In this document: positions 1-64,000 of the stretch, in pieces
Position numbering within the stretch: the stretch's first letter is position 1
Layout: every line of letters begins with the position of its first letter
Origin: Zancudomyces culisetae HAW-14-8
Taxonomy: Eukaryota; Fungi; Kickxellomycota
DNA: 64,000 bases
Reading direction: 5' to 3'
Assembly (NCBI GenBank): GCA_052426225.1
Contig: JBNJNM010000021.1
Span: forward strand, 1,364,001 to 1,428,000
Made by a program: the position numbers and the translations under genes
Notes under the pieces: model-generated
What the model saw: only the letters and a program-made list of their open reading frames with translations
The model's database searches: none
Told to the model about the DNA's origin: nothing

Positions 1-1
1 A

Positions 2-1228
2 ACAAGACCACCATGGCCAACAAGACCACCATGGCCAACAAGACCACCATGGCCAACAAGACCACCATGGCCAACAAGACCACCATGGCCAACAAGACCA
101 CCATGGCCAACAAGACCACCATGGCCAACAAGACCACCATGGCCAACAAGACCACCATGGCCAACAAGACCACCATGGCAAACAGGAACCGGCACAGAAC
201 CAACAGGAACCGGCACAGAACCAACAGGAACCGGCACAGAACCAACAGGAACCGGTACAGCACCAACAGGAACAGGCACAGCACCAACAGGTAGACCACC
301 TCGCCCACCTCGCCCACCATATCCTTGCCCACCATACTGGCCACACTGGCCACATCGCCCACCATACCCTCGACCACCATACTGGCCACACTGGCCACAT
401 CGCCCGCCATACCCTCGACCACCATATCCTCGCCCAACACACTGGCCACCATACCCTCGTCCAACACGAACCGGCACAGAACCAACAGGAACAGGCACAG
501 AACCAACAGGAACCGGTACAGCACCAACAGGTAGACCACCTCGCCCACCTCGCCCACCATACCCTCGACCACCATACCCTCGACCACCATACTGGCCACA
601 CTGGCCACATCGCCCACCATACCCTCGACCACCATACTGGCCACACTGGCCACATCGCCCGCCATACCCTCGACCACCATATCCTCGCCCAACACACTGG
701 CCACCATACCCTCGCCCAACAAGAACATGCACATCTGGAACAGGAACTGGTACAGAACCAACAGGAACAGAGCCAACAGGAACCAGTACAACAGAGGAAG
801 AGGGTACACCACCACCACCAACAATACCTGAGCCACCCCCATCGCACAGTAGCACACACCGTCCGCGCCCAACAAAAACCAGCACCATATGCACAACAGA
901 CGATGAGGGACCACCAATTATCATAACTATAACTTCTTCATCAACAATTAACACTACAGGTGAGATCGAATCGACTGAGCGGTCGACTACCACCACTACA
1001 AATACAGGCGAACCATGTGATAGTGAGGGGATTACCACAGTGATAATAAAAACCAAAACTAAAAGCAAAGTCAAGACAAAAACAAAGACCAAAACTAAGG
1101 TCATTGCCACCGATACTTGCGAAACCACGAGCACCAGCACCAGCACTAGCAGCTCCACTTCTACCCACTGTGGTCCAAGCACCAGCACACTAACTACATC
1201 AGATGAGTTGGGAGTAATGCCAGTATAG
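2..1228 (+). CDS. 3' part of Pro/Arg/Thr-rich repeat protein (paralog 1; 5' end outside window)
   Basis: Frame 2 is open from the window start to TAG at 1226-1228. It reads (TRPPWP)n, (TGTEPTG)n, RPPYWPHWPH repeats, then a C-terminus (TTDDEGPP...KTKTKSKVKTKTK...LGVMPV) nearly identical to 43181..47956. The 3' flank is also shared up to ~1394. Confidence 0.85.
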   Translation, partial: TRPPWPTRPPWPTRPPWPTRPPWPTRPPWPTRPPWPTRPPWPTRPPWPTRPPWPTRPPWQTGTGTEPTGTGTEPTGTGTEPTGTGTAPTGTGTAPTGRPPRPPRPPYPCPPYWPHWPHRPPYPRPPYWPHWPHRPPYPRPPYPRPTHWPPYPRPTRTGTEPTGTGTEPTGTGTAPTGRPPRPPRPPYPRPPYPRPPYWPHWPHRPPYPRPPYWPHWPHRPPYPRPPYPRPTHWPPYPRPTRTCTSGTGTGTEPTGTEPTGTSTTEEEGTPPPPTIPEPPPSHSSTHRPRPTKTSTICTTDDEGPPIIITITSSSTINTTGEIESTERSTTTTTNTGEPCDSEGITTVIIKTKTKSKVKTKTKTKTKVIATDTCETTSTSTSTSSSTSTHCGPSTSTLTTSDELGVMPV

Positions 1229-1792
1229 TACAGCTATAACTATATTTCACTACTTTTTTAATTTTTTTTTTCTTGAAGGCAAACACCTTTTAACACCTTT
1301 AGATTTATTTATTATTGAGCTTACCAAATAAAGCATAGACAAATTTTTAAATTATAAACCTAAGTAAAGTATCACGTGAGTCATTTAAATTGTATTATGC
1401 TTCACTTATCCAATTACAATTAAGAGTGTACAAATCTTTATTATAAATCGAAAATTCTTTCCTAGATACTATTTTTATCGATAAATCCATTACCTTAAAA
1501 TTTGGTAAAAAATTAAGCGATAAAAAGAGTGTTTAAATTTAGAAACTTAATACGTAATGATGTGTGTAATGACAGACATCACCGTATAATTATTATATAA
1601 TAATTAAAACTAACTAAATATAATAAATTTAAACCATATATAAACTGATATCCCCTGTTTCCTGATGAATCTTTACCATCGTTGAGCTAGGTATGTGTGG
1701 GACATAATTGTATCTGGATGTTCGCATAATAATAATAAGTTTTCATTTCATTCAACTAAACATATTGTTATGCTTCACTTATCCAGATACAA

Positions 1793-4453
1793 TTATGTAG
1801 CTTCAGAGTTCAAGATAAATTGAGTTAAATTTTCACGAGTTCTACGTGATAATTGATAATAAGTATCAAATATACCTTTACTTGCCCAAAATCCTTGTGC
1901 AATAACATCGTCGTATGTCGCGCCTAACTTTGTAGCTCTAGTAGATCCTAATGCTCGAGCTTTTGGTAACTTTGCGCTTTCTGGCAACTGCAAGAGTGAC
2001 ATCAATAAATTAATGTGTTTACTGATTCGTTGTGCCCCAATGTGTTTGTCGTTATACTTTAAGTTGCGGATAAGGTAGTGCAATTGTACTTCATCGAGGA
2101 TCGGATGGTTTGCAACACTCGGAAAAGTTGCAATGCGTTTTTTATATGCTCTATGTTACTACAGGACATAATTTATAGTCGCTATGTGTGTGGATTATAC
2201 TGACCTTTTCAATCGGATTTCCACTTCGCTTTTCTTTTGGTCCAACAATAACAAATTTAACATAATCTTTATTGATTTCCGTCTTTGAATCATCGATTCG
2301 TTCAATGTCAGAAGGTCTCAAAAATCCACAAATTGCTAGCAACCAACAAAATTTAATTGTTAAATTTTGCTTGCTCATTTTAAAATTTGAACCAAAATTT
2401 TTAATATGTTCGATAATCGGATTAATATCGTAGTTAGGGTTGTTAAAAGATCGAACTGAAGTTGAATCGAGCTGTTTTAAATAATCAATCATCAAAATAT
2501 CGCTGCTAAATGTTCGCCATTCAGCATTAATATCGATGATAGCAGACTTGTAGTTTTTTATAGTACCAACTTTTAAATTGTTACTAATACGATGTTCATC
2601 AAGGAAATTGATAACATCAACAACTGAAACGTTATTAATATCAAGTTTTGCAGACTCTAACCACTTAATAACCTTTACCTTGATGTTGTAATATTGTTTT
2701 TGTTTTGCCATATTTCGTTTACCAGTTGTCATTAACGTGATAACTGAATCTTTTAAACCCGTTTTTTCAAGGCGTGCGCGCTTAATTTCCAAGCCGTAAG
2801 CGACCATGTTTTGTTTATCTGTGTCACTTGCTTTCCGCTTTTTGGATCCGGAATTATCTGTGGAGCTAATATCTTGATCGGTGGAGCTATTAGCATGCTC
2901 TTGAGGTCTGGATACCATGGTGCTGACCTCCAAAACGGTGTTATCAATGTCGCTGATACTTTGTCCTGTCTGATCTTCTGTAATGTTTTCTGTATCAGAT
3001 TCCATGGTGGACAAAGGTATGGATTCGTCCAAATGCTCCAATGATGATTGAATGCATTCGTTTTCGCTGCTTCTGGTGTCCATTTCCAACTCACAAATGT
3101 TGGTAGTTTGTGGTTGTTGTTGTTGGCAAACATGTCCACATCGTGTGGACCGAACTGTTTCTGTATCTTCTGAAACATCTTGTCTGATAGTGACCACTCT
3201 GTTTGAGCTGTTAAACGTGATGGTGCATCCGCTGGATTCAGTATTGATGGCACATACTGAATCTGAACCCGAGTGCCATTGCTGATGCAATGTTTCCAAA
3301 TTGCTTCCGAAATGTCCATCAGATTCACTGATTTGGTTCCCCCATGCTTCTTGATGTAGCTGATTGAAGTGTTGTTGTCGCAATATACAACGACACTCTT
3401 TCCCTGAACCTGCGGCAGCTTCACTGCATACTGGATTGCTAATAATTCCTTCGCATTGATAGGGAGCTTCATCTGTTGTCGTGTCCATGTCCCCGTATAC
3501 TGTTTGCTGTCTATCACTATCCCCCAGTGATTGTCGCTCGCATCCGTATATACTTCTATCTCTGGGGTCTCCGGGAGCAAGCATAGACCATTCCATTGCT
3601 TCAGATGGTCCCTCCACCACGTCAGATTGTCCAGTGCGGGCTGATTCAGTGTTACCGGTGAACTCCAATCCGTGGTGCGTTTCAGAGTGTTGTTTTTGAG
3701 CTCTAACAACCTCCTGCTCATCAGTCGTCCCGGTCTGAGTGCTATATTCACTGCCTGCGTTTTGCCAATGAATGATGCCAGATCCTTCAGTGTTGTACAC
3801 CCTTTGTGTATCAACCTGGATGCCTCTCTCGCTAAATCTTTGAGTTTCTGTTTGGGTATCTTGAAACTCATCTGACGGCTGTTGATGTTCATCCCAAGAT
3901 GCGTAATACATTGTTTGGGATGTATTGATGACTTTTCCTGGTTGATCAGGAATCCCAGTTTCACCAGTTTCTTGGATACCATGTTTGTGAACTTTAGACA
4001 CTTTGTTTTTGTTGATCCTAAGATTAACAAATCGTCTAAGTAGCTCGACATTCGTATCCCGCGAGCTCTGGCCCATTTCAGTACTGATTTTAGTATTTTT
4101 GTGAATACTAGTGGGCTTAAAGATAGACCAAATGGGAGCACCCTGTACTGGTAGGTGCGACCGCCCCATGTAAACCTGAGATACTTTCTGAACGTTTTGT
4201 TGATCAATACGTGTAGGAAAGCATCGCTGAGGTCTATGCTGGTCATATAATCCCCTTTGCGGATCATTCTGGAGATAGTTGTGAGCGACTCCATCTTGAA
4301 ATGTCGCTGTGGGATGTACTGATTTAAAGGTCTTAAATTCAGTACCATCCGTGTGCCTCCGTTCTTCTTTGGGATTGTAAACGAATTTGAGTAGAACCCT
4401 GGCTGCGCGGATGAAGCTTCCTCTATTGCTTTCTTTGACAAATGGTTTGCTAT
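1793..4453 (-). pseudogene. DIRS tyrosine recombinase (YR) frame, frameshifted near 2150
   Basis: GFLRPSDI, KEKR, KARALGST, QGFW and FDTYY motifs lie across ORFs 2151..4490 and 1793..2083; the N-terminal part overlaps the RT frame. Confidence 0.85.
2753..4453 (-). pseudogene. DIRS RT + RNase H + adenine-methyltransferase-like domain (N-terminus truncated)
   Basis: DLSDAF, LPFGL, YLDD, YTDAS, INAKEL, YCDN, NPADAPSR, then DMFA...PYLCPPW. Confidence 0.9.
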
Positions 4454-4862
4454 TGTCATGATTTATCATGCCATTTGTAATTAAATACACGTGTTGTATT
4501 TAATTACTAAATTGCTGCGCAATTTTGTCAAAAATCATTTTGGGAAATTTAATTTTGTTGATTGCGCAGTAGATTAAGTAATTTAGAAACGTGTTAAAAT
4601 TACGACATTTTGCTGCGCAATTACACGTTTTACATTACTAATCAATTGATTAGTAATCAATCTAGAATTCTAACACACTAGAATATTCTACACAGTTACA
4701 ACTATGTTTTTCATAGTTTTTTAGTAGTTTTGGAAAAGTATATATAGCCATAGATTTTATTGAAAGAGAACTTCAGCAATAAAATATCTTCACAAGATAT
4801 ATACTACTTTAAATAACTAAATAATATAAAATAAAATAATACTTAGTTGTCAGGTCCTGACA
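4454..4862 (+). repeat. G1 5' LTR
   Basis: tgtcatga...tcctgaca; homologous to 15854-16262 and, reversed, to 38962-39787. Confidence 0.93.
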
Positions 4863-4899
4863 TTATTTTATTGCTACTTCAACTACCTATTATTTTACC

Positions 4900-5793
4900 A
4901 TGTATGACGAACAGTTAAACCAGTTAACTGCCGAACTCCAAGCTCTCAGAGAAGAGAATGCCAGGTTACAAGCGTTGCAAGCCGCAACCCAAGATCAGCC
5001 AGTACCTACCGCCTTGCCAGTCCAAGCCCCAGCCCAAGCTCCCGCTCAGTTTCCAGCCCATGTCCCATCAGCCAGAATTGCCTTGCCAGAGAGGTACGAT
5101 GGAGACCGAAGTCAGTTCAGAGGTTTCACGAATCAATGCCGTCTTCTATTCTTTACTCATCCCGACCACTACCCGTCCCAAACCAATATGGTAGGGTTGA
5201 TCATGTCTCTTCTTACTGGAAACGCACTAAGATGGGCAAGCCCTTATATTGAGAAGGGTAGCCCAGTGCTCCAAGATTATGAACTCTTTATGAAGGAGTT
5301 CTCAAAGGTGTTCGATGACCCACAACGAACACAGACCGCAAACGACGCCATCCGTGCGCTCCGCCAAGGTTCTACAACAGTATCAATGTACTCTTCTGAG
5401 TTCAGAAGACTCATGATGGACCTAGACTGGAACGAGTCCGCTCTCGTATCCCAGTTCGCAGAAGGTCTCAACGAAAACATTTTGGATACCCTTGCCTTGT
5501 TCCAGACACCTTCAGACCTAGAAGGGTATATCAATGCAGCTATCACAGTTGACACCAGACTCACCAGACGGAAGGAAGAGAAAGCCAGGAGACGCAGAGG
5601 AATCCAACCATCAATATCAACCACCACGCAAACCACAGAACCCATGCAAGTAGACAGTGTTCATCGCACTGTATCCCAGCCTGAACGTGACCGTAGAATG
5701 AAACTTGGACTTTGCTTCTACTGTGGTGGTGAAAAGCACCAAGCCCAAAATTACCCAGAAAAATCCAAGAAGCCCAAGCCGGGAAACCAATAG
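4900..5793 (+). CDS. G1 Gag
   Basis: LPERYDG capsid motif, EPMQVD, zinc knuckle CFYCGGEKHQAQNY (last Cys changed to Tyr). Confidence 0.9.
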   Translation: MYDEQLNQLTAELQALREENARLQALQAATQDQPVPTALPVQAPAQAPAQFPAHVPSARIALPERYDGDRSQFRGFTNQCRLLFFTHPDHYPSQTNMVGLIMSLLTGNALRWASPYIEKGSPVLQDYELFMKEFSKVFDDPQRTQTANDAIRALRQGSTTVSMYSSEFRRLMMDLDWNESALVSQFAEGLNENILDTLALFQTPSDLEGYINAAITVDTRLTRRKEEKARRRRGIQPSISTTTQTTEPMQVDSVHRTVSQPERDRRMKLGLCFYCGGEKHQAQNYPEKSKKPKPGNQ

Positions 5794-8700
5794 GTTCAGG
5801 TTCAGAACGGAAGCAAACCCTGAACCTACAAGATGCTTCCACAGTTTCCATGAAGTCCGAACCCATGTCTATGACAGTTCCAAAACAAAGTCCTAACCCC
5901 GTCCTTAACCATCCACACCGTTTCATGATTCCTGTCACAGTCCACATGCCAAGCAAGCTCAGCTTTAAGATCATGGCCATGATCGATTCAGGTGCTTCAG
6001 GAATGTTTATCAACAAGAAAATTGTAGACTCAAAGCATATTCGTACCCAAGCCAAGAAAGACCCAGTCTCAGTTGAGTTCATAGATGGTAGTCCGTTGAC
6101 CGAAGGCCCAATTACCCATCACACCAAGCCACTCAAGATTCAGATTCAAAGTAACCACTGTGAACTAGCTGTATTCGACGTTATGACTTGTTATCATGCT
6201 GATATGATTTTGGGTCTCCCGTGGCTAGAACTTCATGACCCTGCTATTAATTGGAAAACCCGTTCCATATTGTTTGACAAAGACTACTGTAACAAGAATT
6301 GTTTTAAACTTCTAAAGAATACTTTCAAAAAAAGATGTACTAAACAACGTAAGCGACAGTTCAATTATGAGACCGGACCTATAGTCGGAACACCACCAGG
6401 GCTACAATCATATCAACCAATGGGTTTACCTATAGTAAACAGTAGTCAAAGAAACCACAGCAAACCACAAGTCCAAGAAGACCACAGCCAAGAAACTCAT
6501 AGCCATGCAATTAAAACCCATAGCCAAGAAAACCACAGCCATGCAATTAAAACCCATAACCAAGAAAACCACAGCCAAGAAAACCACAGCCAAGAAAACC
6601 ACAGCCAAGAAAACAATAGTCAAGGAATCAATAGTCAAGGAATCAATAGTCAAGGAATCAATAGTCAAGGAATCAATAGTCAAGGAAACCACAGCAAACC
6701 ACAAGTCCAAGAAGACCACAGCCGAGCTAACAACAATCAAGAAACCAAAGTCCAAGATTTCCACTGCCAAGGTACCCAAACTCAAAGCCAAGAAACCCAA
6801 ATTCATGATGAACAGGAGCCTCACCAAGTAGACATCCTCAATGATTTCCACTTTGATCCTACTGATACTTTTGAGTTAGAATCTATCTTAGATGCTAACT
6901 ACTTTTCTGACTCCTCGTCTTGTTCAGAAATGAGTATAGAATCGCAATCTTCCACATCCGATCGCTCCAGTGTTTCTGAATACCTAGACCTACCAATGGA
7001 TGAGGCTCCACCCATTCCACCCATTCCTCTCATGATTAGACCAATGACTCCACCACCTGCAGACCCAGTGGAACCAATCAGAAAACGCCCAAGTAACATC
7101 ATACTGAACGAGCCGTACCCCACCAAGAAAAAGAAACTTACAGTATCACACATGATTGGTCTCATCAGCCAAGCCAAGCCTAGTCTACCAACGACCGAAG
7201 AAGTTACCATTCCTGCCAAATACCATGATCTCCGCCAAGCCTTTGATAAACAAATGGCTGACACCTTACCACCTCACAGAGAATACGATTGCCCCATAGA
7301 CCTGGTTCCTGATGCTAAGCTACCGTATGGCCCAATCTACCCTCTGGCTCCCAAAGAAAGGAAAGTCCTCAAAGAGTATATCGATGAAAACCTAGCCAAG
7401 GGGTTTATTGTTAAATCCATGTCTCCTGCTGCCGCACCCGTCTTTTTCACGGGTAAATAAGATGGTTCACTAAGACTCGTCGTTGACTACAGAGAGCTCA
7501 ACAAGGTCGTCATACGCAACCGGTATCCATTACCGTTGATGACTGAGCTGCTAGAAAGAGTACAGCAATCCAAGAACTTCACCAAACTCGATCTTCGTGG
7601 TGCATACAACCTCGTGCGTATTCGTAAAGGTGACGAGGAAAAAACTGCTTTCCGCACACAGTATGGCCACTTTGAGTATAGAGTAATGCCATTTGGGCTT
7701 GCAAATGCCCCTGCAACGTTCCAGTCTTTTGTCAATGATATCTTCAGAGACATACTTGATTTGTATGTTGTCATATATCTGGATGACATTCTCATATTCT
7801 CCGCAAGTCCTGAAGAGCATACACTTCATGTCCGATCTGTACTTGAACGCCTAATAAAAAACAAACTCTATGCCAAACTAGAAAAATGTGAGTTTGACAA
7901 GGATAGAGTGGATTTTCTGGGATATGTCATCACGCCTGCCGGATTATCCATGGACCCCTCACGTATCGCCGCAATCAAAGACTGGGCCACACCACAATCT
8001 GTAAAGGACATTCAAGTATTCCTAGGCTTTGTCAACTTCTATCGCCGATTCATTGATAACCACTCCAAGATAGTACAACCAATTACTTCACTGTTAAAGA
8101 AAAATGTCCAGTTTATCTGGGGCCCCGCTCAACAGTCAGCATTTGAAGAGCTAAAAGCCAAATGTACCTCCTCACCAGTTCTTGCGCACCCGGACCCCAA
8201 CAAACAGTTCATACTGGAGTGTGATGCTTCAAACTATGCTCTCGGTGCTGTTCTGTCTCAGAAGCACGATGGTGTCACACATCCAGTAGCCTTCTATTCC
8301 AGAACTCTTAACCCTGCGGAACAGAACTATCACATCTATGATAAGGAGCTGCTCGCAATTAAATGCGCTCTTGAACAATGGAGACATCATTTGGAAGGTG
8401 CCTCATATCCTGTCCTTGTAATCACAGACCACAAAAACTTGGAATATTTTCGCTCAGCCAAGATACTTAACCAGAGACAAGCCAGGTGGGCACTTTTCCT
8501 AACCAGATTCGACATTGAATTGTCTTACCGGCCAGGAACTCAGAACGGAAAGGCCGATGCTCTATCCCGAAAAGATGAGCATAAGAGGGGGGTAGATAAT
8601 CTTGATCCCCGTCCCATTTGGCAGCCTAAGATTATCGTTGGTTCAATAGATACTAGCCAGTCCAGCGATCTCATGTCAATGATACTATCCATGACCAAGA

Positions 8701-9307
8701 CCAGTAACGAAGCCCAAGCCCTGATAACCAAGTCCAAGTTACCGTCCTCAAAGCTCACAGTCACAGAAGGCCTAGTCAGATACAAGGGCCTAGTCTATGT
8801 TCCAGAACCACTTAGACTCCAAATCCTTGAAATGTGCCATGATTCACTGCTTGCTGGCCATTTCGGTAGAAGCAAGACACACAGCCTTATATCCCGTAAG
8901 TATTGATGGCCAGGAATTCGAACCACTATTCAGGAATACTGTCAAAACTGGTTTAGGAATATTTAGCTTAGTACTATTTTATTTATAATTATAAGACAAT
9001 TGTTGTCAGATAAGGAATAGAAATTTTAAGGAAAAAACTAGGGTTTTTATACTTATAAAAAAGTTAGAAACTTGAATAAAAATTATTGCTTCTATCGCTT
9101 GATTACTAATCAAAATGTTCTAGACAGGAACTTATTATTAAAATCATTAAGTAATAATAAAATTTCTAGAATGTTCTTAGAAAATGATGAAATGATAATT
9201 ACGAATTTATTAAATAAAATTCGTAATTTAAACTTACCAATAAATATAAATAGACAAAACGGTCTAGAATTTAATTATATTTTATGGTTATGACAGTATC
9301 TCCCTCT

Positions 9308-12300
9308 TTAATGGTGAGCACCGCGAGGCTTAGGTCTTGTGGGGTTCCGCAGATGATAGTCCTTGACCAACTCTTGTGCATTTTCTAAGTTTATGGCAGG
9401 TTCCCACGATCTAGAGTCTATATCGTATCCCTTCCAATCAACTAGGTACTCAAGATTGTTGTACCTGACTCTGCTATCAAGTATCTGTTCTACTTCATAT
9501 TCATTTTGACCATTTATAACTATAGGGGGAGGGGTTTCTTGAATACGATCCATGGTTTCTTTTCTTACGACTGGTTCCAGAAGTGAGACATTGAATACTG
9601 GATGTATGCGCATGGAGTCCGGCAGTTCCAACTTGTAGGCAGAGTTTCCAACTTTTTGGATGACTTTGTATGGACCAATTTTAGTATAATCCAACTTGTT
9701 GTTTGGTCTAGTAGTTTTGATGTATTTTTTGTTGAGTCATACAAATGAACCGATAGGGAAGTCAGGGGGTTGCATTCTATTCTTGTTATATGCTTTAGCA
9801 TATCTAGTATTAGCTTCTTTTATAATTTGGATCAACTTTTTATGTGTAATAGAAATGATGGAAGCGAGGTCAGATGCTGCGGGTGAATGTGATATGAATG
9901 ATATCTTTAAGTTGGGGAGAGAAGTTGGATGGTATCCAAAGTTAGCGAAGAAAGGGCTGAACTTCGTTGTAGAATGTTGTGAGTTGTTATAGGAGTATTC
10001 AGCTAGCGACAGCAGCTCGGACCAGTTGTTTTGATTGTAGTTACAGTAGAATCGTAGGTATTGTTCTAAAACCTGGTTGACACGCTCGGTTTGGCCATCT
10101 GACTGAGGATGAAAGGCTGTGGATAAATTTGTTTTTATGTTTAGTAGTTTCATGAGGGTTGACCAAAATTTTGAAGTAAATATAGAACCTCTGTCAGATA
10201 CAATATTTGTGGGGAGACCATGTAGTCGGTATATGTGAGTGAGAAACAGTTTAGCAGTTTGGGAAGCACTAATCGTATTTGTTGTTGGTATAAAATGGGA
10301 CATCTTAGTAAACCGATCTACAACAACTAAGATAGCATTATATCCATGGGAGTCAGGTAAGCTCACAATAAAATCCATAGATATGGACTCCCATGGTTTA
10401 AGGGGCACTGGTAGGGATTGCAGGTATCCATATGGTTTATGTCGTAAAAATTTGCATCTATTGCATAGGTCGCAAGTTGCTATGTAATCTTCTACGAATC
10501 TTCTCATGCTTGGCCAGTAATAATTTCTGGTGATGAGTTCTAAGGTCTTTAATCTTCCTAAGTGACCAGCAGTGTTTGAGTTATGATGGTTGTAGAGTAT
10601 TTGTAGCTTGATGTTGTTACTATTTGGTACATAAAGTAGTCCTTTGTAAAATAGTAGTCCATTGGTTAATTTGAAGTCAGACAGGCGTTTTGATAAAATA
10701 GGTGGAGGTCTAAGCTTAGGGTTTTGTAGGTGTTTGAATATGGTATAGATGTAGGGGTCTATTGAGTAGGCATTTTCAATATCTGTTATCAAGTTATCAT
10801 TGTTTTGTAGTCGTTCTACTGCTGAAATAATCAATTGTTCCGGCTTTAATAGAACGTTACTGTTAGTTATAGCACCATCCCCCTCTTTAGGGTAATGGTC
10901 CGGACGACGAGATAAAGCATCAGGTTTTCCGTTTTGAGATCCAGGTGCATATTTGATTACGAAGTCATAATTTCCTAGAAGTTCGGACCATCTTGCTTGT
11001 CGTCGGTTCAGTGTTTTCGTTGTAGTGAAGTAGACCAAGTTTTTGTGGTCAGTAATAACTGTTATTTGATGATGCGCACCTTCCAAATATGCTCTCCACT
11101 CCTTGAATGCTTCAACTATTGCAAGAAGCTCCTTATCGTAAATTTCATAGTTCAATTCGGCGGGCTGTAGCTTCCGTGAATAGTATGCGATGGGATGCAT
11201 AATGTTATTTTCGTCTGTCTGTGAAATTACTCCTCCCAGAGCAAAATCGGAAGCGTCAGTTTCTACTGTAATAGGTTTGTTCGGATCAAAGTACTTCAAT
11301 ATTGGTGCAGAGGTGAAAGCCTTTTTGAGAGCTTCGAACGAGGACTGAGCTATGTCGGACCAGTCCCACTTCATATTTTTTTGAAGTAGTTTAGTAATTG
11401 GGGTAACGATTGCAGAAAAGTTTTTGATGAATCGGCGATAGAAATTTGCAAACCCGAGGAAAGACTGAATATCTTTTACACAGGTTGGGGTGGGCCAGTT
11501 GTTAACAGCATCTGTTTTGCATGGGTCCATTTGTACGCCGTCATCAGAGACAATGTATCCTAAAAACTCTACGCTACGTTTATGAAATGTGCATTTTTCT
11601 AATTTTGCATATAATGAGTATTTTCGTAGACGTGAAAGTACTTCTCGGACGTGAGTGATGTGATCTTCAAGGTGGTTACTATATATAAGGACATCATCTA
11701 AGTAAGCTACTGCGAATTTATCCAAAAAATCAGATAGAACGTCGTTCATAAGGTGTTGAAAAGAAGCAGGAGCGTTGCAGAGGCCAAAAGGCATGACCTG
11801 GTATTCATAATGCCCATACCGGGTTCGGAATGCCGTTTTCCATTCTTCGCCTTCAGCAATTCTTATTAAGTTGTAGGCACCACGTAAATCTATCTTTGTA
11901 AATATCTTAGCTTGTCTGAATCTGTCTAGGAGTTCGCTGATAAGAGGTAGAGGATATCGATTCTTTATTGTTACTTTGTTTAGCCCTCTGTAGTCTACGC
12001 ATAACCTTAGCGAACCATCCTTTTTCTTTACAAATAGTATAGGTGCACCGGCTGGTGACGACGAAGATCGGATAAAGCCCTTATCTAAATTCTCCTTAAG
12101 ATATTCTCTAAGTGCCGATAACTCTAGTTCCGATAGGAGTATATGGGTCCAAATGGCGGTACCGAATTAGGTTCTAAGGGTATCTTATGATCGTATGACC
12201 TGTGAGGAGGTAATTGATCGGAGAAGGTTTTGTCGAATATATCTTGGAAGTCTAGGTATTCAGGGGGGATGGATACATATTTGGAATCAATATGATTGTG

Positions 12301-13347
12301 GTTTACGAGATTCATAGGAGCATTATCCAGATCACTAATGTTTGCAAATATTTGTAAAGGATTATTACAATTAATTTTGCAAAATTCTGAGTTAAAATCC
12401 AGTTTATCCTTAGGCCATTCGATTTGTGGGTTATGAAGTTTAAGCCAGTTAATACCAATAATCAATGAGTATTTACCTAACTTAGTTACATCAAAACTAA
12501 TCGTTTCGTGATGGTGATATGTTTGTAGTTGTAAAGGAATTGTGTTGTGAGTGATAGATCCAGATGAAATTGATCTACCATCGATTACTAATAGTGGGAT
12601 AGGAACTTCTTTCTTTAGTAGCGGGATGTTAACTTTAATAGCAAACTCGGAGTCAATAAAACAGCTAGTGGCACCGGAATCGATCATAGCATTTAGTTTT
12701 AAGCTCTTGTTGGCTATGAATAAGGTAACAGGGATTACTAAATGTTCGTTAGTAGTCGAAGTCATTATAGACGTTAGTGGTTGATCAATTGTAGAAGTAT
12801 TGATATCATCAAAGTTGTTCGAGTTTGTTCTTGCAGATGGTAAATTATTAAGTACGAGATGGGATTCGAGGTCCAATTCATTTTCGGAATCGGAGTCAAG
12901 GTATGATGAATATTCAGATAACATATAGGATTCAAGTTCAGATTCAGGTTCAGGTTCAGATTCAGGTTCAGGTTCAGATTCAGGTTCAGGTTCAGGTTCA
13001 GGTTCAGGTTCAGGTTCAGGTTCAGGTTCAGGTTCAGGTTCAGGTTCAGGTTCAGGTTCAGGTTCAGGTTCAGGTTCAGGTTCAGGTTCAGGTTCAGGTT
13101 CAGGTTCAGGTTCAGGTTCAGGTTCAGGTTCAGGTTCAGGTTCAGGTTCAGGTTCAGGTTCAGGTTCAGGTTCAAAAATTTTAGAATTAATAAGGCAGTC
13201 GTCAAAATCTTCGTGGGTAGATTCCGGTTGATAAGAAGTGGAATAAAGGTTCAGGACTTGTGAGATTGGACCAGGGGAGGACGGTTTGTAATGTTCGATA
13301 AAGCCCAGAGGTACGTCCTTTAAACGTTCTGGGCTGGAGAGTTTTCC
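9308..13347 (-). pseudogene. G2 Pol (PR-RT-RH-IN-chromo)
   Basis: IDSGA, YLDD, TDAS, SMDF, YLVDWKGY. Frameshift near 12135 and a TGA stop at 9737. Confidence 0.92.
12928..13173 (-). repeat. (GAACCT)n microsatellite, ~41 units, reading (Glu-Pro)n in the G2 pol frame
   Basis: caggtt tandem array on the + strand; the -1 pol frame stays open through it into the protease ORF. Confidence 0.9.
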
Positions 13348-14282
13348 TGTGTGGTGGTGGCAGCGAGAGTAATTGTGGATCTATTTTGTGGGCGTCTGGG
13401 ACAGATCGCTATGATGTGGTCAGGGTTACCACAATACAAGCAGAGGTTGTTGTCACGGCGTCTTTGGCGTTCTTCAGGTGTTATGGGTGGGCGGCGTGTG
13501 GATGTTCCGTCAATTTCCATGGGCTGTGTGCGTGGTTGGTGTGGACTTGTAGGGTCTGATCTGGGTATTGTAGGCTGGTTAAAGGCGAAGCGGCTGCGAT
13601 GGGTTCTTTCTAATTGTCTTTCAAAGAGTCTGTTGTCTACCTTGATAGAAAGATCAATTAGTTCGTTGAGGTTTTCAGGTCTGTCAAATCTTGCCAGTTG
13701 ATCCTTGACTTCATCCTTGAGTCCTTCATAATATTGGCTACAAAGGGCGGAGTCGTTCCAATTGGTTAACGTAGAAAGGCGACGGAAGTCAGTCGCGTAG
13801 TTGACAGCTGAATTGGTTTGGCGAAGCCTTCTTAATTGTCTTTCGGCAGTAGACGCTTGATGTGGGTTGCCAAACACTCTATGTAGTTCTTCAGTAAATA
13901 GTTCAAAATCTGTAAGCATAGGTACCGGTGTACGGGACTCGAGGTAGGGTTGTAGCCACGAGAAGGCTGCACCACGAAGGAAGGTAGATGCAAAAACAAC
14001 TTTTTGCTTGTCTGAAGGGAACCGAGATGGCTGTGCTTCGATTACGAGGTTGACTTGTGAAATGAAATTACGGAGATGATCTCTGTTACCATTATAGTAT
14101 TCGGGATCTGCTACTCTGGGTTCACGAGAAACGGTCATGGATTGAACGTGTCCAGGGTTGGCTAAAGAGTCTACACGGCTTTGCAAGTCTCCTAGACGGT
14201 TAAACATGCGATGGAGTTCGTTGTACTCGCGGACAGTCATCATGACTGGTGCGTCTAAATCTTCAATGTGTGTGTCCGACAT
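13320..14282 (-). CDS. G2 Gag
   Basis: MSDTHIED start; [27 protein letters not shown] knuckle. Confidence 0.9.
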
Positions 14283-15853
14283 GGCTTGGAATAGTAGTAA
14301 ACTGTTATGGATCTGACAAACTGTCAAAACTGGTTTAGGAATATTTAGCTTAGTACTATTTTATTTATATATATAGACAATTGTTGTCAGATAAGGAATA
14401 GAAATTTTAAGAAAAAAACTAGGGTTTATATACTTATAAAAAAGTTAGAAACTTGAATAAAAATTATTGCTTCTATCGCTTGATTACTAATCAAAATGTT
14501 CTAGACAGGAACTTATTATTAAAATCATTAAGTAATAATAAAATTTCTAGAATGTTCTTAGAAAATCGTGAAATGATAATTACGAATTTATTAATTAAAA
14601 TTCGTAATTTAAACTTACCAATAAATATAAATAGACACAACGGTCTAGAATTTAATTATATTTTATGGTTATGACAAATACATCGACTCCTGTGAAACGT
14701 GTTACCGCATCAAACATGTCACAACCAAGCCATCTGGAATGCTCATGCCATTAAACACCCCCAATCGTCCTTGGGAAGCTGTTTCTATGGATTTCATAGT
14801 GGAGTTACCTCGTTCTGAAGGTAATACGGTAGTCTTGGTGGTAGTGGACCGCTTAACCAAGATGGCCCACTTTATTCCGCTCAAGAGTACTCCGTCCGCT
14901 ACAGAAACAGCCACAAAGTTTATGGAGTACGTTTTCAAGCTACACGGTATGCCACAAAGCATTGTTTCTGACCGTGGACCCCAGTTTGTTTCTAAGTTCT
15001 GGAGAGAACTAACTCGACTCCTAAAGATTGACTTGCACATGTCTACCGCATACCATCCACAGTCTGATGGTCAGACAGAACGAGTCAACCAGATACTCGA
15101 GCAGTATCTGCGTTGTTTCGTCAATTATCAACAAGACAATTGGGTCCAGCTTCTCCCCATGGCCGAGTTTGCATATAACAATGCGACTCATGCATCTACC
15201 AAAGCCAGTCCCTTCTACGCTAACTATGGTTATGACCCTCAACTAACCATTGACCTAACCACTGACTCCAAAGTACCTAGTGCGCTAGAATTTGCTACTC
15301 ATCTGAAAAACATTCAAGACCAACTCAAGTTACATCTAGAAACTGCCAAAAGTAACTATAAACGTTTTGCTGACAAAAAACGATCAGATACCCAAGACTT
15401 CAACCAGGCTCCAAAGTATGGCTTTCTCAAGCCAATATCAAGACCATGCGACCATCGCACAAGTTAGACTTCAAATACATTGGTCCATTTGAAATTATTG
15501 AGATGGTCAATCCTGTAACTGCTAAACTCAAGCTACCTGACAATATGAAAATTCATCCCGTCTTCCACGTGTCCCTGCTAAAACCACATAAACAGACATC
15601 ATATTCTAACCGTACCCAACTACCCCCACCTCCTATCATAGTAGACAATCAAGAAGAATACGAAGTATCTTCTATCCTGGACTCCAAGTTTGTTAAAAGG
15701 AAATTAAAGTATCTGATTGATTGGAAAGGATACAGTCCTGAAGATCGGACATGGGAATATGCTGAAGACGTTCATGCACCTGACCTCGTTGCCAAGTTCC
15801 ATGCCAGATATCCAGAAAAGCCAGGACCGCGTGCCAGCATTAGAGAGGGATGA

Positions 15854-16262
15854 TGTCATGATTTATCATGCCATTTGTAATTAAATACACGTGTTGTATT
15901 TAATTACTAAATTGCTGCGCAATTTTGTCAAAAATCATTTTGGGAAATTTAATTTTGTTGATTGCGCAGTAGAATAGGTAATTAAGAAACGTGTTAAAAT
16001 TACGACATTTTGCTGCGCAATTACACGTTTTACATTACTAATAAATTGATTAGTAATCAATCTAGAATTCTAACATTCTAGAATTTTTTATATAGTTATA
16101 ACTATGTTTTTCATAGTTTTTTAGTAGTTTTGGAAAAGTATATATAGCCATAGATTTTATTGAAAGAGAAGCTTCAGCAATAAAATATCTGCACAAGATA
16201 TATACTACTTTATATAAATTTATAAAATAAATAAAATAATACTTAGTTGTCTGGTCCTGACA
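15854..16262 (+). repeat. G1 3' LTR
   Basis: Homologous to 4454-4862 with many substitutions; preceded by a PPT. Confidence 0.93.
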
Positions 16263-19200
16263 CAAACTCGCCTTTTTCGTGTTTACAATACAGTTTATGC
16301 TTCCTTAACTTGCTCAAAACATTCATAACATGCTCAGTATGTTGGTTAATATCCGGTGAAAAGATTAGTATATCATCTAGGTAAGATATTGCGTACACAT
16401 CCAATATATCTCTTATCACATCATTAATAAAATGTTGAAAAGTTGCGGGTGCATTAGTCAATCCAAATGGCATAACTTGATACTCGTAATGTCCATATCT
16501 GCATATAAATGCGGTTTTAGATTCATCACCTTGCTTAATTCTGACCAAGTTATATGCACTACGAAGATCCAATTTTGTAAATATTCGTGCATCCTTTAAT
16601 CTGTCAAACACCTCATCAATTCTAGGCAACGGATACCTGTTTTTAATAGTGTTTTCATTCAGTTTTCTGTAATCTACACACAGTCTTAGCTCACCAGATT
16701 TCTTTTTTACAAACATTATAGGCGCACCATAAGGTGATTTTGAATGCCTTATAAACTTGTTTGCAAGATTCTTGTCGATGTACGACTTTAATTCAGTTAG
16801 CTCAGTTTGAGATAGTGGGTATATTGGACCCCATAATGGTTTAGAATCTTCTTTTAAATCGATTCTACAGTCATATTCACGATGGTTTGGCAATGTTTCA
16901 GCCATTTTTGCATCAAAGACGTCAGTAAATTCAATATATTTTGTAGGTATAACAGTATGAGTAGATGTAGTTACAGAATTGTGAACATTTAAAACAGTTT
17001 TGATGTCAGTATCATACTTGAAAAGTATATTTTTATCCATTTTTTCATCAATATTTTCATTAAAATTTTGTGTGTTTTCAGTTGAAAAACCATCAATATC
17101 CATTGAATTTGTATCATTATGTATTTTAAAACTATTATCCAATTTATCTAGAGTTGTTGCAGTAGTATTAGATGTAATTGAAGTAACTTGAGTAGCAGAT
17201 GGAATAACTATAGGTGTTCTTTTTTTGATATTTTTAACTTTTATAGGCTTAAAAGTAGGAGTTGAAATTGGGTATAACTCTGCATCAAGGTTCAAGTTTT
17301 TAGTAGTTGTGGTTTCAGTAGTTGGTGGAGAAGTAGTACTACCTTCACTGGTAGTTTCAGGTGCAATGGATGTTTCCTTTGTATTTTTTAAATCAACTTT
17401 AGTTAATATTTTTTCAATATTTTCTGAATATTTTGTATTGTTTCTTAAATTTTTTGTATTTATTCTTTGATATATATCTTGTTTATCACTTTCAAGTGTG
17501 TCACTATTTGTGTTTGAGTTTATGATTGGTGTATTTTCAGCAACACATGATGGTTTGGTAATGTTATCTTCAATATTTTCATTCATTTTTCAATTTTTAA
17601 ACTCATTATTATCACTTTTTCCATGAAAAATGATACTTTGATTTTTTTTTGTAATGTCAATTATTTTTTGTTCTTTATCTTCACGATACGATAATTTTTA
17701 TTTTTCTTGTAATTCTTTTATATTTTGCTAATACATTTGTTGTACGAGCTTGTTCAACTCACTAGAAGTCATGATTTCATCAAATTCGATGTCATATTTG
17801 TTTAATTTTTTACCATTGTTGTTAGTATTTTTTTCAATAACTTCTTGTTTTTGTTCATTGATATCCGAATTATTAGTATGTGGTGGACTAAACATGTCAT
17901 GATCAAGTAGATATCCATAATTACTATAATCATCTGTTTGTACGGCTTCAGAGACCTTGTTTTTCTCACGTGATACTTTTTTCTTTACTATATTTTTGAC
18001 CTTATTTTTTGTATTTGTACCTTTTTGAGCAACGTTTTGTCCAGAGTTAAACAAGTGTGATTTTAGTTTAGACATAATAGTATTTGATTGTTCAGTATCG
18101 GCTTCAGCAGTGCTGTTTTGTCCAAAATAACTGCTATTATCATCACTTTTATCACTATTTTCATCACTATTTGGTACATTTTGTTCACTTTTTGATCTTC
18201 GGATGATACCTCTGGTCGATATATAACATCTACTGGCATCTTGTCGTGTACACAATTGTTCAAACAGTAATTTGAATTAAATAAGATGTCGAAAGTATCC
18301 CAATTGATACTTGGATTGTGCTTTTTTAACCATGGCATGCCTAAAATCACATGACCATGAACAGATTGAATTGGATGTAGATTAATGGTTTCAGTGTGAC
18401 CATTACCGATTGAAACTTTGATATCATTGTATACATGGTTAATACCAGTTGTACTAAGCATGTTACCATCAATAGATTCAATTCTGAATGGTGTTTTTAG
18501 CATTTTTGGTGGAAGATTTAACTTTTTTGCAGTGGTTGAGTCTATAAAATTTTCAGCGGAGCCTGAATCAATAAGACATTTTAATGAGACAAATTCTTTA
18601 TTTAAAGTTAACAGTTTAATATCGACAACTGGTCTATTAACTGTAAATAAATTGTTGTCAGAGTCGCAAAAAATTTTATCCAAAACTAACTTCCGCACTA
18701 GTTTTGGATGTCCCCTTTTAAATCCGTAACTTTAGCTTTGCACTGAGCAATATAGTGACCCTTTTTTCCACACTTAAAACATGTTCTGCTGTTATTAATA
18801 GTTGTTTTGCCATGTTTTACTTCAATACTGTCTACTTCCATAGCTTCTGGCTCATTTTTAATTTGCCCAAAACGATTATGTCCATGTCTAAAATAGGTAT
18901 TTCTGGGGGTGTTAGAGTTGCGAATATTATAATTAGAGTTGTTTGTATAGTTGTTAAATGCAATAATCCTATTTTCGATTTCACTAGTAGTTTGTATAAG
19001 TTCATCCAAGTTATGTGGGATCGGTGCCATGATTAAATATTGATGTATTGTCTTTTTAATCCCCTTTGATACTGGTCCATTAATGAGATATCATCAAATC
19101 CTGCACCACGTGCAAGCATTTTAAAATCAGTTGCGTATTCAATAATTGATCTGGTAACTTGATAACACTTTCTGATTTTGTTTGCACATTTAATCTGGTA

Positions 19201-20055
19201 ACTGGGGTCAGAAAAACTAGCACTGAAATATCCAAAAAATCTTGCAAAAATCTGCAAATATTCACTATTACCGCGAATTAAATCTTGAAACCACATTGCT
19301 GCTGGTCCTTCCAGATGTGCCCCAATGTAGACAATTTTTGATTTATCAGTTGTGAATACATTTTCATTGGCCCAAAACTGTAATTCAAGGCTTGCAACAA
19401 AATAATTGTATGACTCCGGATTACCATCAAATTTTTTGATGTCAGGTAACTTGATTTGATTAAAATTTTGAATATTCTCCGCACTCATTTTAATTAATGT
19501 TTATAGCTATGTTTTGACTAATTATGAAATTTTATATTAATTTAATTATTCGTAATAAATTTTAGAAGTTTAACAATATGTTAGATACCAATATTATACC
19601 CAATAATAATGGTATTAACAAACTATCACACAGTTAGTTTTTGAAAGCTATTAATTATTTGTTTATGAAAACACACAGTAATAATAAAATATAACTAATA
19701 TAACTTTATATGTAATTAACGAGATTGTTAAACTTAGTTGTTCATCAAAGGAAAATGTATACCCTTTTATACAACTAAGTTTATAATAAAACGTAATATA
19801 AAACTAAAACGAATATTATGATAAATATTTATAAATAAACTTATTTCATTAATATACATAATATTAATGATGACACATTTTATATTGATCATTGTATCAA
19901 TATTAATGTTTTAAACTAATTATTAAATAATAATTAAATAATATAAACTAAAAATTAATTAATATTTATGATACACATTTAATATCATTAATATTAGTTA
20001 ATACCATATTGTATTACATATACAATATTGTTATGATACATGTGTATTCATAACA
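16263..20055 (-). mobile_element. Ty3/Gypsy G3, 3'-truncated (5' LTR 19579-20055, gag, PR, partial RT)
   Basis: Gag 19488..18698 (frameshifted; CFKCGKKGHYIAQC), protease LIDSGS, RT YLDD ending abruptly at the G1 3' LTR. Its LTR is related to the solo LTR at 31642-31969. Confidence 0.9.
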
Positions 20056-21563
20056 CTCGCTCAATAATATCCAGAAATTAGATATATTGTATATTATATA
20101 ATGCACAATTGATATAATTTAATTTTATATATTATTTGAATTATTATTAATTAAATATTCATTATGTATTATAATATGAAAAATTTTATATAATGAGACA
20201 ATTTTGGAAATTTTTCAAAAAAAAAATTTAAACTATCATAACATTAGAATTCATATTTTAAATTTTTAAAATTTTTCATATTATAATATATATATTATTA
20301 TACTAATCAAAAGAATAATTTTTTAAAAAATATTATCTGATCAACGTAAACTGGATATAAAAAACGCGATACTTGAAGGCAGAAACATTGACCAAATCAT
20401 TATAGAAAATGGAGTTAGTAAAGCAACAATATACAGAATAAAAGCAGCAATGAATATCAATTTACCGGCTAATAAACGCGGTCGTCCTGCGAAGCTTTCA
20501 CTCCAAAGCAAGCGAATATGTACTAGGATGATATTATCTGGAATGTATCGAACTGCTACTTCGATACAAGAGAAGTTAGAAATGGATAATGTTGTAAGTG
20601 CTAGTAAGTCTACAATATATAGGGCTTTTAATGATCTAAAAGCCGTTGCAAAAAAAAAAACCTCCAAACCGAAACTGCGCCTTAAAAATAATGCAAAAAG
20701 GTTGAGATTCGCAAAATCTCATCGCCACTGGAATACTGATGATTGGAGGCGAGTAATTTGGTCCGACGAAACTAATATCAACCGATTTGGATCTGATGGA
20801 AATGAATGGAATTGGGTTCGTGATGGTGTGAGTCTACAGCCGCACAATATTAACCAGACCGTAAAACACGGTGGTGGATCATTAATGATTTGGGGATGCA
20901 TCACAGCATTTGGAACTGGCTACATGTGCCGAATAGAAGTCATGTTAAACAAGAAAGGTTATTTAAACATTCTAATAGACGAGCTTAGCAATACAATAAA
21001 GTACTACAAGTTGGATTCCAAGTCAATAATATTTCAACATGACAATTTTACTAAACATCCCTCAAAGTTAGTTACATGCTGGCTTCAAAACCAGAAATAT
21101 AATACATTGGACTGGCTGCCACAATCTCCATACGTAAACCCAATCGAAACTATATGGGCAATCATCAAAAGACGCATAAATAATTACAGTAAACTTCCGT
21201 CCGGGATGATCGCATTATGGGAGCGAATAGAATGGGAATGAAATCGAATTATAGTGGAATTAATAGTTGGACTTATAGATAGTATACCTAAAAGAATTGA
21301 ATTGTTTATTAAGTCTAAAAGCATGTAGACAAAATTTAAAAGTTTTATTTAAAAAAAATCAGAAATCTGTTTTAATGTTCTGAATATTTTATATATGAGA
21401 TTCTCAATGATTTCTAAACCAATAATTTTAATTTTATCATTTTAAAGTGCATCAAAAATACTATTAACAACATTTAATATTAAATCTAGGTATAATATTG
21501 GATGAATTATAATTATCTGAAATTATTTTATCAAACATAGTAACAGTTTTGAAACACACTGTA
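20056..21563 (+). mobile_element. Tc1/mariner DNA transposon, DD34E transposase pseudogene (~20330-21340)
   Basis: WSDET, QHDN and NPIE with 34 residues between the second D and E; VKHGGGSLMIWG; premature TGA at 21239. Right end ...acacactg|TA at 21561-21563; left TIR not recognisable. Confidence 0.9.
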
Positions 21564-21597
21564 TGTTTAATTGGAGAAATGTGAATTTAATCAAAAA

Positions 21598-22119
21598 TGG
21601 TAAGACTTATATATTTTTATTATTTTATTATTTATAAAAATATTGTATTCGCTATTGAATGGGATATTTTTCTCTGAAGTTTTCTTTCGATGGATTTGGA
21701 AAGGGTTTTTATACTTTAACCTCAGAGATTTTTCCTTATAAAATTTTCTTAAGTAAAGTTGCTATCAAACTATAAAATTGACTATTAAACTTATGAGTAA
21801 CAGATGTGATTAACTACCATGGGTTTAGAGTTTCATGATTGCGTCGTTCTTGTTTATTCTGACGATTCATTGAATCATTTAGTTTCGGAATCTTTTCGAG
21901 CTTTCTTATTTTCTAAATTGGTCTGTGAATATTTTTATAAACGAATCTCATCGCGAAATTCATTTTTACTTAACTTTGTTAAATAACTTAATAATTTGTA
22001 CTTAGTTACTTTTTATTAATTTGTATTTTAATACAATTTCATTTTGTAACCTTCTTGATTTGGTCATGAGAAATTATGTAAGTGAAATTATTTACCTATT
22101 TTTTGACACAATTCCAACA
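21598..22119 (-). repeat. Diverged G5-family LTR (solo or remnant)
   Basis: Reverse-complement similarity to 33212-33776 along its length; no matching TSD. Confidence 0.8.
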
Positions 22120-22522
22120 CCTATGGCAGAGTTTTCGTATAATAATTCTAAACATTCATCTACAAAGTCATCACCGATTTACAGTCACATGAGATATCAT
22201 CCGAACTTCACTACAATCAAATAATCTACTACACAAGCACCCGAAGCAGATGAACACATAAATAACTTTAGAAAAATAAATACATTATAAAAAACTAATT
22301 AATATAATTCTGTCATGGCCAATCAGGTGACATCTAACCTCCCATAACATTTATTCTAATATTTACTTAGTATTTAATTAATATCATTTGCCTAGCTGTA
22401 ATTCCTTAAGAATACAACCTGAATAACTAATAAAACTCTTGCTGTGACATTTTGTAATTCTTCTAACTCCTAGTTAATCAGTCTAGTTTAGTTAGAAATT
22501 TAAATTAAATAATCTTAAGATT

Positions 22523-23434
22523 ATGGGTGAAACCGAGCCAAAAACACCCGAAATTGAAAAGTTTTCCGGAGCCGCGGAACAATTTGTTCCCTTCATGGCT
22601 CAGATCCGCAGACAGTTTTGGGCAAAATCAGATGCTTTTCCTACAGAAAAGAAAAAGATTGCTTTCATCAGTGCTCACTTCTCAGGTCATGCCGCCACTT
22701 GGTTTGACGATATTCTTGAATCCGAAGCCCAGCTCCCAGAAACCGCACCTAAACTCTTGTCCTCATATGAAGAGTTTATGAAAAGTTTCAAGCTCAGATT
22801 CTCAGATCCCGGACACAAGTCACGTGCAGTTCAGCAGCTCCACCAACTCAAGCAAGGTACTCTTTCCGTTATGGCTTACGCAGTGGACTTTAGGAACTTG
22901 GCCAGAATATGTGATTTTGGTGAAGCCGCCAATATTGACATATTTAGGCGAGGTCTAAGTAACAGGATTACCCGACATCTGATCGCTACCAAAATGCCAG
23001 AAAAGTTGGATGAAGTAATAACTCTAGTAGTTGAGTTGGAAAACACAATTAATTCCAACCTCAGCTATATGAACAGATCCGAGTTCAGAAGTCCATATCC
23101 AGCAGCAAACCCGCTTCCAAGACAGCCCAGACCATTTCAGCCAATGAACAAGCCGTTCCCAAATTACCAGCAAAATCAGTTTCAGCAACACGCGTACCAG
23201 AACCAGAACTTCCAGCGCCAGCCAAGACAGTACCGCCCTCAGACCCCAGAACCAATGGATATTGATGCCGTTATCCCAAAGCCTAGAGGACCGTTAACAG
23301 CCGAAGAGCGCCAGAGACGTATCCTCAATAGCCTTTGCATTTATTGTGGTCAACCCGGCCACATATTGAGAAATTGTCCGTTACGTGTCCCAAGACCATC
23401 AGAGCCAAATTTAAACGTCGAACCCCAGGAATAA
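22523..23434 (+). CDS. G4 Gag
   Basis: PEIEKFSG, EPMDID, CIYCGQPGHILRNC. Confidence 0.92.
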   Translation: MGETEPKTPEIEKFSGAAEQFVPFMAQIRRQFWAKSDAFPTEKKKIAFISAHFSGHAATWFDDILESEAQLPETAPKLLSSYEEFMKSFKLRFSDPGHKSRAVQQLHQLKQGTLSVMAYAVDFRNLARICDFGEAANIDIFRRGLSNRITRHLIATKMPEKLDEVITLVVELENTINSNLSYMNRSEFRSPYPAANPLPRQPRPFQPMNKPFPNYQQNQFQQHAYQNQNFQRQPRQYRPQTPEPMDIDAVIPKPRGPLTAEERQRRILNSLCIYCGQPGHILRNCPLRVPRPSEPNLNVEPQE

Positions 23435-26400
23435 CCGGCAAGGTATTACTGGGGCTCACCTTACAGGGATTCCAAGCTAATAAATTTTTAATAAAGTTAA
23501 TTTTAAATAACTTAATAACAGTTAATGCACTAATTGACTCTGGTGCTTCTGAAAATTTTATTAGTCTAAACCTCGTAAAGCAATTAGCCTTGCCCATAGA
23601 AAATCTGAAAACCCCGATTCCCGTAGAAACTATTGATGGGAAACCACTCACAAATTCAGGTATCAATGCAGTAGTCCGGAACATCAAGCTCAGTACCAAG
23701 GATAAATACCACTTCACCTCGGACCTATACGTGATACCCGCCACTCATGCCGAAATTGTATTAGGCCTTCCATGGTTACAAAAACATAACCCTGATATCA
23801 ACTGGAAAAAGCTGACGATGGATACAAAAACCCACACTACTAAGCCTATAGCCGTAAACAATCTTAATATTGATCCGAATCGCAGAATTTCAAAAAACGA
23901 TATCAAAAAACTAAGTCAGCTGATGGATGATAAATTAGTATTAGATGAAGAAAATAAGGTTGACAGAATGAGCGTATCAGAATCAGATTACAGCATGGAC
24001 TCAGAAGATATAAGCCAAGATGATTCGGATGGCTATTCGGAAAATGATACATCTTCAGAGAGCGAATCCGAAGATGATCTCGGAAGATTCTATGATACTC
24101 AACCAGAAGCAATACATTGGCAAAATTTGAACCCAAGCGATATATTACAGCAAATTACCGAAATAACCGCATCACTCAGGCAGCCACAAGTCCCAATCCA
24201 ACAGACAAACCATAATTTGGAAGCCTACCAGTCAGATGACAGCCATTTATCCGCATACCATTCTGATTCCGATTCCGAACGTTCATTGACTTCCACCGTA
24301 ACCTCACCTCAAATCCGTTATTACCACACTCGCGAGAGTATTTCACCTCGCCTGGGACGTCCCCCACCAATGGTAAATTTACCACCTCCAGTAACTTTTT
24401 ACCCAAGTACACCTATTACTCCTGAGATTCTAAGTACTCCAGCTCCCAATATTCCAGCCCAACCAGATTTGACACCACCTGAACCTGTTTCTTCCGCATT
24501 TGACATAGGAATGCCACTTCTTACTATTCCGATTCAACCAAATAATTTTATAAAAAAGACAACAAAAAAACCAGTAAACAAAAAAACATTAAGGACAAAA
24601 AATTTTAAACCAATCAGTCGCGTAATTTCTGAAATTTCACAGTTACAACCAATCACGGAAAAACATTCAGCAAATAACAATCTCATTCCTGAAATCCCAC
24701 CTGAACATGCCTCCCTAGCCAAGGTATTTGACCTATCCCTAGCCTCTAAACTCCCTTCTCGCAGATCATATGACTGCCAAATCGACATCAAAAAAGAATC
24801 TAAACCACCATGGGGCCCTATTTACCCATTATCTGAAAGGGAACTCCTGACTCATCGTGACTACATTACTGAAAACTTAGCAAATGGATTCATCAGAAAG
24901 TCCAAATCCTCTGCTGGTGCTCCAATCATGTTCGTTAAGAAGAAATCTGGTGACCTCCGCCTTTGTGTAGACTATCGTAAGCTCAACGATATGACTATGA
25001 AAAACAGATACCCTCTGCCCAGGATCGATGAAGCCTTTGATAGGCTTAGATCTGCCAAATATTTTACCAAACTAGATTTGAAAGGTGCTTATAATCTAGT
25101 CAGGATCAGGAAGGGGGACGAATGGAAGACCGCGTTCAGATGCCGCTATGGACATTTTGAATACAATGTCATGCCTTTTGGCTTGACAAATGCGCCCGCG
25201 ACCTTCCAACATTTCATCAATGATGTTCTAAGAGATGTGCTTGATCGTTACGCCATCGCTTACCTTGATGACATTCTGATATTTTCCGACAATTTCCAGG
25301 ACCACATCAGCCATGTAAACAAAGTTTTAGCAAAATTGTTAACAAATGGATTGTACTGCAACTTGGAAAAATGCGAATTCCATAAACAGGAAGTGGATTT
25401 CTTAGGACACCGCGTGACTTCAAATGGAATCAGTACAGATCCAGCCAAGATTCAGACAATCCACAAATGGAAGGTTCCAAAGGATTGCAAGGATATCCAA
25501 TCTGTCCTGGGATTTGCTAACTACTATAGGAAGTTCATCCCTGAGTATGCTCAAATCACGTTGCCGATGACAAATCTGCTGAAAAAAGACATCAAGTTCA
25601 TTTGGGGTCCTGATCAGCAAAAGTCATATGACACCCTGAAAACCATGCTTACGACTTCACCCGTGTTACAGTATCCTGACCCCGGTAAGCAGTTCATAGT
25701 TGAGACTGACGCATCAGACTATGCCATTGGTGCAATTCTGTCGCAAGCCGACGAGAAAGGTGACTTCCGCCCCTGTGCTTATTATTCCTACAAACTCAAG
25801 GCAGCCGAGCTTAATTATAATGTTTATGACAAGGAATTACTAGGAATAGTGAAGGCTCTTAAGGAATGGAGACACTACCTAGAAGGAGCTCAACACCAGT
25901 TCATCGTTTTGACAGATCATAAAAACCTTGAAACCTTCAAGACTTCAAAGGTCCTCAATAGGCGACATGCAAGATGGTCATTGGAATTCAGCCGTTACGA
26001 CTTTGTGATCACCTATAGGCCTGGAAAGCTTGGTGGAAAACCAGACATTTTATCACGTTACTTGGATCATGACCGCGCCTTACAAGACAAAACAATACTC
26101 CCAGCCTCAGTTTTTATCGACAGTCTAATAACCACCAATCCGTTTCTCCTAGATGATCTCGTCCTACAAACACAAAATGAGCGAATAGAATTAACTAAAA
26201 GGGCAGAAACAGAAGCAGCTAAAAAACATCTCGCTGTAGGATCAACACCAGACAATCTCATTACTCTTGGAAATTTAGTCATTGTGCCTAAAGCATCAGT
26301 GTTTAAAGTGATCAGTTCAAGGAATGATAGCAAGTTGACAGGCCACTATGGATACAAAAAGACAGTAGAACTACTGAAAAGAGACTTCTGGTTCCCACAT

Positions 26401-27570
26401 ATGCATCGTTCAGTCAAGGAATTCATCGCAGGTTGCGACAGATGCAACCGATCCAAGACCTCAAGGAAGAAAAAACAAGGACTTCTTCAGCCATTACCCG
26501 CTCCTGATTCGCCATGGAAATCTATTTCAATGGATTTCATCACAGATTTGCCCCTTTCAAAAGGGAATACTACAATTTTAGTGGTTGTAGATCGGTTCAG
26601 TAAAATGAGCCATTTTATACCACTAAAGAAACTGCCTTCATCTATGGAAACTTCTGAAATCATCCTCAATAACATCATCAGACTCCACGGTTTACCTGAA
26701 GAGATCATCTCTGATCGAGGCTCTCAGTTTGCATCAAAGTTTTGGAAAGCTCTTTTCAACACTTTAGGTGTCAAAATTAAGCTCTCAACAGCGTTCCATC
26801 CTGAAACTGATGGACAAACCGAAAGAGTCAATCAGACTCTGGAACAGTATCTCCGTTGTTTTTTGTCATATCAACAAGATAATTGGACAGATCTTCTACC
26901 ATTGGCAGAATTTGCCTATAACAACTCTACTCACGAATCTACTGGATCATCCCCGTTCTTCATTAACTACGGATTTAACCCACGCTTTGATCCTCCCTTA
27001 ATCAATAGCCATGTTATGCCTTCTGTGGAAGAAAGAATCAACCAAATCCATCATATTTGGAAAGAAACCAATAGGCAAATCACTCTCGCTTCTTCAGCAT
27101 TCAAAAAATCTGCAGACAAGAAAAGAAGAAAAAACCCTGAATATACTATAGGTGAAAAAGTTTGGCTTCTAACAAAGAATATTCAGACTACTAGGCCTAG
27201 TAAAAAACTTGACTATAAGTAAATTGGACCATTCAGAATCAAAGAAAAGCTCAGTGATTTAGTATACAAACTTGACCTCCCCGTTTCAATGAAAATACAT
27301 CCAGTCTTTCATGTTTCACTATTAGATAAATATTCACCTCCAGTGATTTCTGATCAACCAGCATCGCCGGAACCCATTATTATCAACAATGAATTAGAGT
27401 ATGAAATTGAGGAAATTCTCGATGCAAAACTAATAAGAAATAAACTTTATTACTTGATACATTGGAAGGGATACGATATAAATGAACGAACTTGGGAACC
27501 AAAAGAACATATATCTGCAAATCAACTCATAAAAGAATTCCATTCTCATTTCCCTTCAAAGCCAACATAA
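23410..27570 (+). pseudogene. G4 Pol (PR-RT-RH-IN-chromo); one in-frame TAA at 27220
   Basis: LIDSGA, YLDD, TDAS, SMDF, YLIHWKGY; nearly intact. Confidence 0.92.
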
Positions 27571-27575
27571 CTATC

Positions 27576-27611
<36 letters not shown>

Positions 27612-27929
27612 AAGAACAAAAATATAAGAAAAACATTGAACACTGAAATATATTTCATAAAAAAGTCAAAAAAAAACATCAACTTGAATAACAAAAATGG
27701 GATATAAAGTAACAATATATATATATAACATATATAAAAATAATATAAAAGTACTATTACCGATAAGGAACCGTCTTGGGCCATGTGAAACACAATTTGG
27801 GTTTTATCACCGTAGCGGTCATTTATTGGAGGAGCCAGATTGTAACTATGACACTGAAACCCACATACACCAATAAAATTCCTGCCGATGACTAAACCAC
27901 TTCCCAATTACGATAACTAATTACACCGA

Positions 27930-28005
27930 GGATCGTACTCAACGTGATTCGAACCCGGGCCACTAGGGCAAAGTGCGAGAAGCCTACGTCTAGGCCAAAC
28001 ACAAT
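27930..28005 (-). promoter_or_regulatory. tRNA-like Pol III internal promoter (A and B boxes) antisense in the G4 3' region
   Basis: Minus-strand TGGCCTAGACG (27997-27987) and GGTTCGAATC (27955-27946) at tRNA-like spacing; cloverleaf is degenerate. Confidence 0.5.
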
Positions 28006-28568
28006 TACTTTTGTAATGGTTTTAAAAGGGGGATAATGTCATGGCCAATCAGGTGACATCTAACCTCCCATAACATTTATTCTAATATTTACTTAGTATT
28101 TAATTAATAACATTTGCCTAGCTGTAATTCCTTAAGAATTACAACCTGTTTAACTAATAAAACTCGTTCTGTGACAAATTCTAACTAAAAATCTAAGATA
28201 TACGCTGATAGGAAAAGAAAAAGTGGACCTGAAATCAAGCCAAATGATCTAGTGTGGTTAAATGCAAATATTATAAATACTGACAGATCATCAAAGAAGT
28301 TAGACCACCAATTTCTTGGACCATTCAAAGTATTAAAAAGAATAGGAAAAGTAGCTTATAATCTAGAATTACCAGTGTCGATGAAGATTCATCCTACATT
28401 TCATATTTCGCTATTGGAACCATACAAAACTAATGAAATCCCAGAACGAGTCAAGGAACTACCTCCAGCTATCACAGTCTAAGAATAAAATGAATACTAA
28501 GTAGCAAAAATACTCGATCAAGAAAACGATACAACAAAATCGAGTACTTGGTTGATTGTAAAGGACGT

Positions 28569-28962
28569 TGTCAGGACTTGACACTAAGAACTGTATGTAT
28601 TAACTATGACTATGATTTATTTAATAATATAATATGAGATGAAAAGTATTTTATTGCTAAAGTTTCTTAAAGCTATAAAATCATTGGTCTTATATAGTTT
28701 TACAAGCTATGAATTCGCTTGTAAATATATTTATTGACTGTAGATAAAACTAAAATATAACTATTACTAAAATTGTAAATTTATAAACTCCACAGTTGAT
28801 AATATATATTGCTATATTGGGTAATACCTAATATGCTAATTATTAATTCTTAGAAAATAATTAATAATTTATGGATTAAGAATTAAAGCGGTGTAACTGT
28901 AAACAATATTAACCTATTGCTATTTTAAATATCATATTAAAACTAGAAATAATGTCATGACT
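28569..28962 (-). repeat. Diverged LTR related to the G1 family
   Basis: tgtcaggacttgaca and tattttattgct resemble the reversed G1 LTR; ends gtcatgact. No TSD; flanks belong to different elements. Confidence 0.65.
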
Positions 28963-31523
28963 AGATCAGAACACTAAGGTTTATCAAAACAACGAGAAGT
29001 CGTCAATGAACCCCAAGCAGTCTATCAGCCATTTGGGTATGGACATCAACACCCGCCAAATGAGCTTCAGGATTCCCAAGCAGAAACTCAGGGATCTCAC
29101 GCGAGAGGCATCCAAACTGATCAGGAATGGGAAGACGACGCTAAGCATCTCAGCGTCTTTCATTGGCAAGACACAGGCAGTGAACATCGCTCTCCGTCCA
29201 GGCAGACTCATGAGCAGGAGGCTTTTAGAGCTCAAGAATGCTACCCTGCGGACCACGCGGGATTGGAGCACAGAAGTACATTTGGATCAGCCAGCTCTAG
29301 ACAACCTGATCTGGTGGAGAGATCATCTGAAGGAATGGAACGGCCTGAGCTTCCTCCCAGAGATTCCGGAAGTGGAAGTCTACACAGACGCGAGCGACTT
29401 CCATTGGGGGATAGTTATTGGTCAGAGCCAGTACTCAGGAATATGGACCAAAGCACAGTCCAAGCTCCCGATCAACGCCAAGGAGCTACTAGCCATATAC
29501 AAGGCTATCAAGATGCCCCAGGTAAAGGGCAGGAGTGTGGTTGTATACTGCGACAACAACACCTCCATCAGCTACGTCAAGAAACAGGGTGGGACCAGAT
29601 CACCCAACCTGCTAGACATATCGGAACTGATGTGGAAACACTGCATCAGCAACGGGACCAGGGTACAGATCCAGTACGTACCATCCATGTGAATCCGGCA
29701 GACGCCCCATCCCGGCTTACTTTGCAGACCGAATGGTCGATATCGGAAAGAGTGTTTCAAAGGATTTAAAAATACTTTGGTCCTCACGATATCGACATGT
29801 TTGCGAGCAGCACCAATCACAAACTGAACACATTTGTGTGTTGGAAATACTGCCCCCAAGCAGTCAGGATCAACGCCTTCAACCACAGTTGGACAGTGTG
29901 GAAGAATCCATACTTGTGTCCACTGTGGAATCTGATCCAGCGTACCATCCAAAAGATCCGCCAGGAGAGGATCACAGCGACTCTGATCACGCTGTTCTGG
30001 AGATCAGCCCCGTGGTATCCGGACCTAAAGAGCCTGTCAATTGCACCGCCAATCAAGATTCATTCGTCAGCAGTTATCCCAGACCCGAGAAGCGGAAAAG
30101 CAGCGACAATGCGCAACAAGACATGGTCACTTACGGCTTGGCGGTTAAGCGCGCAAGGTATCAGGAAGCAGGATTAGATGAACAGGTCATCAATTTGATG
30201 CTCAACAACACTCGAGTTAAGACGAGGCAGAAGAAATACTTGAACCCGAAGACCAAGTTCCTACAGTGGCTTTCTACATCTTTAATCTCCATAGAAAACG
30301 TAACAGTCGTTGACGTTATCAACTATCTGGAGCAGCAGCGGAAGGCGCTAAACTGGAAACTTGGAACAGTCAAGAACTACAAGTCCGCCATTCTTGCCAT
30401 AACCAGTGATTGGGCTTCTTTCAGTGACGATCCACTAATAAAAATGTATCTCAAACAACTATCTTCATCAAACGTCAGTTCCTTTGACAATCCGCTTTAC
30501 GACATCAGTCCAATCATTGACCACATCAGGAAACTTGGGCCTAACTCCAGAATGTCAAAGTATGACTTGACAGCAAAACTATGCTGACTCATAGCCTTCT
30601 GTGGCTTTTTCAGGTGTTAGGAATGGCAATATATTCCAAAAAATGGATCTTTGTTGGAATCGATCCTAAAATGTTAGGAATGGCAAATTCCCGGAACATA
30701 AATTTTAGTTTACATTTTTGTTCTATAAAAAATTAAACTATTTTATTATTTCACTTACGACATTCAAATAAGCCATTCCGACATTGGAATCATGTATGCA
30801 AAATTCATCATGAAATCACAGTATTTATTATTGGGAAAATTGACAAAGAAAATTAAAGAAAATTTTCAATAATTAAATTTATAAAATTCATGTTAAAATC
30901 GATATACAAAATCATAGGCAAAATCGATATACAATATCGTAGGCAAAATCGATATACAAAATCATAGGCAAAATCGATATACAATATCGTAGGCAAAATA
31001 GATAACCAAAAACCATGATAAAATTGGATAACCAAAAACCATGATAAAATTCGATAAACATAATACATGTTAAAATTGGATAACCAAAAACCATGATAAA
31101 ATTCGATAAACAAAATACATGTTAAAATCGATAAACAAAATACATGTTAAAATCGATAAAGTAATCTCATGAATAAATCAAACAAGAAGTTTGATAAACT
31201 CAATTTTGATAGTTACTTTAAATTAGTTCATTTTTACATAGTAAAATTTTAAAACTAAAAAATTATTATCACTAAGTTTTTTCATAGCAAATTTCTCTGA
31301 TGAAAAAATATATAAACCCTTCGAAATTCCGTTGGGATACATCAGAGAAAAATATATGATTAACTCATCTAATAATATATTTTTCTAAATAACTACTTCT
31401 TCCTAATAAATAATAATACTGAATATTAATCACAGCATAGTTATAAGCAGCTCATTGATTATAACATCAGGCCAAGCGACATTGAGTGGATTGACGACAG
31501 CAAGACGTCGGTGACAAGAGAAC
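28963..31523 (+). mobile_element. DIRS-type retrotransposon copy 2 (fragment: RT end, RNase H, MTase-like, YR start)
   Basis: Clear protein similarity to copy 1. The YR reading FRPSDIEWIDDSK resumes at 31467 after an LTR insertion. Confidence 0.88.
30615..31466 (+). repeat. Solo LTR (family L7) with internal ~23-25-bp tandem repeats
   Basis: tgttagga...ttataaca; TSD TCAGG; start motif repeated at 30672; aaaatcgata-type repeats at ~30890-31165. Confidence 0.85.
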
Positions 31524-31623
31524 TGTCATGAACTGATTCTAGAATGTTCGAAAACGTTCTATAATCATCTGATTTTATTCCGCAGTAATGTTTAGAATGC
31601 TCCCCAACATTCTAGAACATTGC
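31524..31623 (+). repeat. Terminal fragment of LTR family L6
   Basis: Reverse complement of ~39355-39454. Confidence 0.8.
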
Positions 31624-32779
31624 TGTTAGGAATGGCCAATTTGTTATGAATACACATGTTCAATATTTAATGTATCATCATTAAATTGTGTAATTAATGA
31701 TATTAGTTTATTTGTTTATTAATATTAGTTTTATTGATAGTTTTAGTTTATATTTGTTTTAGTACAAACTTAATTGTATAAAAAGTGATACTAATCTTTC
31801 ATAACAACTAAGTTTGTCAATCGCGTTTAACAATTATAAAAATAATATTAACTAAAATTATCTTATTACTGTGTGTTTTAAACTAGTACAATTAATAATA
31901 ACTTTTATAATTTAACTGTGGTTAATTAATTAATATCAATATTATTATGTATAATATTGGTATCTAACACAATTCCCCGAACATAATTTTTAGTTACATT
32001 TTGGCCTACTAAAAATCTAACCTATTTTATTATTTCATTTCCGGTTTTCTAATATGCCATACCGACATTGGAACCATGTTAGCAAAATTCACCATGTATT
32101 TCTGATTATATTATTGGGAAAATTTAAATAGAAAAAACAAGAAATTTTCCAATAATTATTTTTAACAAAAATCCTTGAAAAAATTGGATAAACCAAATCC
32201 ATGATAAAATTGATAATTAAAATCAATGCCAAAATTGATAAATAAAAACCAAGTAAAATCGATAAATAAAAACAATGATAAAATCGATAAACAAAAACCA
32301 TGATAAAATCGATAAACAATATCAACGCTAAAATCGATAAACAAAAACTATGCTAATACCAATGAACAAAATCAATGCTAATATCGATAAACAAAAACTA
32401 TGATAAAATCAATAAACAAAATCATTGTTAAAATTGATATACTAAATCAATGTTAAAATTGATAAACCATATCTATGTTAAAATCAACAAATGAAAATTA
32501 CAAGTTTCACGATAAGTAGATACCTAAAACTAGTTCAATTTTACATAGACAAATTTTATAGCTAAGATTTATTGACTTTAAGTTTTTCTTCACAGTAAAA
32601 TTCTCTGATGAAAAATTATATAAACCCTTCGAAAATATGTTGGTTACATCAGAGAAAAATACATATTTAATTCACATCTAACATTATATTTTTCTAAATA
32701 CCACTATTCTCAAATAAATATTAATCAAGCATAACTGAATCCACGGTCCACAGTTAATAGCAGCTCATTGTTTATAACA
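31624..32779 (+). repeat. Second L7-family LTR, containing a G3-related solo LTR (31642-31969)
   Basis: Similar to 30672-31466. The nested LTR is tgttatga...tatctaaca with TSD CAATT. Confidence 0.85.
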
Positions 32780-33798
32780 ATGGTGCTAAATTCAGACACA
32801 TAGTATTGGTTAACAATAACCACTTAGTAAAGCATAAGATACTACACCAAATATTGTTATAGTTAATTTCAATATATATATACATGCTGAAAGATTTTAT
32901 CGCACTCAGCGATAAAATTATTTTTTATAGACCATATTAATTTACGCTTATTATAATAATAAACCTTATTATATTCTTGACACTAATGCTCGAGTGAATA
33001 TTGAAATCAATTGCTATAAAGGTAAGGAACCATCTAGCGATTTCGACTAAGTTTCCATTAGTCGCCAATAATGAATACATTAAATACTAGGAAATGTGGT
33101 TTAATAACAAAGGTGTAAACACCCACTATACCCGTGAACTCTCACTAGCTAAATTGGAAAATAAAATTAAATCCATGAGGCTTAGATCTCTCTCACTGAG
33201 AGGAAGAGTATTGTTAGGAATTGTTTTAAAATAAATTAAATAAATTCATGTTTATTATAATTCTCCATGACCAAATCAAGTAGGTTACAAAATGAAATTG
33301 TAACCATATACAAATTACTATAATGTAACTAAGTACAAATTAATTAAATGTAACTAAGTACAAATTATTAAATTAATCTAACCAAGTCAAGTAAAAAATG
33401 AATTTCGCGATGAAATTTGTTATAATAATATTCACAGACCATTTTAGGAAATAAGAAACCTAGAAAGAATTCCGAAACTAATAATTCAAAGAATCGTCAG
33501 AATAACATGAATGACGCAATCATTGACACACTAAACTCGCAGTAGTTAATCACATCAGTTACTCATAAGTTTAATAGTCAAATTTATAGTTTGATAGCAA
33601 CTTTACTTAAGAAAATTTTATATGGAAAAAAATCTGGTGTAAAAGTATAAAAACCCTTTCGAAATCCATCGAAAGAGAACTTCAGAGTAAAATATCTTAT
33701 TCACTATTGATACCATATTTTTCTAAATAATTAATAGTAATAAATAATATAATCTTAAAATATTCAAGTCTTAACATAATATTTTTCTCTCTTGAATC

Positions 33799-34770
33799 AT
33801 GTCCGAAGAACCAATCTTAACCAATGAGATGGTTCAAACTCTCATGAACCAAATGGCCAGACTCACAGAAGAAGTAGACACGCTCCGCCAGTCCGCCAAT
33901 GTCCAAAGAGGACTGATCCCAGAACCCAAGGTGCCCTCACCAGAGAAGTTTTCAGGGTCCAGAAAGGACAATGTAAAAAACTTCTTATCCACAGTTTCCA
34001 CAGTCTTCAAGCTCCAGCCTAGCCGTTTCCCGACCGATCACGTAAAAGTCCTGTTCATAGGCACGCTGTTGACCGAGGGGGCACAGACCTGGTTCCGAAC
34101 CCTTCAAGAATCCCGTCATCCGATCCTGTTCCAGTACGATAACTTTGTGGCACAGCTTGACCGCACCTTTGGGGAACCAAACGCGGTTTGGATAGCCCAA
34201 AACAAGTTAAACAACCTCCGCCAGGGGAAATCACGGTGCCTAGCGTTCACGAACCAGTTCAAGTCCATTGCCCTAGAGACCGACTATAATGAGCCTGCAC
34301 TGCTCAAGTCTTATTATGAGGGTCTCAACGACGAAATCAAAGACGCCCTATCGACCCTAGAATCACACCCGCCAGGATTTGAAGATTTTGCCGCACTCTG
34401 TATCCGGATAGATAACCGCATCTATCAGCGCAAAGCCGAGAAAATCAAGATAAAACCATGGATTCCGCCCTCTCACTTCTCCAACCGAGAAATAACCCGT
34501 ATGGACGTAGACTCAATGGGGATCAAAAGAGTTTCCGAGTCCGAAAGAGATAACAGAAAGTATAACCGTCTCTGTTTCTACTGTGGTGGAGATAAACACA
34601 CCGTCTCCACATGTCCACGCAAATTCCGCAATCAAGAAGCCATGAGTTCCAGAAGCAGTTCGCCCATCAGAAAGTTCAAGACCTCATTGCCGAACAGAAA
34701 GAAGTCCGGAATTATCAAGCTTCCGCCATTTGAATTAAAGGATTCAAAAAACCACAGAACTCTTCAGTAA
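33799..34770 (+). CDS. G5 Gag
   Basis: PSPEKFSG, MDVD, CFYCGGDKHTVSTC. Confidence 0.92.
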   Translation: MSEEPILTNEMVQTLMNQMARLTEEVDTLRQSANVQRGLIPEPKVPSPEKFSGSRKDNVKNFLSTVSTVFKLQPSRFPTDHVKVLFIGTLLTEGAQTWFRTLQESRHPILFQYDNFVAQLDRTFGEPNAVWIAQNKLNNLRQGKSRCLAFTNQFKSIALETDYNEPALLKSYYEGLNDEIKDALSTLESHPPGFEDFAALCIRIDNRIYQRKAEKIKIKPWIPPSHFSNREITRMDVDSMGIKRVSESERDNRKYNRLCFYCGGDKHTVSTCPRKFRNQEAMSSRSSSPIRKFKTSLPNRKKSGIIKLPPFELKDSKNHRTLQ

Positions 34771-37700
34771 TCGGAGGGTATCTGAAGAACACAGCGGGAC
34801 CCTCAAGATCCACAGTTTTTAATACTTACTTTCTTAATAATACTAAATTTTCAAATAATTTTTTATTAATATCAAGTTAAAATATAAAAATAAAAAGATA
34901 CATACCACGGCTCTAGTTGACACTGGAGCATCAGGAAATTTTATAAGGAAAATTCTTATAACCAATCACAGTATCATGATCCAAAGTTTGGATAAACCCA
35001 TAGAAATAATTCTAGCAAATAACAAACCTGCTAGTCAAAGACTAATCACCGAAACCACAGTACCACTAGAAATCATGATAAACAAACATCAATGTTCAAC
35101 GACTTTCCTTGTGGTGCCAACACTCAGTTATCCTGTTATTCTAGGATTACCATGGTTAAAACAACAACAACCAATTATCGATTGGAAAAATTTGAAATTA
35201 AGATTTAATTCTACCAATCCTCAAGCATTCATTCCTACAGAGATCAACAATTTAACTTTAACTGAAAAATGTTTTGACTCATATGAAGACTCAGACGATG
35301 ATGAGTTATATGAAAATCATGCCGAAGAAATACCCATAAAATACCGAGAATACGCCGATGTATTTTCCAAGAAGAAAGCAGATACTCTACCAGCACTAAG
35401 ACCGTATGACTGTGAAATACCCATAAAAGACCCAGAAGCCAAGATTCCGTTTAAGCCATTATACAACCTATCAGGTCCAGAGCTCAAAGCATTAGACGAA
35501 TATATCAAAGAAAACCCACAAAAAGGGTTCATTAGAAGAAGCCACTCCACCGCTGGGGCTCTAATTTTCTTTATTAAGAAAAAAGATGGTGGTTTACGAC
35601 CCTGTATTGATTATAGGGACCTAAATGAACTCACGGTAAAAGATCGGTACCCCTTACCCCTGATTTCAGAACTTTTAGATCACCTCAATGATGCCAGAAT
35701 ATTTACTAAAATAGATCTGAGAGGTGCATATAACTTAGTTCGCATGAAACCAGGCGAAGAATGGAAAACCGCCTTTAGATCCCGATATGGTCACTTTGAG
35801 TACTTAGTCATGCCGTTTGGACTCACCAACGCGCCCGCAGTTTTTCAGGCCATGGTCAATGACATATTCAGAGATATGCTAGACATATCTGTAATAGTAT
35901 ATCTTGATGATATACTAATATTCTCAAGAAGCCAAGAGGCTCATGATAACCATGTGAAAGAAGTCTTGGAAAGACTGAGAACCCATGGACTATATGCCAA
36001 AATTGAAAAATGTCAATTCGACCAGAATTCAGTGGAATTCTTAGGATACGTAATCTCTGACAAAGGAATATCCATGAGCCCAGACAAAGTACAGACGATT
36101 ACAACCTGGGAAACTCCAACAAACGTCAAAGGTGTAATGAGTTTCTTAGGCTTTGCAAATTTTTACAGAAAATTCATTCTAAATTACTCAAAAATAGTCC
36201 GACCGCTAACTAATTTAACCAAGAAGGACGTCACCTTCTCATGGACCCAAGAATGCCAGAATGCGTTCGAATACCTAAAGAAAACAGTAACCTCAGCACC
36301 GATACTCGCACATCCCAATCCAAAGTTACCTTTCAGTCTAGAATCTGATGCATCTGATTTTGCCATTGGTGCCGTATTGAACCAACCAGTTTCAGAAACA
36401 GATCCAACACTCCACCCTGTAGCATTCTACTCTCGTAAACTAGTAGATGCTGAAATTAACTATGAAGTTCATGATAAAGAATTACTAGCCATAGTAAATG
36501 CCTTTAAACACTGGAGACACTATCTAAGCGGTGCTGTGCACCCAATATCAGTATTTTCAGATCACAGAAATCTTACATTCTTTAGAACCAAGCGTATATT
36601 AAAACAAAGACATGCAAGATATGCTAATACTCTATCAGAATTCGATTTCAAGTTATGTTACAGACCAGGTGTATTAAATCCCGTAGCAGACGCATTGAGC
36701 CGGAGGACCGACTTAATATCTAAGGAGGGGGGGTGAGTATACAAACCCTCAAAACTATGAGACTACTCTACTTCCAGACACAAGATGGATCAACACAGCT
36801 ACCATTAATAAAAACACCCTTACTGAATCCGAAAAACTAGAAATCATTCAGACACGTCATGACGGATTAACCGCAGGATATTTAGGTCAAAGAAAGACGT
36901 ACGAACTCATAGCCAAAGATTACCAATGGAAAGGAATAGAAAGTTTATTCAAGATTATATCAAGGGATGCGAAACCTGCCAAAGAAACAAAGTTCACAGA
37001 CACAGAAAGTATGGACTCCTAAATCCATTACCAATCCCAGACAAACCATGGTCATGCATTTCAATGGATTTTATAGTCAAATTACCAGTTTCTCAAGGAT
37101 ACGACTCTATTATGGTAATAGTATGTCGTCTCACTAAACAAGCACATTTTATTCCATGCAACGAATCAATAGACGCAGCCGGAACTGCTAAGTTGTTTAT
37201 TAAAAACTATTCAGACTCCATGGGCTACCCCTAGACATTACATCTGACAGGGGGCCACAATTCAGGTCAAGATTTTGGAAAGAAGTCATGAATTCACTAG
37301 ACGTGAAGATTAACCTAACCTCAGCTTATCATCCAGAATCTAATGAACAAACCGAAAGAGTAAACCAGACATTAGAACAGTATTTAAGAAACTACGCCAA
37401 TTACAATCAAGACAATTGGGCAGAACTACTTCCATGTGCAGAATTCTCATATAACAACTCAGTAAATGTTAGTACAAACAAGTCAACGTTTTATTCTAAT
37501 AACGGATTTAACCCAAGAGCAGATCACTTACATAACTCAAAGAACTACCAATCCAATCCAGCAGCTACAGACTTCGTAAAGAACATTCAAGATAACTTAA
37601 ATATTATAATAACCTCATTGCAAGAAGCACAGGAAAGATCTGAAAAATAAACAAACAAGAAAAGAAAAGAAACCAAGTACAAAATAGTTGATCTAGTATG

Positions 37701-38109
37701 GTTAGATCGAAAGAATCTCAAAACTCATAGACCATCAAGAAAATTAGATAAACAAAGAATAGGACCTTTCAGAATAATTCAGGAAATAAACAAAGTAGCG
37801 TACAGACTCGAGCTTCCTGACACAATGAAAATTCATAACGTATTTCATGTATCACTACTAGAACCCTATCATGAACCAGTAATCAAAGGGCAGGCAAGAA
37901 AACCACAAGAGCCTATATCCATAGATGGTGAAGAAGAATGGGAAGTAGAAAGAATCTTAAAAGTCAAGAAAGTCAGAAATAAGGAATACTACCTTATCAA
38001 ATGGAAGAATTTTACAGAAATTGAAAACACTTGGGAACCAGAAGAAAATTTAACAAACTGCCAAGAAGAACTTATTAAATTCAAGAATTCACTAATTACC
38101 AAATCATAG
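34746..38109 (+). pseudogene. G5 Pol (PR-RT-RH-IN-chromo) with several frameshifts and stops
   Basis: LVDTGA, YLDD, SDAS, SMDF, YLIKWKNF. Breaks near 34875, 36730, 37205 and 37648. Confidence 0.9.
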
Positions 38110-38961
38110 TACGATCTCCGAGACCTCAATCATAAGATGGAGGGTGATGTTAGGAATTGTTTTAAAATAAATTAAATAAATTCATGTTTATTATAATTCT
38201 CCATGACCAAATCAAGTAGGTTACAAAATGAAATTGTAACCATATACAAATTACTATAATGTAACTAAGTACAAATTAATTAAATGTAACTAAGTACAAA
38301 TTATTAAATTAATCTAACCAAGTCAAGTAAAAAATGAATTTCGCGATGAAATTTGTTATAATAATATTCACAGACCATTTTAGGAAATAAGAAACCTAGA
38401 AAGAATTCCGAAACTAATAATTCAAAGAATCGTCAGAATAACATGAATGACGCAATCATTGACACACTAAACTCGCAGTAGTTAATCACATCAGTTACTC
38501 ATAAGTTTAATAGTCAAATTTATAGTTTGATAGCAACTTTACTTAAGAAAATTTTATATGGAAAAAAATCTGGTGTAAAAGTATAAAAACCCTTTCGAAA
38601 TCCATCGAAAGAGAACTTCAGAGAAAAATATCTTATTCACTATTGATACCATATTTTTCTAAATAATTAATAGTAATAAATAATATAATCTTAAAATATT
38701 CAAGACTTAACAAGTATTGCTGAATAATGTATTTTTATACTCAAAAATATATTTTCAGCACATAGTGTCCATTTCGACAAAATTTTCTTGTCAAAAGTGA
38801 AGAAACTTGCCTCAAAGTTTATCTGGGCAAATAAAAAGTTCAATATTAAACTTACCACCCTTGAACTACCAAAAAAACTCTGTGGTCTTAGACTAATTGA
38901 TGTAAAAACTCAAGTAGATTTAATTTATGGAAAAGGGATAGCATCAGTTATAAACCATGAT

Positions 38962-39787
38962 TTTCAGGTCCTGACAACTAAGTATTATTTTTTATAATTT
39001 ATTTATTTATATAAAGTAGTATATATCTTGTGAAGATATTTTTGTCAAGATCTGGAGTCTGGAGTTTTATATTTAATAATATTAAAGTTTATAGAATGAA
39101 TGTATACAAGATACTAGATACTGAATCCAAGACAGGAAAATTGTACCCTTTTTATACTTTTTTCTATGTCTTGGTTATTGAAAATAATCAATATAAAACT
39201 GAGAAATAGCTAAAAACGCAAGCTAAAGAAAAACGTGTTTGATTACTAATCCAATTTGATTAGTAATCAAACAAATATCAAATATGAATGCTAATAAAAT
39301 TAAACATGTGTAAATTATTACGTAAATAAAATTAATAAATAATGTGAAATTTCGGTAATGTTCTAGAATGTTGGGGAACATTCTAAACATTACTGCGGAT
39401 GTAAATCAGATGATTCTAGAACGTTTTCGAACATTCTAGAATCAGTTCATGACAATTTTATTGCTGAAGCTTCTCTTTCAATAAAATCTATGGCTATATA
39501 TACTTTTCCAAAACTACTAAAAAACTATGAAAAACATTGATATAACTATATAGAAAATTCTAGAATGTTAGAATTCTAGAATGATTACTAATCAATTGAT
39601 TAGTAATGTAAAACGTGTAATTGCGCAGCAAAATGTCGTAATTTTAACTCGTTTCTAAATTACCTAATCTACTGCGCAATCAACAAAATTAAATTTCCCA
39701 AAATGATTTTTGAGAAAATTGCGCAGCAGTTTAGTAATTAAATACAACACGTGTATTTAATTTCAAATGTCATGATAAATCATGACA
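38962..39787 (-). repeat. G1-family solo LTR (interrupted by L6)
   Basis: Reverse complement of 4454-4862; TSD ATGAT (38957-38961 and 39788-39792). Confidence 0.92.
39043..39454 (-). repeat. Solo LTR family L6 nested in the G1 solo LTR
   Basis: tgtcaaga...tcatgaca; TSD ATTTT. Confidence 0.9.
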
Positions 39788-42700
39788 ATGATCTCAATAG
39801 CGACTGGATATCACTATCTAGAAGCTATTGGAACCACCAATTTAATAACAATACAACAAATTATGGTTCACTTTTAGCTACTGAATTGATGGAACTCCAT
39901 AATAGCATTAATAATATAAGAGATATCACATTTCAGTAATAAAGTTTATTGAAGTAGTGAATATCCTATTTAATGTGGATGTTAGGGACATTAATACAGT
40001 ACCTTATAGTTAAATTATTAATTGATGTATATTCTTTATTCAACCATTGGTTATTGGAAAAGAATAACTATCAAAGAAATCTAGACCTAAAAAAATAAGG
40101 ATATAATACTGAGTATGACTTTCTAATGTCATTATCACAAGTAAACAACGAGGCAAATACAACTGATGAACCAGTATACACTAGTACTGCCTTTGGAAAA
40201 GAGACACAATTCAGCATTAGTTTATACTGTCTTGAAAAAAATTTCCAACAGTTACCTCTGCCGAACCCGAAATACCTTTTGCCGGTATCGCTAATAAATC
40301 TTGGAAATGGAATCTCAGAAGAGTATGAATGAATAGAGAATTAAAAAGGTTTATTTATTTTAATTATAACAACACTGGGAAAATCCCCCAAACTATTACA
40401 AACTAGATATAGTATTATTGAACAGTAAAATATATAGTTGGAATAGTATTAATAGGTTAAAGATTGAAGAAAAAATTTAATCTCACCTTTATTTATCTTA
40501 CATGGGCAATTGTAATCGGGGAAAACAGTATCGAGTTGGACTGGATCGATAGAAAATTCGTTTTGTAAAAATCTGTAAAAAAAACGAAACCGAAACTATC
40601 AAACACGCCTACTTTGACTGTAGTAGAATTGTAATATAGTCATAGCTAGCCTATGACTGTGTTATTAATATTTTTGACATTATTTATCATAGTTTATAAT
40701 TTGAGAAAAGAAAGAAAAAAACTCAAAAAAATTGAGATAAATTGGAAAAAACAAGTAAATGAAAAAGAATTAGGTATTTAATAGATTTTCGAATCTTCTA
40801 TCTAGGAGAATTAAGTTTTTTTTTATCCTTTAGTTCTATAGTAAATAAAGCTATTATATACCTAAATATTATAAGGGACACGGTACTTTAGACAAACAAG
40901 AGGTAAAACTCAGTCACTAAGTATCGGAAAATTGAGTAGAGTTTATATATTTGCTATAGTTATATTACAGAATCAAGTGTTTTTGGAATAAAGTTTTTTC
41001 CTTTTTAATTTCCAATCTAAAAAAAAACATTCATTGGACAATCACACCTTGAAAAAAATTTGGAAAATTGAAAAAATCGACTTCAATTGGGAAGAAATTA
41101 TGTCTGGATGCAACAAAATTAGGCACTGTATTAAAGACATAAAAATTATTTTAGCATCAGCCATCTGGAATAATTCAGAGCGAGAACTGAGGCTGCACTA
41201 TCAGAAAAAACTACAAAGCATTTCAACTATTCTTGAAATGGAAAGAATACATGCGGATGTATTACAAAGTATACAACAAAAACAATGATGAGGAGAAAAA
41301 CCTGTTTGAATTTGAACCTGATTAACCAAAAAAAATGTCACCAACATTTTATAAATCTCCTATCAATTTACAATTTTTTCAACAATTGTCCATCAACATC
41401 TCAAACACAAAAAAAAATAATAATAATAACTTCAGATTCTTGAAACGAATTTTCCATCTACCCAGAATAACTCAACTATTTCCAGGATACACTCCCTATG
41501 AACAGTTTATTCATTTAGTTACACTTACTTAACTAGTATTTCTTTTAATTTGATTTATTTTGTTCAGGACACTAATAAACTCTATCTAAAAATAATAATA
41601 AAATTTTACTCAATTTATTAGCATAAAATTAGCGAATCAATTTCTAGAATAGAATTTGGTGATTATTTTCGAAATGAAATGATGGCAAATACACACATCA
41701 AGCGTTTTTTCCGATGATGTACAATTTTAGTTTACGCATATCGATGTTTTAAGGGATAAAGTCAAAATTTTCCTCTCTTTTTCCGTCCTAGAAGTATATG
41801 ACGTCGAAAGGTTATTTTTATATTGGTCTGACTATATAAAATAAAGGATTTCTAAAATATTGGCAAAAACAGGATTGAGTTATTTAGTGTTTGGATTAAA
41901 CAACAAATATTACCAATATGGAGAGTATTAATTGCTCAAATAATATGTATTGTAATTTTAATAAATAGGATCGAGGCCAAAGACCTGGACAAGAAAGTAT
42001 ATTGTAAAATTTTTCTTGGCTAGTTGTTCACCTAGTTTTGATAAATATTGGCATGCTAAGTGTGTATTAAAAGTGGGTCCAGTCATTTTGAAAATTTTAA
42101 ACAACAAAGATCCATATATTCTGCTGCAATAAAATTAATCTAGATTTTTCAAAGTTTGAAACCCTGTATTTTATTACAACAATATTATACACATGCTTGA
42201 ATAAATTGATATACAAATCTAGACTATAGACACTATAAAGTGATATCTACATAAGTAAAGCAATTTTTGGCTAATAAGAGGGTAACTACTTTTATTTTCA
42301 ACCACAAATACCCTTTATTTCGTTATTCAAACCAATAGAGATGTGAAAAAAAGAAGAATTCTACGACAGCAATTCTGAAAAGCAAACATTGGAGGTCTTC
42401 TTACACGAGTAGGTGTGCAATAGTAATTTATTTTCCCCTAGGGGATACCAGTTTAATTGCAAATATTTTTCTACAATGACAATATTATCACCTGTACCCA
42501 GTCAGTCAAATATTAACAACATTGTTAGCCTAGGCAAAGTGATTTTGACTATTGGAGTATGAGACTCACGAGCATGTAAGACCGAATGTAGTTTCTGGAT
42601 TTATTGGAGCAAATTTCAAATAAAGTAGTATCGAATTTTTCTCGAAGAGAGGTGGAGAGGGGGAAGGTTGAAAATATACTAGATTTGTACCTAGATGTGT

Positions 42701-43180
42701 TTTTTTATATTGTTGCGAATTTAGAAAAGGCTGTGTTAATGGTGGACATTATTTTATCTTCAGGTATTGAAGGTCTTTATTATAGCAATAATTATACACC
42801 ATGGCCTAAGCTTATGAGATAGATTCGGCATTTCAAATTTATATAAATAATAAGTTTAATACCACATAGCTTTACCAAAAAACTTTAGTATTTAACCAGA
42901 AGAGTATTCAATAACATATAGACGCATTTTTCAACAGAATCGCTAGCATATTACATACTTCGTAAAACTTTGTTTATTGTAAATGTATAGTTATTGGAAT
43001 TGAGACATTGTAAAATCCATCCCTAATTCAAAAAAAAGGAACGGAAAAGACACATTTACACCAATACACATTAAATAACAAGGATAATAATTTACAACAA
43101 TAACTCCGTCCTGATATAGATATAATAAAATCTAATATTATCGTGTAGCTCAGGTTAGAATAAGCATCAACCGAGTAATA

Positions 43181-46100
43181 ATGCAATTTAAGATGATAAA
43201 TCTAAGATGCTTGTCCCTACTTGCGCTTTACGCCCTCTCAGTGTATACTTATGCGGAGAGCCCCCATAGTACAGGAGTGACAAAGGATACACCAAAATTT
43301 TTAGACAAAGGTATAACCAAAGAACTCAAATATGTGCAAAAAAAAGATTTAGAAAATGGGATAATTTCGAAAAGCATCAGCAGCGAGGGTAATGGCCTCG
43401 TTCAGAAGAATGGTATACCATATAAGATGTGTAGACGGGGAGGAGGAGGAGGATGTAGAGGAGGAGGAGCTAGAAGAGGAGGATGTAGAGGAGGAGGAGC
43501 TAGAAGAGGAGGATGTAGAGGAGGAGCTAGAAGAGAATGTAGGCCAAGCTGTAGACCACCACATAGACCATTCTGTAAACTACCACATAGACCATTCTGT
43601 AAACTACCACATAGACCATTCTGTAAACCACCACATAGACCATTCTGTAAACCACCACATAGACCATTCTGTAAACCACCATGCAAACCACACAGACCAC
43701 ACCCACCGTTTACTAGACCAACAAGACCATGTCCACCATTCACTCGTCCAACAAGGCCACGCCCAACATTCACTCGCCCACCATTTACTAGACCAACAAG
43801 ACCATGTCCACCATTCACTCGTCCAACAAGGCCACGCCCAACATTCACTCGCCCACCATTTACTAGACCAACAAGACCATGTCCACCATTCACTCGCCCA
43901 ACAAGGCCACGCCCAACATTCACTCGCCCACCATTCACTCGCCCACCATTCACTCGTCCAACAAGACCATGTCCACCATTCACACGACCACCATTCACCA
44001 GACCAACATTCACTCGCCCACCATTCACTCACCCACCATTTACTAGACCAACAAGACCATGTCCACCATTCACTCGCCCAACAAGGCCACGCCCAACATT
44101 CACTCGCCCACCATTCACTCGCCCACCATTCACTCGCCCACCATTCACTCGTCCAACAAGACCATGTCCACCATTCACACGACCACCATTCACTCGTCCA
44201 ACATTCACTCGCCCAACATTCACTCGACCACCATTCACTCGCCCACCATTCACACGACCACCATTCACTCGCCCACCATTCACACGACCACCATTCACTC
44301 GCCCACCATTTACTAGACCAACAAGACCATGTCCACCATTCACACGACCAACATTCACTCGCCCAACATTCACTCGCCCAACATTCACTCGCCCACCATT
44401 CACTCGCCCACCATTCACTCGCCCACCATTCACTCGCCCACCATTCACACGACCACCATTCACCAGACCACCATTCACTCGCCCACCATTCACTCGCCCA
44501 CCATTCACACGACCACCATTCACACGACCACCATTTACTCGCCCACCATTCACTCGCCCACCATTCACTCGCCCACCATTCACTCGCCCACCATTCACTC
44601 GCCCACCATTCACTTGCCCACCATTCACTCGCCCACCATTCACCAGACCAACCCGTACTCGCCCAACTTCATTTACTCGCCCACCATTCACTCGCCCACC
44701 ATTCACTCGCCCACCATTCACTCGCCCACCATTCACTCGCCCACCATTCACTTGCCCACCATTCACTCGCCCACCATTTACTCGCCCACCATTCACTCGC
44801 CCACCATTCACTCGCCCACCATTCACTCGACCACCATTCACTCGCCCACCATTCACTCGCCCACCATTCACACGACCACCATTCACTCGCCCACCATTCA
44901 CACGACCACCATTCACCAGACCAACCCGTACTCGCCCAACTTCATTCACTCGCCCAACTTCATTCACTCGCCCAACTTCATTCACTCGCCCAACTTCATT
45001 CACTCGCCCAACATTCACTCGCCCACCATTCACTCGCCCACCATTCACTCGCCCACCATTCACTCGCCCACCATTCACTCGCCCACCATTCACTCGCCCA
45101 CCATTCACTCGCCCACCATTCACTCGCCCACCATTCACTCGCCCACCATTCACTCGCCCACCATTCACTCGCCCACCATTCACTCGCCCACCATTCACAC
45201 GACCACCATTCACCAGACCAACCCGTACTCGCCCAACTTCATTCACTCGCCCAACTTCATTCACTCGCCCAACATTCACTCGCCCACCATTCACTCGCCC
45301 ACCATTCACTCGCCCACCATTCACTCGCCCACCATTCACACGACCACCATTCACACGACCACCATTTACTCGCCCACCATTCACTCGCCCACCATTCACT
45401 CGCCCACCATTCACTCGCCCACCATTCACTCGCCCACCATTCACTTGCCCACCATTCACTCGCCCACCATTCACCAGACCAACCCGTACTCGCCCAACTT
45501 CATTCACTCGCCCACCATTCACTCGACCACCATTCACTCGCCCACCATTCACTCGCCCACCATTCACTCGCCCACCATTCACACGACCACCATTCACCAG
45601 ACCACCATTCACTCGCCCACCATTCACTCGCCCACCATTCACACGACCACCATTCACTCGCCCACCATTCACTCGCCCACCATTCACTCGCCCACCATTC
45701 ACTCGCCCACCATTCACTCGCCCACCATTCACTCGCCCACCATTCACTCGCCCACCATTCACTCGCCCACCATTCACTCGCCCACCATTCACACGACCAA
45801 CAAGACCATGTCCACCATTCACTCGCCCACCATTCACACGACCACCATTCACACGACCAACAAGACCATGTCCACCATTCACTCGCCCACCATTCACACG
45901 ACCACCATTTACTAGACCAACAAGACCATGTCCACCATTCACTCGCCCAACTTCATTCACTCGCCCAACATTCACTCGCCCACCATTCACTCGCCCACCA
46001 TTCACTCGCCCACCATTCACTCGCCCACCATTCACTCGCCCACCATTCACTCGCCCACCATTCACTCGCCCACCATTCACTCGCCCACCATTCACTCGCC

Positions 46101-47956
46101 CACCATTCACTCGCCCACCATTCACACGACCAACAAGACCATGTCCACCATTCACTCGCCCACCATTCACACGACCACCATTTACTAGACCAACAAGACC
46201 ATGTCCACCATTCACTCGCCCACCATTCACACGACCACCATTCACCAGACCAACAAGACCATGTCCACCATTCACTCGCCCACCATTCACACGACCACCA
46301 TTTACTAGACCAACAAGACCATGTCCACCATTCACTCGCCCACCATTCACCAGACCAACCCGTACTCGCCCAACTTCATTCACTCGCCCAACTTCATTCA
46401 CTCGCCCAACTTCATTCACTCGCCCAACATTCACACGACCACCATTCACCAGACCAACCCGTACTCGCCCAACTTCATTCACTCGCCCAACTTCATTCAC
46501 TCGCCCAACATTCACTCGCCCACCATTCACTCGCCCACCATTCACTCGCCCACCATTCACTCGCCCACCATTCACTCGCCCACCATTCACTCGCCCACCA
46601 TTCACTCGCCCACCATTCACACGACCACCATTTACTAGACCAACAAGACCATGTCCACCATTCACTCGCCCACCATTCACACGACCACCATTCACCAGAC
46701 CACCATTCACTCGCCCACCATTCACTCGCCCACCATTCACTTGCCCACCATTCACTCGCCCACCATTCACCAGACCAACCCGTACTCGCCCACCATTCAC
46801 CAGACCAACCCGTACTCGCCCAACTTCATTCACTCGCCCAACTTCATTCACTCGCCCACCATTCACTCGCCCACCATTCACTCGCCCACCATTCACTCGC
46901 CCACCATTCACTCGCCCACCATTCACTCGCCCACCATTCACTCGCCCACCATTCACTCGCCCACCATTCACTCGCCCACCATTCACTCGCCCACCATTCA
47001 CACGACCACCATTTACTAGACCAACAAGACCATGTCCACCATTCACACGACCAACATTCACTCGCTCAACATTCACTCGCCCAACATTCACTTGTCCAAC
47101 ATTCACTTGTCCAACAAGACCAACAAGACCACGTCCACCATACTGGCCACACTGGCCACATCGCCCACCATACCCTCGACCACCATATTGGCCATACTGG
47201 CCACACCAACCAACATATTCTCGACCACCATACTTGCCACACCGACCACCATATCATCGTCCAACAAGACCACGCCCACCATTCACTCGTCCACCATTCA
47301 CACGCCCACCGTTTACAAGACCAACAAAACCACGTCCAACATTCACTCGTCCAACAAGACCAACAAGACCACGTCCACCATACTGGCCACACTGGTCACA
47401 TCGCCCACCATACCCTCGACCACCATACTGGCCACACTGGCCCCATCGCCCACCATATCACCGCCCAACACACTGGCCACCATACCCTCGCCCAACAAAA
47501 ACACGCACATCTGGAACAGGAACTGGTACAGAACCAACAGGAACAGAGCTAACAGGAACCAGTACAACAGAGGAACAAAGCACACCACCACTACTAACAA
47601 TCCCTGAGTCACCTCCATCACACAGTAGAACACACCGTCCGCGCCCAACAAAAACCAGCACCATATGCACAACAGACGATGAGGGTCCACCAATTAACAT
47701 AACTATATCTTCTTCATCAACAATCAACACTACAGGTGAGATCGAATCGACTGAACGGTCGACTACCACCACTACAAATACAGGCGAACCATGTGATAGT
47801 GAGGGGATTACCACAGTGATAATAAAAACCAAAACTAAAAGCAAAGTCAAGACAAAAACAAAGACCAAAACTAAGGTCATCGCCACCGATACTTGCGAAA
47901 CCACGAGCACCAGCACACTAACTACATCAGATGCGTTGGGAGTAATGCCAATATAG
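43181..47956 (+). CDS. Giant secreted Pro/Arg/Thr/Phe tandem-repeat protein (paralog 2, 1591 aa)
   Basis: Signal-peptide-like N-terminus; G/R/C block, (PPHRPFCK)n, a >1100-aa (PPFTR)n array, PPYWPHW block, S/T tail. Repeat variation is mostly synonymous in this frame. Confidence 0.88.
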   Translation: MQFKMINLRCLSLLALYALSVYTYAESPHSTGVTKDTPKFLDKGITKELKYVQKKDLENGIISKSISSEGNGLVQKNGIPYKMCRRGGGGGCRGGGARRGGCRGGGARRGGCRGGARRECRPSCRPPHRPFCKLPHRPFCKLPHRPFCKPPHRPFCKPPHRPFCKPPCKPHRPHPPFTRPTRPCPPFTRPTRPRPTFTRPPFTRPTRPCPPFTRPTRPRPTFTRPPFTRPTRPCPPFTRPTRPRPTFTRPPFTRPPFTRPTRPCPPFTRPPFTRPTFTRPPFTHPPFTRPTRPCPPFTRPTRPRPTFTRPPFTRPPFTRPPFTRPTRPCPPFTRPPFTRPTFTRPTFTRPPFTRPPFTRPPFTRPPFTRPPFTRPPFTRPTRPCPPFTRPTFTRPTFTRPTFTRPPFTRPPFTRPPFTRPPFTRPPFTRPPFTRPPFTRPPFTRPPFTRPPFTRPPFTRPPFTRPPFTRPPFTRPPFTCPPFTRPPFTRPTRTRPTSFTRPPFTRPPFTRPPFTRPPFTRPPFTCPPFTRPPFTRPPFTRPPFTRPPFTRPPFTRPPFTRPPFTRPPFTRPPFTRPPFTRPTRTRPTSFTRPTSFTRPTSFTRPTSFTRPTFTRPPFTRPPFTRPPFTRPPFTRPPFTRPPFTRPPFTRPPFTRPPFTRPPFTRPPFTRPPFTRPPFTRPTRTRPTSFTRPTSFTRPTFTRPPFTRPPFTRPPFTRPPFTRPPFTRPPFTRPPFTRPPFTRPPFTRPPFTRPPFTCPPFTRPPFTRPTRTRPTSFTRPPFTRPPFTRPPFTRPPFTRPPFTRPPFTRPPFTRPPFTRPPFTRPPFTRPPFTRPPFTRPPFTRPPFTRPPFTRPPFTRPPFTRPPFTRPPFTRPTRPCPPFTRPPFTRPPFTRPTRPCPPFTRPPFTRPPFTRPTRPCPPFTRPTSFTRPTFTRPPFTRPPFTRPPFTRPPFTRPPFTRPPFTRPPFTRPPFTRPPFTRPPFTRPTRPCPPFTRPPFTRPPFTRPTRPCPPFTRPPFTRPPFTRPTRPCPPFTRPPFTRPPFTRPTRPCPPFTRPPFTRPTRTRPTSFTRPTSFTRPTSFTRPTFTRPPFTRPTRTRPTSFTRPTSFTRPTFTRPPFTRPPFTRPPFTRPPFTRPPFTRPPFTRPPFTRPPFTRPTRPCPPFTRPPFTRPPFTRPPFTRPPFTRPPFTCPPFTRPPFTRPTRTRPPFTRPTRTRPTSFTRPTSFTRPPFTRPPFTRPPFTRPPFTRPPFTRPPFTRPPFTRPPFTRPPFTRPPFTRPPFTRPTRPCPPFTRPTFTRSTFTRPTFTCPTFTCPTRPTRPRPPYWPHWPHRPPYPRPPYWPYWPHQPTYSRPPYLPHRPPYHRPTRPRPPFTRPPFTRPPFTRPTKPRPTFTRPTRPTRPRPPYWPHWSHRPPYPRPPYWPHWPHRPPYHRPTHWPPYPRPTKTRTSGTGTGTEPTGTELTGTSTTEEQSTPPLLTIPESPPSHSRTHRPRPTKTSTICTTDDEGPPINITISSSSTINTTGEIESTERSTTTTTNTGEPCDSEGITTVIIKTKTKSKVKTKTKTKTKVIATDTCETTSTSTLTTSDALGVMPI

Positions 47957-48401
47957 TACAGCTATAACTATATTTCACTACTTTTTTTAATTTTTTTTTC
48001 TTGAAGGCAAACACCTTTTAACACCTTTAGATTTATTTATTATTGAGCTTACCAAATAAAGCATAAACTAATATTTACAATATAAAAAAAGTAATATGAA
48101 CACGTGATTTGTTTAAATTGTAAAAGGTGCTACAGAAGGTTATGCTGGAGCAAATGTTGAGACTTCTTGTATTTCGTTCTGTATATATGTATTTTTTTTT
48201 TAATTTTTGAAATTTAGTGTTTTAATTTCGTGAAATTTGTGCAAAATTGATGTAAATATTATGTTTATTTGATTAATTTTTTTTTTTAGAATAGTTAATA
48301 TTTTTTTAGTAGTGAATATATAATATAATTTTTTATAGAGCAAGCTTTTTAACAAAAAAGAAAAATAAAAAAGGAACGGGAAAAAAGAAGGGAAGACAAC
48401 A

Positions 48402-51400
48402 ATGTTCAAGGCGACCAAAGATTTTCTAGGGAAGCCGGCACCACCAAACTATGTTGCTGGGTTGGGAAGAGGGTAAGTGCAGATTCCAAAAGTACAAAAG
48501 CTTTTTTTTTTTTGCTTTTTTTGTTATTTTTTTTTTCAGCTGACTTGTGATTTTAGTAAAGTACGGTTTTATGTATATGTTACACTTTATAAAATTGAAA
48601 ATTCAACCAACTCGGGTGGGGTGGGATCGGGATGGAATGGAATGGAATATAAAATAATAGAGCAACAGGGTTTACGACACGGTCGGATATAGGCCCGGCG
48701 CGAGATAGCACTACCGAAGGACCAGCAATCCAGGGGCAGGACGAGGACGAAGCGTACCAGGAGCCTGACAATGAAGTTGGTTTATTTAATACAGCGCCGT
48801 ACGAACAGGATGACGAAGAGGCCGACCAAATCTGGCAGGCAATCGATGAGGCGATGGAAGAACGGCGCAAAAAGCGGAAGGAAAAACGCGAAAAGGAGGA
48901 GCTTGAGGCAATACGAGAGGAGCGCCCCTCGATCAAAAGTCAATTTTCGGATTTGCGCAAACATTTGACCAACTTGTCAGAAGAGGATTGGTTGTCAATT
49001 CCCGAGGCCAGCAATCGGGCAGGGAGCAAGAGAAAGAAGGAGAGTAAAATGGAGCGGTTTTCGGCGGTTCCAGATTCGGTGATTAGCGGAGTTCGAGAGA
49101 TTCTAACACAAACGACAAGAGAAGATCAGGTAAGTAATTTGATTGGTGATATATGTTTTTTTTTAAATATTGTTTTTGCTTTGGCGGATAATATAACCAA
49201 AGGTAAGAGTGGGGGGGGGGTGTTATAAGAGAGAAAAGAACGAATAAATGAAATGATATGAAATGATAGAGTATGGGGATTGAAACACCGGCACTTGGAT
49301 CAGGAATGACGACGAATTTTGCAGCAATAGGTAAAGCGCGAGATAAAGTATTGGGGCTTAAATTGGATCAAGCAAGAGGTTCGAAGGTTGGGGCAGGGGT
49401 AGGAGCAGGAACAGGAACTGGAACTGGAGCGGGAGCGGGAGCAAGGATAGGAGGAGGAGAAACACAGCAGAGTATTGATCCAGAAGGATACCTGACATCA
49501 CTAAACAGTGTAGTTACGAAGAGTTCAGCAGAGGTAGGAGATATTCAACGAGTGCGGAAATTGTTGAAGAGCGTAACGGTAACAAATCCGAAACATGCAC
49601 CAGGGTGGATTGCAGCGGCGCGGTTGGAAGAGCTGGCGGGGAAAATGGGGGCGGCGAGGACACAGATAATGAAGGGGGCGGAGGAGTGTCCAAAGAGCGA
49701 GGATGTGTGGCTGGAAGCAGCACGATTACATACGGTGGAGAATGCAAAGGTGATATTGGGGCAGGCGATAAAGGAGCTTCCAAAGAGCATTAATATTTGG
49801 CAGGCAGCGGCAGAGCTGGAAAAAGAAGAGAAGAACAAAAAGCGGGTGTTGCGCAAGGCGCTAGAATATGTGCCAATGTCAGTGGCGCTGTGGAAGTCGC
49901 TGGTGGCGATGGAAGAGCCAGAGGATGCACGGGTGCTTTTGGCACGGGCGGTGGAGTTGGTTCCGCAGGCAGTGGAGCTGTGGCAGGCGCTGGCACGGCT
50001 GGAGACGTACGAGAAGGCCAAAGTGGTGCTGAACAAGGCGCGGGCAGCGGTGCCAACGAGCCACGAGATTTGGCTGTCGGCAGCGCAGTTGGAGGAAAGC
50101 CAAAACCGAGCGGTTGGGCGGATAGTAACGCGAGCAGTGACGGGAACGGCGATGGGGCAAGGGTTGGGGCGTGAGCGATGGCTGGAGGAGGCGGAGAAGT
50201 CGGAGGCGCAAGGGTTCCCGGCGGTGTGTCGAGCAATAGTCGAGTCGGCGATTGGAATGGGGTTGGAGGAGAGCGAAGAGACACAAAAGATAGATATCTG
50301 GGTGGCGGATGCCGAGGCAGCACTGCGACGTGGACGGGTTGAAACAGCACGAGAAATCTTTGCGCAGGCATTAAAGCGGGTTCCTACAGATTCGGATTTG
50401 TGGATGTCGGCCGCACAGGTCGAAAGGGACCACGGAACCCCCGAAAGCCTGGACGAGGTGCTGCGGCGAGGTGTGGAGTACTGTCCACAGGCCGAATCGC
50501 TGTGGTTGATGGCGGCCAAGGAGAAGTGGGTGTGGGCAGGCGATGTGGAAGGCGCTCGGCTGATTCTAAGCGAGGCGTTTCGGGCAAACCCAAATTCAGA
50601 GGTGATTTGGCTGGCTGCGGTGAAGTTGGAAAGCACGAACGGCGAGTACGCACGGGCGCGTAAGATTTTGGAGCGGGCGCGAGACGAGAAGACAGGCGCA
50701 GGCACGGCCAAGATGTGGATGAAGTCGGCTGTGTTGGAGCGCAGCCTGGGCAATTACGACGATGCTCTGCAAATAGCCACTGGCGGCGTAGAGAAGTACC
50801 CACACTTTGCCAAGCTGTGGATGATCAAGGGTCAGCTGGAAACCGACCACCTCAACGCTCCGCTGGCAGCCCGCGAAACGTATTCCCAGGCAACCAAACG
50901 CATTCCACATTCTGAAGTGCTGTGGATTTTGGCTGCGCGCTTGGAATTTCATCATTTCAGCCAACCCAACAAGGCGCGTGCTTTGCTGGACCAGGCCCGT
51001 ATCGCCAACCCCAAAAACCCTGTATTGTGGCTTGAGACCTGTCGTATGGAACGGCTCATCCAAAAAAACCCTGTGCTTTTCAAGACCATTCTGAACCGTG
51101 CCATTGCCGAATGTCCCAAGTCTGGCGCCTTATGGGCCGAAGCCATTTTGTGCGAGCCGCGGCCACAGCGCAAGGCTAAGAGCATTGATGCTCTCAAGCA
51201 CTGCGACAACAGCGACCCAGTGTTGCTGGTGACTATCGGGCGCCTGTTTTGGTCGGAGCGTCGTGTAGACAAGGCCAGGACCTGGTTTTCTAGGTGTATC
51301 GACCTGAATCCCAAGTATGGTGATGCGTATGCCTGGTTATACTGGTTAGAGAGCGAAACCAGTACTGGTACTACCACCACTACTACTACTACTAGTAACC

Positions 51401-51594
51401 CAGATAGTGGTAGTGCAGAGGAAACTGATCGGTTGAATGCAATACTAACCAGTGTGGAAACTAATCTTCCAACCCATGGTGAGTATTGGCAGCAACTCTC
51501 AAAGGATCCTAAAAGCAACATGTTGAATGCTAGTGCTAAACAGATTTTATTGCAAGTGGTAAAGGTACTTAAAGCACAGTCAAGTATTCTATAG
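48402..51594 (+). CDS. PRP6: Pre-mRNA splicing factor Prp6 (HAT/TPR repeats); exons 48402-48472, 48661-49129, 49270-51594
   Basis: FLGKPAPPNYVAGLGRG|ATGFTTRSDIGPA, IDPEGYLTSL, NPKHAPGWIAAARLEE; GTAAGT...TAG introns restore the frame. Confidence 0.95.
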
Positions 51595-51996
51595 TTTTTT
51601 TGTATGAATTGACTACATATGAAGGGAAGAAAAATATCAACGAATAAAGTGTAAAGATAAACAGTGCTCCCACAAATACATCTATAAGTTATATAACAGT
51701 ACAAAGTTTTTACTATTATTATTATTGTTATTATTGTTATTATTGTTATTATCAATCTTTTTATATTTATCTGTTGATTATTTAAAAAAAAGAAGGATTT
51801 ATAAAGTAATAAGAGAACGGTAAAACGTACTGACGATGACTTTTTCCCAAGGTTCCAACATATTCAGCGCAAATGTCGTTTCGTATATAATTACAAACCT
51901 CTCAAATAACGAATACTCGCGTTTTTTGTAGATTTCATATTTTCTCTTGCTGGTAGGCGCACTAGCCCTGGATTCTGTGGCTTGTGATCGTTTCAT
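51569..51996 (-). CDS. Serine palmitoyltransferase small regulatory subunit-like protein (SPTssA/Tsc3 type); exons 51996-51831 and 51681-51569
   Basis: YETTFALNMLEPWEKVIV|NVFVGALFIFTLYSLIFFFPSY fits the ALYMLEPWE..FN plus hydrophobic-segment signature; GTACGT...TAG intron. Confidence 0.8.
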
Positions 51997-52538
51997 TTTG
52001 TGTATGTTTGCAGTTTTTTTTTTGACTAGTTTTCTTTCTTTTTCCTTTCCTTTCCTTTCCTTTCCTTTTCTTTTCTTTTCTCTTCTCTTGTCTTCTTATA
52101 TATACAGCGTGTAATTCTGTGATTGTTTTTCAACCAATTCAAGATTTTATCAATATATTATTAATATAAACATGAAAACGTAATACAAAAAAAAATCACA
52201 AACTTTCTTGTTATTATTTTATTTTATTTTATTTTATTTTATTGTTTTTTTTTTAACCCATTTAATTATAATGAAGGAAATACTGTTTTACGTTTTGTTT
52301 TCGTTTTATCTACTATTCGTTATTTATTTCACAACTATTATTATCCTAACTATTGGGGATTTAATTTGTTTGTATTCCATATTATTATTTTGAACCAATG
52401 TCTTTTATTTATGGGATATTAAAAAAATATATATTGACAAGAACATATAAAGAAACTACCCCTAAGAGTAAAACCAACCATAATCAAAAATGTCTTTTTG
52501 TAATAGAAAATATATAAATATAAAGCATGTTTTGGCAA

Positions 52539-53069
52539 TTATCGAGTCTGAACAATATCATCGATCTTCATAATCATACACACAGTTTCAGTAGCAAACT
52601 CAATAACACATCGACTAACCAACGATGGCTGGCACACCTTTTCCGAAGCATAAATGTCCGAATCAATCGCTCCCTTCTTGACATTTATTCCAGCATTGAC
52701 ATGCCCCAACTCATGAAGATTTCGAAGCTCTGTAATCACCTGCACTGGATTCAATCCCGAATTCTCCGCAAGCGTCACTGGAATCACCTCAAGTGCATTT
52801 GCAAAGGCCGCAAAACAAAGTGATTCATAACTGGTGGATTGGTACTTGGAATACGCCATCAATCGCTTAGACAACTCAATTTCTAGTGCTCCTCCGCCAA
52901 CAACCAACGATGGCCGCTTGATCAACGAACGCACAACACACTGGGCATCATGGATTGAACGCTCTGCCTCGTCCAGAATTAAATTGTTCGCGCCAAAAAT
53001 CACAATCGATGATGTTGGTGCCTTTTTGACCTCAACAATCGACTTTTGAGGTGGCAGTGGTGATGTCTG

Positions 53070-53102
<33 letters not shown>

Positions 53103-54488
53103 TGCTGAGGATGATGTTGCTGCTGTTGTCGATGGCGATGCTATCCCTGCTGATGCTGCTGTTGCTGTTGTTGCTGCTCCTGCCGGTGTTGTTGTTGCTG
53201 CCACGGAAGAAGATGAAGAGGCAGCTGTAAGTTTGATCCCAGTCACCTGGACAAATCTACAACCATTGACTTCTGACTCTTCAACCAAATCAGCTACTCC
53301 TAACTTATCCTCTGTAAATGAATCAATGTCTGCTATTGGCTTGCATCCCAAACTCTACAATGTTACAGAAAAAATTTTCTTTCCATTATTATAGCTCTCA
53401 CACTCATATTACAACTACCAAAACTCTTATACATACATAAAATCAAAAAAAAAAACCCCCTCCTCTTTGCTTACCTTTGTTAAAAACTCAATTTCGTCTC
53501 TTTCGACTTCTTTGATTGTCATAATCTTCAATTTAGACAAAAAGTGAAGGGACAAACTATTGACTGCATCTCGGAGTATTGACTTTTGAATCAATAAAAC
53601 ATTACATCCTGTCTTTTTGATTTTCTTGACCAACCCTAACAAATAGGTACGCTCCTCCTTCAAAATTTGATCCATCTGTCGGTAGTCACTAACAACTATT
53701 GAATTGTCCAAATCGGGCTTTGGTGGTGACAGCTGGAATTGGATCAACCCAATCTTTGCCTTTTCGATGCGTCGTGGTCCGTTTGCTGATGTTACTACCG
53801 GCTGTCTCAACACCACTCCACTAGACAAAAACGTGTCCTCAAGCGTTCCTCCCGCAAGCTTCACAATTCTGATGTCTTTTAGTGAAACCTCTCCCCTCTG
53901 TGTCGCCGGATTAACACTTGACACCCGTAGTACTGAATCCACCGCAATTGGCGCCAATGTACTCGAGTACTGGCTGACTATCTTTGAGCCTAGCGATGTT
54001 GTGGCACATTTGAGTAGCGTTTCTCGGTCCTCACCCGCAATCTTCACATCCAAAGTTCCAATCTGTTCTATAGCATATTCGCTGCTCTTTTTAAACCCCT
54101 CTACAATTTTGGTTGGGTGTACACCTCTTCCCAGCAGCTTTTCACTCTCTGCTAATAGACTTCCTGCGAACACCACTACCGAGGTTGTACCATCACCTGC
54201 CTCTGCATCCTGTGCTTGCGACAAATCCACCAACATCCGTGCTGCTGGATGAAGCACCGCTATCTGCTTCATTATTGTTGCTCCATCGTTCGACACAACC
54301 ACCTCGTTGCGCCCTGTCTCTATCATCTTGTCTAGTCCCCGTGGTCCCAAGCTTGTTCTGATTGCATCTGATACCGATTTTGCTGCTGTTATGTTGCTGT
54401 ATCGAACCTGCATAGGCTTTTCTTGTGTCTTGAAGCCTGTCATCTGCTTAGCTTGCGTGGTTTTTGGTGCCATCGTTGCTGTTACCAT
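52539..54488 (-). CDS. CCT4: TCP-1/CCT chaperonin subunit delta; exons 54488-53475 and 53354-52539
   Basis: [18 protein letters not shown], delta-type [11 protein letters not shown]...DYRQMD...LKEER and QKSILRDAV; GTAAGC...TAG intron. Confidence 0.95.
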
Positions 54489-55362
54489 CTCGTCTTTATC
54501 CTAGCACTATTCTTCCAAAATTAGATTGTCTATTGATTTTCTAATTTTTCTTTAGATTATTATTTATTGTTTTTGTTTTAATTTTCCCCCCCAAGCTTAC
54601 ATTGAAAATTTTTTTTTTATTTACCCTAGTTATTTTCAGCGTATTGAATCAGCAACCTTTTTCTGTTTACAAAGATTTCAACTCATTTTCTGTATTCTAT
54701 TTTTTTTTATTTCAACACCCGGACAATATTGAAAAATTAACATGATATTTTTATTTTTACCTATTCATTTGGACACAACTAAAATCACTGCCATACCCCC
54801 CCCAGTTTTTCTGGGCTAATTGCCAAAACAAATAAATAAATCAAACAAAAAATCCCAAAAAAAATTTTTTTTTCTGTTTTCATCCTTAACTTTTCCCACT
54901 ATTTTCATTCTGGGCTTTGATGTACCTGTTCAGAAATCAAACGGAAATTCAAGGCAGATATATTTACAACTTTGTATAGACAAAGTTAATTCACTCTTGT
55001 CTCTTGTCTCTTGTCTCTTGTCACTTTTCCCTTTTCCCTTCAGACACATTCGTATCTCATCCCATTCTCAGCGTATCATATTCCGTGGATTATTCTTTGT
55101 TTACACCCTACCTCACCATCTTACATCTTGCATAGTTTTATAAGTAATCAACACTTTATTTCTAAATTATTCATAGCGACCTTTATGATCAAAACTGCTG
55201 TTTGGAATTAGTTATTCAAACCCAGCCTAGTAGAAAAGCTACACAACAAAGCTATTAAATTTACCATCTGGGTGATTTTTTTTTGTATTAAACATTTAGT
55301 TCATTAAAAACTACCTTTTTAGCATCGACTGCTTAGATATGTGCAATTTGCCCTCGTATAAG

Positions 55363-55971
55363 TTATTCAACGATATCGGCGTATCCATCTTTGGATTTTT
55401 TGGATTTTTTCTTTTTTTTCTCCTCTTCTCCCTCCTCGCCATACTGATATTCGTCGTATCCCTTCTCTGAGGTACTAGTATTGCTTGTACTCTTTTCAAC
55501 AGATGTCAGAGTTGTAGCACTAGTGGTTGTGCTAAAGATGGTGGTAGAGATATAGATAGTGCTAGGGCTAACAGGCACTGTTGTCATTGGCATAGAGGTA
55601 ACCACAATAGGTACGCTTTTTGGCACTGAAGTCTGTGTACTGCTGCTTGTGAAGAAATTGGTAATTGTTAGCGTTGTAGTTACTGAAGTATCGTTGGGTC
55701 CAGTGGCTATTATTGCTACAGATATGTTGGTGGGTATCTTGGACACTGTCTTTTGCTTTTTAACAGTTTTTCCCCGTTTACGCGCTTTCAAATTCAATGG
55801 AAAATCTACATTTACTGGAGCCTGCATGAGTTTAAGTGCTTGACAAAAGTCATAGTCTATGGCATTTTTATAACACAAATCCCTAAATGGATTGAATTCC
55901 GCTTGCACATTTTCTACGATGTTTGCAGCTACTGCCAAACTTGCCAAATATCCTAAAATAAATGTCTTCAT
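55363..55971 (-). CDS. Small secreted Ser/Thr-rich protein of unknown function
   Basis: MKTFILGYLASLAVA signal-like start, two Cys, T/S-rich middle, charged C-terminus. Confidence 0.65.
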   Translation of the reverse strand: MKTFILGYLASLAVAANIVENVQAEFNPFRDLCYKNAIDYDFCQALKLMQAPVNVDFPLNLKARKRGKTVKKQKTVSKIPTNISVAIIATGPNDTSVTTTLTITNFFTSSSTQTSVPKSVPIVVTSMPMTTVPVSPSTIYISTTIFSTTTSATTLTSVEKSTSNTSTSEKGYDEYQYGEEGEEEKKKKKSKKSKDGYADIVE

Positions 55972-58331
55972 TTTATAAAGTCTATGCAGTTGTAATGTTC
56001 TTTTTTTTCGGCTTTTCTTTTCCTCCTCACAAAAAATCAGTGTACAAAATAAGCAAAAATATGAGTTATATGCTATTGTAATATATATCCGGTAGCGAAT
56101 GCTATATTTTTATTTATCCAACTGAGTTATACTCGGCGATGCTTATATATCGGCCTACTTCACATGTAACTAGCTTTGTGTCAATGCAAGACATTTAAAT
56201 AAAAATCTTTTCTCCATCTTACTCTGCCTAGACCTCTCGAACTTTTGCTTTTGCTTTTGCTTTTGCTATTTATTTTTGCTATTTATTTTTGATACCACTC
56301 ATAAGTTTTTTAAAAGATCTCGATAACATAGCAGTAGGTTCTAGATGAAGTTGAAGGTTTACAATATTAGCTCAAAGTTATATTGAATTTATACTTTTTT
56401 TAGCGTCAGAATACCAGTATAATTTATGATTAAGCTAGCTAGTTATTCAAACCTTTAGAACGTTGGACGAGACCCATTCTTCAGGTAAAATTAAATATAC
56501 TCACGACCTTAGTTTTAATGTATAAATACGTTCATCTTGTTCGAAACTCTCTTTTTCTGATTAAGGAGGGGTTAGAGTGTGGAGGTGGGGGTGGAGTGGA
56601 AACCATTAAATATAGCTACAGTTAAGACACATCGGTTCAAGTTCATATACCATCCTTCAACTAGAACAAGGTTACTAAATTACATGATTTTCCTGTGTTG
56701 AGATCACTTAGGAATGCAGTACAGATCTTCATAACCTACAGGTATGGCTTTGATCGAGACAATTTGGGAGGATAATTCCACAAAATTGTATTATTATCAA
56801 TAGATAAATTGAACATGATAAAAGTGCTGTATTATATGTTAGTAGCTAATTTCAATACAGGTAACAACTATACAACCCCAGGAAATTCAAATCAATAAAA
56901 AAATAGGAGCCCCTCCACCCAGTTCTAAAAAACAAGTCCTAGACTTTTGTAATTAGTGGGGAGCTATGTTGGTCTAAAAGTATCTAAAAGCACTAAAACC
57001 CCAGTAAGTGGAGTTTTAGTAAATGGAGTGCAAAGGGTACTTGGTGGTTATTTGCTACATTAGGCTAAACTCAAGCAAAATCTTGAAGTTGCGGTATTCT
57101 ATGTAAAATATGCAATCGTTATGAGTAACACAGTCCTTGTAGCCTTTTTTCTTTTTTTTCTTCTACTGTGTGTCATTTTTTGTTATTAAACTACTAAAAG
57201 AAAAAAATATAGAAATTTTCTCGCAAACACACCCCAAAACATTGTAAGACAAGAGTATGTAATACAAGCATATAGCATGATGGCTTTTTTTGATACACTA
57301 GATTAGTAAATCTCAACTATAACAATGATTTATCTTGCATATTATTTAATAACTTCAAAAAGTACACATTTTAAACAGTTGATTGATGGAGTTGACCAAG
57401 ATTCGTGTATTTTTACAAGTTTGGTGTTGGTATACTTCCATTAAACACAACCATTAACAACCCGAATTTTGTGAGTATGATGGTAAAGTGTATATTTACA
57501 TTAATGAAGTCTAAAGTCCAGAAATTTGTGAACATGCTGAGTCATTAAATCAAAAACGTACATATATGCTAGCCTTGTCCATTTAAAGCCATGATGGAAT
57601 CAGTATGTTAATTAACTACAAAGTTTCATTGTTAGAAAAGTTACAACAGTATTTTTTTATAATATATTTGTACGGATTAATCCGTGTCAAGCACGACATA
57701 ACATTATATTTGTTCGCATTTTGGTATTATTAAATCCATTCAAACTGAGGATTATTCATTAAATATAAATTAATTAATTTGACTACAGTGGCTCTTAGCA
57801 TTGAATTTCAAAATAAGTTTATTAGTAAAGTCTTTTGAAAATTGTAAAATAAAACTTAAAAAATAAAGATAAATGGTGGATAATATCTAAAATAGATCAA
57901 GACCTTGTTAAATAAACACAGTCACAAGTAAACCCATTAGAGACTGTGTAAATAAGGATACATGTACCATAAAAGAGTGTATATATTCTGTTGTAATAAG
58001 TGAAATAGGTGGTGAGGTTTAACACACCCAAGCGCTGGAAGAGTAAAACTAAGGCGCTTTAAGGTGGGATAAACTAAATCTTGAAGCAAATCATAACAAT
58101 TAGCCAGGTATAGTGTTGTGAAATCATAACGAGTCGAGAAATCGCCTGAATATTGGGATATATGAAAAAAGGATACAAAAAATTATGGAGAAGAGCGAGA
58201 CATGTATGGGTATAACTCATAGTTGGTGAATATGTGTACACGGGAGAGTATCAATTCCTAAGTGTTGAGTTCTGAATTAAGATATAACGATCAATTAATT
58301 GATGAATAATACGTCGAATAGATGATCGTTA

Positions 58332-61300
58332 TCAAAGATAAGGTGGTATGTCAGAAGGATACAATTCAGCATCATTCATATAATCATCATGTAGTGGTCC
58401 GTGTGGTGATTTTGATGATGAACAAGGAAGTGTTGAATGAGAAGTATTTGATAAGGTTGGGGATGTAGAAAATGATGACAATGTAGATGTTTTAGAAGTA
58501 GATGCAAATGATGGAGTTGAAAAACAAGTGTGAGATGTTGGTGATGTTAGAAAAGTTGATGTGGTAGAAGTTGTTGAAAATGTTGGAGAGGAATGGTATT
58601 TAGTGCTTGTGGATGATACACAGGTATGTGTTTTTGAGTGGGGTTGAGTAGGAGTTGACGGACGGGAAGTTCGGGATGATGTATAGTGTGGTGGTCTATG
58701 ATGTGGGCGGTGAGGTGGTCGGTATGGCGGTCTATGATGTGGGCGGTGAGGTGGTCGGTATGGCGGTCTATGATGTGGGCGGTGAGGTGGTCGGTATGGC
58801 GGTCTATGATGCGGACGATGGTGTGGACGATGATGTGGTCGGTATGGCGGTCTATGATGCGGACGATGGTGTGGACGATGATGTGGTCGGTATGGCGGTC
58901 TATGATGCGGACGATGGTGTGGTTTGTATGGTGGACGGTATGGCGGTCTGTGATGTGGACGGTGAGGTGGTCGATGTGGTGGACCACATGGTGAGGGATG
59001 GGGTGGTCTATGTGACGGTCTATGTGTTGGACGGGTAAATGTTAAACTAGTTATTGAAGTTAGAATACATGGTGATGTGGGTCTAGTACGTGATGAACTA
59101 GCTACTGAAGTTAGAATAGTTGATGGAGTTGGGCAAGTTACTGAAATGGGTCTGGTACGGGTTGGGCGAGTACGGGTTGGACTAGTTACTGAGGTTGGGC
59201 TAGTTGGTGAAGTTGGGCAAGTTACTGAAGTGGGTCTGGTACGGGTTGGGCGAGTTGGTGAGGTTGAGCGAGTACGAGTTGGGCGAGTGAATGAAGTTGG
59301 GCGAGTGAATGAAGTTGGGCGAGTGAATGAAGTTGGGCGAGTGAATGAAGTTGGGCGAGTGAATGAAGTTGGGCGAGTGAATGAAGTTGGCCTGGTGAAT
59401 GAAGTTGGTCTGGTGAAGGACGTTGGGCGAGTGAATGAAGTTGGGCGAGTGAATGAAGTTGGTCTGGTGAATGAAGTTGGGCGAGTGAATGAAGTTGGGC
59501 GAGTACGAGTTGGACTGGTGAATGAAGTTGGTCTGGTGAAGGACGTTGGGCGAGTACGAGTTGGTCTGGTGAATGAAGTTGGTCTGGTGAAGGACGTTGG
59601 GCGAGTACGAGTTGGGCGAGTGAATGAAGTTGGACGAGTACGAGTTGGTCTGGTGAAGGACGTTGGGCGAGTACGGGTTGGCCTGGTGAATGAAGTTGGT
59701 CTGGTGAAGGACGTTGGGCGAGTGAATGAAGTTGGGCGAGTGAATGAAGTTGGGCGAGTGAATGAAGTTGGTCTGGTGAATGAAGTTGGGCGAGTGAATG
59801 AAGTTGGGCGAGTGAATGAAGTTGGGCGAGTACGAGTTGGACTGGTGAATGAAGTTGGTCTGGTGAATGAAGTTGGTCTGGTGAAGGACGTTGGGCGAGT
59901 ACGAGTTGGTCTGGTGAAGGACGTTGGGCGAGTACGGGTTGGCCTGGTGAATGAAGTTGGTCTGGTGAATGAAGTTGGTCTGGTGAATGAAGTTGGTCTG
60001 GTGAAGGATGTTGGTCTGGTGAATGAAGTTGGTCTGGTGAAGGACGTTGGGCGAGTGAATGAAGTTGGGCGAGTGAATGAAGTTGGGTGAGTACGGGTTG
60101 GCCTGGTGAATGAAGTTGGTCTGGTGAATGAAGTTGGTCTGGTGAAGGATGTTGGTCTGGTGAATGAAGTTGGTCTGGTGAAGGACGTTGGGCGAGTGAA
60201 TGAAGTTGGTCTGGTGAATGAAGTTGGGCGAGTGAATGAAGTTGGGCGAGTGAATGAAGTTGGGCGAGTACGAGTTGGACTGGTGAATGAAGTTGGTCTG
60301 GTGAATGAAGTTGGTCTGGTGAAGGACGTTGGGCGAGTACGAGTTGGTCTGGTGAATGAAGTTGGTCTGGTGAAGGACGTTGGGCGAGTGAATGAAGTTG
60401 GTCTGGTGAAGGATGTTGGTCTGGTGAATGAAGTTGGTCTGGTGAAGGACGTTGGGCGAGTGAATGAAGTTGGGCGAGTGAATGAAGTTGGTCTGGTGAA
60501 GGATGTTGGTCTGGTGAAGGACGTTGGGCGAGTACGAGTTGGTCTGGTGAATGAAGTTGGTCTGGTGAAGGACGTTGGGCGAGTGAATGAAGTTGAGCGA
60601 GTGAATGAAGTTGGTCTGGTGAATGAAGTTGGGCGAGTGAATGAAGTTGGGCGAGTACGAGTTGGACTGGTGAATGAAGTTGGTCTGGTGAATGAAGTTG
60701 GTCTGGTGAAGGACGTTGGGCGAGTACGAGTTGGTCTGGTGAATGAAGTTGGTCTGGTGAAGGACGTTGGGCGAGTGAATGAAGTTGGGCGAGTGAATGA
60801 AGTTGGTCTGGTGAAGGATGTTGGTCTGGTGAATGAAGTTGGGCGAGTGAATGAAGTTGGGCGAGTACGAGTTGGACTGGTGAATGAAGTTGGTCTGGTG
60901 AATGAAGTTGGTCTGGTGAAGGACGTTGGGCGAGTACGAGTTGGTCTGGTGAATGAAGTTGGGCGAGTACGAGTTGGTCTGGTGAATGAAGTTGGTCTGG
61001 TGAAGGACGTTGGGCGAGTACGAGTTGGGCGAGTGAATGAAGTTGGACGAGTACGAGTTGGTCTGGTGAAGGACGTTGGGCGAGTACGGGTTGGCCTGGT
61101 GAATGAAGTTGGTCTGGTGAATGAAGTTGGTCTGGTGAATGATGTTGGACGAGTACGTGTTGGGCGAGTGAATGATGTTGGGCGAGTGAACGTTGGGCGA
61201 GTGAACGTTGGACGAGTGAATGATGTTGGGCGAGTACGTGTTGGGCGAGTGAATGATGTTGGTCTGGTGAATGAAGTTGGTCTGGTGAATGAAGTTGGTC

Positions 61301-64000
61301 TGGTGAATGATGTTGGACGAGTACGTGTTGGGCGAGTGAATGATGTTGGGCGAGTGAACGTTGGGCGAGTGAACGTTGGACGAGTGAATGAAGTTGGGCG
61401 AGTACGTGTTGGACGGGTGAATGATGTTGGGCGAGTACGTGTTGGGCGAGTGAATGATGTTGGACGAGTGAATGAAGTTGGGCGAGTACGGGTTGGGCGA
61501 GTACGTGTTGGGCGAGTGAATGATGTTGGGCGAGTGAATGATGTTGGGCGAGTGAATGTTGGACGGGTGAATGATGTTGGGCGAGTACGTGTTGGGCGAG
61601 TGAACGTTGGGCGAGTGAATGAAGTTGGTCTGGTGAATGAAGTTGGTCTGGTGAAGGACGTTGGGCGAGTACGAGTTGGTCTGGTGAATGAAGTTGGTCT
61701 GGTGAAGGACGTTGGGCGAGTGAATGAAGTTGGTCTGGTGAAGGATGTTGGTCTGGTGAATGAAGTTGGTCTGGTGAAGGACGTTGGGCGAGTGAATGAA
61801 GTTGGGCGAGTGAATGAAGTTGGTCTGGTGAAGGATGTTGGTCTGGTGAAGGACGTTGGGCGAGTACGAGTTGGTCTGGTGAATGAAGTTGGTCTGGTGA
61901 AGGACGTTGGGCGAGTGAATGAAGTTGAGCGAGTGAATGAAGTTGGTCTGGTGAATGAAGTTGGGCGAGTGAATGAAGTTGGGCGAGTACGAGTTGGACT
62001 GGTGAATGAAGTTGGTCTGGTGAATGAAGTTGGTCTGGTGAAGGACGTTGGGCGAGTACGAGTTGGTCTGGTGAATGAAGTTGGTCTGGTGAAGGACGTT
62101 GGGCGAGTGAATGAAGTTGGGCGAGTGAATGAAGTTGGTCTGGTGAAGGATGTTGGGCGAGTGAATGAAGTTGGGCGAGTGAATGAAGTTGGGCGAGTAC
62201 GAGTTGGACTGGTGAATGAAGTTGGTCTGGTGAATGAAGTTGGTCTGGTGAAGGACGTTGGGCGAGTACGAGTTGGTCTGGTGAATGAAGTTGGGCGAGT
62301 ACGAGTTGGTCTGGTGAATGAAGTTGGTCTGGTGAAGGACGTTGGGCGAGTACGAGTTGGGCGAGTGAATGAAGTTGGACGAGTACGAGTTGGTCTGGTG
62401 AAGGACGTTGGGCGAGTACGGGTTGGCCTGGTGAATGAAGTTGGTCTGGTGAAGGACGTTGGGCGAGTGAATGAAGTTGGGCGAGTGAATGAAGTTGGTC
62501 TGGTGAAGGATGTTGGTCTGGTGAAGGACGTTGGGCGAGTACGAGTTGGTCTGGTGAATGAAGTTGGTCTGGTGAAGGACGTTGGGCGAGTGAATGAAGT
62601 TGGGCGAGTGAATGAAGTTGGGCGAGTACGAGTTGGTCTGGTGAATGAAGTTGGGCGAGTACGAGTTGGTCTGGTGAATGAAGTTGGTCTGGTGAAGGAC
62701 GTTGGGCGAGTGAATGAAGTTGGTCTGGTGAAGGACGTTGGGCGAGTGAATGAAGTTGGGCGAGTGAATGAAGTTGGTCTGGTGAAGGATGTTGGTCTGG
62801 TGAAGGACGTTGGGCGAGTACGAGTTGGTCTGGTGAATGAAGTTGGTCTGGTGAAGGACGTTGGGCGAGTGAATGAAGTTGAGCGAGTGAATGAAGTTGG
62901 TCTGGTGAATGAAGTTGGTCTGGTGAATGATGTTGGACGAGTACGTGTTGGTCTGGTGAATGAAGTTGGTCTGGTGAAGGATGTTGGTCTGGTGAATGAA
63001 GTTGGTCTGGTGAAGGACGTTGGGCGAGTGAATGATGTTGGGCGAGTACGTGTTGGCCTGGTAAATGTTGGTCTGGTGAATGTTGGTCTGGTGAATGATG
63101 TTGGACGAGTACGTGTTGGGCGAGTGAACGTTGGTCTAGTGAATGAAGTTGGTCTGGTGAATGATGTTGGACGAGTACGTGTTGGACGAGTGAATGTTGG
63201 ACGGGTGAATGATGTTGGGCAAGTACGTGTTGGTCTAGTGAATGATGTTGGTCTGGTGAATGATGTTGGGCGAGTAAATGTTGGACGGGTGAATGATGTT
63301 GGGCGAGTACGTGTTGGGCGAGTACGTGTTGGGCGAGTACGTGTTGGGCGAGTACGTGTTGGGCGAGTACGTGTTGGGCGAGTACGTGTTGGGCGAGTGA
63401 ATGATGTTGGGCGAGTGAACGTTGGGCGAGTGAATGATGTTGGGCGAGTACGTGTTGGGCGAGTGAACGTTGGTCTGGTGAATGAAGTTGGGCGAGTACG
63501 AGTTGGGCGAGTGAATGATGTTGGGCGAGTGAATGAAGTTGGACGAGTGAATGTTGGTCTAGTACGTGTAGGTCTAGTACGTGTTGGGCGAGTGAACGTT
63601 GGTCTAGTGAATGATGTTGGTCTGGTGAATGATGTTGGACGAGTACGTGTTGGACGAGTGAATGTTGGACGGGTGAATGATGTTGGGCAAGTACGTGTTG
63701 GTCTAGTGAATGATGTTGGTCTGGTGAATGATGTTGGGCGAGTAAATGTTGGACGGGTGAATGATGTTGGGCGAGTACGTGTTGGGCGAGTGAACGTTGG
63801 TCTGGTGAAGGACGTTGGGCGAGTACGTGTTGGGCGAGTGAATGATGTTGGTCTGGTGAATGAAGTTGGTCTGGTGAATGAAGTTGGTCTGGTGAAGGAC
63901 GTTGGGCGAGTACGTGTTGGGCGAGTGAATGATGTTGGTCTGGTGAATGAAGTTGGTCTGGTGAATGAAGTTGGTCTGGTGAATGATGTTGGACGAGTAC
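58332..64000 (-). CDS. Giant (FTRPTS)n repeat protein (relative 3; 5' end outside window)
   Basis: One minus-strand frame appears open from the window end to TGA at 58334-58332 (checked codon by codon over the 3' part, phase-checked elsewhere). It reads FTRPTS/TRPTR arrays, then ([12 protein letters not shown])n, an S/T tail, and ends [13 protein letters not shown]. Confidence 0.85.

Follow-up and report, generated by a model that had tools for sequence, protein, structure and literature searches.

In a 64,000-nucleotide stretch of contig 21 of the Zancudomyces culisetae genome (hereafter, the window), we identified three genes for giant secreted polycations, apparently lineage-specific proteins that may serve in a structural or adhesive extracellular matrix, as a wall coat, as holdfast cement or in spore appendages, a role to which we assign about an even chance. 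The encoded proteins, termed paralog 1, paralog 2 and relative 3, comprise 1409, 1591 and 3278 aa, and all three genes are located within about 72 kb. Z. culisetae is a fungus that attaches to the hindgut, and its HiFi genome has been published (PMC12611240). Its spores were reported to set free a glue during host-gut transit, and a single fasciclin protein is the only adhesion factor proposed to date (PMC5954228). A mosquito-gut lifestyle is probable for this fungus, and the literature value for the GC content of its genome is 35.6%.

Organization of the repeat protein genes

Paralog 2 is an intact ORF at positions 43181-47956 of the plus strand. Its parts and flanks, together with the portions of the other two genes that fall within the window, are as follows.

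1..1228, plus strand: paralog 1, 3' part, with TRPPWP and TGTGTEP/TGTGTAP units, a PPYWPHWPHR/PPYPR block and a Ser/Thr tail; stop at 1226-1228
41724..43178, plus strand: upstream region of paralog 2, forming the promoter end of the duplication; 1448 nt align with paralog 1 at 92.7% identity
43181..43255, plus strand: start codon and signal peptide, aa 1-25, with a basic n-region, a hydrophobic core and a cleavage-type site between TYA and E
43256..43429, plus strand: unique hydrophilic N-terminal head, aa 26-83 (58 aa), with 0 stops in frame versus 5 and 8 in the others
43430..43570, plus strand: Gly/Arg/Cys block, aa 84-130 (G 36%, R 30%, C 13%), with GGGARRGGCR twice
43571..43696, plus strand: Cys-bearing Pro/His/Arg/Phe/Lys 8-aa repeats, aa 131-172, PHRPFCK followed by L or P, 5.5 copies of a 24-nt unit
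43697..47128, plus strand: main array, aa 173-1316 (1144 aa), 226 units
47129..47500, plus strand: His/Tyr/Trp-Pro-Arg block, aa 1317-1440, with PPYWPHWPHR, PPYPR and a short PPFTR island; common to paralog 1
47501..47956, plus strand: tail rich in Ser/Thr and mildly acidic, aa 1441-1591, containing 3 Cys and a stretch of alternating KT; ends in LGVMPI, stop TAG
47957..48066, plus strand: 3' flank, matching paralog 1 at 97% identity across 110 nt, up to a stretch with AATAAA
58332..64000, minus strand: relative 3, 3' 5.7 kb, with the repeat array, a PHHR/PPYR block and a Ser/Thr tail; stop at 58332-58334

The signal peptide of paralog 2 ends in VYTYA followed by ESPH, and its second Met (aa 5) lines up with the start of paralog 1. 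Both this signal peptide and the Cys/Gly/Arg-rich N-terminal block had been noted in the preliminary description, as had the PPFTR units, which account for 139 of the 226 units in the array. The other frequent units are PTR (22), PCPPFTR (16), PTSFTR (16), PTFTR (12) and PTRTR (8). Array units are 9, 15, 18 or 21 nt long, and TRF reports a 15-nt unit in 221.8 copies at 43733-47107. The array consists of 36% Pro, 24% Thr, 20% Arg and 17% Phe, with one Cys per ~20-100 aa. A retrotransposon nest adjoins it. The AF2 model of the head is confident only for the signal helix (aa 8-25), and the mean pLDDT is ~50 for both the head and the tail.

The three proteins carry net charges of +229 (paralog 1), +281 (paralog 2) and +626 (relative 3), and their acid-free stretches cover 760 aa, 1331 aa (aa 120-1450) and 3127 aa, respectively. 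The reported lack of acidic residues in the paralog 2 array holds throughout its 1144 aa (0 Asp/Glu). The arrays contain 0 Lys versus 231 (paralog 2) and 448 Arg, and 221 of 230 Arg residues in the paralog 2 array directly precede Pro.

Duplication and turnover of the arrays

The complete paralog 1 gene starts 3002 nt before the window. At 2-1228 we recovered the TRPPWP units described earlier, as well as the unit then given as TGTEPTG, which reads TGTGTEP. The tails of paralogs 1 and 2 are 91% identical, and the duplicated unit spans the promoter region through the AATAAA-bearing 3' flank; homology fades after about +160, which marks the 3' limit of this unit. The alignments indicate that paralogs 1 and 2 arose by a genuine recent duplication of a gene together with its promoter. 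Despite this recent duplication their arrays differ strongly, through rapid array turnover. In the unique parts, pN lies below pS, as under selection on the peptide (0.033 versus 0.078 for the tail and 0.007 versus 0.052 for the mature head), with very few substitutions in either; because the duplicates are young, conservation of these parts is weak evidence.

Relative 3 is inverted, as had been described, and its minus strand reads from 64000 to 58335 through FTRPTS units, a PHHRPPYR block and the Ser/Thr tail; a His/Tyr(/Trp)-Pro block followed by such a tail is present in all three genes. The gene has its own signal peptide and extends 4168 nt past the window end. Its modules follow the same order as those of paralogs 1 and 2, with repeat units identical to theirs at the DNA level, and its unique N- and C-terminal parts have no similarity to theirs. 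Thus, the proposed relationship of the three genes is a recent duplication for paralogs 1 and 2 but is limited to architecture and units for relative 3, which is not a paralog in its unique parts. The repeat units had also been called interchangeable; this is better described as rapid array turnover in the duplicates, together with identical unit DNA shared between neighbouring arrays. Within relative 3, PTSFTR has at least 6 DNA spellings, including AGA versus CGC for Arg.

Coding status of the repeat genes

None of the six frames is interrupted within the arrays, therefore ORF length alone proves nothing. We compared, in each frame, the number of distinct repeat DNA words with the number of distinct peptides that they encode. 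The peptide/DNA word ratio in the sense coding frame is 0.42-0.44 for paralog 2 and 0.23-0.25 for relative 3, versus 0.88-1.0 in the other two sense frames and 0.52 and 0.40, respectively, in the best antisense frame. Unit variation is thus mostly synonymous in frame, which identifies the arrays as selected coding sequences rather than open minisatellites. Every repeat-unit length is divisible by 3, no frameshifts were found in 3.4 kb and in 9.8 kb of diverged repeats, and in the AT-rich unique head and tail the reading frame contains 0 stops, versus 5-11 in each other frame. We conclude that these are real genes whose peptide is under selection.

It is accordingly improbable that the loci are non-functional, being either CCA-rich minisatellites open by chance or young duplicates in decay. 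The six open frames, the partial collapse of DNA variants in one antisense frame, the neighbouring retrotransposon nest and the failure to find homologs (see below) could all be read in this way, but the synonymous collapse is strongest in the sense frame among all six, and the duplicated unit includes both promoter region and 3' flank. Moreover, an ATG, an N-terminal signal-type sequence and the same order of modules recur at three loci, and a fourth, unlinked locus encodes a (PTR)n array behind a signal peptide. In one RNA run compared with these loci, matches were confined to a GGAGGA low-complexity stretch.

Search for relatives and the Extensin_1 match

No relatives were found among 1.84 billion protein representatives, by word searches, in a metagenome scan or in the Atlas. 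Searches with the non-repeat N-terminus and the C-terminal tail, proposed in the preliminary description, were both blank, and neither region has a Pfam match. The three genes appear from these searches to be restricted to their own lineage; poor recovery in other Harpellales (short-read assemblies, masked annotations) may account for part of this pattern.

The earlier statement that no named family is recognizable stands with respect to homology, although Pfam Extensin_1 (PF02095) passes its cutoff on paralog 2 as a pattern match (518.8 bits versus 105). This score adds up 10 stretches of low density; a piece of 200 aa reaches 100.4 bits, under the cutoff. The PPFTR portion of paralog 1 scores 62.7 bits and the PTHRPPPFTR portion of relative 3 scores 35.9 bits, and the FTRPTS array has no match. 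We rejected membership in Extensin_1, as the model follows an xPPxT pattern and the defining extensin motifs are missing: SPPP is absent from all three proteins, YxY occurs 1, 1 and 0 times, and none of the non-repeat regions is matched. The genome does have 2OG-Fe(II) oxygenase domain genes (PF13640), a kind that includes prolyl hydroxylases. Nevertheless, it is extremely improbable that the giants are true members of the plant/algal extensin family of hydroxyproline-rich glycoproteins, acquired, for example, by horizontal transfer.

The resemblance to plant PRPs (Pro-Pro-Val-Tyr-Lys pentamers) and extensins is one of construction. These proteins, like the giants, are secreted and strongly basic and consist almost entirely of short Pro-rich tandem repeats without a globular domain, and PPFTR matches the PRP unit pattern (Pro-Pro, hydrophobic/aromatic, hydroxy/aromatic, basic). 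In contrast to them, the giants are fungal, share no homology beyond the repeat pattern, have no Ser-Pro3-5 and almost no YxY, and use Arg, never Lys, and Phe rather than Tyr in their arrays. Plant HRGPs are furthermore defined by hydroxylation and arabinosylation.

Comparison with antimicrobial and protective proteins

The composition also recalls proline-rich antimicrobial peptides (PrAMPs), for which a revised definition sets three criteria: at least 25% Pro, net cationic charge and an intracellular target (PMC7736402). The giants share two of the three, being net cationic and containing 30.7% (paralog 2) and 28.5% (paralog 1) Pro. In paralog 1 the PRP motif occurs 49 times, and its roughly 27 PPYR(PR) units are reminiscent of YRPRP in metalnikowin and astacidin 2; PP, Phe and Arg also alternate in Bac5 and PR-39 (PMC7736402). 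The gut habitat is rich in bacteria, and the proteins could serve in antibacterial or polyanion-neutralising defence, whole or cut by gut proteases into short Pro/Arg peptides that would be taken up by gut bacteria and inhibit DnaK or the ribosome, or would coat and agglutinate the cells. We regard this as unlikely. Known PrAMPs are animal peptides of 15-60 aa with defined processing, whereas the giants are fungal, 1400-3300 aa long and lack regular dibasic or spacer processing sites between units (paralog 2 has 0 KR and 4 RR, all inside the Gly/Arg block). Arg-Pro is trypsin-resistant, and chymotrypsin, cutting after Phe, would yield pentapeptides, which are too short. The PPFTR unit of paralog 2 is poor in PRP (12 in the whole protein), and a Thr content of 20-28% hints at heavy glycosylation, a better match to a matrix protein.

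Basic proline-rich proteins that bind polyphenols form an established class. A non-adhesive protective coat would be in line with this class, with the extended Pro/Thr repeats and with their protease-resisting Arg-Pro bonds. It would form a glycoprotein brush of the mucin or salivary-PRP type at the thallus surface, withstand gut proteases and take up dietary tannins, humic acids or further polyanions, and would contribute neither to attachment nor to the mechanics of the wall. Pro-Thr repeats are, in addition, widespread as spacers in other secreted proteins of the genome, including the (PTGPTS)n trypsin-domain protein and (PTSPTG)n proteins. This function is likewise rather unlikely, since the periodic Cys, the His/Tyr/Trp block and the extreme charge density resemble a cross-linkable cohesive material, and a brush would lack any membrane or wall anchor to fix it.

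Proposed role in an extracellular matrix

For the structural or adhesive matrix that we favour, as the preliminary description did, the signal peptide, the short unstructured head and the almost exclusive use of short Pro-rich repeats suggest that an extended rod leaves the cell. The exported protein would be a long polyproline-II-like rod devoid of globular domains, and its abundant Thr is probably O-mannosylated. The Arg guanidinium groups, one per 5-6 residues, could bind anionic surfaces or polymers electrostatically and by hydrogen bonding, Phe, Tyr and Trp could contribute cation-pi and hydrophobic cohesion, and the periodic Cys and the C-terminal-side His/Tyr/Trp block may provide covalent or metal/pH-dependent cross-links. 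The extended shape, glycosylation, cross-linking, binding targets and role are all proposed from composition and by analogy; in function, the giants would have converged with proline-rich wall proteins of plants and with fp-1, the coating protein of mussels. Such a material would suit an insect gut, as nearly all of its Arg-Pro bonds resist trypsin and Arg is charged even at very alkaline pH.

For polycationic bioadhesives such as Mfp-1, cohesion via cation-aromatic contacts has been proposed. Mfp-1 (AKPSYPPTYK decapeptide) and the giants both have a very long Pro/Thr/aromatic/basic array, a high pI and an extended shape, the last being predicted for the giants. The two are unrelated in sequence, and Mfp-1 uses Lys and Tyr (converted to DOPA), whereas the main arrays of the giants use Arg and Phe. 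Tyr, Trp and His occur only in the short C-terminal block, to which DOPA/dityrosine-type curing would therefore be limited.

Fungal proteins of the Als, Flo, Hwp1 and Pir types are similar in being secreted, in having long hydroxy-amino-acid-rich repeats that are likely O-mannosylated, and in the fast shifts of repeat number between paralogs. Unlike these acidic or neutral proteins, the giants are extremely basic, are dominated by Pro, Arg and Phe, and lack a folded N-terminal binding domain. Against the matrix role, wall anchor signals are missing: a GPI-type hydrophobic C-terminus is absent, also from the paralog 2 tail, and direct reading of the sequences revealed no Pir DGQ motif. Fungal wall proteins are mostly acidic and Ser/Thr-rich, therefore the wall analogy has no homology backing.

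Other Pro-Thr repeat genes in the genome

The class with a TRP/PTR core reaches beyond the window. A gene on contig 13 encodes a (PTR)n polycation of 1650 aa (net +284) with a signal peptide followed by the array, and it passes the coding test with a ratio of 0.27; PTR is the unit that forms the TRP core noted earlier in the contig 21 giants. Other Pro-Thr repeat proteins include a (PTD)n polyanion on contig 11 (net -83), (PTSPTG)n proteins on contigs 6 and 12, and a secreted protein that combines a trypsin domain with a (PTGPTS)n tract. Like the giants, these proteins begin with a signal peptide and continue into long P-T-x repeats in CCA ACN codons. They differ from the giants in their unrelated unique ends and, in the respective cases, in acidity and in the trypsin domain, and the Phe-bearing units of the giants are present only in the three contig 21 genes.

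Architecture and composition of paralog 2

The gene under study, paralog 2, is an ORF with an ATG start at window positions 43181-47956 on the forward strand and encodes a protein of 1591 aa. Within it, TRF finds 221.8 copies of a 15-nt unit at 43733-47107. The encoded protein is divided into seven modules.

Modules of the paralog 2 protein (amino acid positions)
1-25, signal peptide, MQFKMINLRCLSLLALYALSVYTYA, then cleavage before ESPH
26-83, unique hydrophilic head
84-130, Gly/Arg/Cys block
131-172, five PHRPFCK-type 8-aa repeats
173-1316, main array
1317-1440, PPYWPHWPHR/PPYPR block
1441-1591, Ser/Thr-rich tail, last residues ..LGVMPI

The signal peptide, the Cys/Gly/Arg-rich N-terminal block and the acid-free array that the preliminary description had assigned to this protein are all borne out by reading of the ORF. 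The main array resolves without remainder into 226 units, namely PPFTR (139), PTR (22), PCPPFTR (16), PTSFTR (16), PTFTR (12), PTRTR (8) and a few variants. Pro (36%), Thr (24%), Arg (20%) and Phe (17%) are its main residues, and Asp, Glu and Lys are absent; the protein has an acid-free stretch of 1331 aa.

Two other genes on the same contig (contig 21), the duplicate gene paralog 1 and the inverted gene relative 3, share this general composition. In all three proteins a signal peptide is followed by short Pro-rich repeats over ∼95% of the length, with one Arg per 5-6 residues and never Lys, a Thr content of 21-28%, and an aromatic residue in nearly all units. Cys is regularly spaced in the N-proximal repeats and sparse across the array, and a distinct His/Tyr/Trp-Pro block lies close to the C-terminus. 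The net charge is +229 for paralog 1, +281 for paralog 2 and +626 for relative 3. Arg is directly followed by Pro at 221 of 230 positions in the paralog 2 array and at 359 of 447 in relative 3.

Duplication and repeat turnover

Paralog 1 starts 3 kb upstream of the window (head at contig 21 positions 1360999-1361250), with its 3' part at window positions 1-1228 on the forward strand, and encodes a protein of 1409 aa. In signal peptide, head and tail this protein corresponds to paralog 2. Its middle part consists of CRRVCRP-type Cys/Arg repeats, a ∼400-aa PPYRPR/PHRPHK/PHRPIIR block and ∼24 PPFTR units, after which come TRPPWP and TGTGTEP/TGTGTAP units. The two genes are 92.7% identical over 1448 nt upstream, 97.3% identical in the head coding sequence and 91% identical in the tail protein. 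Identity is 97% in the first 110 nt 3' of the stop codon (window 47957-48066 and 1229-1338) and extends to an AATAAA-bearing stretch, beyond which the homology decays. From these alignments, the two loci are a recent segmental duplication of an entire gene unit. Exact words common to the two arrays do not exceed 19 nt, and the repeat content has turned over much faster than the flanks. The locus is also a clean case of very fast repeat-array turnover, with duplicate flanks 93-97% identical and arrays largely different. The 110-nt 3' flank exceeds in conservation both the upstream region and the synonymous sites of the tail (pS 0.078), which suggests constraint on a 3' UTR or a tract of recent conversion.

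Relative 3 lies in inverted orientation at the opposite end of the window (3' part at 58332-64000 on the reverse strand), extends 4.2 kb past the window edge (head at contig 21 positions 1431700-1432168) and encodes 3278 aa, with an acid-free stretch of 3127 aa.

Modules of the relative 3 protein, in order
Signal peptide of its own sequence, MHVNIKSILLLILASISANA, then cleavage before QE
Head, ∼140 aa, then PPPHR/PPPHKPAPCK repeats, then another repeat type
Main array (FTRPTS), ∼2100 aa, then a PHHR/PPYR block and a Ser/Thr tail

Neither the unique head nor the unique tail of relative 3 resembles its counterpart in paralogs 1 and 2. At the same time, some units are identical in relative 3 and paralog 2 at the DNA level (CCAACTTCATTCACTCGC in 15 and 54 copies and CCAACCCGTACTCGC in 8 and 8 copies, respectively), and exact words common to the two genes reach 83 nt. 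The three genes had been described as related, which holds for the true paralogs 1 and 2 and fails for the head and tail of relative 3. Judging by these comparisons, relative 3 is a neighbor with the same module order and with repeat units that are shared or were exchanged. Genome-wide, no ORF other than the three on contig 21 contains Phe-bearing units of this type.

Coding status of the arrays

For arrays of this kind it must be asked whether they are genes or open MINISATELLITES, and ORF length was not used as a criterion, since the arrays are open in each of the six frames. Several other features point to the proposed frame. The AT-rich unique head and tail contain no in-frame stop, versus 5-11 stops in each of the other two frames; the lengths of all units (9, 15, 18 and 21 nt) are multiples of three; and no frameshift was found in 3.4 kb and 9.8 kb of diverged repeats. 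We also applied a frame-blind test, the ratio of distinct peptides to distinct DNA words, to all words (15, 18 or 30 nt) with two or more occurrences. Paralog 2 has a ratio of 0.42-0.44 in the proposed frame and relative 3 one of 0.23-0.25, as compared with 0.88-1.0 in the other sense frames and 0.92-0.97 in the antisense frames, except the one that shares wobble positions (0.52 and 0.40). For instance, relative 3 encodes PTSFTR by six or more different DNA sequences, with both AGA and CGC for Arg. Unit variation is therefore overwhelmingly synonymous in the proposed frame, which means that the peptide is under selection. Between paralogs 1 and 2, pN versus pS is 0.033 versus 0.078 in the tail and 0.007 versus 0.052 in the mature head, the counts being small.

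In one RNA run, 4% of the words were common, and the matches fell on the GGAGGA stretch at 43434-43515 alone and came from unrelated contigs, which speaks neither for nor against expression. That the contig 21 ORFs are not functional genes is highly improbable in our estimate.

Two further long ORFs overlap the paralog 2 array, one antisense (43402-47106, reverse strand) and one in another frame (43392-47552, forward strand); they are of GGRVN type (1025 aa) and HHSLA type (1386 aa). These ORFs are by-products of a stop-free repeat and carry a risk of being mis-called as genes.

Search for relatives, folds and anchors

A word search with aa 1-100 of paralog 2, over proteins of 875-2784 aa, found no relative, and neither did those with the relative 3 head (156-aa query) and the paralog 2 tail (151-aa query). 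An exhaustive HMMER search of 1.84 billion representatives with aa 1-85 of paralog 2 gave no credible relative; its single match, to a bacterial surface protein with a seven-fold repeat, covered 32 aa in each repeat and was judged to be due to chance. A metagenome pattern scan found no relative of the contig 21 proteins, the ESM Atlas held nothing at or above 0.9 for the entire paralog 2 or for a 200-aa piece of its array, and an exact-protein look-up gave no match. As regards homology, these blank N-terminal and tail searches agree with the earlier impression that no named family applies. In the libraries searched, the unique parts have no detectable relative, within the limit set by the poor assembly and annotation of such genes in short-read Harpellales genomes. 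The absence of the query itself from the libraries may be due to an annotation deposited outside NCBI.

No Pfam domain scored above threshold in the paralog 2 head. In a single-sequence AF2 model of the head, which is weak evidence, the signal helix alone is confident (mean pLDDT of the model 49.8), and the corresponding model of the tail has low confidence and no fold. The C-termini of paralog 2, paralog 1 and relative 3 (..SDALGVMPI, ..SDELGVMPV and ..YPSDIPPYL; hydropathy averaged over the last 20 aa 0.34, 0.05 and -0.71) carry no hydrophobic GPI-attachment signal, and paralogs 1 and 2 have a conserved stop. A GPI-signal exon hidden past a splice donor in ..LGVMP[IV] was considered and rejected: the likely downstream acceptors, assigned by eye, add 4-11 residues and no long hydrophobic tail. 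Known GPI-anchored adhesins (Als/Flo/Epa/Hwp) have both a folded N-terminal ligand-binding domain and a GPI signal, and neither was found here. Direct reading also shows no DGQ of the Pir repeat Q[IV]xDGQ[IVP]Q in any of the three proteins.

Comparison with known proline-rich proteins

A formal match is to plant extensins. The Pfam profile Extensin_1 (PF02095) scores 518.8 bits on the entire paralog 2, summed over 10 stretches and above the cutoff of 105. As to the prolyl 4-hydroxylation and Hyp-arabinosylation of extensins, PF13640 2OG-Fe(II) oxygenase genes are present in the genome, this domain not being specific to prolyl hydroxylases. On pieces, however, the profile gives 100.4 bits for 200 aa of paralog 2, 62.7 for the PPFTR part of paralog 1, 35.9 for the PTHRPPPFTR part of relative 3 and nothing for the FTRPTS array; the score is apparently additive, rising with the length of the PP-x-T pattern. 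The Ser-(Hyp/Pro)3-5 motif is missing (SPPP absent from all three proteins; SPP 0, 1 and 1 times), and Tyr cross-linking motifs (YxY, VYK) are rare along the repeats (YxY 1, 1 and 0), the arrays using Phe and Tyr being confined to the short C-terminal block. The assignment to true extensins was dropped on these three grounds, and an automatic Pfam label of paralog 2 as 'extensin-like' is misleading. The PPVYK-type unit of plant PRPs is analogous in pattern to PPFTR, with a different sequence and no homology, and PP.[YF]K pentamers do not occur in the contig 21 proteins.

A rival reading is an antibacterial role similar to that of PrAMPs, which have been defined, with no length limit, as net cationic peptides with at least 25% proline that act on an intracellular target, DnaK or the 70S ribosome (PMC7736402). 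Paralogs 1 (28.5% Pro) and 2 (30.7% Pro) agree with the compositional part of this definition, relative 3 (22.7% Pro) falls below it, and paralog 1 contains 49 PRP motifs. Against such a role stand the Thr content, the lack of KR/RR or spacer processing sites between array units, and the length of 1409-3278 aa versus 15-60 aa in known members, short peptides released from precursors that have processing sites; the length speaks against resemblance and not against the formal definition.

Mussel fp-1 is similar in architecture and charge only: its repeats are rich in DOPA-convertible Tyr and use Lys as the cation, whereas the paralog 2 array has no Lys, is rich in Phe and is essentially devoid of Tyr (outside its ten commonest residues). 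The contig 21 proteins belong in kind to the extracellular proline-rich repeat polymers, with an Arg/Phe chemistry that is unusual for a fungal surface protein. Our literature search on trichospore and holdfast composition and on fungal extensin-like proteins returned nothing usable.

Other Pro-Thr repeat proteins in the genome

The 'TRP core' is not limited to the contig 21 locus: the genome encodes several secreted P-T-x repeat proteins, whose unique ends are unrelated.

Secreted Pro-Thr repeat proteins outside contig 21
Contig 13, 1882983-1887932, forward strand: 1650 aa, signal peptide, ∼290-aa unique head, ∼200 PTR units with PTGPTG and VSPSSTTRTR between them, Cys-rich C-terminus, net charge +284
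Contig 11, 2762702-2764234, forward strand: 511 aa, signal peptide, long (PTD)n array, D+E 21%, net charge -83
Contig 12, 1126023-1133198, forward strand: (PTSPTG)n protein, 2392 aa, trypsin-family domain at the start
Contig 6, 44365-47124, reverse strand: (PTSPTG)n protein, end ..SLGIMPLQFM

The contig 13 (PTR)n gene passes the same coding test (synonymous-collapse ratio 0.27); no Pfam domain was found in its product, and neither of its ends is related to those of the window genes. The contig 11 (PTD)n array follows the same CCA-ACN codon scheme as the polycation arrays, and its product is conceivable as a counter-ion partner of the polycations; a complex-coacervate glue of (PTR)n and (PTD)n is likewise conceivable, given that both occur in one genome. 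The end of the contig 6 protein recalls the ..LGVMP[IV] of paralogs 1 and 2, with no DNA homology between the gene ends. Among these P-T-x repeat proteins of the genome, the contig 21 genes represent the Arg-plus-aromatic extreme.

Possible role of the contig 21 proteins

The earlier picture of real, secreted, cationic orphan genes has stood, and the adhesive or structural function attached to it is retained as a candidate: by analogy, we see about even chances that the contig 21 proteins are extracellular structural or adhesive matrix proteins. A rival to this function would be a passive protective or polyphenol-binding coat. As matrix proteins, they would form an extended stiff rod of polyproline-II type with O-mannosylated Thr. 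Their guanidinium groups would bind anionic surfaces and polymers, cation-aromatic contacts would provide cohesion, and disulfides, perhaps together with the His/Tyr block, would form cross-links. We infer a functional logic that may be as in plant proline-rich wall proteins and mussel fp-1, without homology. The genes are testable candidates for extracellular matrix or adhesive components in a fungus that colonizes larvae of disease-vector mosquitoes, and thousands of residues without acid or Lys, in which Arg, Pro, Thr and Phe are strictly periodic, are relevant to workers on bioadhesives and coacervates.

The larval mosquito midgut is very alkaline (pH 10-11), trypsin does not cut Arg-Pro bonds, and mutation in an AT-rich genome would favor Lys codons. 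The Arg-Pro bonds and the exclusive use of Arg fit insect-gut life, as the charge is kept at the very alkaline midgut pH because Arg is used exclusively. Since Arg-Pro bonds are left uncleaved, trypsin-based proteomics would be nearly blind to the contig 21 proteins.

We know of no molecular basis for the gluing of Harpellales to insect hindgut cuticle. The fungus attaches to this cuticle, its spores are reported to discharge a glue under certain pH conditions on gut passage, and a fasciclin-domain protein is the sole proposed adhesion factor (PMC5954228). A more specific proposal, which by analogy we consider possible and on balance unlikely, is that the Arg-only polycations (the three contig 21 proteins and contig 13 (PTR)n) are the holdfast cement or spore glue of Harpellales. 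Such a cement would be a gut-adapted coacervate adhesive, charged at midgut pH through Arg and never Lys, and would survive trypsin with nearly all Arg preceding Pro. It would condense with an anionic partner, either the contig 11 (PTD)n protein or polyanions of the wall or cuticle, and would set through Cys and the His/Tyr/Trp blocks upon the hindgut pH drop. If true, this would add a new protein chemistry to underwater adhesion and explain attachment by these fungi in molecular terms for the first time.

Genomic surroundings

The window spans positions 1364001-1428000 of contig 21. The assembly used here comprises 27.09 Mb in 25 contigs; a published HiFi assembly of Zancudomyces culisetae has 26 contigs (two of them mitochondrial), 27.2 Mb and 35.56% GC (PMC12611240). 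The window also contains Ty3/gypsy-type and other retroelement ORFs, a PRP6-like TPR/HAT gene and a CCT chaperonin gene.

Minor features of the window
2753-4459, reverse strand: retroelement ORF coding for reverse transcriptase and RNase H, and a weak, below-cutoff similarity to Dam (N6-adenine methyltransferase)
12931-13174: (TTCAGG)x40.7 microsatellite
20450-21241, forward strand: ORF that matches a Tc3-type HTH and a DDE_3 transposase domain weakly, close to the cutoff
30884-31160 and 32168-32485: 25-nt AT-rich repeat in two arrays ∼1 kb apart

The layout of the element at 2753-4459 is reminiscent of the DIRS type, unlike the Ty3/gypsy copies that fill window positions 5-38 kb. The ORF at 20450-21241 looks like a remnant of a Tc1/mariner-like DNA transposon within the retrotransposon nest.
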